A stretch of DNA of 61,868 bases from Candidatus Atribacteria bacterium (GTDB lineage: Bacteria > Atribacterota > Atribacteria > Atribacterales > JASGLU01): contig JASGLU010000002.1 in the NCBI GenBank assembly GCA_030156825.1, positions 1 through 61,868 of the forward strand, written 5' to 3'. Shown here piece by piece: positions 1-61,868 of the stretch (its first letter is position 1; each line of letters begins with the position of its first letter). The translations under genes were made by a program, and so were the position numbers. The notes under the pieces were generated by a model that was not told the origin of the DNA, did not search any database, and saw nothing but the letters and a program-made list of their open reading frames with translations.

Positions 1-282
1 TTAGTTTTTCTCTTTTAATCTTTGTTTTTGGGGGTTATTAGGGGGGTCTTTTCCCCCTGATAGTGAGGAAAGTGTTTTCCTTTCCTCAGTTGTCTTTTAT
101 GTATTTTCTTTACGTTTTTTGTATTTTTTGTTTTTCGGGGGTAATAGGGGGTTTACCCCCTATTACTGAGGAAAGTGCCTTTCTTCCTCAGTTGTATTTT
201 AATCTTTGTTTTTGGGGGTTATTAGGGGGGTATTTTCCCCCTGATAGTCGGGGTTATAAGGGGGCAAGCCCCCATTATTGCC
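1..282 (+). repeat. Array of palindromic hairpin modules separated by T-rich linkers. It is the right-hand part of a repeat element cut by the window edge.
   Basis: H1 hairpins (G5-N6-G5/6-loop-C5) at 30-62, 136-166 and 214-246. H2 hairpins (TGAGGAAAG/CTTTCCTCA type) at 64-88 and 166-191. Terminal module GGGGTTATAAGGGGG-CAAG-CCCCCATTATTGCC at 250-282. The 47-nt direct repeat 17-63 = 201-247 has 1 mismatch. Bases 1-30 align with the T-rich tail after the core at 17347-17390. Confidence 0.8.
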
Positions 283-314
283 ATAAGATAGTGAAGGGAG
301 TTGAAAAACATCAT

Positions 315-1046
315 ATGAACCAGGTAGTGGGAGATTTACATATTCATACCCTGGCTAGTGGTCATGCCTACAGTACTGTTTGGGAAATTGCCCAGGTGGC
401 TAAAAAGGAAAAAATGGAAATAATTGGTATTTCTGATCATGGTCCGAGTATGCCGGGGGCTCCCCAGGCTATGTACTTTGAAGCTCGGGGTCATTTTCCT
501 CGGGAAATAGAGGGAATAAAAATGTTTATGGGGGCGGAAGTAGATATCGTTGATAAAGAGGGAAAATTAGACTTGCCTGATAGGGTCTTAAAAAAGCTGG
601 ATTATGCTATCGTTTCTTTCCATCCCCAGGTTTTTCTCGGACTTTCTTTAGAAGAGAATACGGAAATTTTGCTTCGGGTTTTAGACCACCCCTGGGTGGA
701 AATCGTAGCTCATTTAGGTAATCCTAAATATCCAATAGATTACCAGGCGGTAGTTAAAAAAGCGGTAGCTTGTGGCAAGTTGATCGAAATCAACAACAGT
801 TCTTTTTCTATCAGTCGGAGAGGAAGCGCAGAAAACTGTCAGCAGATTGCTCTGGCAATGAAAGCCGAAGGAGGCAAGCTAATGGTTACCAGTGATGCCC
901 ATTATTGTGGAGAAGTGGGTAACTATGAAGATGCACTGGATATGTTAAGGGAGATTCAGTTTCCTGAGGAAAGAATAATTAATCTTTCCCGAGAGAAGTT
1001 AGAGGATTTTCTTCAACAATCTATAAATCGGAGGAGGCAAAGATGA
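315..1046 (+). CDS. PHP-family metal-dependent phosphoesterase (YcdX-like)
   Basis: MNQVVGDLHIHTLASGHAYS and ISDHGPSMPG motifs. The ORF-track start at 63 reads through the repeat array, so ATG 315 sits just before the PHP DLHIHT motif. The stop overlaps the folD start (ATGA). Confidence 0.8.
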   Translation: MNQVVGDLHIHTLASGHAYSTVWEIAQVAKKEKMEIIGISDHGPSMPGAPQAMYFEARGHFPREIEGIKMFMGAEVDIVDKEGKLDLPDRVLKKLDYAIVSFHPQVFLGLSLEENTEILLRVLDHPWVEIVAHLGNPKYPIDYQAVVKKAVACGKLIEINNSSFSISRRGSAENCQQIALAMKAEGGKLMVTSDAHYCGEVGNYEDALDMLREIQFPEERIINLSREKLEDFLQQSINRRRQR

Positions 1047-1927
1047 CGGCTACTATTATCGATGGTAAAGCGGTTTCCAACCAAATCTTGGAGGAACTAA
1101 AAGCAGAAGTGGACCTTCTACGGGAGAAGGGGCAGCAACCGGGTTTGGCGGTTATTTTGGTGGGAGATGATCCGGCAAGCCAGGTATATGTGAGGAATAA
1201 AGAGAGAGCCTGTAAAAAGCTGGGCATTTTTTCCTCTAAGTATTGTTTGCCTGATACTACCCCCGAGGAAGAGCTTATTCAGCTTATCCAAAAGTTAAAT
1301 CGAGATCCTAATATTCATGGCATTTTGCTCCAACTTCCTCTTCCCCAGGCTATCGATGAAAAAAAGGTGTTGGATTATATTTCTCCTAACAAAGATGTGG
1401 ATGGCTTCCATCCTTATAATTTAGGCCGATTGCTGGCGGGGGATCCGATTTTTCTTCCTTGTACCCCTCAAGGAGTGCAGGAGCTACTTGTTCGATACCA
1501 AATCCCTATTGAAGGGCAAAATGTGGTTATCGTTGGTCGCAGTAATATCGTAGGTAAACCGTTGGCTATGATGTTGGTTCAAAAAGCCAAGGCAGCCAAT
1601 GCTACCGTTTCCCTTTGTCACACTCGAACCAAAAACTTGAAAGAATTCACCAGCCGGGCTGATATTTTGATAGTTGCTTGCGGAAAGGCTCGGATGGTAA
1701 CAGCTGATTTGGTTCGTCCGGGGGCAGCGGTTATTGATGTGGGTATTAACCGAATAGATGGAAAGTTGGTAGGGGATGTTGATTTTGAACAAGTGTCCCA
1801 AATAAGTTCTTTTATTACCCCGGTTCCAGGCGGAGTAGGGCCTATGACCATTGCTATGCTGATGAAAAATACTATCAAAGCAGCTAAGCGATTTTGGGAG
1901 GGAGAAGCGACTTCTTTCTCTTTTTGA
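1043..1927 (+). CDS. folD: Bifunctional methylenetetrahydrofolate dehydrogenase/methenyl-THF cyclohydrolase
   Basis: Full-length FolD-like translation (IIDGKAVS..., VGRSNIVGKP, PVPGGVGPMTIAML). Confidence 0.93.
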   Translation: MTATIIDGKAVSNQILEELKAEVDLLREKGQQPGLAVILVGDDPASQVYVRNKERACKKLGIFSSKYCLPDTTPEEELIQLIQKLNRDPNIHGILLQLPLPQAIDEKKVLDYISPNKDVDGFHPYNLGRLLAGDPIFLPCTPQGVQELLVRYQIPIEGQNVVIVGRSNIVGKPLAMMLVQKAKAANATVSLCHTRTKNLKEFTSRADILIVACGKARMVTADLVRPGAAVIDVGINRIDGKLVGDVDFEQVSQISSFITPVPGGVGPMTIAMLMKNTIKAAKRFWEGEATSFSF

Positions 1928-1969
1928 GAATGGTTAGGTTGAATTATAAATGTGATAGGGGGTGGTGTT

Positions 1970-2464
1970 TTGCTCATCGGAGTTATTGCTGATACCCATA
2001 TACCCGACCGTGAAAAACAGCTGCCATCAGCGGTGCTCGACCTTTTTTCTCGGGTGTCTTTGGTACTGCATGCGGGCGATTTTACCACTGAAGAGACGTG
2101 GGTGGCGATTAAAAATCAGACCCAGCTGAGGGCAGTACGGGGAAATATGGACCAACCAGAGTTAAAGCAAAAGTTGCCCCCAAAAGAAGTTTTTTCTATA
2201 GAAGGAGTGAAAATCGGACTTATCCACGGAACAGGATCGCCTTTGGGGATAGTTCAGCGGGTACGGGCGGCTTTTGCCGGAGAAGAGGTGAATCTTGTGG
2301 TTTATGGTCATACTCATCAACCTCAAAAGGAGTGGGTAGAAGGAGTATTATTTTTAAACCCGGGAAGCCCTACCGACAAGGTTTTTGCTCCCTTTAATTC
2401 CTTCGCTATAGTTGAACTCCAGGAAGGACAAATTATAAAAGCGGAAATTATTCCCTTAAAATGA
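1970..2464 (+). CDS. YfcE/MJ0936-family metallophosphoesterase
   Basis: Motifs IGVIADTHIPD, HAGDF, GNMD and VYGHTHQP. TTG 1970 follows GGGGGTGG. The ORF-track start 1952 is an alternative. Confidence 0.8.
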   Translation: MLIGVIADTHIPDREKQLPSAVLDLFSRVSLVLHAGDFTTEETWVAIKNQTQLRAVRGNMDQPELKQKLPPKEVFSIEGVKIGLIHGTGSPLGIVQRVRAAFAGEEVNLVVYGHTHQPQKEWVEGVLFLNPGSPTDKVFAPFNSFAIVELQEGQIIKAEIIPLK

Positions 2465-2465
2465 G

Positions 2466-4076
2466 GTGATTATTTTGGCCGAACGAATTTATCTGAATTT
2501 TATTTGGCATATGCATCAACCTTTTTATTGGAACGCCGAAGAAAATTTATTCGATTTTCCCTGGGTCAGAACTCATACTACTAAGGATTACTGTTTTATG
2601 GCTAAGATTCTTAAACAATTTCCTGCGGTTAAAATGACTTTCAATTTTTCCCCCTCCCTTATTCGGCAGTTTACGCTTTACTTAGAAGGGAAAGAAGATA
2701 AGGTAATGCAATTAGCGAAAAAGAAGGCGCAAGACCTTACTCCGGAAGAGAAGAAGTCGGTTTTGGAGCGATTTTTCCTGGCTCCATCTGTCAAACAGAC
2801 CGAGAACTGGCCTCGGTTTTTAGAGCTTAAAAACAAAGCCGGTGAAGGTGTTGCTACTTTCGATACTCAAGATTTCTTAGATTTACAGATAATCTACCAA
2901 TTACTCTGGTTTGACCCGCTTACCATAGAGGAAAACCGTCGATTAAAACAGCTGGTTGTTCAAGGGAAAAACTTTGAGGAGCAGGATAAGGAAGTGTTAT
3001 GGGAAGCTACCAAGCAATCATTTAGAACGGTAGAACCTCTTTATCGAGAGTTAATGGAGAAAGAGCAGATAGAAATTGCTACCTCTCCTTTTTATCATCC
3101 TATTCTTCCTCTTTTAATAGATAGTAAAGTGGGAGCTCAATCCAACCCTGGTTTGACTTTACCGGAAGAAAACTTTTCCTACCCGGAAGATGCTGTGGCT
3201 CAAATTAGAAGGGCCTTGGATTTCACCCGGGAGTTTTGGGGGAAAGCTGCACTTGGGATGTGGCCTTCGGAAGGAGCGGTAAGTGAAGAGGCTCTTTCTA
3301 TCATGGTTGATCAAAGCTTAAGCTGGAGCGCCAGTGGGGAAGAAGTACTTTATCGCTCTTTGGCTAAAGAAATTCAGCGCGACGGGGAGGGACTTATTCA
3401 ATCTCCGGAAATCCTTTACTCTCCTTATGCTTTTTCTGGAAAAACTGGAAAAATCGGGCTTTTTTTCCGGGATCGCTTTTTATCTGATTTGATTGGTTTT
3501 GAATACCAATACTGGGATTCTAAAGAAGCAGCCCAGGACCTGATAGAAAAAATTAGAAAGATTAAACTCTCCCTGCCAGATGAGGGTCAGTTTGTGGTAA
3601 CTATTATTTTAGATGGAGAGAATGCCTGGGAATACTATCCCAACAATGGGCTTTACTTTTTAACCGAACTTTATCAGACTATAGCTGAAAGTCCGGACTT
3701 AGTCCCGATAACCCCTTCTCAGCTGAACGAACAAATTTCCTCTTTTCCAGAATTATCCCAGGTAGTTCCCGGTTCCTGGATTTTCGGTTTGTTAGATACC
3801 TGGATTGGTCATCCTCAAAAAAACCAGGCCTGGAATAGCCTTGCCCGGGTAAGAAAAGAGTGGGAAAAAGAAAAAGAGCGAGTGGCTTCTGTTTCTCCTG
3901 GGGTAGTAGAACAAATTTGGGACCTACTTTATCAGGCAGAAGGGAGCGACTGGTTTTGGTGGTTGGGGGAAGATAATCCTTCTTCAGAGAAGCTGGCTTT
4001 TCAGAACCACTTTTCTTATTTAGTCCAAGAAGTCTGGAAAAAGATGGGAAAAAAGGAAGAAATAAAGGTGTTTTGA
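2466..4076 (+). CDS. Glycoside hydrolase family 57 (alpha-glucan acting; exact specificity not callable)
   Basis: GH57 conserved regions are present: HMHQPFY, SPFYHPILPLL, MWPSEGAVSEE (nucleophile region), ILDGENAWEYY and AEGSDWFWW. The start could instead be TTG 2475. Confidence 0.85.
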   Translation: MIILAERIYLNFIWHMHQPFYWNAEENLFDFPWVRTHTTKDYCFMAKILKQFPAVKMTFNFSPSLIRQFTLYLEGKEDKVMQLAKKKAQDLTPEEKKSVLERFFLAPSVKQTENWPRFLELKNKAGEGVATFDTQDFLDLQIIYQLLWFDPLTIEENRRLKQLVVQGKNFEEQDKEVLWEATKQSFRTVEPLYRELMEKEQIEIATSPFYHPILPLLIDSKVGAQSNPGLTLPEENFSYPEDAVAQIRRALDFTREFWGKAALGMWPSEGAVSEEALSIMVDQSLSWSASGEEVLYRSLAKEIQRDGEGLIQSPEILYSPYAFSGKTGKIGLFFRDRFLSDLIGFEYQYWDSKEAAQDLIEKIRKIKLSLPDEGQFVVTIILDGENAWEYYPNNGLYFLTELYQTIAESPDLVPITPSQLNEQISSFPELSQVVPGSWIFGLLDTWIGHPQKNQAWNSLARVRKEWEKEKERVASVSPGVVEQIWDLLYQAEGSDWFWWLGEDNPSSEKLAFQNHFSYLVQEVWKKMGKKEEIKVF

Positions 4077-4120
4077 GTTAAATAAAGATAAAGATGAATT
4101 ATTTACTAAGGGGGGAAGTT

Positions 4121-5404
4121 ATGTATCGAATACCTGTTCTGGCTATGGTTTTAGCGGGAGGAGAAGGGAAGAGATTGGATGTTTTATCTGAAAAAAGAGC
4201 TAAACCGGCCGTGCCTTTTGGTGGTAAATATCGGATAATCGATTTTTGTTTGAGTAATTGCGTTAATTCGGGAATTTATTCGGTGGGGGTGCTTACCCAG
4301 TACAACCCTCGCTCCCTGCACGATCATATTCGGACCGGTAAGGCTTGGGATCTGGACCGGATGAATGGTGGCATTTTTCTGCTTCAGCCCTATATCAGCG
4401 ATGAGGTAACCCGCTGGTATCGAGGGACAGCTGATGCCATTTACCAAAATCTTCGTTTTGTTCACGATATGAACCCTCAAATGGTTCTGATCCTTTCGGG
4501 AGACCATGTCTACAAAATGGATTACAGGCGATTGGTCGATTTCCATATTCAACATGAAGCTGACCTTACTGTCTCGGTAATAAGAGTGCCTTGGGAGGAA
4601 GCTCATCGATTTGGAATCTTGGAAACCGATGAGCAAAATCGAATAATAAGTTTTGAAGAAAAACCAGACCAGCCAAAGAGCGACTTAGCCAGTATGGGGA
4701 TTTATCTTTTCAAGCGAGAAGTATTAGAAGAAGAGGTGAAAAAAGAAGCACTTAAAAAAGAGACCACTTTTGACTTTGGAAAAGATATATTACCCAGGGT
4801 TATTGCCGAGAGAAAAGTTTTTGCCTTTCTGTTTAAAGATTACTGGAAAGATGTGGGGACTATAGATGCTTACTGGGAAGCCAACATGGAACTCTTAGAA
4901 GGGTTTCCTCCTTTAAATTTGTTTGATCCCAACTGGCCTATATATACCCCAACCGATGACCGGCCTCCGGTTAAGATGGGACGAGAGGCACAGGTGGAAA
5001 AGAGTATATTAGGAAGTGGGGCAATCATTAACGGTAAAGTTCAAAATTCTATCATATTTGGTGGGGTGTATTTGTCTGAGGAAGCGGTAGTGCGGGATTC
5101 CATTATAATGAATGATTGCTTTATCGGTAAAAATGCCATTTTAGAGCGGGTGATTTTAGACAAAATTGTTCGAATTGAAGATAACTGTCGGGTGGGATTT
5201 GATGACCTTGCGACTGATCATTTTTCTCCTGATGTCTTAAAAAAGGGTTTGACGGTGATCGGAAAAAATTCTCATCTTCCTGCCAACACGGTAGTGGGTA
5301 GGAATTGTCGAATAGGAACTGACTTTCGCCCTCAGGATTTCCTTAGTAACTACATATCAAGCGGGAAAAGCTTGATAAAAAATGAAAAGGAGGCACTTAC
5401 GTGA
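4121..5404 (+). CDS. glgC: Glucose-1-phosphate adenylyltransferase
   Basis: [36 protein letters not shown] and WYRGTADA, plus a C-terminal left-handed beta-helix region. ATG 4121 is preceded by GGGGGGA. Confidence 0.9.
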
Positions 5405-6936
5405 GGAAATTTAATTTTATTTTCCTTTTAGCTGTATTGGGTATCGGAATTGCCAGTCCGATTCTTGGTGCGCAAGTTTTTGAATTTGAGGTCTCTCCAG
5501 CTGAAGTACGCTCACTTGACCGCTTAACCGTTTCTCCTTTTATTTCAATAACTCCCGACAAGGGAGATTTGGCTACTTATTTTGTAGGGGAAACTATTGT
5601 TTTAAATTACAGAAGTGATCGCAGAGGGTATGTGAGCATTTTTGACTATCTTCCTTCCGGTAAGGCCCGAATACTGCGAAATAATGAGCCTATTTCCCCT
5701 GGTTTTGAACGGACTTTGCGGGGGACTGTTTCTGAACCGGAGGGTACGGAAAAATTTTTAATGGTGGTTACTTCCAGAGTTATTCCCGACCGATTGCTGA
5801 TAGAAGCGATGACAAACCCATCCCGGATCCTGGAAATTTTAGGTGAAGACACTTTGATAAACCAATGTACTATTCAAGTAGCTCAAAGAAGGGCTAAATC
5901 CCCTACCTTTATCCGTTTTGACCGTTTGCCGGCTGAAATCTCTTCAGGTAGTAAGGTTCGACTAAGTGCTACTCTTACCGATGCTGAGGGGCGGGCCTTG
6001 GTTAATCGAGAGGTACGCTGGGAGGTTAATCAGGGAACGGTAGATCAACCTTTAACTGTAACCAACTCTTTTGGTCAAGTTGAAGTTTGGTTTTATGCCC
6101 CATCGGTGACAGAACCAACCTATGTTTACCTTCGAGCTTCCTTTCCTGGTGACCATATCTATCAGGAATCTTATGCTGAGATTGAACTTCAGTTAATTCC
6201 TCAAAAAATCAAAACTTTTTTAAGCCTTACTCCTCAAAGTTTTCATTTAGCAAGTGGTGAGTCTTTGGATTTTGAAGTCTATTTAGAAGATGCTCAGGGG
6301 GAGGCGGTTGCAGATCGGAGTATCCTTTGGAGTGCTAATGTGGGAAGCTGGGAAAAAGAAATAACCTATACCAATTCTCAGGGAAAAGCCAGTAATCGCT
6401 GGTTTGCCCCTATGGTGGAAACCTCTCAGACGGTAGAGTTGAAGGCCGAGTTTGCTGGAGTAAGGAATCTCTTACCCGCTCAAGGTTTTGCCTTGGGGAC
6501 GGTTAGTCCAGTACAAGTTTATAGCGGAAAAAGCTATTATATCTTAGATTTCAGCAGTGGCCAAGTAGATACTAATTTTGATAGTATTTTTTACCAGGGA
6601 GACCTGGTAAGCGGTTTTGCTTTGAATCCAGCTCAGACTTTGGCCTTGAAGAAAGGCGAGGTTTTAGAATTAGATTTTACCCTGACCCAACCAGTAAAAA
6701 GAGGAGCTTTGTATCTGTGGGGTAAGTCTGATAGCCCGGCTAAAATAACGATTTATCTCAATCAACAACCTATCTTTTCCAGTCCGACAGCGGAAGGGAT
6801 TATTTCTCCCTTGGAGACTAATGTAATATATTTAACCGATTACCTTTACTTGGGCAGAAACCGGTTAAAAATTGAAGCTTGGCCTGAACACGCGGCTGGG
6901 GCTTTCCTAATCCAGAGAATATTAATCGTATTTTAA
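5401..6936 (+). CDS. Secreted protein with an N-terminal signal peptide, a DUF4384-like domain and two Big_1-like (bacterial Ig-like) repeats
   Basis: Hydrophobic N-terminus FNFIFLLAVLGIGIASPILGA. DUF4384-like region GETIVLNYRSDRRGYVSIFDYLPSGKARIL. Two invasin-like repeats: LSATLTDAEGRALVNREVRW...TNSFGQVEVWFYAP and EVYLEDAQGEAVADRSILW...TNSQGKASNRWFAP. The GTG start overlaps the glgC stop (GTGA). Confidence 0.65.
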   Translation: MRKFNFIFLLAVLGIGIASPILGAQVFEFEVSPAEVRSLDRLTVSPFISITPDKGDLATYFVGETIVLNYRSDRRGYVSIFDYLPSGKARILRNNEPISPGFERTLRGTVSEPEGTEKFLMVVTSRVIPDRLLIEAMTNPSRILEILGEDTLINQCTIQVAQRRAKSPTFIRFDRLPAEISSGSKVRLSATLTDAEGRALVNREVRWEVNQGTVDQPLTVTNSFGQVEVWFYAPSVTEPTYVYLRASFPGDHIYQESYAEIELQLIPQKIKTFLSLTPQSFHLASGESLDFEVYLEDAQGEAVADRSILWSANVGSWEKEITYTNSQGKASNRWFAPMVETSQTVELKAEFAGVRNLLPAQGFALGTVSPVQVYSGKSYYILDFSSGQVDTNFDSIFYQGDLVSGFALNPAQTLALKKGEVLELDFTLTQPVKRGALYLWGKSDSPAKITIYLNQQPIFSSPTAEGIISPLETNVIYLTDYLYLGRNRLKIEAWPEHAAGAFLIQRILIVF

Positions 6937-6945
6937 TTGGGGAGG

Positions 6946-7395
6946 ATGAACGAATTGGCAAAGGAGACCGAATTTGTTTGGGAAGAGTTCCAAAATTTGT
7001 CGGAAGATTTGCAGAAGTTTATGGAACATATATTGAAAAAGAATTATAATTTTTTGGTGTTTTCTGATCCTACCTGGAAACCGGCCTGTGATTTGTTTGA
7101 AACTGCTACCCATTTTGTAATTCTGGTAGAACTGGCTGGAGTATCTCCTCAAGAAGTTGAAGTATTCGCCCAAGGCAAAAAGGTGGTTATAAAAGGGGAG
7201 AGGAAGGATCCTTCCTCTCTTCCTAAGAAGAGTTACTATCAGATGGAAATCAGTTTCGGTCCTTTTTATCGGGAGATTGATTTGCCAGGGGAGATAAGGT
7301 CGGATGCTGTCCAGGCTCGGTTCCGAAATGGTTTTCTAATTGTGGAATGTTTGAAAAAAGAAAGTCAATGGGAGAGAAAAATACCGATAGAGTAG
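6946..7395 (+). CDS. Hsp20/alpha-crystallin family small heat-shock protein
   Basis: Alpha-crystallin-like core (ATHFVILVELAGVSPQEVEV...VVIKGER...FGPFYREIDLPGEI...ARFRNGFLIVE). ATG 6946 follows GGGGAGG. Confidence 0.85.
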   Translation: MNELAKETEFVWEEFQNLSEDLQKFMEHILKKNYNFLVFSDPTWKPACDLFETATHFVILVELAGVSPQEVEVFAQGKKVVIKGERKDPSSLPKKSYYQMEISFGPFYREIDLPGEIRSDAVQARFRNGFLIVECLKKESQWERKIPIE

Positions 7396-7414
7396 ACAGG
7401 AGGGACACAGATAG

Positions 7415-9850
7415 ATGATGACTGACCAATTATGGCTGATTGAAACTGACTCAATAAGCAAAGAAGATGATCAGTCTGTTGCCCAGGCAACGGCAGAAAA
7501 AGAGGAATCTGATTTTCCAGAAGTTATTCCTATTCTCCCATTAAAGGATAATGTACTTTATCCAGAAGTGGCTCTTCCTTGGGTGGTGCAAGGAGAAAAA
7601 TGGGTCCAGCTGGTAAACCAAGTAGTGTTGGGCAATCGATTAGTGGGAGTGGTCACCCCTAAAAAGTCGTTTGACCCGGAGGGTCCTTTGTCCCCGGAAG
7701 ACTTTTACCCAGTTGGAGTAGTAGGAAGAATCTCCCGCATGCTGAAGCTTCCGGAGAATGCGGTTCAGGTTCTGGTTTTTGGTCTTAATAAGTTTGAAAT
7801 TTTAGACTGGGTTCGGTGGGAGCCTTATCCTCTGGCTCGGATACGCTTAATCCAGGAAGAAGAAAATATAACCGATGAAGTAGAGGCTTTAATGCGTAAT
7901 GTTGTGAGTTTGTTCCAACAAGTGGTGGAATTGGCTCCCTATCTTCCCAAAGAAGTTTATATAGCGGCTATTAATATCAAAAAACCTTCCCGTTTAGCTC
8001 ATTTTGTAGTTTCTAATTTGAACTTGGAAGTGGCAACCAAGCAGGAAATTCTGTCCACTTTTGATTTGGTGGAAAGATTGAAAAAAGTGACCGCTATTTT
8101 AACCCGGGAACTGGAAATTTTGCAGATTGGGAACAAAATCCAGTCTCAGGTACAAGAGGAAATGGCTAAAACTCAAAGAGAATATTTCCTCCGGGAACAA
8201 CTCAAAGCTATCCAGAGAGAACTGGGAGAATTAGACGAAAAATCAGCCGAAATTAACCAGCTGAGAGAGCAGATTCAAAAAGCCTCTCTTCCTCCAGAAG
8301 TAGAAGCGGAAGCGGAACGGGAATTAGAACGCCTTTCCCGTATTTCTCCTGCTTCGGCTGAGTATCCGGTAATTCGTAACTATTTGGACTGGTTGATAGA
8401 ATTGCCTTGGAATAAATCCACCGAGGACAACCTGGACATCGACCAAGCAAAACAAGTTTTAGACGAAGACCATTACGACTTAGAAAAGGTAAAAGAACGG
8501 ATTTTAGAGTATTTAGCCGTGTGTAAACTGCGAAAAAGCATTAAAGGTCCAATTCTTTGTTTTGTAGGCCCTCCCGGAGTGGGGAAAACCTCTTTGGGAA
8601 AATCAATCGCTCGGTCTTTGTCTCGGAGTTTTGTTCGGATCTCTTTGGGAGGTATCCGGGATGAAGCGGAAATTAGGGGGCACCGCCGGACATATGTGGG
8701 AGCTCTCCCGGGAAGGATAATTCAAGGAATAAGAAAAGCGGGAACTAACAATCCGGTTTTTATGTTGGACGAGGTGGATAAAATCGGAGCAGATTTTAGG
8801 GGTGATCCAGCGGCTGCTTTATTGGAAGTTCTGGATCCCGAACAAAATTCTGCTTTCGAGGATCACTACCTGGGAGTTCCTTTTGACCTGTCTCGGGTAA
8901 TGTTTATTACTACTGCTAACGTGCTTGACCCTATTCCTCCTGCTCTTTTGGACCGGATGGAGATTATTGAAATCCCAGGGTACACCGATGCCGAAAAAGT
9001 GGCTATTGCTCAAAAATATCTTATTCCCAAGCAAGTTCAGGAAAATGGTATTCCGCCGGACAATATTTCTTTTCAAAAAAGGGCAATTGAGAAAATTATT
9101 CGGGAATATACTCGAGAGGCAGGAGTCCGTAATTTGGAGAGAAACATTGCTACCGTTTGCCGGAAAGTGGCCAGGGAAATTGCCCAAGGCAAGAATGGGT
9201 CTTTCACTATTGGCGTCAAAGAAGTGGAGAAATTCTTAGGGCCGAGAAAATTTATCCGAGAAGTGATTTCCGGAAAAGATAGAGAAGGGGTATCGGTAGG
9301 GTTAGCTTGGACCGAATCTGGAGGCGAGATATTGTTTGTAGAAACCGCTATTTTCCCCGGCAAGGGAAACCTTATTTTAACCGGCAATATGGGGGAGATT
9401 ATGCAGGAATCGGCTCGCATTGCCCTTTCTTGTGTGAGAGAAAGGGCACGGGATTGGGGGATATCCCCTGATTTTTACCAAAAAAAGGATATTCATCTGC
9501 ATGTACCGGCCGGAGCCATACCAAAAGATGGCCCATCAGCCGGAGTTACCATGGTAGTATCTATGCTTTCAGCTTTGGCTAAAATTCCGCCAAGACGGGA
9601 AGTGGCCATGACCGGAGAAATCACTCTTACCGGCAGGGTATTACCGGTGGGGGGAATTAAAGAGAAAGTGTTAGCTGCTTATCGAAATGGCATAAAAGAG
9701 GTAATCCTACCTAAGGAAAATGAAAAGGATTTGATAGAAATTCCACAAGAGGCAAAGAAAAAGATTAAATTTCATCTGGTAGAGGAGGTAGACCAGGTTC
9801 TATCCATAGCCTTGAGAAAACAACCGGCCTTAGAAAAAGCCCAGAGTTAG
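7415..9850 (+). CDS. lon: ATP-dependent Lon protease
   Basis: LON N-domain, Walker A GPPGVGKTS and the catalytic-serine motif PKDGPSAGVTM. 811 aa. Confidence 0.95.
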   Translation: MMTDQLWLIETDSISKEDDQSVAQATAEKEESDFPEVIPILPLKDNVLYPEVALPWVVQGEKWVQLVNQVVLGNRLVGVVTPKKSFDPEGPLSPEDFYPVGVVGRISRMLKLPENAVQVLVFGLNKFEILDWVRWEPYPLARIRLIQEEENITDEVEALMRNVVSLFQQVVELAPYLPKEVYIAAINIKKPSRLAHFVVSNLNLEVATKQEILSTFDLVERLKKVTAILTRELEILQIGNKIQSQVQEEMAKTQREYFLREQLKAIQRELGELDEKSAEINQLREQIQKASLPPEVEAEAERELERLSRISPASAEYPVIRNYLDWLIELPWNKSTEDNLDIDQAKQVLDEDHYDLEKVKERILEYLAVCKLRKSIKGPILCFVGPPGVGKTSLGKSIARSLSRSFVRISLGGIRDEAEIRGHRRTYVGALPGRIIQGIRKAGTNNPVFMLDEVDKIGADFRGDPAAALLEVLDPEQNSAFEDHYLGVPFDLSRVMFITTANVLDPIPPALLDRMEIIEIPGYTDAEKVAIAQKYLIPKQVQENGIPPDNISFQKRAIEKIIREYTREAGVRNLERNIATVCRKVAREIAQGKNGSFTIGVKEVEKFLGPRKFIREVISGKDREGVSVGLAWTESGGEILFVETAIFPGKGNLILTGNMGEIMQESARIALSCVRERARDWGISPDFYQKKDIHLHVPAGAIPKDGPSAGVTMVVSMLSALAKIPPRREVAMTGEITLTGRVLPVGGIKEKVLAAYRNGIKEVILPKENEKDLIEIPQEAKKKIKFHLVEEVDQVLSIALRKQPALEKAQS

Positions 9851-9881
9851 TTAAATTATTCAAAGAAAGGAGAGATGGAGA

Positions 9882-10940
9882 ATGGAGCCAGAAGCGGTCC
9901 AATTTCTGAAGTTGCTTTTGGAGACACCCAGTCCATCTGGATTTGAGGAACAGGTCCAGGATTTATACTTAAACTGGATTAAAGCTCAAGTAAGCAAGTC
10001 TTATAAAGATGTCCACGGTAACGCTTTTGGAGTAGTGAACCCGGGAGGTAAAGTAAAAGTTATGCTTAGCGGTCACTGTGATGAAGTAGGATTAATGGTG
10101 AAGTATATAGATGACCAGGGCTATATTTACTTTTCCTCGGTTGGAGGAATTGATCCCCAAATTACCCAGGGAATGCGGGTTACCATTGTAGGGGCTTCCG
10201 GCTTAGTTCCAGGAGTGATAGGTAAAAAGCCGATTCATCTCCAAGAACAAGAAGAAAGAAACAAAGTAGTAAAATTGGATGGCCAGTGGATTGATATTGG
10301 TGCTTCTAACCGAGAACAAGCTTTAAAGATAGTTCAGGTAGGTGACCCGGTGGTGATTAATTTGGGCTTTCAAGAACTTTTAGAGCAGAGAGTGGCAGCG
10401 AGAGGCATAGATGATAGGATTGGCACTTTTGTCGTGGCTGAAGTGCTGAAAAAAGTGGATTCTGCTAAACTGCAGTGTGCAGTATTTGGAGTAAGTACCG
10501 TTCAGGAAGAATTAGGGCTAAGAGGTGCTAAAACCAGTGCTTTTGGTATTAAACCCCAGATAGGAATAGCGATTGACCTGACTTTTTCTGCCGATTGCCC
10601 GGAAGTAAATAAAAAAATGGTGGGAGATATTTCCCTGGGAAAAGGACCGGTTATTGCCCGAGGGCCAAATATTAACCCGTTGCTTTATCGGCGACTGGTG
10701 CAAGTTGCCGAAGAACACAATCTTCCTTACCAGGTTCAAGCTGAATCCCGGGCTACTGGAACTGATGCTAATGTTATCCAGATTACCCGGGAGGGGGTAG
10801 CCACTGGTTTGGTGAGCATTCCCAGTCGTTATATGCACTCCCCTTCGGAAATAATTGACCTGCAAGATGTAGAAAACGCTATTTCTCTTCTGGTCTTTTT
10901 CTTGGAAAGCCTCTCCCCAGAGGAAAGCTGGATACCTTGA
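9882..10940 (+). CDS. M42-family metallo-aminopeptidase (FrvX/CelM-like)
   Basis: SPSGFEE, LSGHCDEVGLMV, RGIDDRIG and SIPSRYMHSPSE motifs typical of the M42 family. Confidence 0.85.
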   Translation: MEPEAVQFLKLLLETPSPSGFEEQVQDLYLNWIKAQVSKSYKDVHGNAFGVVNPGGKVKVMLSGHCDEVGLMVKYIDDQGYIYFSSVGGIDPQITQGMRVTIVGASGLVPGVIGKKPIHLQEQEERNKVVKLDGQWIDIGASNREQALKIVQVGDPVVINLGFQELLEQRVAARGIDDRIGTFVVAEVLKKVDSAKLQCAVFGVSTVQEELGLRGAKTSAFGIKPQIGIAIDLTFSADCPEVNKKMVGDISLGKGPVIARGPNINPLLYRRLVQVAEEHNLPYQVQAESRATGTDANVIQITREGVATGLVSIPSRYMHSPSEIIDLQDVENAISLLVFFLESLSPEESWIP

Positions 10941-10968
10941 TAAAAATATCAATTCTCGGAAATATTTG

Positions 10969-11979
10969 ATGTCTGAATTACGCAAAGACCCCATCATGAA
11001 AAGATGGGTTATAGTTGCAAGTGAAAGAAGTTTAAAACCTTACGACTTCCCCTCTGAGGGGGAAGTAGCTACTTACCCCTGTGCTTTTTGCCCAGGACAG
11101 GAGCGGCTAACTCCGCCGGAAGTATTTAGTTTTAGAAAAGAAAATACCGGACCTGACCAACCGGGGTGGACGGTGAGAGTGATACCTAATAAGTTTCCAG
11201 CGGTACAAGCAAGTGATTTTTTTTACCATGCCGATTCTGGTCTTTTTGAAAAAATGGCGGGAGTTGGGGTGCACGAGGTAATAATAGAGACTCCCGAACA
11301 CTATTCTGATTTAGCCGATTTACCCGTTCAACATATTGAAAAAATACTCCATACTTTTTGTCAGAGAATGGAGGCTGCCGAAAAAGATCCAAAATTAAAG
11401 TACTGCCTTATATTTAAAAATCAGGGGAAAGAGGCAGGGGCGTCAATTCAACATCCTCATTCCCAGCTAATAGCTATTCCGGTGGTTCCCAAGCGAGTAG
11501 AAGAAGAGTTGGAAGGGGCCCGCGAATATTTTTATAGAAAGAAGAGTTGTGTTTTTTGCGATCTTATCCGGGAAGAGATGACGCGAGCAGAACGGGTAAT
11601 TTTAGTCAACAGTGACTTTTTAGTTTGTATTCCTTATGCTGCTCGCTTTCCTTACGAAATTTGGGTTTTACCTATCAGACATACTTCTTCCTTCTTAACT
11701 GTTTCTTTGGAAGAAATTCGATCTTTAAGCCTGGTCTTAAAAAAGACATTGCAAGCTATAAAGGTCGGACTGGACCGAGCACCATTCAATTTTATTCTAC
11801 ATGTAGCCCCTTTTTCTCGTTCGGGGGAAAACTATGAAACATACTATCACTGGCACATTGAGATTCTCCCCGCTTTGACCAAAATAGCCGGCTTTGAATG
11901 GGGTTCCGGTTTTTATATTAACCCGGTTATTCCGGAAGAAGCCGCGCAAAATTTAAAAAATTTTGTTCCAAAGGAGTGA
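10969..11979 (+). CDS. GalT-like HIT-superfamily nucleotidyltransferase. Either galactose-1-phosphate uridylyltransferase or ADP-glucose phosphorylase; the substrate is not resolved.
   Basis: MSELRKDPI...WVIVASERSLKP, a Zn-site-like CAFCPGQE and the HxHxQ active-site motif IQHPHSQLIA. Confidence 0.8.
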   Translation: MSELRKDPIMKRWVIVASERSLKPYDFPSEGEVATYPCAFCPGQERLTPPEVFSFRKENTGPDQPGWTVRVIPNKFPAVQASDFFYHADSGLFEKMAGVGVHEVIIETPEHYSDLADLPVQHIEKILHTFCQRMEAAEKDPKLKYCLIFKNQGKEAGASIQHPHSQLIAIPVVPKRVEEELEGAREYFYRKKSCVFCDLIREEMTRAERVILVNSDFLVCIPYAARFPYEIWVLPIRHTSSFLTVSLEEIRSLSLVLKKTLQAIKVGLDRAPFNFILHVAPFSRSGENYETYYHWHIEILPALTKIAGFEWGSGFYINPVIPEEAAQNLKNFVPKE

Positions 11980-11985
11980 GATTTC

Positions 11986-13239
11986 TTGCCTATTCGTTAT
12001 GCCATGATTTTGGCCGGGGGAAAGGGGGACCGGTTGAGTGTTTTGTCGACTGAACGAGCCAAAGCGGCAGTCCCGTTTGGAGGGTCTTACCGATTGATCG
12101 ATTTTCCCTTAAGCAATTGTGTGAATTCCGGTATCTTTGATGTAGGAGTTTTAACCCAATATCAACCTCGTTCTTTAATCGAACATATTGGAGTTGGCCG
12201 ACCCTGGGACTTAGATCGAAAAAGAGGAGGAGTGGAACTTCTCCAGCCTTATCTAAGTCGAAGCGTAGGGGGATGGTATCGAGGGACAGGTGATGCCTTG
12301 TATCAAAACCTGAACATAATTGCCCGCAAGAAAGTACCAAATCTTTTGGTTTTATCGGGAGACCACGCTTATCTTATGGATTACAATCCCCTATTTCACT
12401 ATCATATAGATAGAGGAGCGGATATCACTTTAGTAGTTACTAAAGTAAAATCGGAAGACGCTGCTCGTTTTGGGATTGTCCAAGTAGATGAAGATAATTG
12501 GATTACTGATTTTGAAGAAAAACCCGCTAACCCGAAGGGAGATATCGCTTTTATGGGAATCTATCTCTTTCGGACTGAATTTTTAGTGGAAAAGCTGGTT
12601 AAAAATTTTTTAGAGGACAAACACGATTTGGTTCGGAATGTAGTGATGGAAAGTATAAATCAAGTAAAAATGCAAGCTTTCTTTTATTCGGGAAGTTGGT
12701 GGGATGCCGGAACCATAAAAGCCTATTGGGAAGCGAATATGAATTTGTTAGAGCCTCTTCCGGCTTTTAACCTGTATGACCCTGGTTGGATGGTGTTTAC
12801 CAACCGATCTCATTATCCTCCCGCTCAGATGAGCGAGGGGACGAACATTACTTCCAGCATTGTGGGAGAAGGGGCAATTATAGAAGGAGAGGTGAAACAT
12901 TCGGTAATATTTCCCGGGGTCAAATTGAAAAAAGGGGCCCGAGTAGTAGACTCAATAATTTTTGACCATACCGAAATTAGGGAAGGGGCTTTGGTTAATT
13001 TCAGTATTTTGGATAAAAATGTAGAAGTGGGGGAGAAAGCGCAAATTGGAGTGGGAGACGATTTTACTGCCAACCAAAAACGACCTGAACTTTTAAATTG
13101 GGGAATCAACCTGATAGGCAAAGGAAGTCACATTCCTGATAATTTTGTGATAGAAAGGAACTGTTTAGTAGGAATAGGTATTCCCCGGGAGCAGTTTGCA
13201 GCGGTTTCCCACTTAAAAAGTGGGGAAACTATTTTGTAA
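11986..13239 (+). CDS. Second glucose-1-phosphate adenylyltransferase paralog (GlgC/GlgD-like)
   Basis: [36 protein letters not shown] and WYRGTGDA. Clearly paralogous to the gene at 4121-5404. Confidence 0.85.
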   Translation: MPIRYAMILAGGKGDRLSVLSTERAKAAVPFGGSYRLIDFPLSNCVNSGIFDVGVLTQYQPRSLIEHIGVGRPWDLDRKRGGVELLQPYLSRSVGGWYRGTGDALYQNLNIIARKKVPNLLVLSGDHAYLMDYNPLFHYHIDRGADITLVVTKVKSEDAARFGIVQVDEDNWITDFEEKPANPKGDIAFMGIYLFRTEFLVEKLVKNFLEDKHDLVRNVVMESINQVKMQAFFYSGSWWDAGTIKAYWEANMNLLEPLPAFNLYDPGWMVFTNRSHYPPAQMSEGTNITSSIVGEGAIIEGEVKHSVIFPGVKLKKGARVVDSIIFDHTEIREGALVNFSILDKNVEVGEKAQIGVGDDFTANQKRPELLNWGINLIGKGSHIPDNFVIERNCLVGIGIPREQFAAVSHLKSGETIL

Positions 13240-13357
13240 GCGCATACCCATAGTGAAGTAGCAAAAGCCTGCAAATAATAGATTAATTATTTGAAAATGT
13301 AGAGAGAACCTTTAATCAATGGTAAGATAAATAATATTAGAGAAAGGGGGGCTTAGT

Positions 13358-13606
13358 TTGCTCTTGGGACTTTTGCTGATAATTTTGGCTCTTTATGGAT
13401 TGTTACTTTTTTGGGCCTTAAACGAAAGGTTAAAGAGTAACTACCAGGTAATTAAGAAAGTTAAAGACCAGTTAAAAGAAATTGATGAAAAGTTAACTTT
13501 GGTTATTACTCTTTGGGGGGAAAACTCACAGGAAAGGGGGCAGGAGTCATCAGAAAATTTCAGCGAGCGTTTTAGTTTTGAGGCTTTTAAAGAGAATAAA
13601 GGATAA
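13358..13606 (+). CDS. Small hypothetical membrane-anchored protein
   Basis: An ORF with one N-terminal hydrophobic helix (LLGLLLIILALYGLLLFWAL) and a charged tail. No family recognised. Confidence 0.35.
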   Translation: MLLGLLLIILALYGLLLFWALNERLKSNYQVIKKVKDQLKEIDEKLTLVITLWGENSQERGQESSENFSERFSFEAFKENKG

Positions 13607-13631
13607 AACTTACAGAAAAGGAGTTGTAATC

Positions 13632-14537
13632 ATGAAAATTAAAAGCTTGAGTATAATCTTTTTAGTTGTTGGCTTAGTTTTTCTTACCTTCTTTCCGGCA
13701 GTAGGAGAGGAAGTAAATCCGGCAGAAAGCGTAGTAGCCGAAGTGAATGGAGAACCTATTTATTTGGAAGAACTGCAGGAAATTTGGGACTCGATACCTG
13801 ATAATTATCGAAGTCAATTTCCAGGGGGCATGAAAGATCTGCTGGAGCAAATGGTTCAACAAACTCTTTTAGTTCAGGAGGCTAAAAACCAGGGGATAGA
13901 GGATGACCCTGAAGTAAAGAAGAAAATCGAAAACCTGAAAGATCAAATTCTTATTCAAGAATTAATTATGCGGGAAATCGTAGACAAAGTTGAGGTAACC
14001 GAAGAAGAGGTGGAAAAAGAGTACACTTCAAACCCTAATCTATACACTGAGGCTGAGCAGGTAAAAGCCCGCCATATTATGGTTAGTACTAAAGAGAAAG
14101 CCGATCAAGTTTTAGAGCAACTCAGCTCTGGCCAACCTTTTGAGCAGGTAGCTCAGGAACAGTCAGAATCACCCGATGCCCAAACAGGGGGAGATATGGG
14201 ATACGTAAAAAAAGGAGACTTAGCGTCCGAGTTCGAAAAAGTTATTTTTGATTTGGCTCCTGGTAATTTTAGCGATGCGATAGAAACTGATTATGGTTAT
14301 CATATTTTTCTGGTAGAAGAACATCTGCAACCCAGATTGAAAGAATTGTCGGAGGTGGAAGAGGGTATAAAGGCTCGGCTTTTGCCCCGTAAACAACAGG
14401 AAACTTTAGAACAGCTAATCCAGGATTTAAAAAACCAGGCTGAGATTGTCATTTTTGAAGACCGCTTAACGCAAGCAGAATCTCCAGCAGAAGAGGAGGT
14501 AGCACCTCCTGCAGAGGAAACTGAGGTGGAGGAATAA
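13632..14537 (+). CDS. PpiC/parvulin-type peptidyl-prolyl isomerase (PrsA/SurA-like), membrane or signal anchored
   Basis: N-terminal hydrophobic segment and a parvulin core: ARHIMVSTKEKA...GGDMGYVKKGDL...YGYHIFLVEE. ATG 13632 follows AAAGGAG. Confidence 0.85.
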   Translation: MKIKSLSIIFLVVGLVFLTFFPAVGEEVNPAESVVAEVNGEPIYLEELQEIWDSIPDNYRSQFPGGMKDLLEQMVQQTLLVQEAKNQGIEDDPEVKKKIENLKDQILIQELIMREIVDKVEVTEEEVEKEYTSNPNLYTEAEQVKARHIMVSTKEKADQVLEQLSSGQPFEQVAQEQSESPDAQTGGDMGYVKKGDLASEFEKVIFDLAPGNFSDAIETDYGYHIFLVEEHLQPRLKELSEVEEGIKARLLPRKQQETLEQLIQDLKNQAEIVIFEDRLTQAESPAEEEVAPPAEETEVEE

Positions 14538-14538
14538 T

Positions 14539-15906
14539 ATGGAGGAGGTTCTGGCCGAATTAGTTAAACTCCCGCGAGCAGGAGAATATTTGGAAATCCG
14601 ATTAGAAAAAATCCGGTCTACCCGTATTACCCTTCAAAACTCAGTAGTAGAGAGAATACGCCAGGAAGAAGACCAAGGGGGTTACGTTCGGGTTTTAAAT
14701 CCTAAAACCAGTTGGTGGTTCCATACTTTTGGCGGCTGGGATAATTTACAAGGAAGAGTGGAAGAGGCCATACGGGCCTCTTCCACTCTTCCGGCAAGTG
14801 AAACTAACGTGACCCGGGGAGAATCTTATCGGGAAAAAATTGAAGTCGAGCTGGAGCAAGATTTTCGCCATCAATCCCTTGACCAGAAAATTGCTCTCCT
14901 GGCAGAGTATAGCCAGATTATGAGGGAGGTATCCGACCAAATAATCAACTACACGGTGGAATATCAGGATCGTTTCCAAGAGATATATTTAGCTAATACA
15001 GACGGTTCTATTGTATATCTGGAAAAACCGGATATTAGCTTGAGTTTTACCGCCGTGGCTAAGCAGGGAGACACCTTAGAGATATATAGAAATGGAGTTG
15101 CCGGTAAGGCAGGTTTTGAAAAAGTAAGGGGTCAGGAGCTATTAGCCCAGGAAGTAGCTAAAAAAGCGGTGCAACTTTTGTCCGCTCGCTCTATGAAAGG
15201 TGGAAAATATGACGTAATTTTAGATCCGGTTTTAGCTGGAGTGTTTATCCATGAAGCCTTTGGCCACCTAAGCGAATCCGATTTTCTTTATCGTAACCAA
15301 CCACTGCAATCGATTATGTCCTTAGGAAAACCAATAGCCTCACCGTTGCTTTCAGTCTTTGACAATGGAAACGAAGAGGGCTTACGAGGTAGCTCACCCT
15401 TTGATGATGAGTTGACGCCTACTCAAAAAACTTATCTAATAAAAAATGGGATATTATCTGGGAGATTGCATTCTCGGGAAACCTCCTTTTTGATGAGGGA
15501 AACTCCCACCGGTAATGCCCGGGCGATTAATTACCACTTTAGTCCAATTGTGCGAATGACCAATACCGGGATTGAGGCGGGGCAACAATCGAAGGAAGAA
15601 TTGTTGCAAGATATCGACCGGGGGCTGCTGGCGGTGGAATATTTAGGAGGAAATACTGCCCTTGAACTATTTACTTTTTCTCCATCTTATGGTTATTTAA
15701 TTGAGAAAGGGCAAGTAGGAGAAATGGTCAAAAATTTTGTGTTAAGTGGTAATCTATTTGATACCCTTGGGAAGATTGACGGGGTAGGGAATGATTTTCG
15801 TTGGACAGAGGTAGGTGGATGTGGTAAAGGATCCCAGATTGGTCTGGCTACTCCTACCGGGAGCCCTCATCTCCGATTAAGAGATGTATTGATAGGGGGA
15901 GATTAG
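14539..15906 (+). CDS. tldD: TldD-family metalloprotease
   Basis: HEAFGH zinc motif (FIHEAFGHLSE) and the length typical of TldD. Confidence 0.88.
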   Translation: MEEVLAELVKLPRAGEYLEIRLEKIRSTRITLQNSVVERIRQEEDQGGYVRVLNPKTSWWFHTFGGWDNLQGRVEEAIRASSTLPASETNVTRGESYREKIEVELEQDFRHQSLDQKIALLAEYSQIMREVSDQIINYTVEYQDRFQEIYLANTDGSIVYLEKPDISLSFTAVAKQGDTLEIYRNGVAGKAGFEKVRGQELLAQEVAKKAVQLLSARSMKGGKYDVILDPVLAGVFIHEAFGHLSESDFLYRNQPLQSIMSLGKPIASPLLSVFDNGNEEGLRGSSPFDDELTPTQKTYLIKNGILSGRLHSRETSFLMRETPTGNARAINYHFSPIVRMTNTGIEAGQQSKEELLQDIDRGLLAVEYLGGNTALELFTFSPSYGYLIEKGQVGEMVKNFVLSGNLFDTLGKIDGVGNDFRWTEVGGCGKGSQIGLATPTGSPHLRLRDVLIGGD

Positions 15907-15907
15907 G

Positions 15908-17224
15908 ATGTATGAGTTGGCTCGAGAGTTAAAATCTCGCAGCTTAGAAGGAGATGTTTTTACCAGAAAAATTAGGGCAAAAGAGGTAAGGTACCAGGCA
16001 GACCGGTTTGCTGGTTTTGAAATAAGAGAAAATGAGGGGTATGGTCTCAGAGTAATAAATCCCGAAGGGAAAATTGCCTTTTATGCTTCATCTTCTTTTG
16101 AAGAAAGCCCGCAAGCAGTTTTAGAAAGAACTCTGGCGGCAAGCCAATATGGTGATCGGGTAAAGTTTCATATTCCATCTTATCCTTCGTTGGTGGATTG
16201 GGAAAATTTGGTTGACCCTCGAGTGCAGAATATAAAAGAAACAGAAATGATTGAGTTGGGAGAGTATTTGATTTCTCGCATTAAGGAAGAATATCCGCAA
16301 CTGCTGGTCGATTTAACCGTAGCTGCTGGACTGGAAGAGAAAAGTTTATTTAATCATCACCAAGAGAAGCTATCCTATGCTCAAACTTTTTTCCAAGTGG
16401 GGGTTTCGGTTAACCAGACCAAGGAAGGAGATATTGTAGAAATTTTTTCCGAGAGAAATTGGGGAAATAGGGAATTGGACCTTGATCAGTTTTTGCAGGA
16501 CATACTGCTAAAAATCGAACTTTCCCAGAGAATTAGCGAAATCTCAAGTGGTCAATACCCGGTAGTTTTCACTCCTGAGGGCAGTATCACCCTTTTGTTG
16601 CCCCTTTTCTACGGTCTTAATGGGAAAAATATAGTTTTTGGTAGATCTCCTCTTGGGGAAAAGATGAACAAAGTTATTTTTTCTCCTCTTTTTTCTTTGT
16701 TGGAGCGACCGAAGGAAAAATGGGCTCTCGGCTCTTGCCCATTTGATGATGAAGGAGTGGTAACCGAACAAGAAAAACCGCTTATCGAGGCAGGCGGGTT
16801 GAAAAATTGTTGGTGGGACCTTTGGAGCGCTTCTCAAAAACAGGTTCCCCCTTCTGGTAACGGTTTTCGCTCTTCTTACCGAGATCTACCTCAACCTAAC
16901 TTTACTAATTTAGAAGTGAAAAACGGTTTGAGAGACCGGGAAACTTTGATTGAGGAGATAGAAGAAGGTTTGATAGTAGATAGTGTTTTAGGTTTAGGCC
17001 AAAGTAACATTGCTGCTGGCTATTTTTCCTGTAATATCCACCTGGGTTTTGTGGTAAGAAAAGGAGAAATCCAGGGAAGGGTGAAAAATGTTATGATAAG
17101 TGGTAACATTTACCAGGACCTAAAAAATGTAAAAGAGATTTCTCGGGATAACCGGTGGGTAGGAGGAAGAATGCTTTTACCCTATCTTTTGGTTGACCCT
17201 ATTCAAGTAGAAGCCAAGAACTGA
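15908..17224 (+). CDS. pmbA: PmbA/TldE-family protease partner
   Basis: PmbA_TldD-family translation lacking the HExxH motif. It lies immediately downstream of tldD. Confidence 0.85.
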   Translation: MYELARELKSRSLEGDVFTRKIRAKEVRYQADRFAGFEIRENEGYGLRVINPEGKIAFYASSSFEESPQAVLERTLAASQYGDRVKFHIPSYPSLVDWENLVDPRVQNIKETEMIELGEYLISRIKEEYPQLLVDLTVAAGLEEKSLFNHHQEKLSYAQTFFQVGVSVNQTKEGDIVEIFSERNWGNRELDLDQFLQDILLKIELSQRISEISSGQYPVVFTPEGSITLLLPLFYGLNGKNIVFGRSPLGEKMNKVIFSPLFSLLERPKEKWALGSCPFDDEGVVTEQEKPLIEAGGLKNCWWDLWSASQKQVPPSGNGFRSSYRDLPQPNFTNLEVKNGLRDRETLIEEIEEGLIVDSVLGLGQSNIAAGYFSCNIHLGFVVRKGEIQGRVKNVMISGNIYQDLKNVKEISRDNRWVGGRMLLPYLLVDPIQVEAKN

Positions 17225-17257
17225 GGTTGACTTTAAGCTATAATATTTCGGGCTGGA

Positions 17258-17375
17258 GATAGACCCCCATGTTGCTCGCAGCACCAGGTGACAACGAAAA
17301 AGGAATTCAATATAATAAATTTTAGAGAAACAATAATGGTCTATCCTTTCAGTTTTTCGTTTTTTTTAAGTCTTT
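17258..17375 (+). repeat. Conserved non-coding core of the repeat element, copy 1. It may be a structured RNA or a MITE-like unit.
   Basis: Near-identical to the reverse complement of about 33325-33428. GATAGACC (17258-17265) is complementary to GGTCTATC (17338-17345). The hairpin TGCT-CGC-AGCA (17273-17283) is replaced by GCCCC-TTC-GGGGC in copy 2. Confidence 0.8.
17288..17316 (+). promoter_or_regulatory. Sigma70-like promoter motif inside the repeat core (GTGACA-N17-TATAAT)
   Basis: -35 GTGACA at 17288-17293, a 17-nt spacer and a perfect TATAAT at 17311-17316. Copy 2 has the same geometry (ATAACA-N17-TATAAT, minus strand, 33397-33369). Confidence 0.45.
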
Positions 17376-17384
17376 TGCTTTTTT

Positions 17385-17514
17385 CGGGGGTTATTAGGGG
17401 GTATTTTCCCCCTAATACTGAGGAAGTGTTTCCCTTCCTCAGTTAGTATTTTATGTTTTTTTAGTTTTTGTGTTTTTTTGGGGGTTGATAAGGGGGTTTA
17501 CCCCCTTATTGCCG
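17385..17514 (+). repeat. Hairpin-module array following core copy 1
   Basis: H1: TATTAGGGGG/CCCCCTAATA, 10 bp (17392-17417). H2: CTGAGGAAG/CTTCCTCAG, 9 bp (17418-17442), followed by a T-rich tract. Terminal module ATAAGGGGG-TTTA-CCCCCTTAT then TGCCG (17488-17514). Confidence 0.8.
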
Positions 17515-17561
17515 TTTATAGGATAAAATCGCTAATTTGAGTAGGAAGGTGAAAGATATAT

Positions 17562-20500
17562 ATGTTTGAGCTAATTGATGACTTTTCTCGTCTTTCCCAA
17601 AAAGAAGAAGAAATTATTGATTTTTGGAACAAACATCAGATTTTCCAGAAAAGCCTCAAGTTGAGAGAAAACGCTCCCCGTTTCGTTTTTTACGAAGGAC
17701 CACCCACCACTAATGGCTATCCACATGCTGGTCATGTTATAGGGAGGAGCATCAAAGACCTTATTCCTCGCTACAAAACCATGAGTGGCTATTATGTACC
17801 ACGGAAGGCGGGTTGGGATACTCATGGGCTACCAGTGGAGCTGGAGGTAGAAAAAGAGTTAGGTATTTCCGGTAAACCGGAAATAGAAAAACACGGGATA
17901 GAAAAGTTTAACCAGAAGTGTAAGGATAGTGCCAAAAAATATATCAAAGAATGGGAGAACCTCACCCGGCGTTTAGGGATTTGGATGGATTTAGAAGATC
18001 CTTACATCACTTATAACAATTCTTATATAGAAACCTTGTGGTGGGTTTTGAAAAATCTGTGGGAAAGAGATCTACTCTATCAAGGCTATAAAGTATTACC
18101 TTATTGCGCTCGCTGTGGTACTTCCCTGTCCAGTCACGAGGTAGCTTTAGGTTACCGAGAAACCCAGGATCCATCAGTTTACATTAAATTTCAGTTAGAA
18201 GGAGAAGAAAAAACTTATTTTTTAGTCTGGACTACTACCCCCTGGACTTTGGTGGCTAACGTGGCTTTGGCGGTAGGGGAAGAGCTATCTTATGTTCTGG
18301 TCGAAGATAACCAGAGCAAAGAACGCTATATTTTAAATCGAGAGCGGTTTCAGGCTCTTTTAGCTCAGGATGAGAATTACCGGGTAATCAAGGAATGCTC
18401 GGGTAAACAATTGACCGGAAAAAGATATCGGCCGCTCCTACCTTTTTTGAGAGCAGAAAGGGGCTATCAGGTGTTACCGGCTGATTTTGTTTCTCTGGAT
18501 GAGGGAACTGGGATAGTTCATATTGCCCCGGCATTTGGAGAAGATGATCTCAAATTAGCCCAGGAACATGATTTACCGGTTTTACATCCCGTCAAAGAGG
18601 ACGGGACTTATCGAGATGAAGTAACTCCCTGGAAGGGAATGTGGGTAAAGGATGCCGATCGGTTAATCATTCAGCATTTGAAAGTTGAGGGGAAACTATT
18701 TCGCCAGGAATCTTACCGTCACTCCTATCCTTTTTGCTGGAGATGTGATACCCCCTTGCTTTACTATGCTAAAGAAAGCTGGTTTATTCGCACCACCGCT
18801 TTTAAAGAATTGCTTATTCAAAATAACCAAAAAGTAAATTGGGTTCCTGCTCATATAAAAAATGGACGATTCGGTAATTTTTTGGAAAATATGGTAGATT
18901 GGGCTCTTTCTCGAGAAAGGTACTGGGGTACACCCTTGAATATTTGGGAATGTTCTCAGTGTGGTTACCAAGATGCTGTTGGTTCAATTCAAGAGTTAAC
19001 CAACCGCTCCCGGGAAAAAGTAGAAGAAATTGAACTCCATCGACCCTGGGTAGATAAAGTTACTCTAACCTGTCCTAAGTGCTCTGGAGTAATGAATCGT
19101 CGGCCAGAGGTAATTGATTGCTGGTTTGATTCCGGGGCTATGTTTGTAGCTCAGCACCACTACCCTTTTGAAAATCAGGCACAATTCAAAGAGAACTTCC
19201 CGGCTGACTTTATATGTGAAGCCATTGACCAAACTCGAGGCTGGTTCTATAGTCTTCATGTTTTAGGTGGTTTACTTTTTCAGAGCCCAACTTTTAAAAA
19301 TTGTTTGGTTACCGAGTTGGGTTTGGACGAGAAGGGGCAAAAGATGAGCAAACACATCGGTAACGTAGTAAGCCCCTGGGAGTTGATTGATACCTATGGA
19401 GCCGATGTGCTTAGATGGTATGTTTTTTCAGTTTCCCCTCCTTGGGTGCCTAAAAGGTTTGGCATTCAACCTCTCAAAGAAATTTTTAGTAGATTTTTTA
19501 ATACCTTATGGAACGTTTTTAACTTTTTTGCTATGTATGCTAATATTGACCAATTTGACCCCTATAAGCGGAATTTTGACTTAAGTCAAACTAAAGACGT
19601 ATTCGATCAATGGATTTACTCTCGGTTAGAAAGCCTGATACAGAGAGTAAGGAAAGAGTTAGACGCCCTGGAAGTTTCTAAAGCAGCTAAAGCAATAGAA
19701 ACTTTTGTGGTGGAAGACCTGAGTAACTGGTATATTCGCCGATCCCGGAGACGTTTTTGGAAAAGCGGTTGGGACGAGGATAAAGAAGCCGCTTTTTCCA
19801 CTTTGTACCAGATTCTGAACAAATTAAGTTTACTTTTAGCCCCCTTTATTCCTTTTACCAGTGAGTTACTTTATCAGCGATTAAATCAAACCAATCCGGA
19901 TAAAAGAGAAAGCGTGCATCTGGAGGACTATCCCCAGGTACAATCCCAATTGATTAATGCAAACCTGGAAACTTCGATGGAAATTGCCCGAACCTTGGCC
20001 AATTTAGGTCGGTCAATTCGCAACAAAACCAACCTCAAACTGCGGCAACCTTTGAAAAGAGCCCAGCTGATTGTTCCCAAAGAAGAGGAAAGAAAGGAAG
20101 TAGCTCGATTCGCAGAGTTGATTAAAGAAGAGTTAAACGTAAAAAACATAGAGTGGTTAGAGACTCTTCCTCCGGAAGTCGAGATTAAGTTGAAACCCAA
20201 TTTTGCTGTTTTGGGTCCTAAGTATGGTTCTAAAGTTAAAGACCTAACTCGTTTTTTATCTTCTTTATCTCGTGACCGTATCTTGCGTTTTTTGGAAGAG
20301 GAAAAGCTTGAGGTTGATATTTTTCAGGAAGAAACAATCCTTTCTTTGGAAGAAGTAGAGGTTAGTTTAAGTGCTTTTTCTGAGCTTTCGGTGGAGAGTG
20401 AAAAAGGTTATGCTGTGGTAATGGACACCTCGCTGGACCCGCAGTTAGAAAAAGAAGGATTAGTGCGAGACCTGATTCATACTATTCAAATTTTCCGAAA

Positions 20501-20714
20501 AGAAGCTAATTTTGAAATCGACGATAGAGTAATTCTTTACGTGCTTGATGGTACCGATCCGGAAGTTAAAGCCTTAATTCAGGATTTCCTGGATTTAATC
20601 CGGGATGAGGTTTTGGCACGAGAAATAATCTTTACCCCTGATGGTGAGGGAGTTATTTTAAAAAAAGAAGAAAAAGTGGGAAACAAAAAAATTCGAATAG
20701 CCCTCAAAAAGTAA
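17562..20714 (+). CDS. ileS: Isoleucine--tRNA ligase (long, type-2-like form)
   Basis: HIGH-region PHAGHV, KMSKS motif QKMSKHIGN, a CP1 editing-domain region and Zn-finger CPKCSG. 1050 aa. Confidence 0.95.
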   Translation: MFELIDDFSRLSQKEEEIIDFWNKHQIFQKSLKLRENAPRFVFYEGPPTTNGYPHAGHVIGRSIKDLIPRYKTMSGYYVPRKAGWDTHGLPVELEVEKELGISGKPEIEKHGIEKFNQKCKDSAKKYIKEWENLTRRLGIWMDLEDPYITYNNSYIETLWWVLKNLWERDLLYQGYKVLPYCARCGTSLSSHEVALGYRETQDPSVYIKFQLEGEEKTYFLVWTTTPWTLVANVALAVGEELSYVLVEDNQSKERYILNRERFQALLAQDENYRVIKECSGKQLTGKRYRPLLPFLRAERGYQVLPADFVSLDEGTGIVHIAPAFGEDDLKLAQEHDLPVLHPVKEDGTYRDEVTPWKGMWVKDADRLIIQHLKVEGKLFRQESYRHSYPFCWRCDTPLLYYAKESWFIRTTAFKELLIQNNQKVNWVPAHIKNGRFGNFLENMVDWALSRERYWGTPLNIWECSQCGYQDAVGSIQELTNRSREKVEEIELHRPWVDKVTLTCPKCSGVMNRRPEVIDCWFDSGAMFVAQHHYPFENQAQFKENFPADFICEAIDQTRGWFYSLHVLGGLLFQSPTFKNCLVTELGLDEKGQKMSKHIGNVVSPWELIDTYGADVLRWYVFSVSPPWVPKRFGIQPLKEIFSRFFNTLWNVFNFFAMYANIDQFDPYKRNFDLSQTKDVFDQWIYSRLESLIQRVRKELDALEVSKAAKAIETFVVEDLSNWYIRRSRRRFWKSGWDEDKEAAFSTLYQILNKLSLLLAPFIPFTSELLYQRLNQTNPDKRESVHLEDYPQVQSQLINANLETSMEIARTLANLGRSIRNKTNLKLRQPLKRAQLIVPKEEERKEVARFAELIKEELNVKNIEWLETLPPEVEIKLKPNFAVLGPKYGSKVKDLTRFLSSLSRDRILRFLEEEKLEVDIFQEETILSLEEVEVSLSAFSELSVESEKGYAVVMDTSLDPQLEKEGLVRDLIHTIQIFRKEANFEIDDRVILYVLDGTDPEVKALIQDFLDLIRDEVLAREIIFTPDGEGVILKKEEKVGNKKIRIALKK

Positions 20715-20727
20715 AAGGAGGTAAAGG

Positions 20728-22092
20728 GTGAATATGGAAGAGGGTAGAACTGTCTTTCCTTGGAGAATATTGTTGTTGATGGTGTTGGTTTTTTCCTTTT
20801 TGGGAATGAGAGTAGCCTACTCGGCCCAAGTTTATTCGGTGAAAAAGGGTGATACTTTATGGTCTATAGCCCGTAGGTACCAGGTTCCTCTTGACTTACT
20901 CGAGAAAGCCAATGGCCTATCCGGAGAAGACGTTTTACCCATCGGATTTCAATTAACCATTCCCACTTCTGAGGGGGATATTGTTAGCCAAAATGAGTCT
21001 AAAAGTAATGAATATATAGTGCAGGCGGGGGATAATTTATGGGATATTTCCCGAAAGTTCGATGTTCCCCTTAAATCCCTTTTAGAAAGTAACAACCTTT
21101 CTGAAAAAAGTATTCTTCGAGTAGGCCAGAAGTTGAAAATTCCTTCTTCGGCTTCTCTTGCTCAAAAAGAACCTCCCCAAACAAGCACCCTTATCCATCG
21201 AGTGGAGAAAGGGGAATCGCTATGGGTGATTTCCCGTCATTATGGGGTTAGTATGGAATCTATCATGAGTCGCAACCACTTAAATCCGGATAGCATTTTG
21301 GCTATTGGTATGGAATTGGTCATTCCCACTTCTTCTGCCTCAAGTGGTCAGTCTTCAACTTCTACCAAGGTAGAGGGATTTTACTATCAGGTTCAAAAAG
21401 GAGATTCTTTGTGGACCATTGCCCAGAAGTTTGGAACCAGTGTGGATGCCTTAAGCAGGGCTAACCAACTTACTAATCCGGAGAAACTGTCCATCAGTCA
21501 ATCTCTGTGGATACCTTCTGCTCAGCGACCGGCTGGTGCCAGTGGAGAATATCAAACTTATCAGGTGAGGGCGGGGGATACCCTGTGGTCTATTTCCCGA
21601 AGCTATGGAGTGGCTCTTAACCAATTGATGAGTATTAACGGATTGAACGAAAAAAGTGTTTTACAGGTGGGGCAGAATATCCGTATTCCACTTGATAGTC
21701 CCCGAGGTTACGGGTCAACTTCAACCAGCTTTATTTGGCCGGTAAGTGGAAGAGTTACATCTCCTTTTGGCTCAAGAGGAGGAAGACTCCACTCGGGGAT
21801 AGATATCTCCGCTCCCTCAGGAAAGGTTATTTATGCCGCTCGAAGTGGGATAGTTAGCTTCAGTGGTTGGCAAAATGGGTATGGCAGGGTAGTAATAATA
21901 GATCATCAGGATGGATGGCAAACAGTGTATGCCCACAATTCGTTGAATCTGGTGACCAGGGGACAGAGGGTAAACCAGGGAGACCCGATTGCGCGAGTGG
22001 GAAACAGTGGTAATGCCACCGGCTTTCATCTCCATTTTGAAATTAGAAACCGAGGGCAGGCGGTTGATCCCCTTCAACATTTGAGGAGGTAA
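20728..22092 (+). CDS. Secreted peptidoglycan hydrolase with five LysM repeats and a C-terminal M23 peptidase domain
   Basis: Five repeats of the type Y.V..GD.LW.I...Y. M23 motifs HSGIDISAP and GFHLHFEIR. N-terminal hydrophobic signal. Confidence 0.9.
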   Translation: MNMEEGRTVFPWRILLLMVLVFSFLGMRVAYSAQVYSVKKGDTLWSIARRYQVPLDLLEKANGLSGEDVLPIGFQLTIPTSEGDIVSQNESKSNEYIVQAGDNLWDISRKFDVPLKSLLESNNLSEKSILRVGQKLKIPSSASLAQKEPPQTSTLIHRVEKGESLWVISRHYGVSMESIMSRNHLNPDSILAIGMELVIPTSSASSGQSSTSTKVEGFYYQVQKGDSLWTIAQKFGTSVDALSRANQLTNPEKLSISQSLWIPSAQRPAGASGEYQTYQVRAGDTLWSISRSYGVALNQLMSINGLNEKSVLQVGQNIRIPLDSPRGYGSTSTSFIWPVSGRVTSPFGSRGGRLHSGIDISAPSGKVIYAARSGIVSFSGWQNGYGRVVIIDHQDGWQTVYAHNSLNLVTRGQRVNQGDPIARVGNSGNATGFHLHFEIRNRGQAVDPLQHLRR

Positions 22093-22098
22093 AAAGAT

Positions 22099-22650
22099 AT
22101 GGATCGTAGTGAAGCCATGCAGCTACTGAGAGAACATTTGAAAAATGAAAACTTGATAAAACATTGTATTGCCTGCGAAGCTATCATGGAAGCTTTAGCT
22201 GAACAGTTAGGCCAGGACCAGCAAATTTGGTCTTTAGCTGGGCTGTTGCACGATTTGGACTACCAGAAAACTCAGGCTGAGCCCTCGCGCCACGGATTAG
22301 TAGGCGCTCAAATGCTGTTTGATTATCAACTTCCTTCTGAAGTGATCAAGGCTATCCAGTCTCACAATCCGGCCACCGGCTATCAGGCGCAAACGACTAT
22401 AGAAAAAGCCTTGTTAGCAGTGGACCCGGTTAGTGGTTTTATTGTAGCTTGTGCTTTGATTCACCCCTCGCGCAAACTAAAGAATTTGGACCTTAATTTT
22501 CTAACCAACCGCTTCAAAGAAAAAAGTTTTGCCCGGGGTGCCTCTCGGGAACAAATCCAGTCTTGTCAGGAAATAGGCCTCTCGTTGGAGGAGTTTCTGG
22601 AAATATCTCTAAAAGCTATGCAAGATAGGTCCGAAGAATTAGGGTTGTAG
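22099..22650 (+). CDS. HD-domain phosphohydrolase
   Basis: HD signature (AGLLHDLDY) within a roughly 180-aa all-helical protein. Confidence 0.7.
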   Translation: MDRSEAMQLLREHLKNENLIKHCIACEAIMEALAEQLGQDQQIWSLAGLLHDLDYQKTQAEPSRHGLVGAQMLFDYQLPSEVIKAIQSHNPATGYQAQTTIEKALLAVDPVSGFIVACALIHPSRKLKNLDLNFLTNRFKEKSFARGASREQIQSCQEIGLSLEEFLEISLKAMQDRSEELGL

Positions 22651-22754
22651 TTTGCACGAAGCACAAAGAACAAAAAAGAATATATTGTCTTAGCTCAAGT
22701 TCTGAATTTTACCAGAAAACTCTCCCTGCTTATAGTATAATTACCCTATAAGTA

Positions 22755-22851
22755 GCCTACGGTGTAGATAAAAGAAGGAAAAGACTTGCTGAGGATAATA
22801 AAATACGCACCCAGTGCCTACGGCGTTAGAAAAAACAAAACTTACTGAAGG
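22755..22851 (+). repeat. Degenerate tandem duplication in an intergenic region, period about 61 nt
   Basis: GCCTACGGTGTAGATAAAAGAAGGAAAAGACTTGCTGAGG (22755-22794) against GCCTACGGCGTTAGAAAAAACAAAACTTACTGAAGG (22816-22851). Confidence 0.6.
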
Positions 22852-22962
22852 GGAGAAAACATCTCCACGAGCATTTGATTTGAAAAGAAAAGGTCATCCA
22901 AGAGTACTTATCTAACCTTAAAAATGGAATAAAACCTGAGGTAGAAGAATATTTACAGAGGA

Positions 22963-23280
22963 TTGAAAAAGGTGAAAGAGACTTACGAGTTTGAGAAGTG
23001 GATTAAACAAATAGAGGAAAAGGTACAGGGACTTTATAGAGAAGAGAAGCTGGAAGTGATAGCCGAAGAAATCTACTCTCGCTATGGCGTGCGGGTATGG
23101 TTCAGCGAGATTTTAGGAAAAAGGTGGTCGCATATTGCGGGGTGGGGAGGATACGACCCCACCCCTACCCATCAGATTCTTCTTTCTCCCCGCTATGGTA
23201 TGACCATAGAGGGAGAGAGAATTCCAGAAGCAGAAAAAGAGGCCCTCCTTTCTTTTATTAAAAAGGAGCTTCCTAATTAG
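22963..23280 (+). CDS. Hypothetical protein, no family recognised
   Basis: A 105-aa ORF with a TTG start. Its tail overlaps the convergent VOC gene by 8 nt. No recognisable motif. Confidence 0.4.
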   Translation: MKKVKETYEFEKWIKQIEEKVQGLYREEKLEVIAEEIYSRYGVRVWFSEILGKRWSHIAGWGGYDPTPTHQILLSPRYGMTIEGERIPEAEKEALLSFIKKELPN

Positions 23281-23653
23281 TTCTTTCTACTATTTCCAGA
23301 GTCTCCCCCATTGGTCCAGAAAAATAGGCGTACTTGAACCCTCCACTTTTGGTTAGGGGAAGGGTGAAGTTTATTCCTTTTTTCATCAGCTCTTCATAGA
23401 TTTCTTCTACATTAGAAACGGCTAAGGCCAGATGGAAAGAAGAAGAGAAGTTGATATCTTTTTCTTCTGGCCGATGAGGAGCGATGACCTCCAGCTGAGT
23501 GTTTCCCAAAGAGAGGAAAACAATATCCGATTGCTCTCCTGCATCATAAAATCGCTCTTCTATCTCCAGCCCTAAAATACCGCAATAAAACTCGAGAGTT
23601 TTATCTAAGTCATTGGTTTTGATGGCTGCATGGTGTAAACCTTGAAAGTTCAT
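23273..23653 (-). CDS. VOC-family protein (glyoxalase/methylmalonyl-CoA epimerase-like)
   Basis: LHHAAIKTNDLDKTLEFYCGILGL...LALAV pattern typical of the VOC fold. Confidence 0.8.
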   Translation of the reverse strand: MNFQGLHHAAIKTNDLDKTLEFYCGILGLEIEERFYDAGEQSDIVFLSLGNTQLEVIAPHRPEEKDINFSSSFHLALAVSNVEEIYEELMKKGINFTLPLTKSGGFKYAYFSGPMGETLEIVERTN

Positions 23654-23663
23654 AAGTTTCCTC

Positions 23664-25943
23664 CTACTTTATAAAAATTTCGCTTCTGAATTTTCTATGC
23701 TTGGTAAGCACTTTTTCTTTTAAAACTTCAAATTCTCCTGAAAGCCGGATATCTTCTGAAGAACTACCTACCATAACCTCAAAAACCCCTGGCTCCACCG
23801 TGAGCCTCATAAACTCATCGTAAAAAGCTAATTGCTCGGGAAAGAGAGTGAAAATAACTTCCTTCTCTTCATCGGGCTGGAGGGTAAAGCGCTTAAATCC
23901 TTTGAGTTCCTTTACCGGCCGCTCTACTGAAGCTATTCGGTCGTGAATATACAGTTGCACTACTTCGTCTCCCGCTCGACTCCCGGTGTTTTTAACTTTA
24001 AAGCTTATCTTAACTCCTTCTAAAGAATTTACCTGAGGAGGAGTAATTTTTAGGTCTGAGTAAGAAAACTTAGTATAGCTCAAACCATGTCCAAAGGGGA
24101 AAAGAGGTTGGGCATCAGTATTTATATAATCATTAAAGGAAGAAGGTTTCCGATTATAATAAACTGGAATTTGCCCTACTCTTTGCGGGAAGGAGATGGG
24201 GAGCTTCCCTCCGGGGTTGTAATCACCGAATAGCACATCGGCTATAGCATTTCCTCCTTCTTCTCCCGGATACCAGGCTTCTAAAATGGCCGGAAGATTT
24301 TCTTTTTCCCACTTGATAGAAAGGGGCCGACCGTTAACCAGAACTAAAACTATAGGTTTTCCGATTTCCTTAAGAGCCTGAAGGAGCTCCTTTTGCCTTC
24401 CGGGGAGATCTAAATCTACCCGGTCGCTCCCCTCTCCCGAAATAGAAGTTTTAAAGAGACCGCTATTTTCCCCCATAACTGCGATAATAACCTCAGATTG
24501 TTCTGCTATTTTCAGTGCTTCCTCGAAACCATCGCCAGATGTATCTAAAAGGTCACATCCCTGAGCATAAAGCACTTTAGTGCTCGCAGAAACTTTATTT
24601 TTTATTCCTTCCAGCACGCTTATCGTCTCCACTGCATCTTCTTCGGTAATTTCTTCTCCTTTCCATTTTCGCACACTGGGGATGTGCACAGTATAACTGT
24701 AGTCTCCATGTAAATTTCTAGTGCTATGAGCATTAGGACCTATAACTGCTATAGTTCCTGAGTCTTTTTTCAGGGGTAGAATGCCCTCATTTTTAAGAAG
24801 AACCATAGATTTCCGAGCTACTTCTCGAGAGAGCTCTCGGTCTTGGGGGGTATCCAGAACTTCTTTCACTTTTTGGGGGTCTATCTCTATGCTTTCTCTC
24901 TCTTTGAGCCCCAGGAGGAATTTTACTTCTAATATTCTTCTAACTGATTCATTTATCACTTCTTCAGAAATCAACCCTTCTTGCACTGCGAGAAGTAGTG
25001 GTTCTCCATAACAATCGGCATCCGGAAGCTCAATGTCTATTCCTGCTTCCAGGGCTTTTATGGCTGCTTCTTGAGTGCTACCAGCTACTCGGTGGAGGTT
25101 TTCTAGCATTCTTATGGCTTCATAGTCAGAAACCACTAACCCTTGAAAACCCCATTCCTCGCGCAGAATTTTAGTTAAGAAAAATCGAGAAGCAGCACAA
25201 GGAATACCATCTATCTCATGATAGGCATTCATAACTGAACCTGCTCTGGCTTCTCTTACCGCCACCTCAAAAGGAAAAAGGAACACTTCTCTTAATTCCC
25301 GTTCTGAGGCTCGAGCAGGAGCTAAATTTCTTCCTCCTTCTGAGATTCCGTAAGCGGGAAAATGCTTGGCAGTAGCGATAATACCTGATTTAAAATCCTC
25401 TCCCTGGAGACCTTTTATATAAGCAGAAGCCATTCGAGAAACAAGATAAGGGTCTTCCCCGAAAGTTTCTTCTGTTCTTCCCCAGCGAGGGTCGCGAGGG
25501 ATATCAAGAACTGGAGATAATCCCTGGTGAGCACCTAAAGCTCTTATTTGTTTTCTTATTGCTGATGTAGCCTGGTGGATAATATCGGGATCAAAAGTGC
25601 TACCCATACCTATAGCCTGAGGAAACACGGTTGCTCCCCAGGCGGTAAAGCCACTTAAACATTCTTCGTGAATCATAGCCGGGATTCCGAGACGGGTTTC
25701 TTCTCTCAAGAATTTTTGGATTTCGTTGCCTATCTCCGCTGCTTTTTTGGGCTTCATACCTGCCCCACCAGCTATTCTGGTGATTTGTCCAATACCATTT
25801 TTTAAAAGTTCTCGGGCCTTTTCCCGAGAAAATTGACCATTTTCCAGCAGTCGGTGGGCATGAATAGAGCCCAACTGAGCCACTTTTTCTTCTAAGGTCA
25901 TACGAGAGAGTAAGTCGCTTACCGATTGGGTTACAGTTTTCAT
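23664..25943 (-). CDS. Glycoside hydrolase family 3 beta-glucosidase
   Basis: GH3 N-domain (KHFPAYG, GLVVSDYEAI nucleophile region), C-domain and Fn3-like tail. 759 aa. Confidence 0.92.
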   Translation of the reverse strand: MKTVTQSVSDLLSRMTLEEKVAQLGSIHAHRLLENGQFSREKARELLKNGIGQITRIAGGAGMKPKKAAEIGNEIQKFLREETRLGIPAMIHEECLSGFTAWGATVFPQAIGMGSTFDPDIIHQATSAIRKQIRALGAHQGLSPVLDIPRDPRWGRTEETFGEDPYLVSRMASAYIKGLQGEDFKSGIIATAKHFPAYGISEGGRNLAPARASERELREVFLFPFEVAVREARAGSVMNAYHEIDGIPCAASRFFLTKILREEWGFQGLVVSDYEAIRMLENLHRVAGSTQEAAIKALEAGIDIELPDADCYGEPLLLAVQEGLISEEVINESVRRILEVKFLLGLKERESIEIDPQKVKEVLDTPQDRELSREVARKSMVLLKNEGILPLKKDSGTIAVIGPNAHSTRNLHGDYSYTVHIPSVRKWKGEEITEEDAVETISVLEGIKNKVSASTKVLYAQGCDLLDTSGDGFEEALKIAEQSEVIIAVMGENSGLFKTSISGEGSDRVDLDLPGRQKELLQALKEIGKPIVLVLVNGRPLSIKWEKENLPAILEAWYPGEEGGNAIADVLFGDYNPGGKLPISFPQRVGQIPVYYNRKPSSFNDYINTDAQPLFPFGHGLSYTKFSYSDLKITPPQVNSLEGVKISFKVKNTGSRAGDEVVQLYIHDRIASVERPVKELKGFKRFTLQPDEEKEVIFTLFPEQLAFYDEFMRLTVEPGVFEVMVGSSSEDIRLSGEFEVLKEKVLTKHRKFRSEIFIK

Positions 25944-26003
25944 AAAACTAACCTCCTCTTTAATTTAAAACACAAAATTTTAGCTCGAGAATTGTGTTAC
26001 GGG

Positions 26004-26957
26004 TTACTTTATATATTTGTGGCACTTTACTACTACTCCATTCACAGAGATGTCCTCTGGTGCTTTTTGCTTACATATTTCTTGAACTTCTGGACATCTT
26101 CCGGCGAATTTGCACCCTGATCGGAGATATTCTTCTTTTTCTTCCAAAAAAGTAATCGATGTTTTATAGCGCTCTTGGGGATCCGGTTTGGGAATGGATT
26201 CAAGAAGGAGTTGAGTATAGGGGTGTTTGGGTTTTCCCAGAACCTCTTCTACTGATCCAGTTTCTACTATGTTCCCTCGAAACATTATCCCTATTCTATC
26301 GCTAACATAATAAGCAGTTGCTAGATCATGAGTGATATAAATCACACTCACTTCCAGAGAATCCCTCAATTTGCGAAACAGGTTAACTATGGACATTCGC
26401 AAAGAGGCATCCACCATAGAAACTGGCTCATCAGCCACTAAAAGAAAAGGGTTAGTTAAGAGAGAACGAGCAATTGAAGCCCTCTGCAGTTGTCCTCCAG
26501 AAAGCTCGCCAGGGTATTTTCCCGCAATTTCTGAGAGAGAAAGACCTACTTGCTGAAGCTTTTCTTCGATTAAAACTGATGCCTTTCTCCCTTCTTTATC
26601 TAACTGGTAGTTGTGGATAGTCTCAAAGAAATAGCATTCCACTTTACGTAAGGGGTTAAAAGTTTCAAAAGGATTTTGGAAAACTGCTTGTACTTCTTTA
26701 AACCAGGCTTTTTTATCCTGGAACTCTTCTATTTTTCGGTTTTGATATCTAATTTCTCCCGAAGTGGGAGGCTCAAAACCCAGAATCATTCGGGCGGTAG
26801 TAGTTTTCCCACAGCCACTTTCTCCCGCTAAAGTAAAAATCTCGGCGGGCTTCACGGTAAAAGAAATTTGATCTACCGCTTTTATCCTAAGCCGAGAAAA
26901 TAGGCTTCCTAAAGAGAAAATCTTGGTAAGATCCTTAACTTCAAGAACAACTGGCAC
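26004..26957 (-). CDS. ABC transporter ATP-binding protein (OppF/DppF-like)
   Basis: Walker A GESGCGKTT, signature LSGGQLQR, Walker B LLVADEP and an oligopeptide-type C-terminal Cys-rich extension. Confidence 0.92.
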   Translation of the reverse strand: MPVVLEVKDLTKIFSLGSLFSRLRIKAVDQISFTVKPAEIFTLAGESGCGKTTTARMILGFEPPTSGEIRYQNRKIEEFQDKKAWFKEVQAVFQNPFETFNPLRKVECYFFETIHNYQLDKEGRKASVLIEEKLQQVGLSLSEIAGKYPGELSGGQLQRASIARSLLTNPFLLVADEPVSMVDASLRMSIVNLFRKLRDSLEVSVIYITHDLATAYYVSDRIGIMFRGNIVETGSVEEVLGKPKHPYTQLLLESIPKPDPQERYKTSITFLEEKEEYLRSGCKFAGRCPEVQEICKQKAPEDISVNGVVVKCHKYIK

Positions 26958-27942
26958 GGTTATTCCCCCTTAAAAAGCAGGCCACCTTGTGATCTATGTT
27001 AACTCTTACTAATTCTGGTACTTCCTGAGAACAGAGAGGAAAAGCTTGAGGACAGCGAGGATGGAAGAGACAACCTGGCGGAGGTTCTACCAGAGAAGGA
27101 GGGCTTCCCGGCGCACTTTCTCGAGGGGTTTTATCCCCAATTTTAGGTAAAGAGTGGATTAGGTACTGGGTGTAAGGGTGAAGGGGATGGTTAAAAATAT
27201 CTTCGGTAGAGCCTTCTTCCATGATTTTACCTGCATACATGATGGCCATTCTGGTAGCAATGTTGGCATGGATGCCCATATCGTGAGTTACCAAAACTAT
27301 AGTGTTTTGAAGTTCCTTTTGAACGTCTTGCATGAGTTGGAGTACTGCTCTTTGGGCAACCACATCCAAAGCGGTAGTAGGTTCGTCAGCCAGAATAATG
27401 CGGGGTTTAAGTAAAGTGGAAAGAGCAATCGCTACTCTCTGTCTCATTCCTCCAGACAATTGGTGGGGGTAAGCGTCTAATATTCGGGGAGAGAGGCCTA
27501 ATGTTTTGAGGTGATGGTTGGTCAGAGAGAGTAATTCCTCTCTATCTTTGCCTCGGACATGACTTTCCAAAAAATCCAAGAAGGTAACCTTTAACTTTTT
27601 GACCGGGTTGAAAGCGCTCATAGAACCCTGGGGAATATAGGAGATATAGGTCCAGCGCAACTCTCTCTTTTCTCTTGCTGAAAGAGAAAAAGCATCTATA
27701 TATTTATCGTTTACGCAGTAATATACTCTTCCTTCAAATGCTCTCAGGGGAGGTTCAATGTTAGCAAAAAGAACCTTAAGCAAAGTGGTTTTCCCACAGC
27801 CACTTTCTCCGGCAATGCCATAGACCTCATTTCCAGGGATTTGCAGATTAACCCCATGGACGGCTTTCGCTATTCTTTTTTCCCCCAGAGTTTCCAGAAC
27901 ATAAAATACTTGCAAATTTTCTGCTTTAAGCACTTCATTCAT
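26941..27942 (-). CDS. ABC transporter ATP-binding protein (OppD/DppD-like)
   Basis: Walker A GESGCGKTT, signature LSGGMRQR, Walker B ILADEPTTALD and C-terminal CLFHPRCP. Confidence 0.92.
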   Translation of the reverse strand: MNEVLKAENLQVFYVLETLGEKRIAKAVHGVNLQIPGNEVYGIAGESGCGKTTLLKVLFANIEPPLRAFEGRVYYCVNDKYIDAFSLSAREKRELRWTYISYIPQGSMSAFNPVKKLKVTFLDFLESHVRGKDREELLSLTNHHLKTLGLSPRILDAYPHQLSGGMRQRVAIALSTLLKPRIILADEPTTALDVVAQRAVLQLMQDVQKELQNTIVLVTHDMGIHANIATRMAIMYAGKIMEEGSTEDIFNHPLHPYTQYLIHSLPKIGDKTPRESAPGSPPSLVEPPPGCLFHPRCPQAFPLCSQEVPELVRVNIDHKVACFLRGNNRASCS

Positions 27943-27944
27943 TT

Positions 27945-28799
27945 TTATTTTGCTCCTATTCTTTGAATTCGCATCCGAGGGTCAAGATATTCACTTACAC
28001 TTACCGATAACCAATAAAGAGCAACTAAAAGTAATATAGTTAAAATCAAAGGAGTTAATATCCACCACCAGTGTCCTAAGAGCATGGCCTGGTAACTAAT
28101 AGCCCACTGAAGCATAGTCCCCAGGGTAGGAATTTCTAACCGAACCAGACCCAAAATAGCCAACACGATTTCCATACCAATTGCCCAACCTATGTTGTTA
28201 ATCAGAGTGGAAAAGATGAGGGGCATAGTAAAAGGGAGATATTCTTTGGTTACCAGAGGTAATGTTTTGTTTCCTGCAAGAATTGATGTTTGTGTGAATT
28301 CCCTCTCGCGCAAGCTCAAAACCTGTGATCGGATAGTTCTGGCATCCCAGGCCCATCCGAAAAAAGCTAAAAGAAGACCGGTATTCACCAGGGTCATAGC
28401 TTCTCGTAGTAACATGGTTACCATGACCAGAATCAAAAACAGAGGAATTACCAAAAGTCCATCAGAAATGCCCATAAGAATTCTGTCAGTGAGGCCTCCT
28501 TTGTATCCGGAGGTAAACCCAACCAGAATAGCAACCACTCTTGAAAGTAATCCAGCAATTAGTGCGATGATAAATGAGTTTCTTATAGCAAAGGTTGCTT
28601 CCCAAAAGACGTCTTGACCTTTGGAGTTAGTCCCTAAGATATGAGGCCATGATGGAGGTTTATCTCGTGCGACCTGCAACCATTCAATAGGGTCATAAGG
28701 CGAAAAAAAGGAAGCAATTGCCAAAAACACCAATAAACATAAAATAATAAAGCCGATGGTGAATCGATAATCTTTAAAAAGGTCTTTTAATATTCCCAT
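27945..28799 (-). CDS. ABC transporter permease (OppC/DppC-like)
   Basis: Multi-TM BPD_transp_1-type protein. HILGTNSKGQDVF is the N-terminal motif typical of OppC-type permeases. Confidence 0.88.
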   Translation of the reverse strand: MGILKDLFKDYRFTIGFIILCLLVFLAIASFFSPYDPIEWLQVARDKPPSWPHILGTNSKGQDVFWEATFAIRNSFIIALIAGLLSRVVAILVGFTSGYKGGLTDRILMGISDGLLVIPLFLILVMVTMLLREAMTLVNTGLLLAFFGWAWDARTIRSQVLSLREREFTQTSILAGNKTLPLVTKEYLPFTMPLIFSTLINNIGWAIGMEIVLAILGLVRLEIPTLGTMLQWAISYQAMLLGHWWWILTPLILTILLLVALYWLSVSVSEYLDPRMRIQRIGAK

Positions 28800-28806
28800 A
28801 TCTTTC

Positions 28807-29811
28807 TCACCGGTGTCGAATTCGGGGGTCGAGTAGAGGATAGATTAAATCCAGAACCAATACCGCTGTCGCAATGGTCAGGATAGAGAGGGTAGTGATT
28901 CCCATCACTAAATTATAGTCACCCCGGGTTACTCCTCGATAAAGTAAAAGGCCCATCCCGGGGTAGGAAAATACCATCTCTACTATCAAAACACCACTAA
29001 AAACTTGTCCTAAGGCAAGAGTAAGTTGAGTAATTTGGGGAAGCATAGCATTTGGTAAAACATACCGAGAAATGATAAGTCGTTCTTTTACTCCTCCTGC
29101 TTGAGCATACTGTATAAAATCTTCTCTCTTTACATTTTGCACCAACAGTTTCATTTGCTGAAACCAGCTTGCTCCCCCCAGAATCACCAAAGTTAATGCC
29201 GGGAGAAAAGAGTAGTGCAAGACGCGCAGGACAAAATCAAGGTTGAAGGCTGTTCTCCTGCCCAACACAAGTCCCCCAACCGGGAAAAGTGGCCAAACAT
29301 AAGCAAACAGAATAAGTAACAGAATACCAAATACATAGTGGGGAATAGGTCTAATGACCATGATGATGGCGTCTAAAACTTTTGACCAGCGTTTCTGGGA
29401 AAAATATCCGGATATACCTCCCAATAAATTTCCCAAAATCCATGACAGTAAAGTTGAGGTAATAAATAAGCCCATTGTCCAGGGGAGGTATATTCTGAGA
29501 AGATCTGACACTGGTGTTGGAAATTGAAAGAGAGAAGGGCCAAAATCAAGAGTAAAAACTCTTTTCCACATGGTAATATATTGCTCAAAGAGACTACCTT
29601 TTAGACCATATAGTTCTTCAAGGCTTTTCATCAAACTCTCGACAGCAGTGGGATCTAAGGAACCTCCCTGGACTTGTATTTGAGCGATCATTTCTAAAAC
29701 CGGGTCTTGGCCAGCAATGCGCGGAATAAAAAATACGGCGGTAATTCCGCAAAAAACCACTAATAAATATTGTACAAGTCTGGGGAAGAGGTAATCTTTT
29801 ATAAATTTCAT
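28807..29811 (-). CDS. ABC transporter permease (OppB/DppB-like)
   Basis: MKFIKDYLFPRLVQ... is the canonical OppB-type N-terminus, and the protein ends in DPRIRHR. ATG at 29811 follows AGGAGA. The longer ORF-track start at 29985 would overlap the SBP gene. Confidence 0.88.
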   Translation of the reverse strand: MKFIKDYLFPRLVQYLLVVFCGITAVFFIPRIAGQDPVLEMIAQIQVQGGSLDPTAVESLMKSLEELYGLKGSLFEQYITMWKRVFTLDFGPSLFQFPTPVSDLLRIYLPWTMGLFITSTLLSWILGNLLGGISGYFSQKRWSKVLDAIIMVIRPIPHYVFGILLLILFAYVWPLFPVGGLVLGRRTAFNLDFVLRVLHYSFLPALTLVILGGASWFQQMKLLVQNVKREDFIQYAQAGGVKERLIISRYVLPNAMLPQITQLTLALGQVFSGVLIVEMVFSYPGMGLLLYRGVTRGDYNLVMGITTLSILTIATAVLVLDLIYPLLDPRIRHR

Positions 29812-29829
29812 GATAGCTCTCCTTCTTGC

Positions 29830-29859
29830 GGCTTCCTGGCGGATGTTCGCCAGGAAGCC
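29830..29859 (-). promoter_or_regulatory. Intercistronic GC-rich stem-loop between the SBP and first permease genes
   Basis: Perfect 12-bp inverted repeat GGCTTCCTGGCG / CGCCAGGAAGCC with a 6-nt loop and no U-tract. It lies just upstream of the permease RBS. Confidence 0.6.
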
Positions 29860-29869
29860 TTGTATGCAG

Positions 29870-31774
29870 CTAATGACTTTCTTTGGGTTGCAAGAATGGA
29901 AGCATGTATTTGAGATTCGGCCAGTGTTGGTAAGGCTGAGTATAAGGGTTTTCGGCTCCTGGATAGTTAGTCCAGTAATACTCATCCCATGCTACAGGAC
30001 CACAATATCCATACGTTGGAATGGTAGGCATTTCTTCTACTAAAACTTTTAAACCTTCAATACCAAGTAGGCGGGTTGTTTCAATTTCGGCAAAGGGATC
30101 AATGGCTTCCATTTTTTCGATAATTTCATCCAACCGGGGGTCGCACCAGCGTGCTCCACCACCTGGACCAAGTGCGACAGTTTGTCCGATTGGGGTTAGA
30201 AGCCGTGAATGCCAGGGGTCAAAAGTTCTTGACAGGTCTACGCCAGCGCCCCAGGGTTCAGCTGCCGGCCACTGAGAAGCAACTGAGAACTCTCCATTTA
30301 GGACTAAACTGTTAAACGCTTCAGTTGCGTTCACTGTAGCATCGATTCCAAATTTTCTCCATTGTTCGGCGGCGGCTGTAGCATTTCTAAAGTGGTGATG
30401 CACAGGGCTGGGATCTGATACGATAGAAATTTTCCAGAGTGAACCATCGGGTAGACGCCATTTACCGTCTTCGCCTCGGGTGAAACCATTTTTCTCGAGC
30501 AGTTTTTCGGCAACATCGGGAGCGTACTTCCACCATCCCATGCCAAACAGCTCCTGAATCAGGACAGGATCTTCTGGAACAGGAAATCCCCTTTCTTTGG
30601 CAGCTTCTGCAATTTTTTGAGGAATTTCAGAATCATAGGGTTTAAATTTTTCTCCGTTACCCATGTCAAGTTCAAATTCTTGCAACCATTCCTCCGTAGG
30701 AACGAAAAACGCTTCTTTGTAGGCAGGAACGGGTGGAAGGTGAAGAGAGCTCACAGGAGCCATCAAATCAAAGGCAACGGCCATGTAGTCCACTATGTCG
30801 ATAGCTAAAACCAACGCCCACCGGACTTCCCTGAGATTATAGGGTTCTACCATGGTGTTAAACAGAATACCAGTAATGCAAGGATCGATATTCACTACCC
30901 AGGGCCATTCTTTTCGCCATCCTCGAGCAGTATCACTTCTATCTAAAACTACTCGAAGTCCTTCGAGGGTATGTTGGGCCATATCTAACTCGTGGCGAAG
31001 CTGAGCGAGAATTCTACCTTCTTCACTTTCAAACGCTTGGAAAAGAACATATTTTGGCTGTGGTTCTCCGAAAAGCATCCCAGTAGGAGTTCTTTCCCAA
31101 TCCTCTCTTCGTTCCCACAGGGTCCAAAAACCAGCCGGGTCATAATCATATAGAATGTATGGTCCACAAGCAACTGGAGGGTTGAATTCGAAAGTTAATG
31201 GATCCTCTGCTTTCTCAAAGATGTGTTTGGGCATGATTCGCAAACATCCCCACCGGTCCAGAAAATGAGTATGAAATCTGGAACTGGGCGTTTTAAGAGT
31301 TACCACTACAGTGTAATCATCGATCTTTTCCGTCTTTTCTACGAATTCAGCCATCGGTCCATGATAAGGTAATCCTGCTATGCGTGTGTGGAGGTCAATG
31401 GTGAAAACTACATCGTCGGCGGTTAAGGGAACATCATCGCTCCAGTAAACTCCCTGGCGCAGGTTAATAGTCATCTGGGTAAAATCTTCGTTATAAATGG
31501 GAAGTTCGGCTGCCAATCCGGGAATAATCTCACCGGTAGCATAGTCAACTGTCCAGAGTGGCTCAAGAAGTAACTGTTGTATCCCTCGGTCTTGCCAGCG
31601 CCATCCCGCCCAGAGGTTAAAGTTACTGGGCGTTCCCACTCGGCCTGTTAGCTGATCAACTATTAGTGTTTCCTCCCGCGGAATTTCTGGCGGAAGTTGA
31701 GCCAAGGCAGAAAAAGAAACCACCAAAACCAATCCTAAAACCATGAATGTCAAAACTAACCTTTTGCACTGCAT
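29870..31774 (-). CDS. Family-5 (Opp/Dpp-type) extracellular solute-binding protein. Genomic context suggests an oligosaccharide (beta-glucoside) ligand.
   Basis: N-terminal signal/anchor (LVLTFMVLGLVLVVSFSALA). 634-aa SBP_bac_5-like protein at the head of the permease/ATPase genes. Confidence 0.85.
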   Translation of the reverse strand: MQCKRLVLTFMVLGLVLVVSFSALAQLPPEIPREETLIVDQLTGRVGTPSNFNLWAGWRWQDRGIQQLLLEPLWTVDYATGEIIPGLAAELPIYNEDFTQMTINLRQGVYWSDDVPLTADDVVFTIDLHTRIAGLPYHGPMAEFVEKTEKIDDYTVVVTLKTPSSRFHTHFLDRWGCLRIMPKHIFEKAEDPLTFEFNPPVACGPYILYDYDPAGFWTLWERREDWERTPTGMLFGEPQPKYVLFQAFESEEGRILAQLRHELDMAQHTLEGLRVVLDRSDTARGWRKEWPWVVNIDPCITGILFNTMVEPYNLREVRWALVLAIDIVDYMAVAFDLMAPVSSLHLPPVPAYKEAFFVPTEEWLQEFELDMGNGEKFKPYDSEIPQKIAEAAKERGFPVPEDPVLIQELFGMGWWKYAPDVAEKLLEKNGFTRGEDGKWRLPDGSLWKISIVSDPSPVHHHFRNATAAAEQWRKFGIDATVNATEAFNSLVLNGEFSVASQWPAAEPWGAGVDLSRTFDPWHSRLLTPIGQTVALGPGGGARWCDPRLDEIIEKMEAIDPFAEIETTRLLGIEGLKVLVEEMPTIPTYGYCGPVAWDEYYWTNYPGAENPYTQPYQHWPNLKYMLPFLQPKESH

Positions 31775-31826
31775 AAAATTTTACCTCCTCCTTCAATTTA
31801 AATCTCTCTTCAACACATTATTTTAC

Positions 31827-32849
31827 TCATTTTACTAAACACCGTCTTCCTATTAACTTACATGGTAAAACAATTCCCTTTTCCTCACCTCCTCTTATTC
31901 TCTCTGCTAAAAGTTCAGCGGCAACTTTCCCCAGCTCTCCTAAGGGTTGCTCTACTGTGGGGAGAGGCGGTTCGGTATACTTGACTGCTTCGATTCCATC
32001 AAAGCCGATGATATTGATATCATCATGAACTTTAATGCCTCTTTCTTTAGCTACTTGTAAGGCGCCGATAGCCATTTTATCGTTAGCAGCAAAAATTGCC
32101 GTGGGAAGAGGAGAGACTTGAAGTAACTTTTCCATCGCTTCCCTCCCACTTATCCGGCGGAAGTTTCCCTCTACTACATACTCTTTTTTAAGAGGAATAC
32201 CGAAATCTAAAAGAGTGTCTACATAAGCTTTATATCTATCTTCAGCATGACGATGCTCCCGAGGGCCTCGTAGATGAGCAATGTGCCGGTGGCCTTTTTC
32301 TATTAGATATTTAACGGCTTCTTTCGCTCCTCCGTAGTGGTCAATATCTACATAACTTACTCCTTCTCCTTCTACTCGCTGATTAACAATGACAAAGGGA
32401 AAGTTTTCCTTAACTAAGTCACTAACTTCAGAATAATGAATAGGCCAGTGAGAAAGGATAATCAGCCCTTCGAAAAGGCGGTTGCGAGCAATATTTAAAA
32501 GAGCTTCTCGCTTATCTAAAGGATGACCGTTAAAAAACTCTCCTTTTACTACTATTTGCAGGTAGTATCCTTCCCGAGAAATGGCAGCCAAAAGGTGGTT
32601 AATCAATTCTCCATAAAAAGCAGAGAGTTTTTCCTGTTCTTTAATGAATGCACAAAGAAGAATGGTGTTAGTTTTACCCTTTACTAAACTTCGAGCTACA
32701 ATGTTGGGACGATATCCCAATTTTTGTGCTGCTTCTTCCACTTTTTTTTGAGTTTCTTCCGATACCTTGCCTTTTCCATTTAAAACCATTGATACTGTGG
32801 CTGGAGATACACCAGCTAATTTTGCTACGTCTTTAATGGTTACGGGCAC
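31827..32849 (-). CDS. LacI-family transcriptional regulator
   Basis: N-terminal HTH VTIKDVAKLAGVSPATVSMVLNG plus a periplasmic-binding-fold effector domain. GTG start after GAAGGAG. Confidence 0.92.
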   Translation of the reverse strand: MPVTIKDVAKLAGVSPATVSMVLNGKGKVSEETQKKVEEAAQKLGYRPNIVARSLVKGKTNTILLCAFIKEQEKLSAFYGELINHLLAAISREGYYLQIVVKGEFFNGHPLDKREALLNIARNRLFEGLIILSHWPIHYSEVSDLVKENFPFVIVNQRVEGEGVSYVDIDHYGGAKEAVKYLIEKGHRHIAHLRGPREHRHAEDRYKAYVDTLLDFGIPLKKEYVVEGNFRRISGREAMEKLLQVSPLPTAIFAANDKMAIGALQVAKERGIKVHDDINIIGFDGIEAVKYTEPPLPTVEQPLGELGKVAAELLAERIRGGEEKGIVLPCKLIGRRCLVK

Positions 32850-32863
32850 ATTTTTTCTCCTTC

Positions 32864-32877
32864 ATTAAAACGATTTA
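32864..32877. promoter_or_regulatory. Candidate LacI-family operator O1
   Basis: TTAAAACGATTTAA is a CG-centred 14-bp near-palindrome. It lies between the predicted -10 and the lacI-like RBS. Confidence 0.55.
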
Positions 32878-32894
32878 ATAAAATTATTCGCTAT

Positions 32895-32923
32895 TAATAT
32901 AGATTATATTTTATAGCTTGTCA
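32895..32923 (-). promoter_or_regulatory. Predicted sigma70-type promoter of the LacI-ABC-GH3 operon
   Basis: On the minus strand: TTGACA (32923-32918), a 17-nt spacer and TATATT (32900-32895). Confidence 0.55.
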
Positions 32924-32952
32924 ATGGTGGAGAGAGAAAAATTTTATTATTA

Positions 32953-32966
32953 ATTGAAACGATTTA
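32953..32966. promoter_or_regulatory. Candidate LacI-family operator O2
   Basis: TTGAAACGATTTAA is a second copy of the O1 motif, 89 bp centre-to-centre from O1 and upstream of the -35. Confidence 0.5.
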
Positions 32967-33040
32967 ATAAGCTTGTTTTGATTGATATTTACTATCGAAA
33001 AATGGTTGACCATAGACCTTCCCTGTTTTTGGAATATTAA

Positions 33041-33211
33041 GCTTTAAAAATTATTGGTTCAAAAAGAGTTTGTTTTGGAAGTGACACCCCATTTGCTTTA
33101 ATGCATGTTGAGGTAGCAAAATACCAGGCCTTACTCTCGGATTTTTCTGAAGATGACCAACAAAATGTAATGGCAGGCAATTTTATTGAATTGTTCAACT
33201 TGTCCCCATAA
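33041..33211 (+). pseudogene. C-terminal remnant of an amidohydrolase-family (PF04909-like) gene
   Basis: In-frame translation ALKIIGSKRVCFGSDTPFALMHVEVAKYQALLSDFSEDDQQNVMAGNFIELFNLSP*. This resembles the ...FGSD.P...NA..lf C-terminus of metal-dependent amidohydrolases. A stop lies directly upstream and there is no N-terminal part. Confidence 0.55.
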
Positions 33212-33247
33212 ATTGGACAGAATGATGAAGATAGTGGTGAGGATAGA

Positions 33248-33428
33248 CGGCAATAAGGGGGAGTACCCCCTTATAAATCCCCGAAAGCAAAAAACTTAAA
33301 AAATAAAAGGCAAAGACTTAAAAAACGAAAAACTGAAAGGATAGACCACTATTGTTTCTCTAAGATTTATTATATTGAATTCCGTTTTCATTGTTATCTG
33401 GTGCCCCGAAGGGGCATGGGGGTCTATC
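33248..33428 (-). repeat. Repeat element copy 2, inverted relative to copy 1: a core plus one terminal hairpin module
   Basis: The reverse complement aligns with 17258-17375 and with the terminal module 17480-17514 (ATAAGGGGG-TACT-CCCCCTTATTGCCG). The H1/H2 modules of copy 1 are absent. Confidence 0.8.
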
Positions 33429-33846
33429 CTCTAATCTTCAAAAATTCCCTAACGGAGATAGTCTTTATCCCTTCCAATTCTTTTAAAGGTAGAATGTGCC
33501 GTCTATCCCCAGAAATAATATAATCTGCCTTACTTTCTAAAGCACATTCGAGAATACGATTATCATCATCTTTACTTTTTATTATAGAAACTTTAACTTT
33601 GGGATAAACTTCATTAGCTTTTGGTCTTATCAACGCTAAGAGCTTCTCTGTTTTAGGTTCTTCCCAAAAAAACTTCTCTCTAAGTATCCTGATTACCTCT
33701 TCAAATATAAAAGGAGAGATATAAACTTCTATATCGTCCTTTAGGAATAGCCTTATAATTTCTAAAGCATTACCTCCGAAAGCAAAAGCAGATATAAAGA
33801 CGTTAGTATCTATTACTACCTTAGTTTTATTTTCTGTAGCTATCAA
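33424..33846 (-). CDS. vapC: PIN-domain toxin (VapC-like ribonuclease)
   Basis: VVIDTNVFISA at the N-terminus, with acidic residues spaced as in a PIN domain. It overlaps the upstream antitoxin gene by 20 nt. Confidence 0.85.
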   Translation of the reverse strand: MIATENKTKVVIDTNVFISAFAFGGNALEIIRLFLKDDIEVYISPFIFEEVIRILREKFFWEEPKTEKLLALIRPKANEVYPKVKVSIIKSKDDDNRILECALESKADYIISGDRRHILPLKELEGIKTISVREFLKIRG

Positions 33847-34063
33847 CTATATCCTCTATCTGAGTTTCTATTATTCCTCTTTCTATAGCCTTTTCTCTTC
33901 CATACCTCACTAACTCTTGCAGTTCTTTATCCTCAATATAACGTCTTAGAGCATCTCTTATCAATTCACTCTTGGTCATTCCTTCTTTATTGGCCATCTC
34001 AGTTATTTTTTCTTCCATCGCAGGGGGAAGAGATATAGTAGCTATTCTCGTTGTTCTTCCCAT
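33827..34063 (-). CDS. vapB: Ribbon-helix-helix (CopG-like) antitoxin (VapB-like)
   Basis: RIATISLPPAMEEKITEMANKEGMTKSELIRDALRRY is an RHH signature. ATG 34063 lies 6 nt after GAGGTG; the ORF-track GTG 34072 lies inside that SD. Confidence 0.8.
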   Translation of the reverse strand: MGRTTRIATISLPPAMEEKITEMANKEGMTKSELIRDALRRYIEDKELQELVRYGREKAIERGIIETQIEDIVDSYRK

Positions 34064-34085
34064 TAGTTTCACCTCAGCTTTCTTA

Positions 34086-34126
34086 TAGTATTACTTAGTA
34101 TTACTATACTACATTCTTATAGTCAA
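34086..34126 (-). promoter_or_regulatory. Predicted vapBC promoter with tandem direct-repeat operator
   Basis: Minus strand: TTGACT (34126-34121), N17, TAATAC (34103-34098). A perfect tandem 10-mer TAGTATTACT x2 on the + strand (34086-34105) overlaps the -10 and +1. Confidence 0.5.
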
Positions 34127-34346
34127 AACAATACATTTACAAAATAAAAATCTAATCTAATTCTTCTCTTCTTTTCCTACAAAAAGTTCCGGTTCTATTG
34201 ACTTTTTCCTCTTTTTGGTGTTTGCTTTCATTGGGTGGCTCCTTTCTTGAATGTTTTTTCTATTACATGGATTATCCCACGGAGCCACTCTTTTCAATTT
34301 CAACTAAAAGGTAAGATTTATCAATTATCATAAAAAGGAGCAATAT

Positions 34347-35684
34347 TTGGTGGCAAAACTATTTCCAGAAGGATTTATATGGGGAACAGCAACAGCATCA
34401 TATCAAATTGAGGGGTCGCCTCTGGCTGACGGTGCAGGACCATCAATTTGGCACAGGTTTTCTCATACCCCGGGTAATATCTTAAACGGAGATACGGGGG
34501 ACATAGCCGATGACCATTATCGTAGATATCGAGAAGATGTGGCTTTGATGAAAGAGCTGGGGTTGAAAGGGTACCGGTTTTCTATAGCCTGGCCAAGGAT
34601 TTTCCCTTTTGGTAAAGGAAAAATAAACGAGAAAGGAGTAGATTTTTATAACCGGTTAGTAGATGAGCTGATGAACGCTGGCATAACTCCATTTGTCACT
34701 CTATATCACTGGGATTTACCCGCAGCTCTCCAGGATTTGGGAGGATGGGCTAATAGAGATATAGCCTGTTGGTATGCTGATTACGCTGATTTTATGTTCC
34801 AAAGATTGGGTGATAGAGTAAAAAACTGGATAACATTAAACGAACCCTGGGTAACTGCTTTTGTAGCTCACTATGAGGGAAGACATGCTCCCGGAATGAG
34901 AGATTTATACGCAGCATTTTTGATTACTCATAATCAATTAAGAGCTCATTCTAAAGCGGTCAGAGCATTTAGAGCGGAAACGAGAGGAGGAAAAATTGGT
35001 ATAACTTTATCTAATAGTTCTCATGATCCAGCCAGCAACTCAAAAGAGGATAAGGAAGCTGCTCAATTTGCTCATGAATGGACTAATTATCCTCTATTTT
35101 TACACCCTATATGCAAAGGAGATTATCCAGAAAAGATTCGAGAGAAAGCAAAAGAATTTTTACCTCCTCATTATGAAAAAGATATGGCAGGAATAAAAGA
35201 ACCCATAGATTTTGTAGGTATAAACTATTATTACGGTGATTTAATTCAAACTGACCCTCAATCACCACTGGGAGGGAGAGCAGTAGAAAGGGGACTACCC
35301 AAAACAGAAATGGGTTGGGAGATATATCCAGAAGGTTTTTATAAAATATTAAAAGGAGTCCAGGATGAATACGCTCCCCTGGAGGTTTTTGTAACAGAAA
35401 ATGGAGCAGCGTTTGAAGATAAAGTAGAAGATGGAAAAGTACACGATGAAAGGAGAATCAGTTATTTAAAAGAGCATTTTAGTCAAGCCCTAAGAGCCAT
35501 AGAGGATGGGGTTAAATTAAAAGGATACTTTGTATGGTCACTATTGGATAACTTTGAGTGGGCTTTAGGATACTCGAAGAGGTTTGGCATAGTGTATGTA
35601 GATTATGAAACTCAAAAGAGGATAATAAAAGATAGTGGTTATTGGTATTCTAAGGTCATAGAAAGTAATTCTATTATTGAGTAA
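34347..35684 (+). CDS. bglA: Glycoside hydrolase family 1 beta-glucosidase
   Basis: FPEGFIWGTATASYQIEG, TLNEPW (acid/base Glu) and VTENGAAF (nucleophile Glu). 445 aa. Confidence 0.93.
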   Translation: MVAKLFPEGFIWGTATASYQIEGSPLADGAGPSIWHRFSHTPGNILNGDTGDIADDHYRRYREDVALMKELGLKGYRFSIAWPRIFPFGKGKINEKGVDFYNRLVDELMNAGITPFVTLYHWDLPAALQDLGGWANRDIACWYADYADFMFQRLGDRVKNWITLNEPWVTAFVAHYEGRHAPGMRDLYAAFLITHNQLRAHSKAVRAFRAETRGGKIGITLSNSSHDPASNSKEDKEAAQFAHEWTNYPLFLHPICKGDYPEKIREKAKEFLPPHYEKDMAGIKEPIDFVGINYYYGDLIQTDPQSPLGGRAVERGLPKTEMGWEIYPEGFYKILKGVQDEYAPLEVFVTENGAAFEDKVEDGKVHDERRISYLKEHFSQALRAIEDGVKLKGYFVWSLLDNFEWALGYSKRFGIVYVDYETQKRIIKDSGYWYSKVIESNSIIE

Positions 35685-35796
35685 TACTGGTTTGAGAAAG
35701 TTGGACATGAAAATTTTAGAGTCTGTCCTGACTTTGGAAATTTCTCGCCAGAGGTACGTTACCAGAGGCGGGAAATGATGGTTAAGTATGCGGTGA

Positions 35797-35991
35797 TGGT
35801 TCATTGCTAAAGCTTACGACCTTGATGAGGCAAACAAGATATCTGAACAAGATTTTGTAAGGTATCTGAAGATTTTAAAAATCGCGGGTTAAAATGGGTA
35901 TTTATCGGTAGAATTTGAAGGCAAAGGAGATCAGTATTTTGGTGTAAAGCGGGCGATTGAACTTATTAATGAAAACTGGGAAGGAAAATAG
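35797..35991 (+). pseudogene. C-terminal remnant of a sugar-phosphate isomerase/epimerase (xylose-isomerase-like TIM barrel) gene with an in-frame TAA
   Basis: Translation WFIAKAYDLDEANKISEQDFVRYLKILKIAG*NGYLSVEFEGKGDQYFGVKRAIELINENWEGK*. The AG(Y)NGYLSVEFEG block is typical of this family's C-terminus. There is no N-terminal part, and the internal stop is at 35890-35892. Confidence 0.5.
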
Positions 35992-36157
35992 AGTAGACCT
36001 CCGGCTTTAATATTGTTACTCTTCCCAGACAGAGTCAGAATCGAAATTAATAGCTGAGGGGAAAGTGCTTCTACATGAGTTGACACGATTTGAAAATGGG
36101 TTAAATTTGCAATAAGTAATCAATTGGGCTAAAATATTAGCGGTTGGTGAAACCACC

Positions 36158-36198
36158 AGCAACAAAAGAGTGGGTCTTGTGCCCACTCTTTTGTTGCT
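36158..36198. terminator. Bidirectional intrinsic-terminator-like hairpin upstream of nusA
   Basis: Perfect 17-bp inverted repeat AGCAACAAAAGAGTGGG / CCCACTCTTTTGTTGCT with a 7-nt loop. The A-rich 5' arm and T-rich 3' arm flank a GC core. Confidence 0.6.
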
Positions 36199-36281
36199 AT
36201 TTGAATGGTAGTTATTTTTGTTTGATAATAGATATAATTAACCGATTGATTTGGTTGGAAGATAAAATCGGAGGGTCGTTT

Positions 36282-37334
36282 ATGAAGACCGATATTTTTT
36301 TTGCCATAGAACAGTTGGAAAAAAGTAAAGGGATTCCCAAGGACAAGTTAAAGGAAACAATTGAAGCGGCCTTGCTTTCTGCTTATAGAAAAAATTTTAA
36401 GAGTTCCCATAAAGGGGTATCGGTAGAAGTAGATTCCCAAACCGGAGAAATTAAAGTTTTTGCCCGAAAAATGATAGTGGATAAATTAAAAGATTCTACT
36501 ACCGAGATTTCATGGGAGGAAGTTCAAAGGTTAGGGTTAAAAGGCCAGGTTGGAGATTGGGTGTCTATTGAGGTTACCCCGCATGATTTTGGAAGAGTTG
36601 CTGCTCAGACAGCTAAGCAGGTTATTATGCAGCGTTTGCGAGAGGCAGAAAGAGATTTAATTTATGAAGAATTTGTAGAAAAAGTGGGAGAAGTAATTAC
36701 TGGTCTGGTTAATCGAATAGAGGGCAAAGAAATAATAATTGATTTGGGGAGGGCCGAGGCTTCCCTTCCTCCCAATGAGCAAGTTTTTGCTGAAAGATAT
36801 CGAATTGGGGGAAGAATGAAGTTCTATATTGTGGAAGTTAGAAAAAGCAGTAAAGGACCGAAAATCATTCTTTCGCGGACTCACCCTAATCTGGTAAAAA
36901 GACTTTTTGAACTTGAAGTCCCGGAAATTCAGGATGGGTTAGTAGATATAAAGGCTATTGCCCGCGAACCGGGGGTAAGGAGTAAGGTGGCAGTTGAAAG
37001 TCGAAGCGAGAAGGTTGATCCAATAGGAGCTTGTATAGGAAACCGTGGATCCCGGGTGAAAAATATTACCGATGAGTTAAGGGGAGAGAAAATTGATATT
37101 ATAAGATGGAATAATGATCCGGCAGTTTTTATTACCGAAGCCCTTAGTCCGGCAAAAGTAATTCAGGTTGAACTTAATCAGGATGACAATACTGCGCAAG
37201 TGATTGTTCCAGAAAATCAGTTGTCTTTGGCTATTGGTAAGGAAGGACAAAATGCTCGTTTAGCCGCTCGTATTACCGGGTGGAGGATAGATATTAAAGG
37301 AAAGAAAGAAGAGGAGAAGGAACTTTCAGTATGA
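36282..37334 (+). CDS. nusA: Transcription termination/antitermination factor NusA
   Basis: NusA N-domain, S1 and two KH domains (LAIGKEGQNARLAARITGWRIDIK). ATG 36282 follows GGAGGG. The ORF-track start at 36144 runs through the terminator hairpin. Confidence 0.93.
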   Translation: MKTDIFFAIEQLEKSKGIPKDKLKETIEAALLSAYRKNFKSSHKGVSVEVDSQTGEIKVFARKMIVDKLKDSTTEISWEEVQRLGLKGQVGDWVSIEVTPHDFGRVAAQTAKQVIMQRLREAERDLIYEEFVEKVGEVITGLVNRIEGKEIIIDLGRAEASLPPNEQVFAERYRIGGRMKFYIVEVRKSSKGPKIILSRTHPNLVKRLFELEVPEIQDGLVDIKAIAREPGVRSKVAVESRSEKVDPIGACIGNRGSRVKNITDELRGEKIDIIRWNNDPAVFITEALSPAKVIQVELNQDDNTAQVIVPENQLSLAIGKEGQNARLAARITGWRIDIKGKKEEEKELSV

Positions 37335-37642
37335 GAAAGAAGTCGGTCCCAATAAGGACCTGTATTGCTTGTAGAGAGAGAAAGGAAAAAAGAGAGCTGA
37401 TTCGAATAGTAAGGAGCGCTATCGACAAAGTAGAGATAGATCCGACTGGTAAAAAATCAGGCCGGGGAGCCTATCTTTGCCGAAAAGAAGAGTGTATCTC
37501 AAAACTGTCAAAGGCTGATCTTTCCCGAGCACTGAAGAGTAATTTGAGCGAGTCAGATTATTCTGTGCTTAAGGGTTCTCTCCTTGAATTATTAACGTCT
37601 ACCCAGAAGGAGGTTGATCATGGGGAAAATAAGGATATATAA
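37331..37642 (+). CDS. ylxR: YlxR/RnpM-family (DUF448) RNA-binding protein
   Basis: PIRTCIACRERKEKRELIRIV...GRGAYLC signature, in the conserved position between nusA and infB. Confidence 0.88.
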   Translation: MRKKSVPIRTCIACRERKEKRELIRIVRSAIDKVEIDPTGKKSGRGAYLCRKEECISKLSKADLSRALKSNLSESDYSVLKGSLLELLTSTQKEVDHGENKDI

Positions 37643-39548
37643 GGTGGCTGAGCAACTGGGGATGCCCACCCATGATGTGATGGAGGTCCTTAAAGATTTA
37701 GGGGCTGAAGTTAAAAATCACATGAGTAGCATTGAAGACGATTTAATCGACTTGGTAAAAGAAGAGTTAGAACTACAAAAACAACAGGCAGAAGAGCTGA
37801 GGAAAAGAAAAGAGCGAACTTTATTATTGGAAAATGTCCCTACTATCAGGGAAATATCTAAATTATTGAACGTTGGATTTGAGGAATTAGCTATCCGGTT
37901 GGTCGACTGGAATATTGTTTTTGATTCTAAGAAGCCACTTCCTCCTTTAGTGGTGGAAAAGTTGGCTCGAACCTACGGTTGGGAAGTAGAGTGGAAAGAA
38001 GGCTTGAAAGAGAAAACCCTTGAATTGTTGGAGACTAAAAATTCTCCTCGGCCACCGATAGTCACTATTTTGGGCCATGTGGATCATGGCAAAACTACTT
38101 TGCTTGATGCCATTCGTCAATCCCGGGTGGCAGAGTCCGAATTTGGGGGTATTACCCAGAAGATAGGAGCTTACCAGGTAGAATTAGCAGGGCGGAAAAT
38201 AACTTTTATCGACACCCCAGGTCATGAGGCTTTCACCACTATGAGAGCTCGAGGGGCTCAAGTAACCGATGTTGCTGTTTTAGTGGTAGCTGCCGATGAT
38301 GGAGTGATGCCGCAAACCATAGAAGCTATCCAACATGCCCGGGCAGCCGATGTGCCAATAGTGGTAGCCATAAATAAGGTGGATAAACCTGGTGCAAACC
38401 CCGAAAGAGTAAAGCAGCAGTTGGCCGACCAACAGCTTATCCCCGAGGAATGGGGGGGAGACACTATTGTGGTCAATGTTTCTGCCTTACAAAAAAAGGG
38501 AATTGAAGACCTATTGGAAATGATTCTGCTTCAGGCAGACATGTTAGAATTGAGAGCTCGAGTTGATAGTTATGCTACTGGAGTGGTTATCGAGTCACGA
38601 TTGGATAGAGGCAGGGGACCGGTGGCCACAGTAATTGTGCAAGAGGGGACTCTAAAAGTGGGTGATTTTTTTGTGGTTGGTAACACTTGGGGGAAGGTGC
38701 GGAGCTTAATAAGTGATTTAGGGCAAACTGTGAAACAAGCCCTTCCTTCCACCCCGGTTGAAGTTGTGGGTTTTTCCGAAGTTCCTTCCGCTGGGGCTAA
38801 ACTGTTGGTAGTAGAGAACGAAAAGATAGCCCGATCCATTGCCGAAGATCGACAGCAAAAAGAAAGAGAAAAAATGCTGGAGAGCTCAAAGCCCACTCCT
38901 TATTCTCTGGAAGAAATTTTATCCCCTCAAGGCACAGAAACCAAACAGTTAAATTTGGTAGTTAAAGCTGATTTTCATGGATCAATAGAAGCTCTGGAAC
39001 AGGCTCTTTCTCAATTGTCAACCGATGAGGTTAGCCTTAATTTCGTTTCTAAAGGAGTTGGAAATATTACCGAAGCAGACATTATGTTGGCTTCGGCTTC
39101 TCAGGCAATAGTGGTTGGCTTTAACGTAAAATTACTCAGCAGTGCGGAAAAATTGGCTAAACAAGAGGGAGTAGAGGTTCGTCTCTATCGGGTGATTTAT
39201 GATTTGATGGAAGACATAGAAAAAGCTATTACCGGTATGGTTGAGCCACAAAAGGTAGAGGAAACTATCGGGAAAGCGGAAGTCAGGGCTATTTTTAAAA
39301 TTCCTCGAGTGGGAATAATAGCCGGTTGTTATGTTACCCAAGGTAAAATCGACCGAAATGCTTGGGTAAGAGTAATTAGAAATGAAGAGATGATTAAAGA
39401 TAAAGTTAAAATTGTTTCGCTTAAACATTTTAAGGAAGATGTCCGAGAGATATCTCAGGGTTATGAATGCGGCATCGGGCTCGACCATTTTGACGAATTA
39501 GAAGAAGGAGATGTTTTAGAGGCTTATGTTATTCGGGAGCAAAAATGA
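37620..39548 (+). CDS. infB: Translation initiation factor IF-2
   Basis: G-domain GHVDHGKTTLLD, DTPGHEAF and NKVD, plus IF-2 C-terminal domains. ATG 37620 lies 6 nt after AGGAGG. Confidence 0.95.
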   Translation: MGKIRIYKVAEQLGMPTHDVMEVLKDLGAEVKNHMSSIEDDLIDLVKEELELQKQQAEELRKRKERTLLLENVPTIREISKLLNVGFEELAIRLVDWNIVFDSKKPLPPLVVEKLARTYGWEVEWKEGLKEKTLELLETKNSPRPPIVTILGHVDHGKTTLLDAIRQSRVAESEFGGITQKIGAYQVELAGRKITFIDTPGHEAFTTMRARGAQVTDVAVLVVAADDGVMPQTIEAIQHARAADVPIVVAINKVDKPGANPERVKQQLADQQLIPEEWGGDTIVVNVSALQKKGIEDLLEMILLQADMLELRARVDSYATGVVIESRLDRGRGPVATVIVQEGTLKVGDFFVVGNTWGKVRSLISDLGQTVKQALPSTPVEVVGFSEVPSAGAKLLVVENEKIARSIAEDRQQKEREKMLESSKPTPYSLEEILSPQGTETKQLNLVVKADFHGSIEALEQALSQLSTDEVSLNFVSKGVGNITEADIMLASASQAIVVGFNVKLLSSAEKLAKQEGVEVRLYRVIYDLMEDIEKAITGMVEPQKVEETIGKAEVRAIFKIPRVGIIAGCYVTQGKIDRNAWVRVIRNEEMIKDKVKIVSLKHFKEDVREISQGYECGIGLDHFDELEEGDVLEAYVIREQK

Positions 39549-39826
39549 GAGTAGGAGTATGTCAAATTGAAATCTTTATTGACCATAGTTTTTCCCTTAA
39601 GGACAAACGAAGAGTGGTCAATTCTATTAAAAATAGGATTAAAAACCGGTTTAACGTTTCTATTATTGAAACTGGGACCGGTACTAATCGTAAAAAAACC
39701 ACCATCGGGCTATCTTGCGTGGGAATAGATGAGAATAGTGTGAGAAATTTGCTAAACCAGATCGTCTCTTTTTTGGAAGAGGATGATCGCTTAGAAATTA
39801 CTGATCTTAGCGCCGAAATTTATTGA
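39545..39826 (+). CDS. DUF503 (YlxP-like) protein
   Basis: MRVGVCQIEIFIDHSFSLKDKRRVVNSIKNRIKNRF is a typical DUF503 opening, in the conserved position after infB. Confidence 0.85.
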   Translation: MRVGVCQIEIFIDHSFSLKDKRRVVNSIKNRIKNRFNVSIIETGTGTNRKKTTIGLSCVGIDENSVRNLLNQIVSFLEEDDRLEITDLSAEIY

Positions 39827-39842
39827 GAAGTAGTGGTGATAA

Positions 39843-40232
39843 ATGAAAGAACAAAGGGCAGAAAGAATTGCCAAGCTTTTGGAAAAGGAAACTTCCTCCT
39901 TGCTACTTTTCCAGATGAAAGATCCTCGTTTAAAACGGTTTACCATAACCCGAGTTTGGGTTTCGCCTGACCTTCGTTTAGCACGGATTTTTATTGATTT
40001 TCCCGGTAGCGAAGAAGAAAGAATAGAGAAGTTTGAAACCCTGACTCATGCTACTAAATTTATCAAAGCCGAATTAGCCCGAAAGATAAGGATAAAATTC
40101 TTTCCGGAAATCGTCTTTGTCAAAGATGACCTTCTACCCAAAGCTTTCCGGGTAGTTCAGCTAATCAACCAAATGGAAAGTGAGTGGAAAAAGGGTGAAT
40201 CAGATCAGCCAGAAACTGAAGAAGATCATTGA
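39843..40232 (+). CDS. rbfA: Ribosome-binding factor A
   Basis: RbfA-like sequence (DPRLKRFTITRVWVSPDLRLARIF) with conserved synteny. Confidence 0.9.
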   Translation: MKEQRAERIAKLLEKETSSLLLFQMKDPRLKRFTITRVWVSPDLRLARIFIDFPGSEEERIEKFETLTHATKFIKAELARKIRIKFFPEIVFVKDDLLPKAFRVVQLINQMESEWKKGESDQPETEEDH

Positions 40233-41235
40233 TCATTATTCCCAGTTTGTGATTTCGTCTCATCAGAATGTCGATGGTGATGGGTTAGGGTCAGCTTTAT
40301 CCCTTCATTTTCTTCTGCAAAGTCAGGGGAAAAAAAGTACGGTAGTTTATGATGGAAACATTCCCTATTTCTATCAGTTTTTACCTGGAATAGACGAAAT
40401 TTCCAGTTGGGAAGATTTTTCTCGTAACTTGGATGCTTTTCCGCAAACGGTATTTTGGGTTTTGGATTGTTCTAACCCCGCCAGATTAGGGGGGGTAGAA
40501 CGGCTGCTTCCTAACTGCTCATTGGTGGTCAATTTAGATCATCATCCTGACAACAGCCACTTTGGGGACATTAATTTGGTTTGTCCGCAAATTCCGGCCT
40601 CTTCCCTTTTGGTCTACCAGTTGATTAAGGACCTGGAAGTAGCTCTTAACCGGGAAATGGCGACCAATATTCTTACTGGAATTATTACCGATACCGGTGG
40701 CTTCCAGTTTTTTGAATTAGATCAGAAATTAATTGGAATAATAGATGAATTGGTAGGTGCAGGAGCCTCGATGAGCACCATTATGAGGCATGCTTTCCAT
40801 TATCGGAGCGTTCAGGCTTTGAAGCTATTAGGCAGAGCGTTGGAAAACCTTTGGTTCGATTCTCAGCTGAAATATACTATCATCCATCTTTCTCAGGAAG
40901 ACTTTTTAGCTTGTCAGGCTAAAGAAGAGGATGCAGAAGGGATAGTAGATTACGGTCTATTTATACCTGGTGCTGAAATTACCGTTTTTTTTAAAGAGGT
41001 CAAACCTAAGAATTTTAAAGTTAGTTTGCGTTCCCGGGGAAAGATTAATGTTCTTCCTGTTGCCCACCAATTTGGTGGAGGAGGTCATCTAAAAGCAGCT
41101 GGCTTTAAGATTAGTGGAAGCTATCCGGAAGTAAATAAAAAAGTGATTGCTTTTTTGAAGGAGTTTTTAGCCCATCCCCAGGATGACAAAGAAACTTTGG
41201 AAGAAGATGCCCGGCGGAGTATTGAATCTTTATAA
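40180..41235 (+). CDS. nrnA: DHH/DHHA1 phosphoesterase (NrnA-like nanoRNase/pAp phosphatase)
   Basis: SHQNVDGDGLGS, DHHPDN and a GGGH motif near the C-terminus. The exact start is uncertain; GTG 40195 is an alternative. Confidence 0.85.
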   Translation: MSGKRVNQISQKLKKIIDHYSQFVISSHQNVDGDGLGSALSLHFLLQSQGKKSTVVYDGNIPYFYQFLPGIDEISSWEDFSRNLDAFPQTVFWVLDCSNPARLGGVERLLPNCSLVVNLDHHPDNSHFGDINLVCPQIPASSLLVYQLIKDLEVALNREMATNILTGIITDTGGFQFFELDQKLIGIIDELVGAGASMSTIMRHAFHYRSVQALKLLGRALENLWFDSQLKYTIIHLSQEDFLACQAKEEDAEGIVDYGLFIPGAEITVFFKEVKPKNFKVSLRSRGKINVLPVAHQFGGGGHLKAAGFKISGSYPEVNKKVIAFLKEFLAHPQDDKETLEEDARRSIESL

Positions 41236-42076
41236 ACCGGTGGGGGTGACCTCTTACCAGGTAGTAGAAAAAGTGAAAACTGTTTTGGGGACTAAAACCG
41301 GTCATGCTGGAACACTTGACCCCTTTGCTCGGGGAGTGTTGTTGGTTTGTTGGGGACGGGCTACTCGCTTGAGTCCTTATCTTCAGGAATTAACCAAGAT
41401 TTATCGGGCCAAAATTCGGCTGGGGATAACCACCGACACCTTTGATGTTAAAGGAGAGGTAACGGCGGTTAATTTTGCCGATTTGTCTGCTGAGGATTTG
41501 CAAGCGGTTATACCTAAGTTCAAAGGAAATATAATTCAACCGATTCCCTCGTTTTCTGCCTCTAAATATAAGGGGAAGCCTCGTTACCGCTATGCTAGGG
41601 AAGGGATGAATATTCCTGCTAAAAATAAAAAGGTTTTAATTTCCCGGATTGAGATGATTAACTTTGAGTCCGGGCTTTTTCCCCAGGCCGAGCTTGTGGT
41701 TGAGTGTTCAAGTGGTACTTATATTCGTTCCCTGGCACAGGAAATTGGTCAGGAGTTGGAAGTGGGGTCTTATTTGGCTTCTCTTCGGAGAGACAAAATC
41801 GGCCGCTTCGTATGGGAAAATAGCTTGGATGTTTTTCAAGCAGAGATAAATCGGGAGTTGATAATCCGCTCCAGCTTGCCTCCAGCAGATGCTCTTTACT
41901 GGCTTGAAAAAGTTCAGCTGGATTCTTCGCAGGCTAATAGATTTAGTCATGGAAATTGGATTAACTGGCAATTGTCTTTTAATAGCTCGCTGGTGCGGGT
42001 CTTCAGAGGAGACTGTTTTTTGGGATTGGGTGAAATAAAAGAGGACCGGCTCAAGCCCATTTTGGTATGGGAGTGA
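41207..42076 (+). CDS. truB: tRNA pseudouridine(55) synthase
   Basis: GVLNLYKPVGVTSYQVV and catalytic HAGTLDP. ATG 41207 gives the canonical TruB N-terminus; the ORF-track start is 41183. Confidence 0.92.
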   Translation: MPGGVLNLYKPVGVTSYQVVEKVKTVLGTKTGHAGTLDPFARGVLLVCWGRATRLSPYLQELTKIYRAKIRLGITTDTFDVKGEVTAVNFADLSAEDLQAVIPKFKGNIIQPIPSFSASKYKGKPRYRYAREGMNIPAKNKKVLISRIEMINFESGLFPQAELVVECSSGTYIRSLAQEIGQELEVGSYLASLRRDKIGRFVWENSLDVFQAEINRELIIRSSLPPADALYWLEKVQLDSSQANRFSHGNWINWQLSFNSSLVRVFRGDCFLGLGEIKEDRLKPILVWE

Positions 42077-42085
42077 TAACTAACT

Positions 42086-43063
42086 ATGACTTTCCGACGT
42101 GGAATTGAGAGAACAGAAAAAGGGCAGGTCTTATCTTTAGGTTTTTTTGATGGTGTTCATCGAGGACATCAAAAAGTGCTTACTTTGGCTTTTAGGGAGG
42201 CTGACCAGCTGGGGAAAAGATTAGAGATACTTACTTTCTATCCTCATCCGGTTAACTTTCTTAATTTTCCAAACTCTTTAAACTATTTAACCACTTATCA
42301 GGAAAAGTACCAATTAATTCAAGATTTTTTCCCTAAGTCGAGTGTTCGCTTTCTCCGGTTCAACCAGCAATTACGGTCAACCACTCCTGAATCTTTTGTC
42401 CAAAAAATTGGACTCTTTTTCCAGCCGGAGATGGTGGTGGTGGGGAAAAACTTTCGTTTTGGGGTTAACCGCCGGGGGGATTCTATCTTTCTTAAGGAGA
42501 AGCTGGAAGCCGAGGGCATAAAAGTGAAAATTGTTCCCACCTGGCAAGAAGACAAGCAGACGGTATCCAGCTCTAAAATCCGCTTTTTAATTGAAAAAGG
42601 TTTTATCTCGAAGGCTAATCAATTTTTAGGATACCCCTTTTTCTTAATGGGAAGAGTAAGAAAGGGGAAAGGAATGGGAAGAAAATTAGGTTTTCCTACT
42701 GCCAACCTTTATCCTCCTGTCCGGAAAATTCTTCCTCCGCCAGGAGTTTATTTTGGTTATGCTCAGGCAGTGAATCTTGCTCTGGTTTGGCCGGCCCTAA
42801 TTTATGTTGGGACTAAACCGTCTTTAGAAGCCAACGCTCGCCAAGTAGTAGAGGTTTACTGTCCCGATTTATCCGATAAAAATCTATATCAAGAAAAGTT
42901 AGCGGTTTATTTTTTACAGTTTTCTCGAGCTGAAAAAGTTTTTCCCGATCTTACTGCTCTGCAAGCGCAAATTGCTCAAGACTTAAAGAAGTTCCAGCAA
43001 TATTTACACTATCACCCGGGTATGATAAACTATTTGTTGAATGTCAAGAAGTTGGAGGTGTAA
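42086..43063 (+). CDS. ribF: Bifunctional riboflavin kinase/FAD synthetase
   Basis: [11 protein letters not shown] (FMN adenylyltransferase) and a C-terminal riboflavin kinase region (GFPTANL). Confidence 0.92.
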
Positions 43064-43067
43064 TGGT

Positions 43068-43337
43068 TTGGCCCTTACTAAGGAGAAGAAACAGGAAATA
43101 ATCGACCAATTTAAAATCCATGGGGAGGACACCGGTTCTCCCGAAGTACAAATTGCTCTGTTAACCGAGAAAATTCAACGGTTGACCGACCATTTGAAAA
43201 AAAATCCCAAGGATTTTCATTCCCGTAGAGGTCTGTTTATTATGGTGGGTCAAAGAAGAAGGCTGTTGAATTATCTCAAAAAATATCATTTGGACCGTTA
43301 CTACTCGATTATCGAGAAGTTAGGGTTAAGAAAGTAA
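43068..43337 (+). CDS. rpsO: 30S ribosomal protein S15
   Basis: A TTG start after GGAGGTG gives (M)[35 protein letters not shown], the canonical S15 sequence. Confidence 0.93.
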
Positions 43338-43343
43338 AGGAGG

Positions 43344-45491
43344 TTGTTACAAATAGAAAGAATAGAAATTCCTTTTGGTTCAGAAAACATAATAGTAGAA
43401 GTTGGAAAGGTCGCGCGGCAGGCAGGCGGTTCATGTATGGTGTATTACGGGGATACGGCAGTTTTAGTGACTGCTACCTCTTCTCCTACTGCTCGAGAGG
43501 AAATTGATTTTGTCCCTTTAGTAGTTGATTTTGAAGAGCGCTTTTATGCCGCCGGTAAAATACCGGGAGGATTTATTAAAAGAGAGGGAAGGCCAAGAAC
43601 TACCGCTATTCTTAATGCTCGTTTGGTCGATCGTTCACTCCGACCCCTTTTCCCTCCCTTGTTTCGCAACGAAACCCAGGTAGTTTCTACTGTGCTATCG
43701 GTGGATGAAATTCACCCGCCAGATGTTATTTCCATATTAGGTGCTTCTATAGCTTTGGTTTTGTCGGACATCCCGTTTGCCGGGCCAGTGGGGGCTTGTC
43801 GAGTGGGGATGATTGATCAAGAGTTGGTAGTTAATCCTGGCTTAGAAGAGTTAAGCAGAAGCAGTCTGGATATGTTAGTTGCCGGTACCGATCAGGGAAT
43901 AACCATGATCGAGGCTGGGGCTTCTGAAGTGACTGAAGAGAAAATAGGCCAGGCGTTAGAAATGGCTTATCGGCAAATTAAGGATTTGATAAAGACCCAA
44001 GTAGAAATTCAAAATAGATTGGGCAAAACTAAAAGAGAAATTGCACCTCCTCTTCATTTGGAGGACTTGGGAGCATGGTTAAGAGAGTCTTACCAGCCAT
44101 TAGTTCGAGAACGGATTGCTATTCCGGAGAAAGAAATTCGAGAACTGGAAATCAATCTTCTTTTGCAAAAGGCGAAAGAAGAAGGAGAAGAAAAGTTTGA
44201 AGACCTTACCGGATTTGGCTTGAAGTGGGAAGAGATGATAGAAGAAGAAGTGCGAAGCTTGCTTTTTAAAACTGGTCATCGACAAGATGGCAGGTCTCCC
44301 AAAGAAATTCGGCCAATAACCTGTGAGACCGGAGTGCTTCCTCGAACCCATGGTTCTAGCCTTTTTACCCGGGGACAGACCCAGGCTTTGGTTATTACCA
44401 CCTTGGGAGCAACCAGTGAAGAACAAAAAGTGGATGGCTTGCAAGAAGAAGAGGCAAAACGCTTTATGCTTCACTACAATTTCCCTCCCTATAGTACAGG
44501 AGAAGTTCGTCCTATGAGGGGGCCGGGTAGAAGGGAAATCGGCCATGGTGCTTTGGCGGAGAGAGCTTTAGAAAGATTTATTCCCTCAGAAGAGGATTTT
44601 CCCTATACCATTAGAGTGGTATCCGAGATTTTAGAATCTAATGGTTCTTCTTCGATGGCAACGGTATGTGGAGCCAGTCTTTCTTTAATGGATGCCGGTA
44701 TTCCAATCAAGACCGCTTGCGCCGGATTATCCATTGGCTTGATGACTTCTGCCGACCAATACTTACTTTTGAGGGATATCTTGGGGTCGGAAGACCATTA
44801 TGGAGAAATGGATTTTAAGGTAGCCGGTAGCGAGGATGGAATTACTGCTATCCAGTTGGATGTTAAAAACCAGGGACTGGCGGTTGACATTTTGAAAGAA
44901 GCCCTGATTGAAGCTAAGGAAGGAAGAGCTCATATTTTAGGTGTCATGAACGCCGTATTAGAAAAACCGAGGGTATCTGTTTCTCCTTATGCACCTAAAA
45001 TTGGGATTGTGGAAGTTAAACCGGATCGTATCGGAGCCTTAATCGGCCCAGGAGGCAAGGTAATTAAGAAAATTGTGGAAGAAACTGGGGTAACCATCGA
45101 CATTCAAGACGATGGTAAAGTGCTGATATTTTCGAGAACGGATGAAGGAAAAGAGAAGGCCCTGCAGATGATTAATAGTATTACTCAGGATGTAGAAGTA
45201 GGTAAGATTTACCTGGGTAAGGTAACGAGAATTACCGATTTTGGGGCGTTTGTGGAAATTTTCCCGGGGAGAGAAGGTTTGTGTCATATTTCCCAGTTAT
45301 CCAAAGAAAGGGTTCGTAAAGTAGAAGATTTTGTCAAAGTGGGAGACGACCTTTTAGTAAAAGTAACCGGGGTTGATTCTTTGGGCAGGATCAACTTAAG
45401 CCATAAAGAAGCTCAAGCCGGTGCCTCTTCTGAGAACAAAAATCCTTCACACAACCGGGAGACCGGAAAAAGTCATCAAAAAAGGAGATAG
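43344..45491 (+). CDS. pnp: Polyribonucleotide nucleotidyltransferase (PNPase)
   Basis: Two RNase PH domains, a KH domain (GPGGKVIKKIVEETG) and an S1 domain (FGAFVEIFPGREGLCHISQL). Confidence 0.95.
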   Translation: MLQIERIEIPFGSENIIVEVGKVARQAGGSCMVYYGDTAVLVTATSSPTAREEIDFVPLVVDFEERFYAAGKIPGGFIKREGRPRTTAILNARLVDRSLRPLFPPLFRNETQVVSTVLSVDEIHPPDVISILGASIALVLSDIPFAGPVGACRVGMIDQELVVNPGLEELSRSSLDMLVAGTDQGITMIEAGASEVTEEKIGQALEMAYRQIKDLIKTQVEIQNRLGKTKREIAPPLHLEDLGAWLRESYQPLVRERIAIPEKEIRELEINLLLQKAKEEGEEKFEDLTGFGLKWEEMIEEEVRSLLFKTGHRQDGRSPKEIRPITCETGVLPRTHGSSLFTRGQTQALVITTLGATSEEQKVDGLQEEEAKRFMLHYNFPPYSTGEVRPMRGPGRREIGHGALAERALERFIPSEEDFPYTIRVVSEILESNGSSSMATVCGASLSLMDAGIPIKTACAGLSIGLMTSADQYLLLRDILGSEDHYGEMDFKVAGSEDGITAIQLDVKNQGLAVDILKEALIEAKEGRAHILGVMNAVLEKPRVSVSPYAPKIGIVEVKPDRIGALIGPGGKVIKKIVEETGVTIDIQDDGKVLIFSRTDEGKEKALQMINSITQDVEVGKIYLGKVTRITDFGAFVEIFPGREGLCHISQLSKERVRKVEDFVKVGDDLLVKVTGVDSLGRINLSHKEAQAGASSENKNPSHNRETGKSHQKRR

Positions 45492-45504
45492 CTGTTTTTA
45501 CTTT

Positions 45505-47658
45505 ATGACGGTCAATAAGCTTAAAGTTAGTGTTTCTTCTTTTTTAGCTATTTTTTCAGTGTACCTTTTTTTAGCCCTGATTTCCTTGGATATGGGGGTG
45601 GTAGGTGCTCTTTTGGCCAACTTTTTCCTCCGTCTATTTGGTATCGGGGCTTACCTTTTACCCTTTATTCTGATCTACTTGGTTTTTGAAATTAACCTTT
45701 TTTTCTTCCCTCGACAGTTTAAGAGTTTAAGCCGGATAATCAGTGTTTCTATCTGGTTTCTGATCTTTCTGGTTCTCTCCCAAAGAAGTGCCGACCAAGG
45801 AGGGATAGCTCTCTCTACCGGTTATTTTGGAGGTATTGTGGGAAACTTCCTCTATCAAGAACTGAGTTACTTTGTGGGGGAGGTAGGGACTATTTTAATC
45901 CTGTTTACCCTTGGGTTTGTTGGTGTCTTCTTGGCCGGGGAAGGGAAAATTATTCGGAAATTCTACTATTGTTTAGAACGGATATTCGAGGAAGTTGCCT
46001 CCTCTTTATCCACTTTGTTTACCTCTATTCCAAAGAGAGCTAAGGAAAACCCAGTTAACGCTGTGTCTGAACAAGAACCTCCCTATTTGGAAGAAGTAAT
46101 GGCTTCTTTTGCGAAAGCCGATGGTAACTTAGAACAAACGTCTATCCCCTTGGATGTGGAAGAGAGTGATTTGGTATTTTCTCCTCCTTCTCCTCCCCAG
46201 GCTAAGGCAAAAAGTCGAAATAGCTCTTTTCGGAAAGCTAAGCCTGCTGCTCGTGGATCAGGCCAGTGGGTTTTACCTGATTCTCAACTGCTCCGTTTTT
46301 ATCCTTCAAAGAGAAAAAGAAAAAATGACTCAGAGATTGCCCAGAATATTGAAAAATTAGAAAAAACTTTGGATGAATTTCACGTTTCTGGTCGAGTAGT
46401 TAGCGTGCAAGTGGGTCCTAACATTACCCGCTATGAATTTCAACCGGCTCCCGGAATCAAAGTAAATAAAATTGTTAGCCTGTCTAACGATATTGCGTTG
46501 GCTTTTGCGGCAGCAGCGGTAAGAATAGAGGCTCCTATACCGGGGAAAGCAGCGGTAGGAATTGAGATTCCCAATCGGCATAAAGAGATAGTATCCTTAC
46601 GGGAGTTAATCGAAGTGAAAGAGTTTAAGGAGGACCCCTCTCCGCTGATGGTAGCTTTGGGGAAGGGAGTAAGTGGCGAACCGTTATTTTTTGACCTAAA
46701 AGACATGCCTCATCTTCTTATTGCGGGGGCTACCGGGTCGGGTAAAAGTGTTTGTATAAATTCTATTTTGGCCAGTTTGCTTTACCGTTCCACCCCCCAG
46801 AATCTTCGGATAGGATTGGTAGACCCTAAACGGGTGGAGCTATCGGTTTATTCCGGCTTACCTCATTTGTGTGCTCCAGTAATTTCCGAGGTAAAGTGGG
46901 TAGTAAAGTTTCTAAAGTGGGCTTGTCGAGAAATGGATAACCGCTATGAACTCTTGTCTGAATTCTCTGCCCGCAACCTGGAAGAGTATAATCAAATGGT
47001 TCAGCCGGAGGAAAGACTGCCATATCTGGTAATAATAATCGATGAGTTGGCCGATTTAATGATGACTGCTTCTTCTCAGATAGAAACCTATATTTGTCGT
47101 TTAGCCCAGATGGCCAGAGCGGTTGGGATTCATCTGGTGATTGCCACCCAGCGACCGTCGGTAGATGTGATTACTGGTTTGATAAAAGCTAATTTTCCCT
47201 CTCGGATAGCTTTTGCCGTTTCTTCCCAGGTTGATTCTAAAACCATTTTAGATGGTCCGGGGGCGGAAAAACTGTTGGGACATGGAGATTTGCTTTTCTC
47301 TCCGGTAGGGTCTACTAAGTCAATCAGGGGGCAGGGGGCTTTTGTCAGTACTGCTGAAACTAAAAAATTGGTGGCCTTTTGGGCTTCTCAAGAAGGGGAA
47401 AAGTACTATTCTTTAGAGTTTGTCCCTCAGGAGGAATCACCTTTGGAATTTTCCGCAGAAGAGGATGAATTGTACCAAGAAGCGGTTTCTACAGTAGTGA
47501 AAGCTGGTAAGGCTTCCACTTCTCTTCTACAACGGCGTCTTAGGATTGGTTTTAACCGGGCTGCTCGTCTGATTGAACGGATGGAACAAGATGGAATCGT
47601 AGGTCCCTATGAAGGAGGAAAGGCCAGGAAAGTAATAGTAAATCGAGAGGGGAAGTGA
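45505..47658 (+). CDS. ftsK: DNA translocase FtsK/SpoIIIE
   Basis: N-terminal TM helices, Walker A GATGSGKSV and the gamma winged-helix SLLQRRLRIGFNRAARLIERME. ATG 45505 avoids overlap with pnp. Confidence 0.93.
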   Translation: MTVNKLKVSVSSFLAIFSVYLFLALISLDMGVVGALLANFFLRLFGIGAYLLPFILIYLVFEINLFFFPRQFKSLSRIISVSIWFLIFLVLSQRSADQGGIALSTGYFGGIVGNFLYQELSYFVGEVGTILILFTLGFVGVFLAGEGKIIRKFYYCLERIFEEVASSLSTLFTSIPKRAKENPVNAVSEQEPPYLEEVMASFAKADGNLEQTSIPLDVEESDLVFSPPSPPQAKAKSRNSSFRKAKPAARGSGQWVLPDSQLLRFYPSKRKRKNDSEIAQNIEKLEKTLDEFHVSGRVVSVQVGPNITRYEFQPAPGIKVNKIVSLSNDIALAFAAAAVRIEAPIPGKAAVGIEIPNRHKEIVSLRELIEVKEFKEDPSPLMVALGKGVSGEPLFFDLKDMPHLLIAGATGSGKSVCINSILASLLYRSTPQNLRIGLVDPKRVELSVYSGLPHLCAPVISEVKWVVKFLKWACREMDNRYELLSEFSARNLEEYNQMVQPEERLPYLVIIIDELADLMMTASSQIETYICRLAQMARAVGIHLVIATQRPSVDVITGLIKANFPSRIAFAVSSQVDSKTILDGPGAEKLLGHGDLLFSPVGSTKSIRGQGAFVSTAETKKLVAFWASQEGEKYYSLEFVPQEESPLEFSAEEDELYQEAVSTVVKAGKASTSLLQRRLRIGFNRAARLIERMEQDGIVGPYEGGKARKVIVNREGK

Positions 47659-47661
47659 AAC

Positions 47662-48399
47662 ATGGACCTGGAATTGGCTCGTTCTCTGGGAGAAAAACTA
47701 AAAAATGTGCGGGAAGAGAAGGGGCTTCCTTTAAAAAAAATTGAGGAAGAAACTTTCATTTCCTTACGATATTTAAAAGCGCTGGAAGAAGGGCGATGGA
47801 ATGAATTACCGGGCAAAGCTTATATTTTAGGCTATATAAAGAAATACAGTCGCCTTTTGGATTTGGATGAAAATGAGATAGTGACTCAAGCCAAACAAGT
47901 TTTCACTGAAACTCGTCTATCTTCTAAGGACAAGGAAGAGACCGCTTCTTTATCTCTTCCTGCTGCTCGGCCTAAATCTCACTTTTTTCAGCGGATATTA
48001 ATTTACTTAGTGGTATTGGCTGCTTTTTTTGCTGTCCTTTTTGTTGTTTTTTCTTTACCTTCTTTTACTTCTATCCCTTCTTTTTCTCAACCGACTGAAA
48101 CCGAAGCCCCGACTGAACCGGTTGCTACCACTTCTTTACCTCAACCAGAGGAAACACCACAATTTGCTCTTCACTTACTTCTCCTGCCGGAAGATATGGC
48201 CTGGGTAGAAATTACCCATCAGACACAAACCGTGTTTCAGGGAGTGCTGGTTCCCGGTAAGCAATATCTGTTCAAAGCGAATACTCCGCTTACTTTGTCC
48301 GGGGTAAACGGTAGCCAGGTGAGGGTCCAGATTAACGGAGAAGACGCGGGATATCTATCAGTAGCAGAAGGGGATTTTTCTCGGACGATTAATCCATGA
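47662..48399 (+). CDS. RodZ-like protein (HTH + TM + DUF4115)
   Basis: N-terminal XRE-type HTH (LGEKLKNVREEKGLPLKKIEEETFISLRYLKALEEG), one TM segment and a C-terminal DUF4115-like beta domain. Confidence 0.75.
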   Translation: MDLELARSLGEKLKNVREEKGLPLKKIEEETFISLRYLKALEEGRWNELPGKAYILGYIKKYSRLLDLDENEIVTQAKQVFTETRLSSKDKEETASLSLPAARPKSHFFQRILIYLVVLAAFFAVLFVVFSLPSFTSIPSFSQPTETEAPTEPVATTSLPQPEETPQFALHLLLLPEDMAWVEITHQTQTVFQGVLVPGKQYLFKANTPLTLSGVNGSQVRVQINGEDAGYLSVAEGDFSRTINP

Positions 48400-49733
48400 G
48401 GAAGATTTTTTTCACCAGTTTAGGATGTGATAAAAACTTAGTTGATTCAGAAGTTGTTCTGGGTAACTTAGTAGTGGGAGGATATAACCATTTTTCTCCC
48501 CCGGAAGAAGCAGAGATTCTTATTCTGAATACCTGTGCTTTTATTGACTCTGCTTGTCGGGAAGCGGAAGAGTGGATCAAAAAATATATTTCCTGGAAAG
48601 AAAAAGATCCTGGTAAAAAAGTAGTGGTAATGGGGTGTTACCCTGAACGTTTCGGGCCAGAGGTTGCTTCTCGTTTTCCAGAGGTAGACTGGTGGGTGGG
48701 AGTTAACGATTTTTCGCGAATTGTTCAGATTTTGCAGAACCCTCAAAAGCGAGTCTGGATGGACTCACCCTGGTATTTGTACGATGAAGAATCCCCTCGA
48801 TTGATTACCGAGTCTCCTCATTATGCTTTTGTGAAAATAGCGGAGGGCTGCAATCGAAATTGCAGTTATTGCCTCATTCCCCAAATAAAAGGGCCGCTTC
48901 GCAGTCGAACTATTTCCTCGATAGAAAAAGAGATAGTTAATTTGCTGGAAGGAGGGACCAACGAAATTATTTTAGTGGCCCAGGACTTAGGTGCGTACGG
49001 GTTAGACCGATATGGGAAACCAGCCTTATCCCAGCTGCTTGCCCGGTTAGAAAAAATCGTTCCTGCTGGTCGCTGGGTTCGATTACTTTACCTTTCTCCT
49101 GAACACTTGGATTGGGAACTGATAGAGACAATTGCCCAAGTCAAAAGTGTGGTGCACTACCTCGATCTCCCTCTACAGCACGTGAATCCTGTTATCCTTC
49201 AAAAAATGAACCGTCGGTATCGGCTACCGGAGATCCGAAAAAAACTGGAAAGAATGAGGCTCTTACTTCCGGATATAGTTATTCGCACCACTTTCCTGGT
49301 AGGATTTCCGGGAGAAGACCAGAAGTCTTTTCAAGAACTATTAAGTTTTGTTCAAGACTTTGCTTTTGAAAGGATGGGGGCTTTTATTTATTCCGACGAA
49401 CCAGGTTCCCAGTCAGCCCGATTACAACCCAAAGTTCCTCTGTCAGTTGCTCAGGACAGGTTTGATTTGCTTATGGAAACCCAACAAAAAATCATGGACC
49501 GTTTTCATCAGAGTTTAGTGGGGAAAGAAATATTTGCTATTATAGATCAGATTCTTCCTGAAAACAGCACCCCTGCTGGCGGTTGTTTTTTAGGACGTAC
49601 TTATGGAGATGCCCCTGAAGTAGATGCTCAAATAAAGATTTTTCCTGGAGACGAAAAACTAAATTTAGGACAGATAGTAAAAGTAAAAGTAACCAAAGCG
49701 GAAACTTTTTGTCTGGAGGGCAAAACAATATGA
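48396..49733 (+). CDS. rimO: Ribosomal protein S12 methylthiotransferase
   Basis: MTTase N-domain, radical-SAM CNRNCSYC within KIAEGCNRNCSYCLIPQIKG, and a TRAM domain. Confidence 0.88.
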   Translation: MRKIFFTSLGCDKNLVDSEVVLGNLVVGGYNHFSPPEEAEILILNTCAFIDSACREAEEWIKKYISWKEKDPGKKVVVMGCYPERFGPEVASRFPEVDWWVGVNDFSRIVQILQNPQKRVWMDSPWYLYDEESPRLITESPHYAFVKIAEGCNRNCSYCLIPQIKGPLRSRTISSIEKEIVNLLEGGTNEIILVAQDLGAYGLDRYGKPALSQLLARLEKIVPAGRWVRLLYLSPEHLDWELIETIAQVKSVVHYLDLPLQHVNPVILQKMNRRYRLPEIRKKLERMRLLLPDIVIRTTFLVGFPGEDQKSFQELLSFVQDFAFERMGAFIYSDEPGSQSARLQPKVPLSVAQDRFDLLMETQQKIMDRFHQSLVGKEIFAIIDQILPENSTPAGGCFLGRTYGDAPEVDAQIKIFPGDEKLNLGQIVKVKVTKAETFCLEGKTI

Positions 49734-50986
49734 AAGCAGCTATTATTTGTGTAGGAACTGAATTAGTAAGTGGATTGGTCCAGGATAAAAATGCTTTTTA
49801 TCTTTCTCATAATTTAGTGGCCGAGAAAATAATCCCTCAGCTGATTCTATTTGTTCCTGACCAAAAAGAAACTATAATTCAATCTTTACAATTTGCATTT
49901 GCGCAACCGGAAGTTCAACTGGTAATTGTTTCGGGAGGATTGGGTCCTACCGAAGACGATCTAACCCGGGAAGCGATAGCTGAATTTGTTCAAAAGCCTT
50001 TAGTGTTTGTCACTGAAGCCTGGGAAAGGATCTGCTCCTTTTACCAGAAAATTAGGGGAGTAGCTCCACCTCCCAACAATGAAAGACAGGCTTATTTTCC
50101 AGAAGGAGCCACTATTTTGTATAATCAAATGGGAACTGCTCCTGCTTTTAAAGTGGATTTTAAAGATAAAAGAATATATGTTATTCCCGGGGTACCTCAA
50201 GAAGCCAATTTTTTCTGGGAAAAGATAAAAGCAGAAATTCAACCCGAGGCCTCCTCTTTTTACCGAACTAAAATTATAAAGCTGATTGGTATTGGAGAAT
50301 CAGATTTAGAACAAAAAATCAAGCCTTTTCTTTCTCCCCTTCCTCCTAAGTTAAAGCCGGCTTTTCTTCCGCGGGATGGAGAAATCTGGTTTTATATATC
50401 CGGTGATTCCGTAGCCCCGGAAGAAGAAAAAGTTGCGCTTTCGGTGATAGCCAGGTTGGAGCAAGAACTTAAAAAATACCTATTTTCTTCTTATGGTAAC
50501 AGTCCGGAAGAGGCGGTAGGAAATCTTTTACTTCGGCTTAATGCCCGGTTAGCGGTTGCCGAATCTTGCTCTGGAGGTCTTTTGGGACACAGGATAACCA
50601 ACGTTCCTGGAAGCTCAAATTATTTTGAGCGAGGGTTAATTGTGTATAGCAATCAATCTAAGGAGGAAGAACTGGCTATTCCTCAGGGCGTATTATCCCG
50701 GGAAGGGGCAGTAAGCGAAGTAGTAGCCCGGCTTTTAGCTGAGAATATCAGGAAAAAGGCAAAGACTGATTATGGAATAGGAATAACCGGTATTGCCGGA
50801 CCCACTGGTGCCACCCCCCAAAAACCGGTAGGTCTGGTTTATATCGGCTTAGCCGATTCACAAACCACCCGAGTTGAGCGCTTTCAATTTATGGGAGATA
50901 GGGAAACCGTGAAAAAAAGAACCACTCAGTCGGCTCTTTTTATGTTATTTTCCCTTCTAAGAGAGAAGATAGAAAATGGATTCTGA
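49730..50986 (+). CDS. cinA: CinA-family protein (MoCF-binding domain + NMN deamidase PncC domain)
   Basis: MKAAIICVGTELVSG opening and a C-terminal LAVAESCSGGLLG motif. The start overlaps the rimO stop (ATGA). Confidence 0.9.
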   Translation: MKAAIICVGTELVSGLVQDKNAFYLSHNLVAEKIIPQLILFVPDQKETIIQSLQFAFAQPEVQLVIVSGGLGPTEDDLTREAIAEFVQKPLVFVTEAWERICSFYQKIRGVAPPPNNERQAYFPEGATILYNQMGTAPAFKVDFKDKRIYVIPGVPQEANFFWEKIKAEIQPEASSFYRTKIIKLIGIGESDLEQKIKPFLSPLPPKLKPAFLPRDGEIWFYISGDSVAPEEEKVALSVIARLEQELKKYLFSSYGNSPEEAVGNLLLRLNARLAVAESCSGGLLGHRITNVPGSSNYFERGLIVYSNQSKEEELAIPQGVLSREGAVSEVVARLLAENIRKKAKTDYGIGITGIAGPTGATPQKPVGLVYIGLADSQTTRVERFQFMGDRETVKKRTTQSALFMLFSLLREKIENGF

Positions 50987-51560
50987 AAAAATTCGTTGTT
51001 TCGTGGCTTTCCCTTTTTCTGAAGAGAGCAAATGCTTTTTAGAAAAAGTAATCAAAAAACTTAAACCATCTGTGTCCAATGTCAAGTGGGTAAAAAGAGA
51101 GCAAATGCACCTTACCCTCCACTTTTTCTCCGCTCTTTCCTTAGAAGAAGTGAGAGAAGTCTCTCAAATAGTGGATAAAGTCAGCCAGCGGTTTTCTTCC
51201 TTTCCGATTGAGTTAGAAAACTTGGGGGTGTTTCCGTCTTGGAATAAAGTCCGGGTGATATGGGTGGGGCTTAACCCAGAAGGGAAGAAAAAAGTAGAAG
51301 AGGTTTTCCTTGCCCTGGAGGAGGAATTGGGGAAACTGGGCTTTTCCCAGGAAAATAGGAAAATTACCCCTCATATCACTTTGGCGCGAAGTCGGGATCC
51401 ATTTTCGGTTGCTGCTGACTCCTGGGAGCTATCTCAACCGTTTCCTACTGAACTAACCGAGCTGGCCTTTATCAAAAGTGTTCTTACCCCCCGGGGCCCC
51501 CTTTACCAGCCTTTGGGCTCTTTTTCTTTAGGAGGTTCCGGTAATCGATTGTCTGAATGA
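50976..51560 (+). CDS. thpR: RNA 2',3'-cyclic phosphodiesterase (2H family, LigT/ThpR)
   Basis: Two HxT/S motifs: HLTLHF and HITLAR. Confidence 0.88.
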   Translation: MDSEKIRCFVAFPFSEESKCFLEKVIKKLKPSVSNVKWVKREQMHLTLHFFSALSLEEVREVSQIVDKVSQRFSSFPIELENLGVFPSWNKVRVIWVGLNPEGKKKVEEVFLALEEELGKLGFSQENRKITPHITLARSRDPFSVAADSWELSQPFPTELTELAFIKSVLTPRGPLYQPLGSFSLGGSGNRLSE

Positions 51561-51654
51561 ATGGAATAATTTATTATATTTCGGTACAATAGTTAAAAAT
51601 TAGTGGAAACCTACCTGGTATTTTAACCGTTTAAAACGGGAAGAGGTGAATTTT

Positions 51655-52689
51655 TTGAGTACCAGAGAAGAAATGATCAAACAGGCTATGACTGCCATAG
51701 AGAAAAAATACGGTAAAGGTTCAATTATGTATTTGGACCAAAGAGGGGTAGCTACCGATGTAGAAGTGATTAAAACCGGGTCAATTTTGTTAAATATTGC
51801 CCTGGGAGTGGGTGGTCTCCCTCGGGGAAGGGTGGTAGAAATTTTTGGTCCGGAAGCTTCTGGAAAAACTACTATTGCTCTGCATGCGGTGGCTGAGTCT
51901 CAAAAAAGTGGAGGAGTAGCCGCTTTTGTGGATGCCGAACATGCGCTCGATCCTTCTTATGCTAACAAAATAGGAGTACAAACTGACAAGCTGATTATAT
52001 CTCAGCCCAGTACGGCAGAAGAGGCACTGGATATTGTAGACACTCTGGTCCGGAGCGGGGGAGTGGATATAGTGGTGTTGGATTCGGTGGCGGCTTTGGT
52101 TCCCCGGGCAGAGCTGGAAGGAGGAATTGGGGATCCATCGGTAGGGTTACAAGCCCGGCTTATGTCCCAAGCTTTGCGGATGTTAACCGGTTATATCAGC
52201 AAAACCAAGACAGTGGCTATTTTTGTCAACCAACTGAGGGAAAAAATTGGTATGGGTTATGGCTATGGTCCTTCGGAAACTACGCCGGGAGGAAGAGCCC
52301 TCAAGTTTTATGCCAGTGTTCGCTTGGATGTTCGTAAACGGGAGTTTTTACGAGACGGAGATCAAATCACCGGCACTAAAACCAGAGTTAAGGTGGTAAA
52401 AAACAAAGTAGCTCCCCCTTTCAGAGAAGTGGAAGTAGAACTCGTCTATGGAGAGGGAATTTCTAAAGAATCTGAGATTATCGAGCTGGGAGAGCAGGCT
52501 AAAATAATAAAAAAATCGGGGAGCTGGTTTTCTTTTGAAGATTACCGGTTAGGCCAGGGGAGGGCCAATGCCTGTCAATTTTTGAAAGAACATCCAGAAG
52601 TAGAGGAGAAAATTCTATTCTCTGCTTTAGAAAAGTTAGGGATAGACCCAAAAATTGCTATTGGCCAAAGCCAAAATGAATCAAAGTAG
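51655..52689 (+). CDS. recA: Recombinase A
   Basis: KKYGKGSIM, Walker [10 protein letters not shown] and L1/L2 regions. TTG 51655 lies 6 nt after GGAAGAGGTG; the ORF-track start is 51646. Confidence 0.95.
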
Positions 52690-53131
52690 GTCTGCTTATC
52701 AAAAAGCCATTAAATATTTAGGTCGCCGATGGTATACCAATTATGAACTTTGTCAGAAACTTTCCAAAGCTGGCTTTTCCCAGGGAGAAATAGCCGAGGT
52801 AGTTGAAACTTTAACCGAACAAGGTTATCTAAACGATGCCCGATATGTTCAACTTTATATAGAAGAAAAGAGGGCAACCAATCCTAAGGGGAAAAAGTGG
52901 TTGCAGGCAGAGTTTAAGAAAAAAGGAATTCCTCCTGAGCTTATTTTTCAGTATCTGGAAAAGTACTATCCCCCGGAAAAAGAGGAAGAAGATGTTGGTC
53001 GATTGGCTCGGACCTGGTTACAACGGGGAGAAAAGAGGGAAAAAATTGTTTCCCGGCTTTTAAGAAGAGGGTTTGACTGGCCTCTTATTCAGAGAGTCTG
53101 GGCTCAGATAGAGGAGGAATTCCGTTCTTGA
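52676..53131 (+). CDS. recX: Recombination regulator RecX
   Basis: RecX-like helical repeats ([22 protein letters not shown]...LNDARY), directly after recA. Confidence 0.85.
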
Positions 53132-53211
53132 CTTGTAGTTTAACCGCTATTAGAATTATTTTCACGCTGTAAGAACGTACTTTGAAAAGTAAATAAGGGG
53201 TGAATCCAGAA

Positions 53212-54741
53212 ATGGAGTTAATATATATATTACTGGCTATAGCAGGAGGGTTGGGAGCAGGGTTTTTACTGCGTACCCTGCAAACTAAGTTAGGATTAGA
53301 CCGGGCAAAAGAAGAAGCGCAAGAGATTATTGGTAAAGCCAAGGAAGAGGCAGAAACGGCCAGACGAGAGGCTTTAATTTCAGCTAAGGAGGAAATCTTA
53401 AAAGAACGGCAAGCGCTGGAACAGGAAATAAACCGCAAGAAAAAAGAGCTGGAAAATTTGGAGCTTCGGCTTTTGCGGCGAGAAGAAACTTTAGAGCGTA
53501 GATTAGACCAGTTAGAGCAAAAAGAGGCAAGCTTGCAAAAAATTAAAGAGGAATCGGAAAGAGCTAAAAGACAGATAGATGAGCTCAAACAACAAGCGGA
53601 AAAAGAACTGCAAAAGGTGGCAGCGATGACCGAAGAAGAAGCCCGGGAACAACTTTTAGAGAAAGTGGAAAAAACTTTAGAATATGAGGTGGGCATGAAA
53701 ATAAAAGAAGCAGAAACCCAGGCCAAAAAGGAATCAGAAAGAGTGGCCCGAGAAATTGTGGCCGGGGCCATTCAAAGGTATGCGGCTGAATTTACTACTG
53801 AACACACAGTTTCGGTGGTTAGTCTCCCTAATGATGAAATGAAAGGTAGAATTATTGGCCGGGAAGGAAGGAATATCCGTACTTTTGAGCTGGTAACCGG
53901 AGTGGATTTGATTATTGATGATACTCCAGAAGCGGTAATTATTTCTTCTTTCGATCCTATCCGGCGGGAGATTGCCCGGATTGCTCTGGAGAAACTGATT
54001 TTGGATGGGAGAATCCATCCGGCTCGCATTGAAGAATTGATAGAGAAAGCGAAAGTGCAAGTTGAAGAGAAAATTTTGCAAGAAGGAGAACAGGCCCTGT
54101 TTGATACCGGAGTAAAAAATATAAATCCGGAACTGGTTAAATATTTGGGGAAACTTTATTTTCGAACCAGCTATGGCCAAAATGTGTTACAACATTCTAA
54201 AGAGGTGGCTTATTTTGCCGGGATGATGGCGGCTGAGTTAGGGGGCAACGCTACTTTAGCCAGAAGGGCCGGTCTTTTGCATGATATTGGAAAAGCGATA
54301 GACCATGATGTGGAAGGATCTCATGCCCAAATCGGAGCCGAATTGGCCAGTCGTTACCAAGAAAAACCGGAGATAATTCACGCGATCGAAGCTCACCATG
54401 AGGAGGTGGAGGCTCGGACTCTGGAGGCAGCACTGGTACAGGCGGCTGACGCTATTTCTGCTTCTCGCCCGGGAGCTCGCCGAGAGAGTATTGAAGCTTA
54501 TATTAAGCGTTTAGAACAGTTGGAAAAAATAGCCAATTCTTTTGAAGGGGTAGAAAAGTCGTATGCTATTCAGGCGGGGAGAGAGGTTAGGATTATAGTT
54601 AAGCCGGAAAAGATTGATGATGTACTTTCGGCTAAATTGGCCCGGGAAGTAGTAAACAAGGTAGAGAAGGAATTGGAATATCCGGGTCAAATCAAGATTA
54701 CCGTAATTCGGGAGACCAGAGCGGTAGAATATGCCAAATAA
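53212..54741 (+). CDS. rny: Ribonuclease Y
   Basis: N-terminal TM helix, a K/E-rich coiled coil, a KH domain ([15 protein letters not shown]) and an HD domain (LLHDIGKA). GTG 53200 is an alternative start. Confidence 0.95.
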
Positions 54742-54756
54742 GGAGAGAAAACTTAA

Positions 54757-55530
54757 TTGAGATTTTTGGTTATAGGAGATATAGTAGGTAAACCAGGAAG
54801 AAAGATTTTGAAAGAAAAATTGGGGGAACTTAAGGCTAATTTTTCTCCCCAGGCAGTAATAGTAAATGGAGAAAATGCAGCCGGGGGGTTTGGTTTGACT
54901 CCCCCAGTTTGTGAAGAAATTCTATCCTTAGGGGTGGATGTAGTTACCAGCGGGAATCACATCTGGGATAAAAAAGAGGTTATTCCTTATCTGGATGAAC
55001 AAAGTTGTCTTTTAAGACCACTTAATTATCCACCCACAGTTCCCGGCCGAGGCACGGTAGTTATGACCACCAATCGAATCCAATGGGCAGTAATCAATTT
55101 GAGCGGAAGAGTTTTTATGCCTACCCTGGACTGTCCTTTCCAGCGAATCGAGCAGGAGTTAAAAAACGTTAGAGAAGTAACCCCTATCATTTTGATCGAC
55201 TTTCATGCTGAAGCTACTTCGGAGAAAATTGCTCTGGGGCGCTTTTTAGATGGCCGAGTTTCATGTGTCTTTGGGACACATACCCATGTAGCTACGGCTG
55301 ATTCTCAAATTCTTCCTGGTGGTACAGCGTATATTACCGATTTGGGGATGACCGGTTCTCAGGATTCCGTAATCGGTATGGAAATAGAAGGTATCCTCCA
55401 TCGATTTTTGACTCAGATGCCTACTAAGTTTAAAGTAGCTCGAGGAAATTGTTGGCTAAATGGGATTGTATTGGAGGTAGATGATGCTACCGGAAAAGCG
55501 ACGGATATTATACAAGTTTCCGTCTCTTAG
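54757..55530 (+). CDS. ymdB: YmdB-family 2',3'-cyclic-nucleotide phosphodiesterase (TIGR00282-like metallophosphoesterase)
   Basis: (M)RFLVIGDIVGKPGR, NGENAAGG and DFHAEATSEK motifs, in the conserved position after rny. Confidence 0.9.
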   Translation: MRFLVIGDIVGKPGRKILKEKLGELKANFSPQAVIVNGENAAGGFGLTPPVCEEILSLGVDVVTSGNHIWDKKEVIPYLDEQSCLLRPLNYPPTVPGRGTVVMTTNRIQWAVINLSGRVFMPTLDCPFQRIEQELKNVREVTPIILIDFHAEATSEKIALGRFLDGRVSCVFGTHTHVATADSQILPGGTAYITDLGMTGSQDSVIGMEIEGILHRFLTQMPTKFKVARGNCWLNGIVLEVDDATGKATDIIQVSVS

Positions 55531-55581
55531 TTTAGAAACAGGGAAGTCAAATTTTTAATAACTTTACAGGAGGAGTAACCC

Positions 55582-55848
55582 ATGGATGTTCTAAAAGTTT
55601 CGTCAAGATCTAACCCCAATGCGGTAGCTGGTGCTTTAGCCGGATCAATTCGGGAAAAAGGAGTGGCTGAAATCCAGGCAGTAGGAGCCGGGGCAGTTAA
55701 CCAAGCGATAAAAGCAATAGCTATTGCTCGCGGCTATATTGCTCCCAGTGGAATTGATTTGGTTTGTATTCCCGCTTTCACTGATATCAATATCGATGGA
55801 GAAGAACGAACGGCTATCAAACTGGTAGTAAAACCTAGAAGTGCTTGA
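55582..55848 (+). CDS. spoVS: SpoVS-family protein
   Basis: MDVLKVSSRSNPNAVAGALAG...AVGAGAVNQAIKAIAIARGY closely resembles SpoVS over the full length. Confidence 0.92.
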   Translation: MDVLKVSSRSNPNAVAGALAGSIREKGVAEIQAVGAGAVNQAIKAIAIARGYIAPSGIDLVCIPAFTDINIDGEERTAIKLVVKPRSA

Positions 55849-55908
55849 AAAGGAGGTATTACGTACCTCTTACTGAGTAGAAAGTAAGCCAGGTTATTAT
55901 TTCAACTT

Positions 55909-57225
55909 ATGAAAAAAGGATTAACTTTTGCTATAAAAACTTTCGGCTGTCAGATGAATAAGAGCCGATCGGAGCACCTGGTTCATCTTTTGGAAAACGA
56001 AGGGTTTTCCCTGGGGGATAAGGATTCGGCTCAAATTTTAATTTTTAATACCTGTGCGGTGCGAGAGCACGCGGTGGAAAAAGCGGTAAGTATTATTTCT
56101 TGTCTATCCCGCCGCAATTCATCTCCTTATCCTCTGATCGTAGTTTGTGGATGTATGAGCCAGCTTTATCGAGAAAAGTTGTTAAAACGGGTACCAGCAG
56201 TTGACATTTTGGTAGGTACCCATAATTTAGAAAATTTACCCGAACTTATTACCAGAAGACTGGAAGAGCAGGAAAAAGTCGTTTCTTTTTGGGAAGAGGC
56301 TCCTTTTGAATTTCGAGAGGAAGGTTATCGCCGGACTACTGAAATTTCTACTTTTCTTCCTATCAGTTATGGATGCGATAATTTTTGCAGTTATTGCGTT
56401 GTTCCCTATACTACCGGTCGACTCAGAAGTAAGCCCCAAGGACTGATTTTGAAAGAGTTGGAAAAAATAATCGAGGAAGGGTTTAAAGAGGTAATCCTTT
56501 TAGGTCAAAACGTAAATGCCTATGGGAAAGATTTAGCTTCTCCTTCCTCTTGTTCTTTTATAAACCTGTTGGATACCATTGAAGACCGATGGGGGAGAGA
56601 GAAAATTTGGATTGGATTTTTGACTTCTCACCCGAAAGATATGACTCGAGGTATAGTGGAAAGAGTAAGGGAGAGCCGAGTGCTTAAACCCTACTTTCAC
56701 TTTCCACTGCAGGCCGGATCCAACCGGGTTTTGAAGCGTATGAATCGAAAATATACCCAGAAACAATACTTGGAAATGGCTGCTTTTATTCGAGAAGCCA
56801 TTCCGGAAGCTGGTATCGGTACTGACCTTATTGTCGGCTTTCCTGGAGAGGAAGAACGGGATTTCGAGGAAACTTTAAAAGTAGTGGAAGAGGTAAAATT
56901 TGAAGTAGCTTATACTTATTTATATTCTCCTCGTCCTGGTACTGCTGCTGCCCAGCTGGCAGATGATGTTCCTCTTTCTTCTAAGAAAGAGAGGTTACAG
57001 AAACTTAACAGCTTGCTTCGTCAATTACATCGGCAAAGAGTGCAAAACTTAGTTGCTACCAAAACTACTATTCTGATAGATAAAAAAGAAGCAAATTGGG
57101 TATCAGGGAGAACCAAAAGCAACTTACGAGTATACCTGCGGGACTCTTCTAAAAAATTGGGGTCTTTTGCTGAGGTAATAATCTCTCATACTGAAGGGAA
57201 CAAGTTATGGGGTGAGCTAATTTGA
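55909..57225 (+). CDS. miaB: tRNA-2-methylthio-N6-dimethylallyladenosine synthase
   Basis: TFGCQMN, radical-SAM CDNFCSYCVVPYTTGR and a TRAM domain. It is followed by miaA. Confidence 0.9.
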   Translation: MKKGLTFAIKTFGCQMNKSRSEHLVHLLENEGFSLGDKDSAQILIFNTCAVREHAVEKAVSIISCLSRRNSSPYPLIVVCGCMSQLYREKLLKRVPAVDILVGTHNLENLPELITRRLEEQEKVVSFWEEAPFEFREEGYRRTTEISTFLPISYGCDNFCSYCVVPYTTGRLRSKPQGLILKELEKIIEEGFKEVILLGQNVNAYGKDLASPSSCSFINLLDTIEDRWGREKIWIGFLTSHPKDMTRGIVERVRESRVLKPYFHFPLQAGSNRVLKRMNRKYTQKQYLEMAAFIREAIPEAGIGTDLIVGFPGEEERDFEETLKVVEEVKFEVAYTYLYSPRPGTAAAQLADDVPLSSKKERLQKLNSLLRQLHRQRVQNLVATKTTILIDKKEANWVSGRTKSNLRVYLRDSSKKLGSFAEVIISHTEGNKLWGELI

Positions 57226-57263
57226 TTTCCTCTTATTCGGAAAAAAGAGGAAAAGAGTTAGCC

Positions 57264-58196
57264 ATGGCTAAAAAAATGAAACCGGTGTGTATCGTAGGGC
57301 CCACTGCTACCGGCAAGACCTGGCTTTCCCTGGCTCTGGCCGAGCGAATTCCTTCCTTGGAAATAATATACGCCGACTCGATGGCGATTTATCGATACTT
57401 AGATGTGGGAACGGATAAACCTTCACCGGAGGAGAGGGGAACCATACCTCACCATCTGGTAGACTTCTTAGACCCCCAAGAGCGATGGAGTGCTTTTCAA
57501 TTTAAGAGGGAAGCCCAAAAGTTAACTCGGGCTATTTTCGATCGAGGAAATTTTCCGTTGATAGTGGGGGGGACCGCTTTCTATTTGAACACCTTTTTAA
57601 CCTCTTTTGCGCCGGCAGGGGTTCCGGCCGATTGGCGGATTAGAAAAACTCTGGAACAATTGGCAAATGAGCAACTTTTTTCTCTTTTGAAGGAAATCGA
57701 TCCTCGAAGAGCAATTAAAGTAGGCAAACAGGATCGAAAAAGGCTTGTTCGAGCGCTGGAAATATTTTATAAAACTGGTTTACCTCCTTCTTTTTTTCAG
57801 CCTCAAAAAGGAAAGGTAAACAGTGAACATTCGCTTCTTATTGGTATCAGGTTCGATAAAGAAGAGCTTCAAGCAAAAATCAAAAAAAGGATTGATAGAA
57901 TGTTTGAACAAGGGATAGTAGAAGAAGTTCGGCTTCTCCTGGATAGAGGTTATGCTGAATCTGACCCAGGGCTGAACAATTTCACTTATCGGCCGGTGGT
58001 AAAATTGATTAAGGGGCAGTCAACTTTAGAAGAAACTAAAACGGCCATTTTCCAGGGCACTATGTCTTTGGTGAAAAGACAGAACAACTGGTTCAAAAAG
58101 GCTCCTATTTATTGGTTGGAGAGCAATCAGAACCGAGAGGAGTTGGTTGATCAAACCATTAATTTAATTAGGAAAAAAGGAGGATGGAAGAAGTGA
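57264..58196 (+). CDS. miaA: tRNA dimethylallyltransferase
   Basis: P-loop VGPTATGKT and IPHHLVD. The start is uncertain: ATG 57264, or the ORF-track TTG 57222 overlapping miaB. Confidence 0.88.
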   Translation: MAKKMKPVCIVGPTATGKTWLSLALAERIPSLEIIYADSMAIYRYLDVGTDKPSPEERGTIPHHLVDFLDPQERWSAFQFKREAQKLTRAIFDRGNFPLIVGGTAFYLNTFLTSFAPAGVPADWRIRKTLEQLANEQLFSLLKEIDPRRAIKVGKQDRKRLVRALEIFYKTGLPPSFFQPQKGKVNSEHSLLIGIRFDKEELQAKIKKRIDRMFEQGIVEEVRLLLDRGYAESDPGLNNFTYRPVVKLIKGQSTLEETKTAIFQGTMSLVKRQNNWFKKAPIYWLESNQNREELVDQTINLIRKKGGWKK

Positions 58197-58510
58197 GCGA
58201 AGAGAAAAAAGAAACGACTTTGGAACCGGGGAAGATCAGAGACTTGGGTTACTATTTCCTCAATCTTTTATCAGCCAAGGCCTGGCAATATATGGGATTG
58301 CTTGCTCATCCGGAAGACGGTCAAATTCATGTAGATTTAAAAGAGGCTAAACTGGCGATTGACCTTTATGCTCTTATCCTGAGAGGAATAAAAGAGGAGA
58401 TGACTCCAGGGGAAACGAATGAATTAGAAACTAACCTTTCTAATCTCCAGCTTAACTTTGTTCAGAAGAAAAAGGAAACGGATGAACAACAAATCTCCAA
58501 AAGTGAATGA
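58184..58510 (+). CDS. DUF1844-domain protein
   Basis: FLNLLSAKAWQYMGL...EAKLAIDLYALILRGIKEEMTPGE matches the DUF1844 pattern as I recall it. Confidence 0.7.
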   Translation: MEEVSEEKKETTLEPGKIRDLGYYFLNLLSAKAWQYMGLLAHPEDGQIHVDLKEAKLAIDLYALILRGIKEEMTPGETNELETNLSNLQLNFVQKKKETDEQQISKSE

Positions 58511-59274
58511 AAGGACAGTTACAAATGACAAAATCTGATCAAGCAGATGGATTTTTGCAAGGTAAAGTGGCTTTAATAACTGGTGCCAGTCGGGGTATTG
58601 GCCGAGCAATTGCCCAAACTTTAGCTCAAAAAGGGCTGAAGTTAGCTCTTAACGCTCGTTCTCTGGACCAGTTAAAAGAGGTTAAAGCGACATTAACTAC
58701 CGGAGAAGAGGAGGCTGTTTTGTGTCCCGGTGACCTGGGGGATTCTGCCACCCCCATTGCCGTAGTTAAAAAAGTCATCGATTATTTTGGTCAACTGGAT
58801 GTTCTGATTAACAATGCTGGGGTAGCTCTTGCAAAACCTCTGGCTGATACCACTTTAGAGGAATGGGATGAACAGATGGCGGTTAATGCCCGCGCTCCTT
58901 TTCTCCTTTGTCGGGAAGCAATTCCTTACCTCAAAAAATCAGAAGTAGCTACTATTGTAAACCTTTCTTCGGTGGTGGGGACCAAGGGTTATATAAATCA
59001 GGGGGCTTATACCGCTTCCAAACATGCTCTGATGGGTTTAACCAAGGTTTTAGCCCGAGAACTTCACTCTGAGGGAATAAGGGTACACGTGGTTGCCCCC
59101 GGAGGAGTGGCAACCGACCTTATCTCTACTATGCGGCCGGACCTTAAAGCGAATGACCTGATTCATCCGCAGGAAATTGCTGATATTGTCTGGTTCTTGC
59201 TTTCTCGGCGACGAGGAAAAGCGGTAATCGACGAGATAAACGTCCGTCGAGCCTCTAACCAACCCTGGAAGTAA
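58507..59274 (+). CDS. Short-chain dehydrogenase/reductase (classical SDR)
   Basis: TGASRGIG, NNAG and YTASK catalytic motifs. Confidence 0.88.
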   Translation: MKGQLQMTKSDQADGFLQGKVALITGASRGIGRAIAQTLAQKGLKLALNARSLDQLKEVKATLTTGEEEAVLCPGDLGDSATPIAVVKKVIDYFGQLDVLINNAGVALAKPLADTTLEEWDEQMAVNARAPFLLCREAIPYLKKSEVATIVNLSSVVGTKGYINQGAYTASKHALMGLTKVLARELHSEGIRVHVVAPGGVATDLISTMRPDLKANDLIHPQEIADIVWFLLSRRRGKAVIDEINVRRASNQPWK

Positions 59275-59312
59275 CTGCTACTAACTTAATCAAAATTTCT
59301 GGAAGTTTTTAC

Positions 59313-59348
59313 TTGACTTTTAGGCATTTAGGTATTATTATACCTAAA
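59313..59348 (+). promoter_or_regulatory. Predicted promoter of the rrf2-hcp unit overlapped by a 22-bp palindrome (candidate Rrf2 operator)
   Basis: TTGACT (59313-59318), N17, TATTAT (59336-59341). The palindrome TTTAGGTATTATTATACCTAAA (59327-59348) has 10 of 11 arm positions complementary. A half-site-like TTTAGGCA lies at 59319-59326. Confidence 0.5.
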
Positions 59349-59370
59349 ACAAAAAATGAAAGGATAAAAG

Positions 59371-59772
59371 ATGTCAATAATCGAATTGCGAGAAGCAGCC
59401 TCTTTAGCCATCCATAGCATGGTTATTCTGGCTAAAAACAAGGGGAATTTACTTACAGTTAAAGAAATGGCCGAAGAATGTGGAGCCTCTCAAGCACATT
59501 TAGCTAAGGTAATGCAAAGATTAGCTAAATCCGGTTTGGTTGTGGCCAACCGGGGTCCGAAGGGAGGCTATCAAATCTCCCCCGAAGGGGAGAATGCTAC
59601 CTTGCTTTCTATTTATGAAGCGCTTGAGGGCCCGGTCTTATCTAAAGAATGCTTCCTTAAGCAAAAAGTTTGCCCTTTTGAAAAATGTATTTTTGGAGGA
59701 GTTTTAGAAAAAGCAGAAAGGGAGATTAAGATCTATTTTGCTCAAACTAAGCTGAAAGATTTGGTTTTATAA
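59371..59772 (+). CDS. Rrf2-family transcriptional regulator (NsrR/IscR-like, with a Cys cluster)
   Basis: Rrf2 wHTH (AIHSMVILAKNKGNLLTVKEMAEECGASQAHLAKVMQRLAKSGLV) and C-terminal cysteines KECFLKQKVCPFEKC. Confidence 0.88.
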   Translation: MSIIELREAASLAIHSMVILAKNKGNLLTVKEMAEECGASQAHLAKVMQRLAKSGLVVANRGPKGGYQISPEGENATLLSIYEALEGPVLSKECFLKQKVCPFEKCIFGGVLEKAEREIKIYFAQTKLKDLVL

Positions 59773-59798
59773 AACTAACTTTAAGGAGGTGTAGTAAC

Positions 59799-61442
59799 TT
59801 GTTTTGTTATCAGTGTGAACAAACCGCAGGAGGAACCGGTTGCACCAATTTTGGAGTGTGTGGTAAGGACCCAGAAACGGCTGCCTTGCAGGATTTGCTG
59901 GTTTACGCTACCGAAGGAATTTCTATGTATGCCAAAAGAGCAAGGGATTTAGGTGCAAAGGAACGGGAGATTGATACCTTTATTCTAAAAGCACTTTTTA
60001 CTACCGTTACCAACGTAGATTTTGACGCTGAAAGGGTAAAAGATTTTATCCAGGAAGCTTATCAAATCAAAGAAAAAGCTAAAACTCTTTACCTTGAAGC
60101 TTGCAAAAAAAACGGAATCCCACCGGAGAATCTTACCGGACCTGCCAGCTGGACTCCGGCTGAAAACTTTACTCAATTGGTGAGACAAGGAGAAGAAGTA
60201 TCGCTGGAAAAAGATGTAGATAGTTTAGGAGAAACGATAGCTGGTGCTAAACATCTGATTCTCTATGGTCTCAAAGGTATGGCTGCTTATGCCGATCATG
60301 CCCAGATTTTAGGAGTGGAAGATGAAGAGGTGTATTCCTTCTTCCATAAAACCCTGGACTATCTGGCGGGTAATAATTTCACTACCGATGAACTCTTAGC
60401 TACTGCCTTGGAAGTGGGAAAGTATAATCTGCAGGTAATGGGAATGTTAGACCAGGCTCATACTTCTACTTATGGCCATCCGGTTCCTACTTCGGTGCGA
60501 GTGACTCCGGTTAGAGGGAAAGCAATAGCTATCTCCGGCCACGACCTGAAGGACTTGGAAGAACTTTTGAAACAGACCGAAGATACGGGCATTAATATTT
60601 ACACTCATGGGGAGATGTTACCCGCTCATGGCTATCCAGAGCTGAAAAAATACCCTCATTTAGTGGGAAACTATGGTAGCGCTTGGCAGAATCAACAAAA
60701 AGAATTTGATCTCTTCCCCGGGGCTATCCTTATGACTACCAATTGTATCCAAAAACCTAAGGCGAGTTATAAAGGAAGAATTTTTACCACCGGTTTAGTA
60801 GGCTGGCCGGAGGTAACTCATGTAAGTAATCGAGACTTCTCGCCCGTGATTGAAGCCGCTCTCCAGGAAGAAGGATTTACCGCCGATGAGCCGGGAGAGA
60901 ATATAATGGTAGGCTTTGCCCACAATGCAGTTTTGGGTGTAGCCGATAAAGTGATCGACGGGGTAAAAGCAGGTAAAATCCGTCACTTCTTTTTAATCGG
61001 AGGATGTGATGGAGCTAAACCAGGAAGAAATTACTATACCCAATTTGCCCAAATGGTTCCTGCAGATTGTGTTATCCTTACTTTAGCCTGTGGCAAATAT
61101 CGTTTCAATAAATTGAACTTTGGGGAGATTGATGGCATTCCTCGATTGCTGGATATTGGACAATGTAACGATGCTTATTCTGCCATTCAAATTGCGCTGG
61201 CACTGGCGGAAGCTTTTGATACCGATGTTAACTCTCTTCCACTTTCACTCATTCTTTCCTGGTATGAACAAAAAGCGGTAGTTATATTGCTGACCCTCTT
61301 ACATTTAGGCATAAAAAATATGCGTTTAGGCCCCAGTATGCCTGCTTTTGTGAAAGACCCGGTTTATCAGGTACTTAAGGACCAGTTTAATTTAGTTCCT
61401 ATTACCACTCCCGAAGAAGATTTGAAAGCCGTCTTGGGGTAA
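59799..61442 (+). CDS. hcp: Hybrid-cluster protein (hydroxylamine reductase)
   Basis: N-terminal cluster motif (M)FCYQCEQTAGGTGC and full-length Prismane-family similarity. TTG start after AAGGAGG. Confidence 0.93.
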   Translation: MFCYQCEQTAGGTGCTNFGVCGKDPETAALQDLLVYATEGISMYAKRARDLGAKEREIDTFILKALFTTVTNVDFDAERVKDFIQEAYQIKEKAKTLYLEACKKNGIPPENLTGPASWTPAENFTQLVRQGEEVSLEKDVDSLGETIAGAKHLILYGLKGMAAYADHAQILGVEDEEVYSFFHKTLDYLAGNNFTTDELLATALEVGKYNLQVMGMLDQAHTSTYGHPVPTSVRVTPVRGKAIAISGHDLKDLEELLKQTEDTGINIYTHGEMLPAHGYPELKKYPHLVGNYGSAWQNQQKEFDLFPGAILMTTNCIQKPKASYKGRIFTTGLVGWPEVTHVSNRDFSPVIEAALQEEGFTADEPGENIMVGFAHNAVLGVADKVIDGVKAGKIRHFFLIGGCDGAKPGRNYYTQFAQMVPADCVILTLACGKYRFNKLNFGEIDGIPRLLDIGQCNDAYSAIQIALALAEAFDTDVNSLPLSLILSWYEQKAVVILLTLLHLGIKNMRLGPSMPAFVKDPVYQVLKDQFNLVPITTPEEDLKAVLG

Positions 61443-61486
61443 AAGAAAAGAGGAACAGCTGGTTTCACTTTAGAGAGAGGTGGACT

Positions 61487-61816
61487 ATGAAAAAAATCGA
61501 GGTTAGCCGACTGTCGCCCATTCCCAAATCGAATAAGATAGTAGCTAAAAGAGTGTATGACGCTCCTCAAGCAGAAATTATGCATCTTACCATCGAGGTA
61601 GGAGAAACGGTTAAAAAACATACTACCCCGGTAGATGTGGTTTTTTATATCCTACGGGGCAAAGGAACGATAGAAATTGGCAACGAAGAAGAAACGGTAA
61701 CAGCAGATAACTTAGTTGAAAGTCCAGCGAATATCCCCCATGCTTTGAAAAACATAGGGGAAGAGCCCTTTTCCATTTTAGTAATTAAAATACCAAATCC
61801 AAACAAAAGAGGGTAA
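61487..61816 (+). CDS. Cupin-domain protein
   Basis: Small beta-barrel protein with a cupin-like metal-motif region (KKHTTPVDVVFYILRGKG...PANIPHALKN). Confidence 0.7.
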   Translation: MKKIEVSRLSPIPKSNKIVAKRVYDAPQAEIMHLTIEVGETVKKHTTPVDVVFYILRGKGTIEIGNEEETVTADNLVESPANIPHALKNIGEEPFSILVIKIPNPNKRG

Positions 61817-61850
61817 GCATTCAAAAAGTCGGGAACTATAAAAAGCCGCT

Positions 61851-61868
61851 GGGAGAGAATTCTCTCCC
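61851..61868 (+). terminator. Palindromic hairpin after the cupin gene, at the window edge
   Basis: GGGAGAGAATTCTCTCCC forms a 7-bp stem with an AATT loop. The downstream sequence is not visible. Confidence 0.35.

Follow-up and report, generated by a model that had tools for sequence, protein, structure and literature searches.

The DNA analysed here – a window of 61,868 nucleotides from a Candidatus Atribacteria bacterium – begins inside an array of GC-rich hairpins, and similar hairpins recur at two further intergenic loci. Atribacterota is a phylum known almost entirely from uncultured organisms, and the question raised by these arrays is whether the hairpins are dispersed repeat DNA or function as RNA. 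An earlier note on the sequence described them as a REP/BIME-like but unrecognised family, and proposed from strand-specific G-U compensation in the stems that they act as plus-strand RNA. We addressed this in the window and in the whole genome (98 contigs, 1.98 Mb).

Direct reading of the window recovered all of the modules described before (Table 1), including the T-rich linkers between them and the perfectly paired H1 hairpin of the second locus (17386-17417). Each H1 has two G-runs but one C-run, as reported. The three loci do share common modules, with the correction that locus 3 (33248-33290) is inverted relative to the others; module number does vary between loci (one to four strict H1 per array), although locus 1 comprises six hairpins and not five. 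Because the window is a whole contig, locus 1 is cut off at its left. Loci 2 and 3 are each joined to a ~95-nt 'core' (17258-17352; 33429-33333). The H1 stems at 30-62 and 214-246 read TATTAGGGGG(G)/CCCCCTGATA, each with one T.G pair, and the TGATA variant of H1 (as at 30-62) has 14 copies across the genome. The terminal modules were confirmed at 250-282, at 17480-17514 and, in minus-strand orientation, at 33248-33290. The ACGCCGTAGGC module of the probable decayed array is also found inside arrays.

Table 1. Coordinates of repeat modules in the window.
Feature	Position	Strand	Remarks
T-rich linker, cut by contig start	1..29	+	direct reading
H1, TTATTA subtype	30..62	+	unpaired G-run 30-34, hairpin 36-62, one T.G pair
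H2 variant (GTGAGGAAAG...CTTTCCTCAG)	63..89	+	terminator-like score with its T-rich tail
T-rich linker	90..136	+	direct reading
H1, TAATA/TATTA subtype	137..165	+	G-run, then hairpin GGGGG-TTTA-CCCCC
H2 (CTGAGGAAAG...CTTCCTCAG)	166..191	+	adjoins preceding H1 without gap
Short T-rich linker	192..213	+	direct reading
H1, TTATTA subtype, second copy with T.G pair	214..246	+	
Terminal H1 (250-280) and degenerate T1 tail (TTGCCATAAGATAG)	250..291	+	
Core head module, GATAGACCCCCATG-hairpin-CACCAGGTGACAA...GGTCTATCC-TTTCAG	17258..17352	+	promoter-like box points into array
T-rich linker, core to first H1	17353..17385	+	transition from core 3' end to H1 seen 28 times
H1, perfect pairing (TATTAGGGGG/CCCCCTAATA)	17386..17417	+	reading and predicted folds
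H2 (CTGAGGAAG...CTTCCTCAG)	17418..17442	+	terminator-like with tail TAGTATTTTA
T-rich linker	17443..17479	+	direct reading
Terminal H1 and T1 tail (TTATTGCCGTTTATAGGATA), right end of composite	17480..17525	+	
Probable decayed array without H1	22750..22870	-	two H2-like 3' halves, T-rich linkers, ACGCCGTAGGC modules
Single terminal H1 (G-run 33282-33279, hairpin, TTATTGCCG), then TCTATCCT	33240..33290	-	
T-rich linker, A-rich on plus strand	33291..33332	-	
Core head module, second copy in window	33333..33429	-	adjoins 3' end of vapC-like ORF

Across the genome the census yielded 206 oriented H1 modules, 105-135 H2 hairpins and 140 arrays. H1 modules are more frequent than chance, with 116 matches to the H1 pattern in the source genome against none for a reversed control. 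Repeat regions, marked by 15-mers occurring at least four times, number 304, make up 2.4% of the assembly and touch 114 of its 196 contig ends. The modules are strongly intergenic, and only 8 of the 206 H1 lie within ORF bodies, where 70% would be expected.

An H1 module (27-36 nt) opens with a G4-7 run, or 'tag', that does not pair, followed by a short-looped hairpin whose stem is made of A/T plus G5/C5. The repeating unit, ~85-105 nt in all, combines H1, an H2 directly after it and a T-rich linker of ~40 nt. In 75 of 105 cases H2 lies 0-7 nt behind another hairpin. The linkers average 39 nt and 69% T, and their weak period of 7-8 nt, rather than 10-11 nt, does not support DNA curvature by phased T-tracts. 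Arrays are polar, with 450 of 486 modules (93%) oriented as their array and all H1-H1 and H2-H1 transitions head-to-tail. Linkers recur between arrays, among which modules are heavily shuffled.

The right ends of arrays are sharp (40 of 73 stop no more than 30 nt past their final H1, clustering at 4-11 and 21-29 nt), whereas the left ends are either ragged or continuous with other modules, their extents spreading over 0-320 nt. The proposal that one terminal module always comes last stands as a rule that H1 closes arrays, but the TTATTGCC tail is one of several endings: T1 (TTGCCGTTTACAGGATAG(A)) ends 39 arrays and T2 (TATTGAAAGACCTGACCCC) 10-12, and ~70 have no tail. A composite architecture, core-(linker-H1-H2)n-H1-T1, is apparent from 28 core-to-H1 and 39 H1-to-T1 transitions, and T1-to-core junctions recur 15 times. 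There are ~80 copies of the core head, 33 of them with the 3' part seen at 17258..17352; about a quarter of the non-edge arrays (29/110) are preceded by a core, and most arrays have neither core nor T1.

Compensatory changes in the stems of both hairpins indicate that their structure is under selection. Positions 2-4 of the H1 stem alternate between A-T, T-A and C-G while pairing stays at 80-92%, and H2 stems covary similarly (CTGAGG/CCTCAG, CCGAGG/CCTCGG, CTGGTGG/CCACCAG). The upstream G-run of H1 is conserved, yet it is unpaired in every predicted fold. The commonest H1 loop (51/204) yields GCGAAGC, a hyperstable DNA mini-hairpin (PMC13037366), which hints that the hairpin may form at the DNA level.

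The strand-specific G-U compensation was not upheld. Internal G.T pairs do outnumber A.C pairs (23:8 and 22:10 in two counts), but the composition of the T/G-rich strand alone predicts a ratio of 2.1:1, and a single expanded subfamily contributes 14 of the H1 G.T cases; among distinct H1 stems there are 10 with G-U and 8 with A-C. The excess of wobble pairs is thus accounted for by base composition together with one subfamily. The commonest non-Watson-Crick pair is G.A, with 77 copies. Fold scores are about equal for the two strands, whether folded as RNA (z of -4.3 versus -6.8) or as DNA (-6.4 versus -6.7).

Nor is there a bias in orientation relative to flanking genes, array orientation being random. 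Arrays lying between co-directional genes split 22 to 18 in one count and 14 to 14 in another; relative to the upstream gene the split is 35:24 (p=0.19), and relative to the downstream gene 39:37. Arrays of one contig show no significant agreement in orientation (56:42, p=0.18), and array orientation has no significant link to the local majority gene strand (57:41). A replication-strand bias is not supported either, as array orientation is not significantly linked to GC skew (52:38); per-contig GC skew mostly mirrors gene strand (r=0.92). With orientation random, the wobble excess explained and the strands folding equally, function as plus-strand RNA is unsupported.

The distribution of the family is narrow. 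Among 86 Atribacterota genomes the H1 pattern is present in the source genome and in five genomes of one genus, which belongs to another family, and it is missing from most genomes of the same order. Upstream of ileS the gap is 338 nt in the window as against 13-90 nt in relatives, and the insert at 17258-17525 is absent from the orthologous site in five relatives. Near-identical units are found at unrelated loci, and 11 pairs of units from different arrays share 93% identity or more. Of the 18 units that have a neighbour, none finds its best match in its own array, and units of the same array are on average about as alike (identity 0.72) as units of different arrays (0.70). These identities do not support an origin of the arrays by local tandem duplication, in a test biased because short-read assembly breaks at identical tandem units. 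One independent Logan contig is identical through the core and breaks in the same repeat; no Logan contig was found for the vapC-like ORF, and a metagenome protein scan found no relative.

The search for a RAYT/TnpA-REP-like gene, suggested with the original description, did find a RAYT-family gene, but only as a pseudogene: the sole RAYT of the source genome is truncated and frameshifted (contig C19, 28814-29516), and its 5' boundary is an inverted linker-H1-T2. The H1 beside it could belong to an array that inserted into the gene and truncated it. Intact RAYT orthologues, among them a 288-aa protein of a related genome, score 86.9 bits against NF047646 (cut-off 80) and also match Pfam Y1_Tnp, and in three sister genomes they are bracketed by terminal inverted repeats (TIRs) of 27-30 bp (GGGGTCAGGTCTT...), the outer end of which is the T2 tail. 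Of 32 genomes searched, 13 have the TIR word or the RAYT gene, and 10 of these have both; in the source genome, 13 of the ~16 T2 copies directly follow an H1. The RAYT link is solid for T2 but not for H1, because H1 and intact RAYT are anti-correlated: genomes with the intact gene have no H1, and H1-bearing genomes have pseudogenes or none. In a metagenome scan the T2/TIR word matched unrelated GC-rich organisms, one match overlapping the 3' end of a RAYT-like ORF.

Neither the source genome nor the five H1-bearing relatives contains an intact Y1 or reverse transcriptase gene. Retroposition is not supported, as there is no RVT_1 match, and a search for IS91-type rolling-circle transposition gave no Y2_Tnp match, though the control was also silent. 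As no intact mobilising enzyme was found, the mechanism of mobilisation can only be inferred.

Comparison with known repeats bears out the description as REP/BIME-like but unrecognised: this is a high-copy modular intergenic repeat that fits none of the described families tested, and it is apparently undescribed. We found no literature linking Atribacteria with REPs. As in the REP/BIME-RAYT systems of Enterobacteria and Pseudomonas, the hairpins are short, GC-rich and imperfectly palindromic (H1 lies within the 20-40 bp of REPs), bear a conserved tag that stays unpaired on one side, number in the hundreds between genes, fall into subfamilies differing by compensatory stem changes, and cluster into mosaics with conserved linkers; as in one of the published classes, the RAYT of the lineage is flanked by long TIRs that are themselves a dispersed family (PMC3733652). 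However, H1 and H2 fall outside both the GTAG- and the CGTC-tagged REP definitions (PMC3733652). In place of GTAG, H1 has a G4-7 run that precedes the stem by 4-8 nt, with no GTAG/CTAC at either end, and its repeating unit, unlike a REP, includes a second hairpin and a long T-rich linker. There are no inverted pairs (HH or TT) as in REPINs, and 93% of modules are arranged head-to-tail, whereas dimers of this kind are rare in REP families; relative to the BIMEs of E. coli, mosaics and recurrent linkers are common to both, but orientation here is direct, not alternating. The RAYT here is moreover a pseudogene, and across genomes the gene is distributed with the T2 tail rather than with H1. CGTC-tagged REPs have a terminal CGTC/TGTC, an 8-9-bp stem starting with A-T, a 4-5-nt loop and a CCA tail (PMC3733652), whereas H1 and H2 lack a terminal CGTC, and TGTC/CGTC appears only inside H2 loops. 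A co-resident dRS3-like repeat, CGTC-ATTCCCGA-N9-TCGGGAAT-CCA, present in 63 copies but not in the window, departs from the CGTC-REP definition in loop length only.

The architecture – a fixed head, variable tandem modules and a fixed tail – recalls boxA-(boxB)n-boxC of the Streptococcus pneumoniae BOX element (PMC3049150), as do the predicted stem-loops, ~100 or more intergenic copies and lack of an own transposase. The likeness is in architecture only: there is no evident sequence relationship, the ends here are not inverted-repeat-like but have a direct GGATAG word common to head and tail, several alternative heads and tails exist, and strand composition is much more biased. Neisseria NIME arrays, built of dRS3 inverted repeats that flank RS units (PMC1797815), share the alternation of GC-rich hairpins with lower-GC spacers of 20-200 nt, the shuffled subfamilies and, within the genome, dRS3-like CGTC-type hairpins that are sometimes interleaved. 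The window hairpins, by contrast, are of the G5/C5 and CTGAGGAA types and not ATTCCC-N8-GGGAAT, no dRS3-like hairpin occurs in the window arrays, the arrays are short (1-4 H1), and no phage recombinase is known to target them. The family also resembles the PATEs, ends-only derivatives of IS200/IS605 elements, in being strictly polar without terminal inverted repeats or visible target duplication, and in carrying different subterminal same-strand hairpins on a ~100-nt unit (H2 left, H1 right), although we found no full-length cognate IS200/IS605 element that has such ends.

The family behaves like selfish repeat DNA of the REP/BIME/BOX/NIME kind, filling intergenic gaps. We tentatively favour, with a little less than even confidence, the reading that the modules are pieces of a lineage-restricted, non-autonomous mosaic mobile DNA acting at the DNA level and not a strand-specific RNA device. 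A Y1/HUH-type enzyme acting in trans would copy units in the form of single-stranded DNA hairpins; this enzyme may since have decayed or may be lost in the unassembled 7% of the genome. New units would land directly 3' of an existing hairpin, after CCCCC-WTTA; such landing would regenerate the target and would produce head-to-tail arrays with H1 always last. Homologous recombination between arrays would then shuffle the modules. The terminator-like H2 and T tails and the promoter-like box of the core would be side effects that may alter the expression of neighbouring genes. A more specific proposal, which we regard as quite improbable, is that H1 represents a third, 'G-run-tagged' REP-like class beside GTAG and CGTC, its single-stranded DNA handled by TIR-type, HTH-bearing RAYTs and inserted head-to-tail directly behind an existing hairpin. 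If so, this would be a polar, self-seeding way of building mosaic arrays, and the class may span phyla because the motif is also found in Ruminiclostridium and Chlamydiota MAGs.

Action at the RNA level could still be accommodated if the repeats were a self-contained multicopy small-RNA or terminator cassette, in which the promoter-like box of the core would drive a U-rich transcript that folds H1 and H2 and stops at H2 and its U-rich tail. As RNA genes or portable promoter-terminator units, such repeats would need no fixed orientation to their neighbours. The core does contain a promoter-like GTGACA-N17-TATAAT (17288-17316) matching 11 of 12 consensus positions on the T-rich strand of the array, 26 of 33 type-A cores retain TATAAT, and a simple consensus scan finds H2 and its T tail terminator-like on the T-rich strand only; stem covariation and a G+T-rich strand bias intrinsic to every module also agree with it. 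But shuffled controls give promoter and terminator calls in a range that includes the observed numbers, and most arrays would have no promoter, because so few non-edge arrays follow a core. The G.U excess is no greater than composition predicts, both strands fold equally well, and an Rfam gathering scan of the window gave no match. We consider this cassette unlikely.

The composites could instead be miniature site-specific elements, mobilised by an IS110/bridge-RNA-type or other recombinase at (A)GGATAG-like sites and with the arrays as an expandable interior. They start with GACCCCCATG after ...GATA and finish with ...GTTTACAG before GATA(G), so that a short direct repeat (GATA/GGATAG) flanks them without terminal inverted repeats or obvious duplication, and the recurrent T1-to-core junctions are in keeping with this. 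It is nonetheless distinctly unlikely: no DEDD/IS110 transposase (PF01548) is present in the source genome or in four of the five H1-bearing relatives, the ends of the two intact IS110 copies in the relative G024 (with flanks partly masked) are unrelated to core or T1, and both core and T1 are missing from most arrays. Structural DNA of the NIME type that serves the host – binding sites of a nucleoid protein or recombinase, or recombination hot spots, kept by selection and not by transposition – would match the alternation of GC-rich hairpins with 69%-T spacers, like the G+C wave of NIME arrays (PMC1797815), the dRS3-like CGTC hairpins interleaved in some arrays, and the heavy shuffling of modules. 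We judge it very improbable, since the near-identity of copies points to recent spread, no protein emerged as a candidate for binding them, and no conserved host need is evident, most genomes of the order and the orthologous site in relatives being without the family. That the repeats are an assembly artefact of low-complexity sequence has a negligible probability. Many copies do lie at contig ends, but this is the expected result of real multicopy sequence; dozens of arrays are internal to contigs, with unique sequence on either side, and the family recurs in five independently assembled genomes and in the independent Logan contig, which refutes it.

The family unites traits that mostly occur apart: tagged hairpins as in REPs, an architecture of head, variable body and tail as in BOX, GC/AT alternation as in NIME arrays, strict head-to-tail polarity and a tail common to the RAYT inverted repeats. 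Should the mechanism outlined above hold, polar hairpin-seeded insertion would be a new way in which HUH enzymes build arrays. Since the elements carry terminator-like and promoter-like pieces, they may reshape the expression of adjacent genes, such as ileS in the window. The repeats also account for more than half of the contig breaks, and knowing their grammar should help the assembly and annotation of Atribacterota MAGs.

A scan of the H1 pattern over 185,000 species returned, among the matches listed, mostly single chance hits. Matches in viral contigs were generic GC hairpins, one in the GC-rich part of an anellovirus-like contig and others recurring along a giant-virus-like contig. Genomes outside the phylum with multiple hits to a very similar motif, among the matches listed, belong to Ruminiclostridium, Ruminococcus, Chlamydiota and Deltaproteobacteria, and Y1 genes are inconsistent across them. 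The motif G5-TTTAA-G5-loop-C5-TTAAA forms tandem 138-nt units in a Ruminiclostridium MAG, and in a Chlamydiota MAG it is located at the tips of a miniature element with long TIRs.

The hairpin modules proposed in the earlier note were all confirmed at three loci by direct reading of the sequence (see table): H1, an unpaired G-run followed by a G5/C5 hairpin; H2, a second hairpin; and T-rich linkers. The proposed layout is corrected in that locus 3 lies in the opposite orientation, the contig start truncates locus 1 (the window being the entire contig, C85), and a ~95-nt core, GATAGACCCCCATG-hairpin-CACCAGRTRACAATGAAAAC...GGTCTATCC-TTTCAG, is fused upstream of locus 2 (17258-17352) and of locus 3 (33429-33333). 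In a 312-nt A-rich gap, positions 22750-22870 (-) resemble a decayed minus-strand array, with 3′ halves resembling H2, linkers rich in T, and ACGCCGTAGGC modules that also occur inside arrays on other contigs, and with H1 absent.

Hairpin modules in the window
Feature	Coordinates	Strand	Content or basis
Locus 1	1-291	+	linker, H1, H2, linker, H1, H2, linker, H1, terminal H1 + tail
Locus 1 H1	30-62	+	direct reading
Locus 1 H2	63-89	+	direct reading
Locus 1 H1	137-165	+	direct reading
Locus 1 H2	166-191	+	direct reading
Locus 1 H1	214-246	+	direct reading
Locus 1 terminal H1 with tail	250-291	+	direct reading
Locus 2 H1	17386-17417		direct reading; then H2
Locus 2 H2	17418-17442		direct reading; then linker
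Locus 2 terminal H1 with tail	17480-17525		direct reading
Locus 3 single terminal H1	33290-33240	-	direct reading

The modules are real and highly non-random. A genome-wide pattern census returned 206 oriented H1 (G4-7, 4-8 nt, G5+ loop C5+) and 140 arrays, each with 1-4 strict H1, together with 105-135 H2 hairpins, about 80 core heads, and 54 T1 and 16-20 T2 tails, these being alternative tails after the last H1. The H1 pattern has 116 matches in the genome versus none for a reversed control, and ORF bodies contain only 8 of the 206 H1, where 70% would be expected. Repeat regions (15-mers present at least four times) number 304, occupy 2.4% of the assembly (98 contigs, 1.98 Mb, 43% G+C) and touch 114 of its 196 contig ends, so that the family is the main cause of fragmentation.

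The canonical unit is 85-105 nt long: H1, 0-7 nt, H2, and a linker of ~39 nt (69% T, with a weak 7-8-nt word period). H2, whose stem takes in a flanking A...T, always lies directly behind some other hairpin; among 105 H2 the predecessor is H1 in 60, a CGTC-type REP in 15, and mixed in 30 (palindromes of other kinds, unique sequence, and some copies that the script mis-oriented). Right array ends are sharp: 24 of 73 stop 4-11 nt beyond the C-run of the last H1 and another 16 at 15-29 nt, carrying tail T1 (TTGCCGTTTACAGGATAG) or T2 (TATTGAAAGACCTGACCCC). Left extents show an even spread between 0 and 320 nt. The core precedes 29 of 110 non-edge arrays. Its 55-nt head (e.g. 17258-17312, GGATAGACCCCCATG-covarying hairpin-CACCAGATRACAATGAAAAC) has at least four kinds of continuation – the type A 3′ part (bearing a promoter-like box), either of two CGTC-REP types, or a hairpin type of the form CACCCTCACCCT...CTCTCCC – so that the head, too, is a module common to several mosaic elements. 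CGTC-tagged hairpins (CGTC-ATTCCCGA-N9-TCGGGAAT-CCA, plus a ATGCCCGA variant) are present in 63 copies genome-wide and none in the window, are interleaved with H1/H2 arrays and alternative core 3′ parts, and closely resemble Neisseria dRS3 in form.

H1 stems are constrained: outside the G5/C5 helix, 80-92% of the pairs at positions 2-4 are Watson-Crick, alternating between A-T, T-A and C-G among subfamilies, and H2 stems covary similarly. The strand-specific G-U compensation previously claimed does not hold, as internal G.T exceeds A.C (23:8 and 22:10 in two counts) to the extent that oriented-array composition alone predicts (T 12100, G 7118, A 6903, C 5934; 2.1:1). Fourteen H1 G.T cases, including both copies that prompted the claim, belong to one subfamily (TATTA...TGATA); by distinct H1 stems the count is 10 versus 8, and the most frequent mismatch is G.A (77 copies). 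Predicted folding is about equally strong on the two strands, at z -4.3 versus -6.8 for RNA and z -6.4 versus -6.7 for DNA, with the upstream G-run of H1 unpaired in every predicted fold. The most frequent H1 loop forms GCGAAGC, a hyperstable DNA mini-hairpin (PMC13037366).

The earlier note's REP/BIME-like reading is right in kind; the family fits the general REP definition. Its view of the family as unrecognized is supported: an Rfam scan gave no match anywhere in the window, and the family carries the tag of neither GTAG- nor CGTC-tagged REPs. It also departs from the REP inverted-pair rule, 93% of modules following the orientation of their array, and shares its architecture with pneumococcal BOX elements. 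It adds a variant to an already known class of bacterial repeats; a text search found no literature linking Atribacteria or Atribacterota to such repeats.

Copies are dispersed, which points to mobility. Eleven pairs of units drawn from different arrays reach 93% identity or more, mean identity is 0.72 for neighboring units versus 0.70 for units of different arrays, and for none of 18 units with a neighbor is the closest match in the same array, a test biased because short-read assembly would hide perfect tandem copies. Upstream of ileS the gap is 338 nt with a composite (core, array and T1) here, versus 13-90 nt in relatives. Neither an IS110 transposase nor a reverse transcriptase was found in this genome. 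Regarding the core as a miniature IS110 found no support: two intact IS110 copies in a related genome (G024) have unrelated ends in their readable sequence, their flanks being partly masked as N (L038 131-418 and 1668-1913; L039 86-346), so that the outermost ends are not readable.

A RAYT (REP-associated tyrosine transposase, a Y1/HUH enzyme), which the earlier note had suggested seeking, is present but not intact: the only RAYT-like (Y1 + HTH) gene, at 28814-29516 of another contig, C19 (region 28660-29516), is N-terminally truncated and frameshifted, with an inverted linker-H1-T2 as its 5′ boundary. This gene is the genome's one Y1 match, below the Pfam cut-off. Intact orthologues in sister families are 288 aa with a C-terminal HTH, and match Pfam Y1_Tnp and NCBIfam NF047646 'REP-associated tyrosine transposase' (86.9 bits; cut-off 80). 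In three related genomes (G011, G009 and G003; L239-L241) perfect 27-30-bp inverted repeats, GGGGTCAGGTCTTGATTCTTGAATTT, stand on either side of the gene, and their outer 13 nt are tail T2. The outer word, AAGACCTGACCCC, is dispersed in 5-28 copies and accompanies the gene across the order, both being present in 10 of the 13 genomes having either (32 searched); here, 13 of about 16 T2 copies lie directly behind an H1. By these matches part of the mosaic appears tied to a RAYT of the TIR-flanked (terminal inverted repeat) class that Di Nocera et al. (PMC3733652) noted. For H1 itself the tie is weak: intact-RAYT genomes lack H1, and H1-bearing genomes have only RAYT pseudogenes or none.

Our tentatively favored reading is that the H1/H2 family is mosaic, non-autonomous mobile DNA that acts in the form of DNA hairpins. 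The DNA-hairpin loop, polarity without inverted repeats or target duplication, sharp right ends and Y1-linked tail together fit HUH copying in trans; units would be copied by an HUH-type enzyme supplied in trans, and a new unit inserting immediately after an existing hairpin would recreate the target, with H1 remaining last. Site-specific integration of core-array-T1 composites at GATAG-like sites seems distinctly unlikely. Complete composites read ...GATA|GACCCCCATG...core...linker-(H1-H2-linker)n-H1-TTGCCGTTTACAG|GATA(G), so a short direct word flanks them; neither inverted repeats nor clear target duplications were visible.

A self-transcribed cassette, either small RNA or terminator, that relies on the core GTGACA-N17-TATAAT box, H2 and a U tail is unlikely, if somewhat less so. 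A promoter-like GTGACA/ATAACA-N17-TATAAT points from the core into the array at 17288-17316 (+), the minus-strand core has such a box at the same position (near 33370-33400), and 26 of 33 type A cores retain TATAAT. The earlier note saw a hint of function as + strand RNA and named, among its refutations, equal occurrence in both orientations with no strand bias in wobble versus mismatch; array orientation shows no significant bias, and by that measure the suggestion is not supported. Between co-directional genes 22 arrays are sense and 18 antisense (14 versus 14 under stricter filters), and the counts are 35:24 relative to the upstream gene (p=0.19), 39:37 relative to the downstream gene and 57:41 against the local majority gene strand; arrays of one contig agree 56:42 (p=0.18). 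A NIME-like structural or recombination role is improbable; GC/AT alternation is common to this family and neisserial NIME arrays, which were reported in 2007 as unobserved outside Neisseria (PMC1797815). An assembly artefact is scarcely credible, given dozens of copies flanked by unique sequence on both sides and the presence of the same sequences in an independent Logan contig and in five further genomes.

The H1 pattern is restricted, among 86 Atribacterota genomes, to this one and five of one genus in a different family. Outside the phylum a near-identical motif, GGGGG-TTTAA-GGGGG-loop-CCCCC-TTAAA, was seen in tandem 138-nt units with CTCTCCC...GGGAGAG hairpins in a Ruminiclostridium MAG (L061, 280-520), and in a Chlamydiota MAG (L050, 1868-2125), where it forms the tips of a long-TIR element of ~260 bp. 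On a metagenome contig of an unrelated GC-rich organism (L249, LNAO01000175.1, 110-433), a RAYT-like ORF (...GVHYTTVSR...YIERPDP) and the T2/TIR word overlap at the 3′ end of the ORF, and the conserved terminus may therefore be partly coding in some lineages.

Follow-up and report, generated by a model that had tools for sequence, protein, structure and literature searches.

A repeated non-coding core in a Candidatus Atribacteria sequence opens with the probable left end of an IS110-family element

A core of about 115 bases repeated in the DNA of a Candidatus Atribacteria bacterium (GCA_030156825.1, JASGLU010000002.1:1-61868; the whole stretch of 61,868 nt is referred to as the window) was found to begin with the left end (LE) of a miniature derivative, without genes, of an IS110-family insertion sequence that occurs in Atribacterota and Bacillota, and it is therefore most likely a relic of mobile DNA and not a new RNA gene. 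IS110 elements have a DEDD recombinase that is guided by a bridge RNA. The copies in the window are very probably non-autonomous, MITE-like derivatives of an IS110-family element. What is new here is most likely a gene-less IS110 derivative of this clade, of a kind already known from MITEPpu9, and not a new class of RNA. A false lead is removed, as the apparent new structured RNA with its covarying hairpin can most probably be put down to the conserved end of a transposon family already known.

Copies of the core in the window

The initial annotation, made from the sequence alone, had described a non-coding core of about 115 nt present twice in inverted orientation, and both parts of this description were borne out. 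Comparison of 17230-17420 (+) with the reverse complement of 33270-33460 gave a colinear alignment of 17258-17375 (+) with 33428-33310 (-) at about 91% identity, within which an ungapped stretch of 90 nt (17276-17365 against 33320-33409) is 91% complementary. Two perfect occurrences in the window, where about zero are expected, were counted both for the 14-mer GATAGACCCCCATG and for the 19-mer GGAATTCAATATAATAAAT. The likeness of the two copies runs past the ends first assigned to the core, through a T-rich tract and then to a terminal hairpin, ATAAGGGGG-loop-CCCCCTTATTGCC. A third copy (copy 0), truncated by the start of the window, lies at 1-291 (+) and was recognized because the first bases of the array there align with the T-rich tail of the core. 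The window holds three dispersed copies in 62 kb, and the flanks of copies 1 and 2 are unrelated. A small ORF starting at the ATG was considered and dropped, as its frame shifts with loop length.

Copy 1 lies between pmbA/tldD (15908-17224) and ileS (17562-20714). Copy 2 begins where a PIN toxin gene (33424-33846, -) ends, the TAG in the GATAG of the copy being the stop codon of that gene, and it faces a convergent pseudogene on the opposite strand, a 56-aa C-terminal Amidohydro_2 fragment. The same junction of pmbA with the core recurs in the independent Logan contig L001, which speaks against a chimeric assembly at copy 1, a possibility that the annotation had itself raised; this contig stops about 40 nt into the core, which is typical repeat behaviour. 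The features of the copies, listed by window coordinates and strand, are as follows.

17258..17262 (+), copy 1: GATAG, target-side flank with the putative AG core (17261-17262) at the left junction, from the flanks of intact IS and the AG core of ISPpu9
17263..17300 (+), copy 1: LE terminal module ACCCCCATG-hairpin-CACCAG...ACGAAAAA; covariance model R1, 54.9 bits, E 1.7e-12
17270..17283 (+), copy 1: LE hairpin TGTTGC-TC-GCAGCA, previously read as TGCT-CGC-AGCA at 17273-17283
17288..17316 (+), copy 1: sigma-70-like site GTGACA-17-TATAAT, 11/12, with its -10 element inside Atribacterota-specific cargo
17338..17346 (+), copy 1: GGTCTATCC, the 3' arm of the bracket and inverted form of GGATAGACC, with TTTCAG next
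17347..17393 (+), copy 1: T-rich tract (TTTCAGTTTTTCGTTTTTTTTAAG...)
17394..17443 (+), copy 1: single two-hairpin unit, TTAGGGGG-loop-CCCCCTAA and then ACTGAGGAAG-loop-CTTCCTCAGT, the latter terminator-like
17488..17513 (+), copy 1: terminal hairpin ATAAGGGGGTTTACCCCCTTAT and TGCC
17514..17526 (+), copy 1: decayed right end GTTTATAGGATAA; GTTTACAGGATAG in relatives, TTTTCAGGATAG in intact IS
33384..33428 (-), copy 2: GATAG and LE terminal module; R1, 69.3 bits, E 2.7e-16
33369..33397 (-), copy 2: sigma-70-like site ATAACA-17-TATAAT, 10/12
33339..33347 (-), copy 2: inverted 9-mer GGTCTATCC, with TTTCAG and the T-rich tract next
33253..33274 (-), copy 2: terminal hairpin ATAAGGGGGTACTCCCCCTTAT
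33241..33248 (-), copy 2: GTCTATCC at the expected place of the right end
1..291 (+), copy 0: T-rich tail, about 2.5 two-hairpin units, terminal hairpin (257-275) and decayed right end ...GCCATAAGATAG, with GATAG at 287-291

The AG core was placed at the left junction because the flanks of intact elements diverge directly before ATAG, on its 5' side, and GGATAG closes the right ends. The right ends (RE) of copies 1 and 0 are degenerate (GGATAA, AAGATAG) and that of copy 2 has been replaced; here GTCTATCC and the left junction form a perfect 10-bp inverted repeat, GAGGATAGAC. Since the right ends are decayed or replaced and no recombinase gene lies nearby, the window copies are probably immobile relics.

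Homologues and intact IS110-family elements

The pattern GATAGACCCCCATG-N(8-14)-CACCAG was scanned in one genome per species and in JGI metagenomes; in high-GC genomes most of the matches lay by chance inside coding regions and were set aside. Homologues were found in Candidatus Atribacter alterifermentans (L013, L015), Candidatus Carbobacillus altaicus (L007, L009, L016), other Bacillota MAGs (L012, L020, L021) and metagenome contigs (L025/L029, L027, L031/49/52, L037, L042/51/56, L050, L053), with several copies per contig in L029, L037, L042 and L053. Among viral contigs one pattern had no match and the other a single chance match in a coding region, the phage collection had none, and the 14-mer was not found as a literal string in literature text. 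The covariance model R1, built from 21 short copies only, detected 45 copies at E <= 1e-3 in the collected loci.

The whole 115-nt core is present in three Atribacterota loci (L025, L027 and L029b), whose composites end in GTTTACAGGATAG/A, and sharing across phyla is limited to the first ~50 nt. In general form the unit reads GGATAG-ACCCCCATG-[hairpin]-CACCAG-N8-ATGAAA(A)...(T)TTTCA-GGATAG, and its insert measures 8 nt to several hundred nt. Carbobacillus and L012 have 64-nt units in head-to-tail pairs, and a complete TwoAYGGAY RNA of Rfam forms the insert of L021 and L037. The Atribacterota insert comprises the remainder of the core and hairpin arrays, the composite ending ...CCCCCTTATTGCCGTTTACAGGATAG. 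These arrays occur also without LE modules, and may therefore be an independent repeat family beside the element and not its cargo. Gene-less IS110 derivatives as short as 64 nt, tandem arrangements and varying cargo among them, are documented for Bacillota and the mostly uncultured Atribacterota.

The 91% identity over 90 nt would also be expected if the two copies were merely a recent segmental duplication in this genome, without wider meaning. That explanation is contradicted by the homologues from other genomes and phyla, more than 40 copies in all, by cores of other Atribacterota, some of which match copy 2 as closely as copy 1 does or more so, and by the unrelated flanks of the two copies; it is considered extremely improbable.

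A blastn search of PLSDB with the consensus module gave a match on a plasmid of Alicyclobacillus dauci, where the module lies ~60 nt upstream of an annotated IS110-family transposase with the domains PF01548 (DEDD_Tnp_IS110) and PF02371, and TTATTTTCAGGATAG lies ~100 nt past its stop codon. This plasmid copy has lost ~145 nt of its left end, guide-like segments included. Homologues of the A. dauci recombinase at 78-100% identity number more than 8000, some of them named 'IS110 family RNA-guided transposase' by NCBI. Intact elements of ~1575 bp (~1.58 kb), with an LE of 251 nt and an RE of 106 nt, carry the module at the same place. Three chromosomal copies in Kyrpidia tusciae, all in unrelated flanks, start directly after the flank with ATAGACTGCCATG-hairpin-CACCAGCAGAAGGATGAAAAT and end with TTTTCAGGATAG; their edges are ATAGACTGCCATGCCGCCGGGGCGGCACCAGCAGAAGGATGAAAATGG... 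~250 nt upstream of the ATG and ...TTGATTTTCAGGATAG at the far side. A second IS lineage, found in many contexts, starts with AACAGACATCCATG-hairpin-CACCATCGGAAGGATGAAAAT and has the right end of the Kyrpidia element, its edges reading AACAGACATCCATGCCGTTAAAGCGGCACCATCGGAAGGATGAAAATGAC... and ...TAATTTTCAGGATAG; a ClpB gene was noted in the flank of this lineage. The module was seen also at the LE of intact IS110-family elements in metagenomes.

The first ~47 nt of the unit (GGAT-AG-ACCCCCATG-hairpin-CACCAG...ATGAAAA) match the terminal LE of the Kyrpidia tusciae, Alicyclobacillus dauci and metagenome elements, and the LE module of copy 1 can be aligned to the left ends of Kyrpidia, A. dauci and the second lineage. 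R1, although trained on short copies only, gave one match per intact-IS locus, at the LE terminus ~250 nt upstream of the CDS (E 3e-7 to 3e-13). By these matches the module shared across phyla corresponds to the terminal part of an IS110-family left end, and (T)TTTCAGGATAG to its right end. The initial annotation had not recognised the core as an IS end, yet its first ~47 nt are the LE terminus of bona fide IS110-family elements, and it is a match to a known IS family that the annotation had named as evidence against its own reading. On an Anoxybacillus plasmid there is an internal-deletion intermediate, in which the LE module is followed by 71 aa left over from the C-terminus of the recombinase (49% identity) and then by the right end.

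Inside the Kyrpidia LE, same-sense copies of the terminus occur at ~121 (ATAGACTG) and ~182 (AGGATAGA), and the LE of the second lineage has the terminus copies TTAACAGACA and CAGGATAG, the first of which changes together with the terminus. Internal copies of this kind are what bridge-RNA guides would look like, and they point to the outer AG of the module as the crossover site. The idea of a recombination site, put forward in the annotation, was close, with the difference that the putative crossover is the AG in GGAT-AG at the 5' edge and not the variable hairpin.

A different origin of the module was considered, in which it is a host REP-like repeat that IS110 elements target, each short copy being a target that no insertion has interrupted. 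Insertion into repeats is known for IS110 elements, IS621 and ISPpu9 at REP sequences being examples (PMC11208160, PMC12288879), and the diverse inserts (transposase gene, TwoAYGGAY, hairpin arrays) all lie at one place, between ATGAAAA and TTTTCAGG. Within each IS lineage, however, the 47-nt module is identical at every site despite varied flanks, and between lineages it changes with the recombinase. The guide-like segments of the LE match the outer edges (ATAGAC... and ...AGGATAG) and not the supposed insertion point, and the repeat-collapsed Logan contigs L079 and L078 end exactly at ...CAGGATAG, L079 also starting exactly at ATAGAC. A split host repeat is thus held to be improbable, and assignment of the module to the element itself is preferred.

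The element family has IS-homologous termini, the LE by R1 and the RE by the GTTTACAGGATAG of L025, L027 and L029b, set against TTTTCAGGATAG in intact elements, and the window copies, whose own right ends are decayed or replaced, are dispersed among unrelated flanks, as MITE-like derivatives are. What defines an autonomous IS110-family element, a DEDD recombinase (PF01548 and PF02371) and an LE bridge RNA, was not found in them. A tblastn search with the A. dauci recombinase gave no IS110 recombinase gene in the window or in any fetched Atribacterota locus, and the genome and metagenome scans yielded no Atribacterota IS110 element with this left end, so that a parent element in the phylum is assumed. 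The guide-like segments of intact elements (LE ~121 and ~182) have no counterpart in the window copies, of which only LE ~1-47 is kept.

The spacer between pmbA and ileS is 45 nt in four related Atribacterota contigs (L059-L062) versus 337 nt in the window. The closest homologues of the window's PmbA are from Atribacteria MAGs at 60-63% identity, and genomes ~60% identical in PmbA are too diverged for exact boundaries, hence this presence/absence polymorphism at an orthologous site, seen in distant relatives only, is supportive and not precise. One of the contigs with the empty site (Ga0134101_1000157) has a full composite elsewhere (L025), so its lineage has the element family and yet an empty pmbA-ileS site.

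Pairing in the module and its cargo

The variable hairpin reads TGTTGC-TC-GCAGCA in copy 1 (17270-17283) and TGCCCC-TTC-GGGGCA in copy 2 (33416-33402, -), between identical flanks (CCCCCA...CCAG); the observation that its sequence is swapped while its pairing is kept applies to both copies. In family register, the hairpin of copy 1 derives from a third allele, CTGC-TTC-GCAG (metagenome loci L025/L029), from which it differs by one C>T, giving a U.G wobble, and a 1-nt deletion in the loop. The three Atribacterota loci with the whole core have either CCCC-TTC-GGGG or CTGC-TTC-GCAG, while the degenerate copy L031 has the hybrid CCCC-TTC-GCAG, in which two pairs are broken.

When 38 distinct copies were aligned with the model, 98.2% of the cells of the six-pair hairpin proved to be paired, and three of its six pairs show double-sided changes (9 cells). 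None of 500 shuffles matched the observed covariation score or percentage paired, and sliding the 3' partner by 1-3 columns lowered the covariation score to at most 0.053 versus 0.183 in the true register. The hairpin is selected for pairing, and the structural selection suspected earlier is in this respect supported. The non-canonical cells are T.G (six), C.A (two), C.C (one) and C.T (one), and the excess of T.G over C.A suggests, weakly at best, that folding takes place on the given strand.

The complementary 9-mers that bracket the core, GGATAGACC and GGTCTATCC, pair perfectly over 9 bp in copy 2 (33429-33421 with 33347-33339), and in copy 1 (17258-17265 with 17338-17346) the 5' arm is GATAGACC, an 8/9 match. 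The bracket described in the annotation is real in both copies, with the qualification that it is specific to the Atribacterota cargo and does not covary. The 3' arm is unchanged in 5/5 Atribacterota cores and the 5' arm in 4/5, the exception being copy 1 with a single altered base, and arms that otherwise never vary give no covariation either way. The 9-mer bracket is absent from the Bacillota copies, which have GGATAG as a direct repeat at both ends, and is therefore cargo and not a feature of the family. A pseudoknot of the bracket with TGAAA/TTTCA was rejected as sterically impossible, the linker having zero length.

Inverted repeats around a promoter-like site might also denote an invertible switch, in which GGATAGACC and GGTCTATCC flank a ~75-bp segment flipped by a site-specific recombinase, and IS110 recombinases can invert DNA between inverted sites (PMC11208160). 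The internal orientation relative to the outer flanks is, however, the same in 5/5 cores from at least three genomes, the segment is very short for looping by a recombinase, and the Bacillota copies lack the bracket. Such a switch is very improbable, and the bracket is better read as part of the cargo of a MITE-like derivative.

A second complementarity joins LE ~40-47 to the terminus of the right end, and the two covary: the pair is TGAAAAT/ATTTTCA in most copies, GTAAAT/ATTTAC in L012 and TGAAAACGG/CCGTTTACA in Atribacterota. For bridge-recombinase biology, the stem-loop at the LE terminus and this covarying complementarity are candidate cis requirements for donor recognition.

No Rfam family was found in the window at gathering scores, in agreement with the annotation, and searches around copy 1 at E up to 10 and on the L056 cargo at E up to 1 gave noise only. 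In 15 homologous loci and four intact-IS loci there was no relevant family, the only hits being T-box, TPP and TwoAYGGAY in related loci, and a search for tRNA and tmRNA found neither. By single-sequence folding, the core is no more stable than its shuffled versions (z = -0.02 and -1.44). The cargo of the window copies contains TATAAT, a long-range 9-bp stem with a U-rich tract behind it, and hairpin arrays with terminator-like hairpins. The U-tract follows GGUCUAUCC. By a crude ORF call, 17/22 of the nearest ORFs downstream and 13/25 of those upstream have the same orientation.

Some of these features would suit an RNA that is independent of the IS, either a small RNA gene of Atribacterota or a cis-regulatory RNA, equipped with a promoter and a terminator of its own and resembling IS ends through exaptation or incidentally: TATAAT is present in 5/5 Atribacterota cores, with promoter-like scores of 11/12 and 10/12 in the window, the 9-bp closing stem precedes a U-rich tail, the hairpin covaries, and 17 of the 22 nearest downstream ORFs share the strand. 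Against this, no Rfam family matches, the folding is no better than that of shuffles, the closing stem has no variation and hence no covariation, copy 2 faces a convergent pseudogene and not a gene, and the pmbA-ileS site is empty in relatives. The predicted transcription start, moreover, lies downstream of the covarying hairpin, which places the hairpin outside that RNA. An independent RNA gene accordingly has little probability compared with an IS110-derived relic.

Further candidates were dropped: a CsrA sponge, as its GGA motifs are not conserved; a tRNA-minihelix mimic (GCACCA), as the stem is too short; IS200/IS605 or REP/RAYT ends, as each unit here has a single hairpin and the geometry is wrong; and integron attC-like sites.

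Possible mobilization and known counterparts

In IS621, recombination is centred on a short core, and the LE encodes a bridge RNA of ~177 nt that has a 5' stem-loop followed by target- and donor-binding loops; a 22-bp donor functions with the bridge RNA supplied in trans (PMC11208160). The core of ISPpu9 is an AG dinucleotide, and MITEPpu9, a MITE-like derivative of ISPpu9, carries an sRNA gene and forms minicircles (PMC12288879).

On the preferred reading, the present element starts just past the putative AG core within GGAT-AG and continues with ~47 nt of the parental LE, comprising the right-donor arm ACCCCCATG, the conserved stem-loop and CACCAG...ATGAAAA. Cargo stands in place of the bridge-RNA region and the recombinase gene, and intact relatives close with the parental right end ...GTTTACAGGAT-AG. 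Short copies would retain both donor arms and could be excised as circles and re-inserted by the recombinase and bridge RNA of a full-length element, whose donor-binding loop would recognize the sequences flanking the core. Insertion beside an existing copy would give head-to-tail tandems as seen in Bacillota; the resemblance of the target left arm GGAT-AG to the element's own right end would explain them. Pairing of the hairpin would be kept because the parent lineage selects for it. The LE hairpin may be the counterpart of the 5' stem-loop of bridge RNA, an assignment that is weak, as a look across the RE-LE junction brought up no evident sigma-70 promoter. Through its cargo the element may also act on adjacent genes, ileS among them.

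Compared with the IS110 group, for example IS621, the family in the window has termini homologous to the LE and RE of intact elements (recombinase PF01548 and PF02371), whose LE is long and RE short (251 versus 106 nt), which have no terminal inverted repeats, and in which a short core, putatively AG, lies at both junctions and guide-like LE segments match the termini. The window copies differ in having neither a recombinase gene nor a bridge-RNA guide region, and in keeping ~47 nt of LE and at most 13 nt of a decayed RE. The LE/RE complementarity of the clade resembles the subterminal inverted repeats of the family, but at 7-9 bp it is longer than the 2-3-bp STIR reported for the IS110 group (PMC11208160), and it is asymmetric in position.

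The IS1111 subgroup is marked by an RE longer than the LE, a bridge/seek RNA in the RE, and subterminal inverted repeats of 7-17 bp. The intact relatives, in which the LE (251 nt) is longer than the RE (106 nt) and guide-like segments lie in the LE, have the look of the IS110 group; a complementarity of 7-9 bp between LE and RE is present as well.

The nearest counterpart is MITEPpu9 of Pseudomonas putida, the only MITE-like IS110 derivative met in the literature searched. It is likewise gene-less, with parent-like LE and RE flanks, several copies per genome, an AG core, a small non-coding cargo (the sRNA Ssr9) and proposed mobilization in trans by the parent recombinase (PMC12288879). The copies described here belong to another IS110 clade and other host phyla, reach minimal forms of ~64 nt and head-to-tail tandems, and carry as cargo a promoter-like site with variable hairpin arrays or, in Bacillota, TwoAYGGAY RNA.

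BOX elements of Streptococcus pneumoniae have the organization boxA-boxB(n)-boxC. The present repeats are like them in architecture, with no kinship of sequence expected, being intergenic and modular with a conserved head, 0-4 internal hairpin units and a conserved tail; BOX elements are not known to be linked to IS110. The REP/BIME targets of IS110 elements are also short, intergenic, hairpin-containing repeats tied to such elements, but the repeat described here moves as a part of the IS, which does not split it.

A bolder proposal, which we regard as rather unlikely, is that the ~47-nt LE module, with its donor arm, stem-loop and STIR-like arm, is a cis recognition unit needed by this IS110 clade beyond the ~22-bp donor, and that 64-nt shells consisting of the module and a 13-nt RE serve as a vehicle by which unrelated non-coding cargo hitch-hikes across phyla, in Atribacterota promoter/terminator cassettes and hairpin arrays. 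Were it true, the orphan TwoAYGGAY RNA (RF01731) would gain a mobile-element context in Bacillota, and the Atribacterota composites would be exapted promoter-terminator modules and not dead relics. For annotation, copies of this kind account for assembly breaks and for long 'empty' intergenic regions in Atribacterota MAGs.

Truncated third copy and the 3' edge of copy 2

Besides copies 1 and 2, the probable gene-less MITE-like IS110-family derivatives, a third copy of the composite (left-end module, cargo and right end) was found at the start of the window, and the 3' edge of copy 2 was found next to a gene fragment.

1-291, plus strand: third composite copy, truncated by the window start, whose T-rich tail can be aligned to that of the core
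33041-33211, plus strand: C-terminal fragment of Amidohydro_2, 56 codons (Pfam E 3e-4, profile positions 232-289 of 289)

The T-rich tail of the third copy is accompanied by about 2.5 two-hairpin units and a terminal hairpin at 257-275, and its right end is decayed (...GCCATAAGATAG), with a PHP-domain gene immediately downstream. Copy 2 lacks a right end and its 3' edge reads GTCTATCCTC. As a result, GAGGATAGAC forms a perfect 10-bp inverted repeat with one arm at each end of the 190-bp copy (33239-33248 versus 33423-33432), possibly left behind by a rearrangement that a recombinase mediated. The Amidohydro_2 fragment, which adjoins this edge and has no N-terminal part, is probably a truncated pseudogene.

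Minus-strand gene island

23273-34072, minus strand: gene island breaking into plus-strand housekeeping genes

The island includes genes for a glyoxalase, a GH3 protein, LacI, a PIN/RHH toxin-antitoxin pair and a peptide-type ABC transporter together with its binding protein. In relatives the syntenic region lacks the island, and there the HD gene is followed by HSP20-DnaJ-MerR-ClpB. R1, the covariance model of the left-end (LE) module built from short copies only, gave a weak match (E 0.04, GATAGACCCCCAAA) within the GH3 coding region (24851-24897, minus strand), which is most likely due to chance.

Two-hairpin units

Each unit consists of GGGGGTTATWAGGGGG-loop-CCCCCTAATA, CTGAGGAAAG-loop-CTTTCCTCAG and a T-rich spacer, in that order. 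The units form a family recurrent across intergenic regions of Atribacterota, in arrays of 0 to 4 or more, found both within IS110-derived composites and where there is no LE module at all. They match no Rfam family.

17394-17443 and 40-250: units in the window
4820-5350 of L025 and about 20725 of L060: units in other Atribacterota contigs

Related IS110 shells and intact elements

In two Bacillota MAG contigs (L021 and L037), the orphan motif TwoAYGGAY was found as cargo inside a shell of IS110 LE module and right end.

L021 6502-6567, minus strand: Rfam TwoAYGGAY (RF01731), between LE module and right end
L037 1699-1853, plus strand: Rfam TwoAYGGAY (RF01731), with the LE module at 1605-1675
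L063 4001-4106, A. dauci plasmid NZ_CP104065.1: IS110 copy with an internal left-end deletion

The same shell holds internally deleted versions of TwoAYGGAY in L020, another Bacillota locus, and in L037 (4584 and 5796-5866), which has further TwoAYGGAY copies without an LE module. The plasmid IS110, whose insertion point directly follows a tyrosine integrase gene's stop codon, has lost about 145 nt of its left end, including the putative bridge-RNA guide segments. The second lineage of intact elements, found in many contexts, sits among short tandem (C)AGGATTAAC-like repeats (left flanks of L066, L069, L072 and L073), and its right flank always starts with GATTAAA; these repeats on the left and the constant sequence on the right suggest a target that is repeat-specific and reads ...GATTAAC-AG-GATTAAA.
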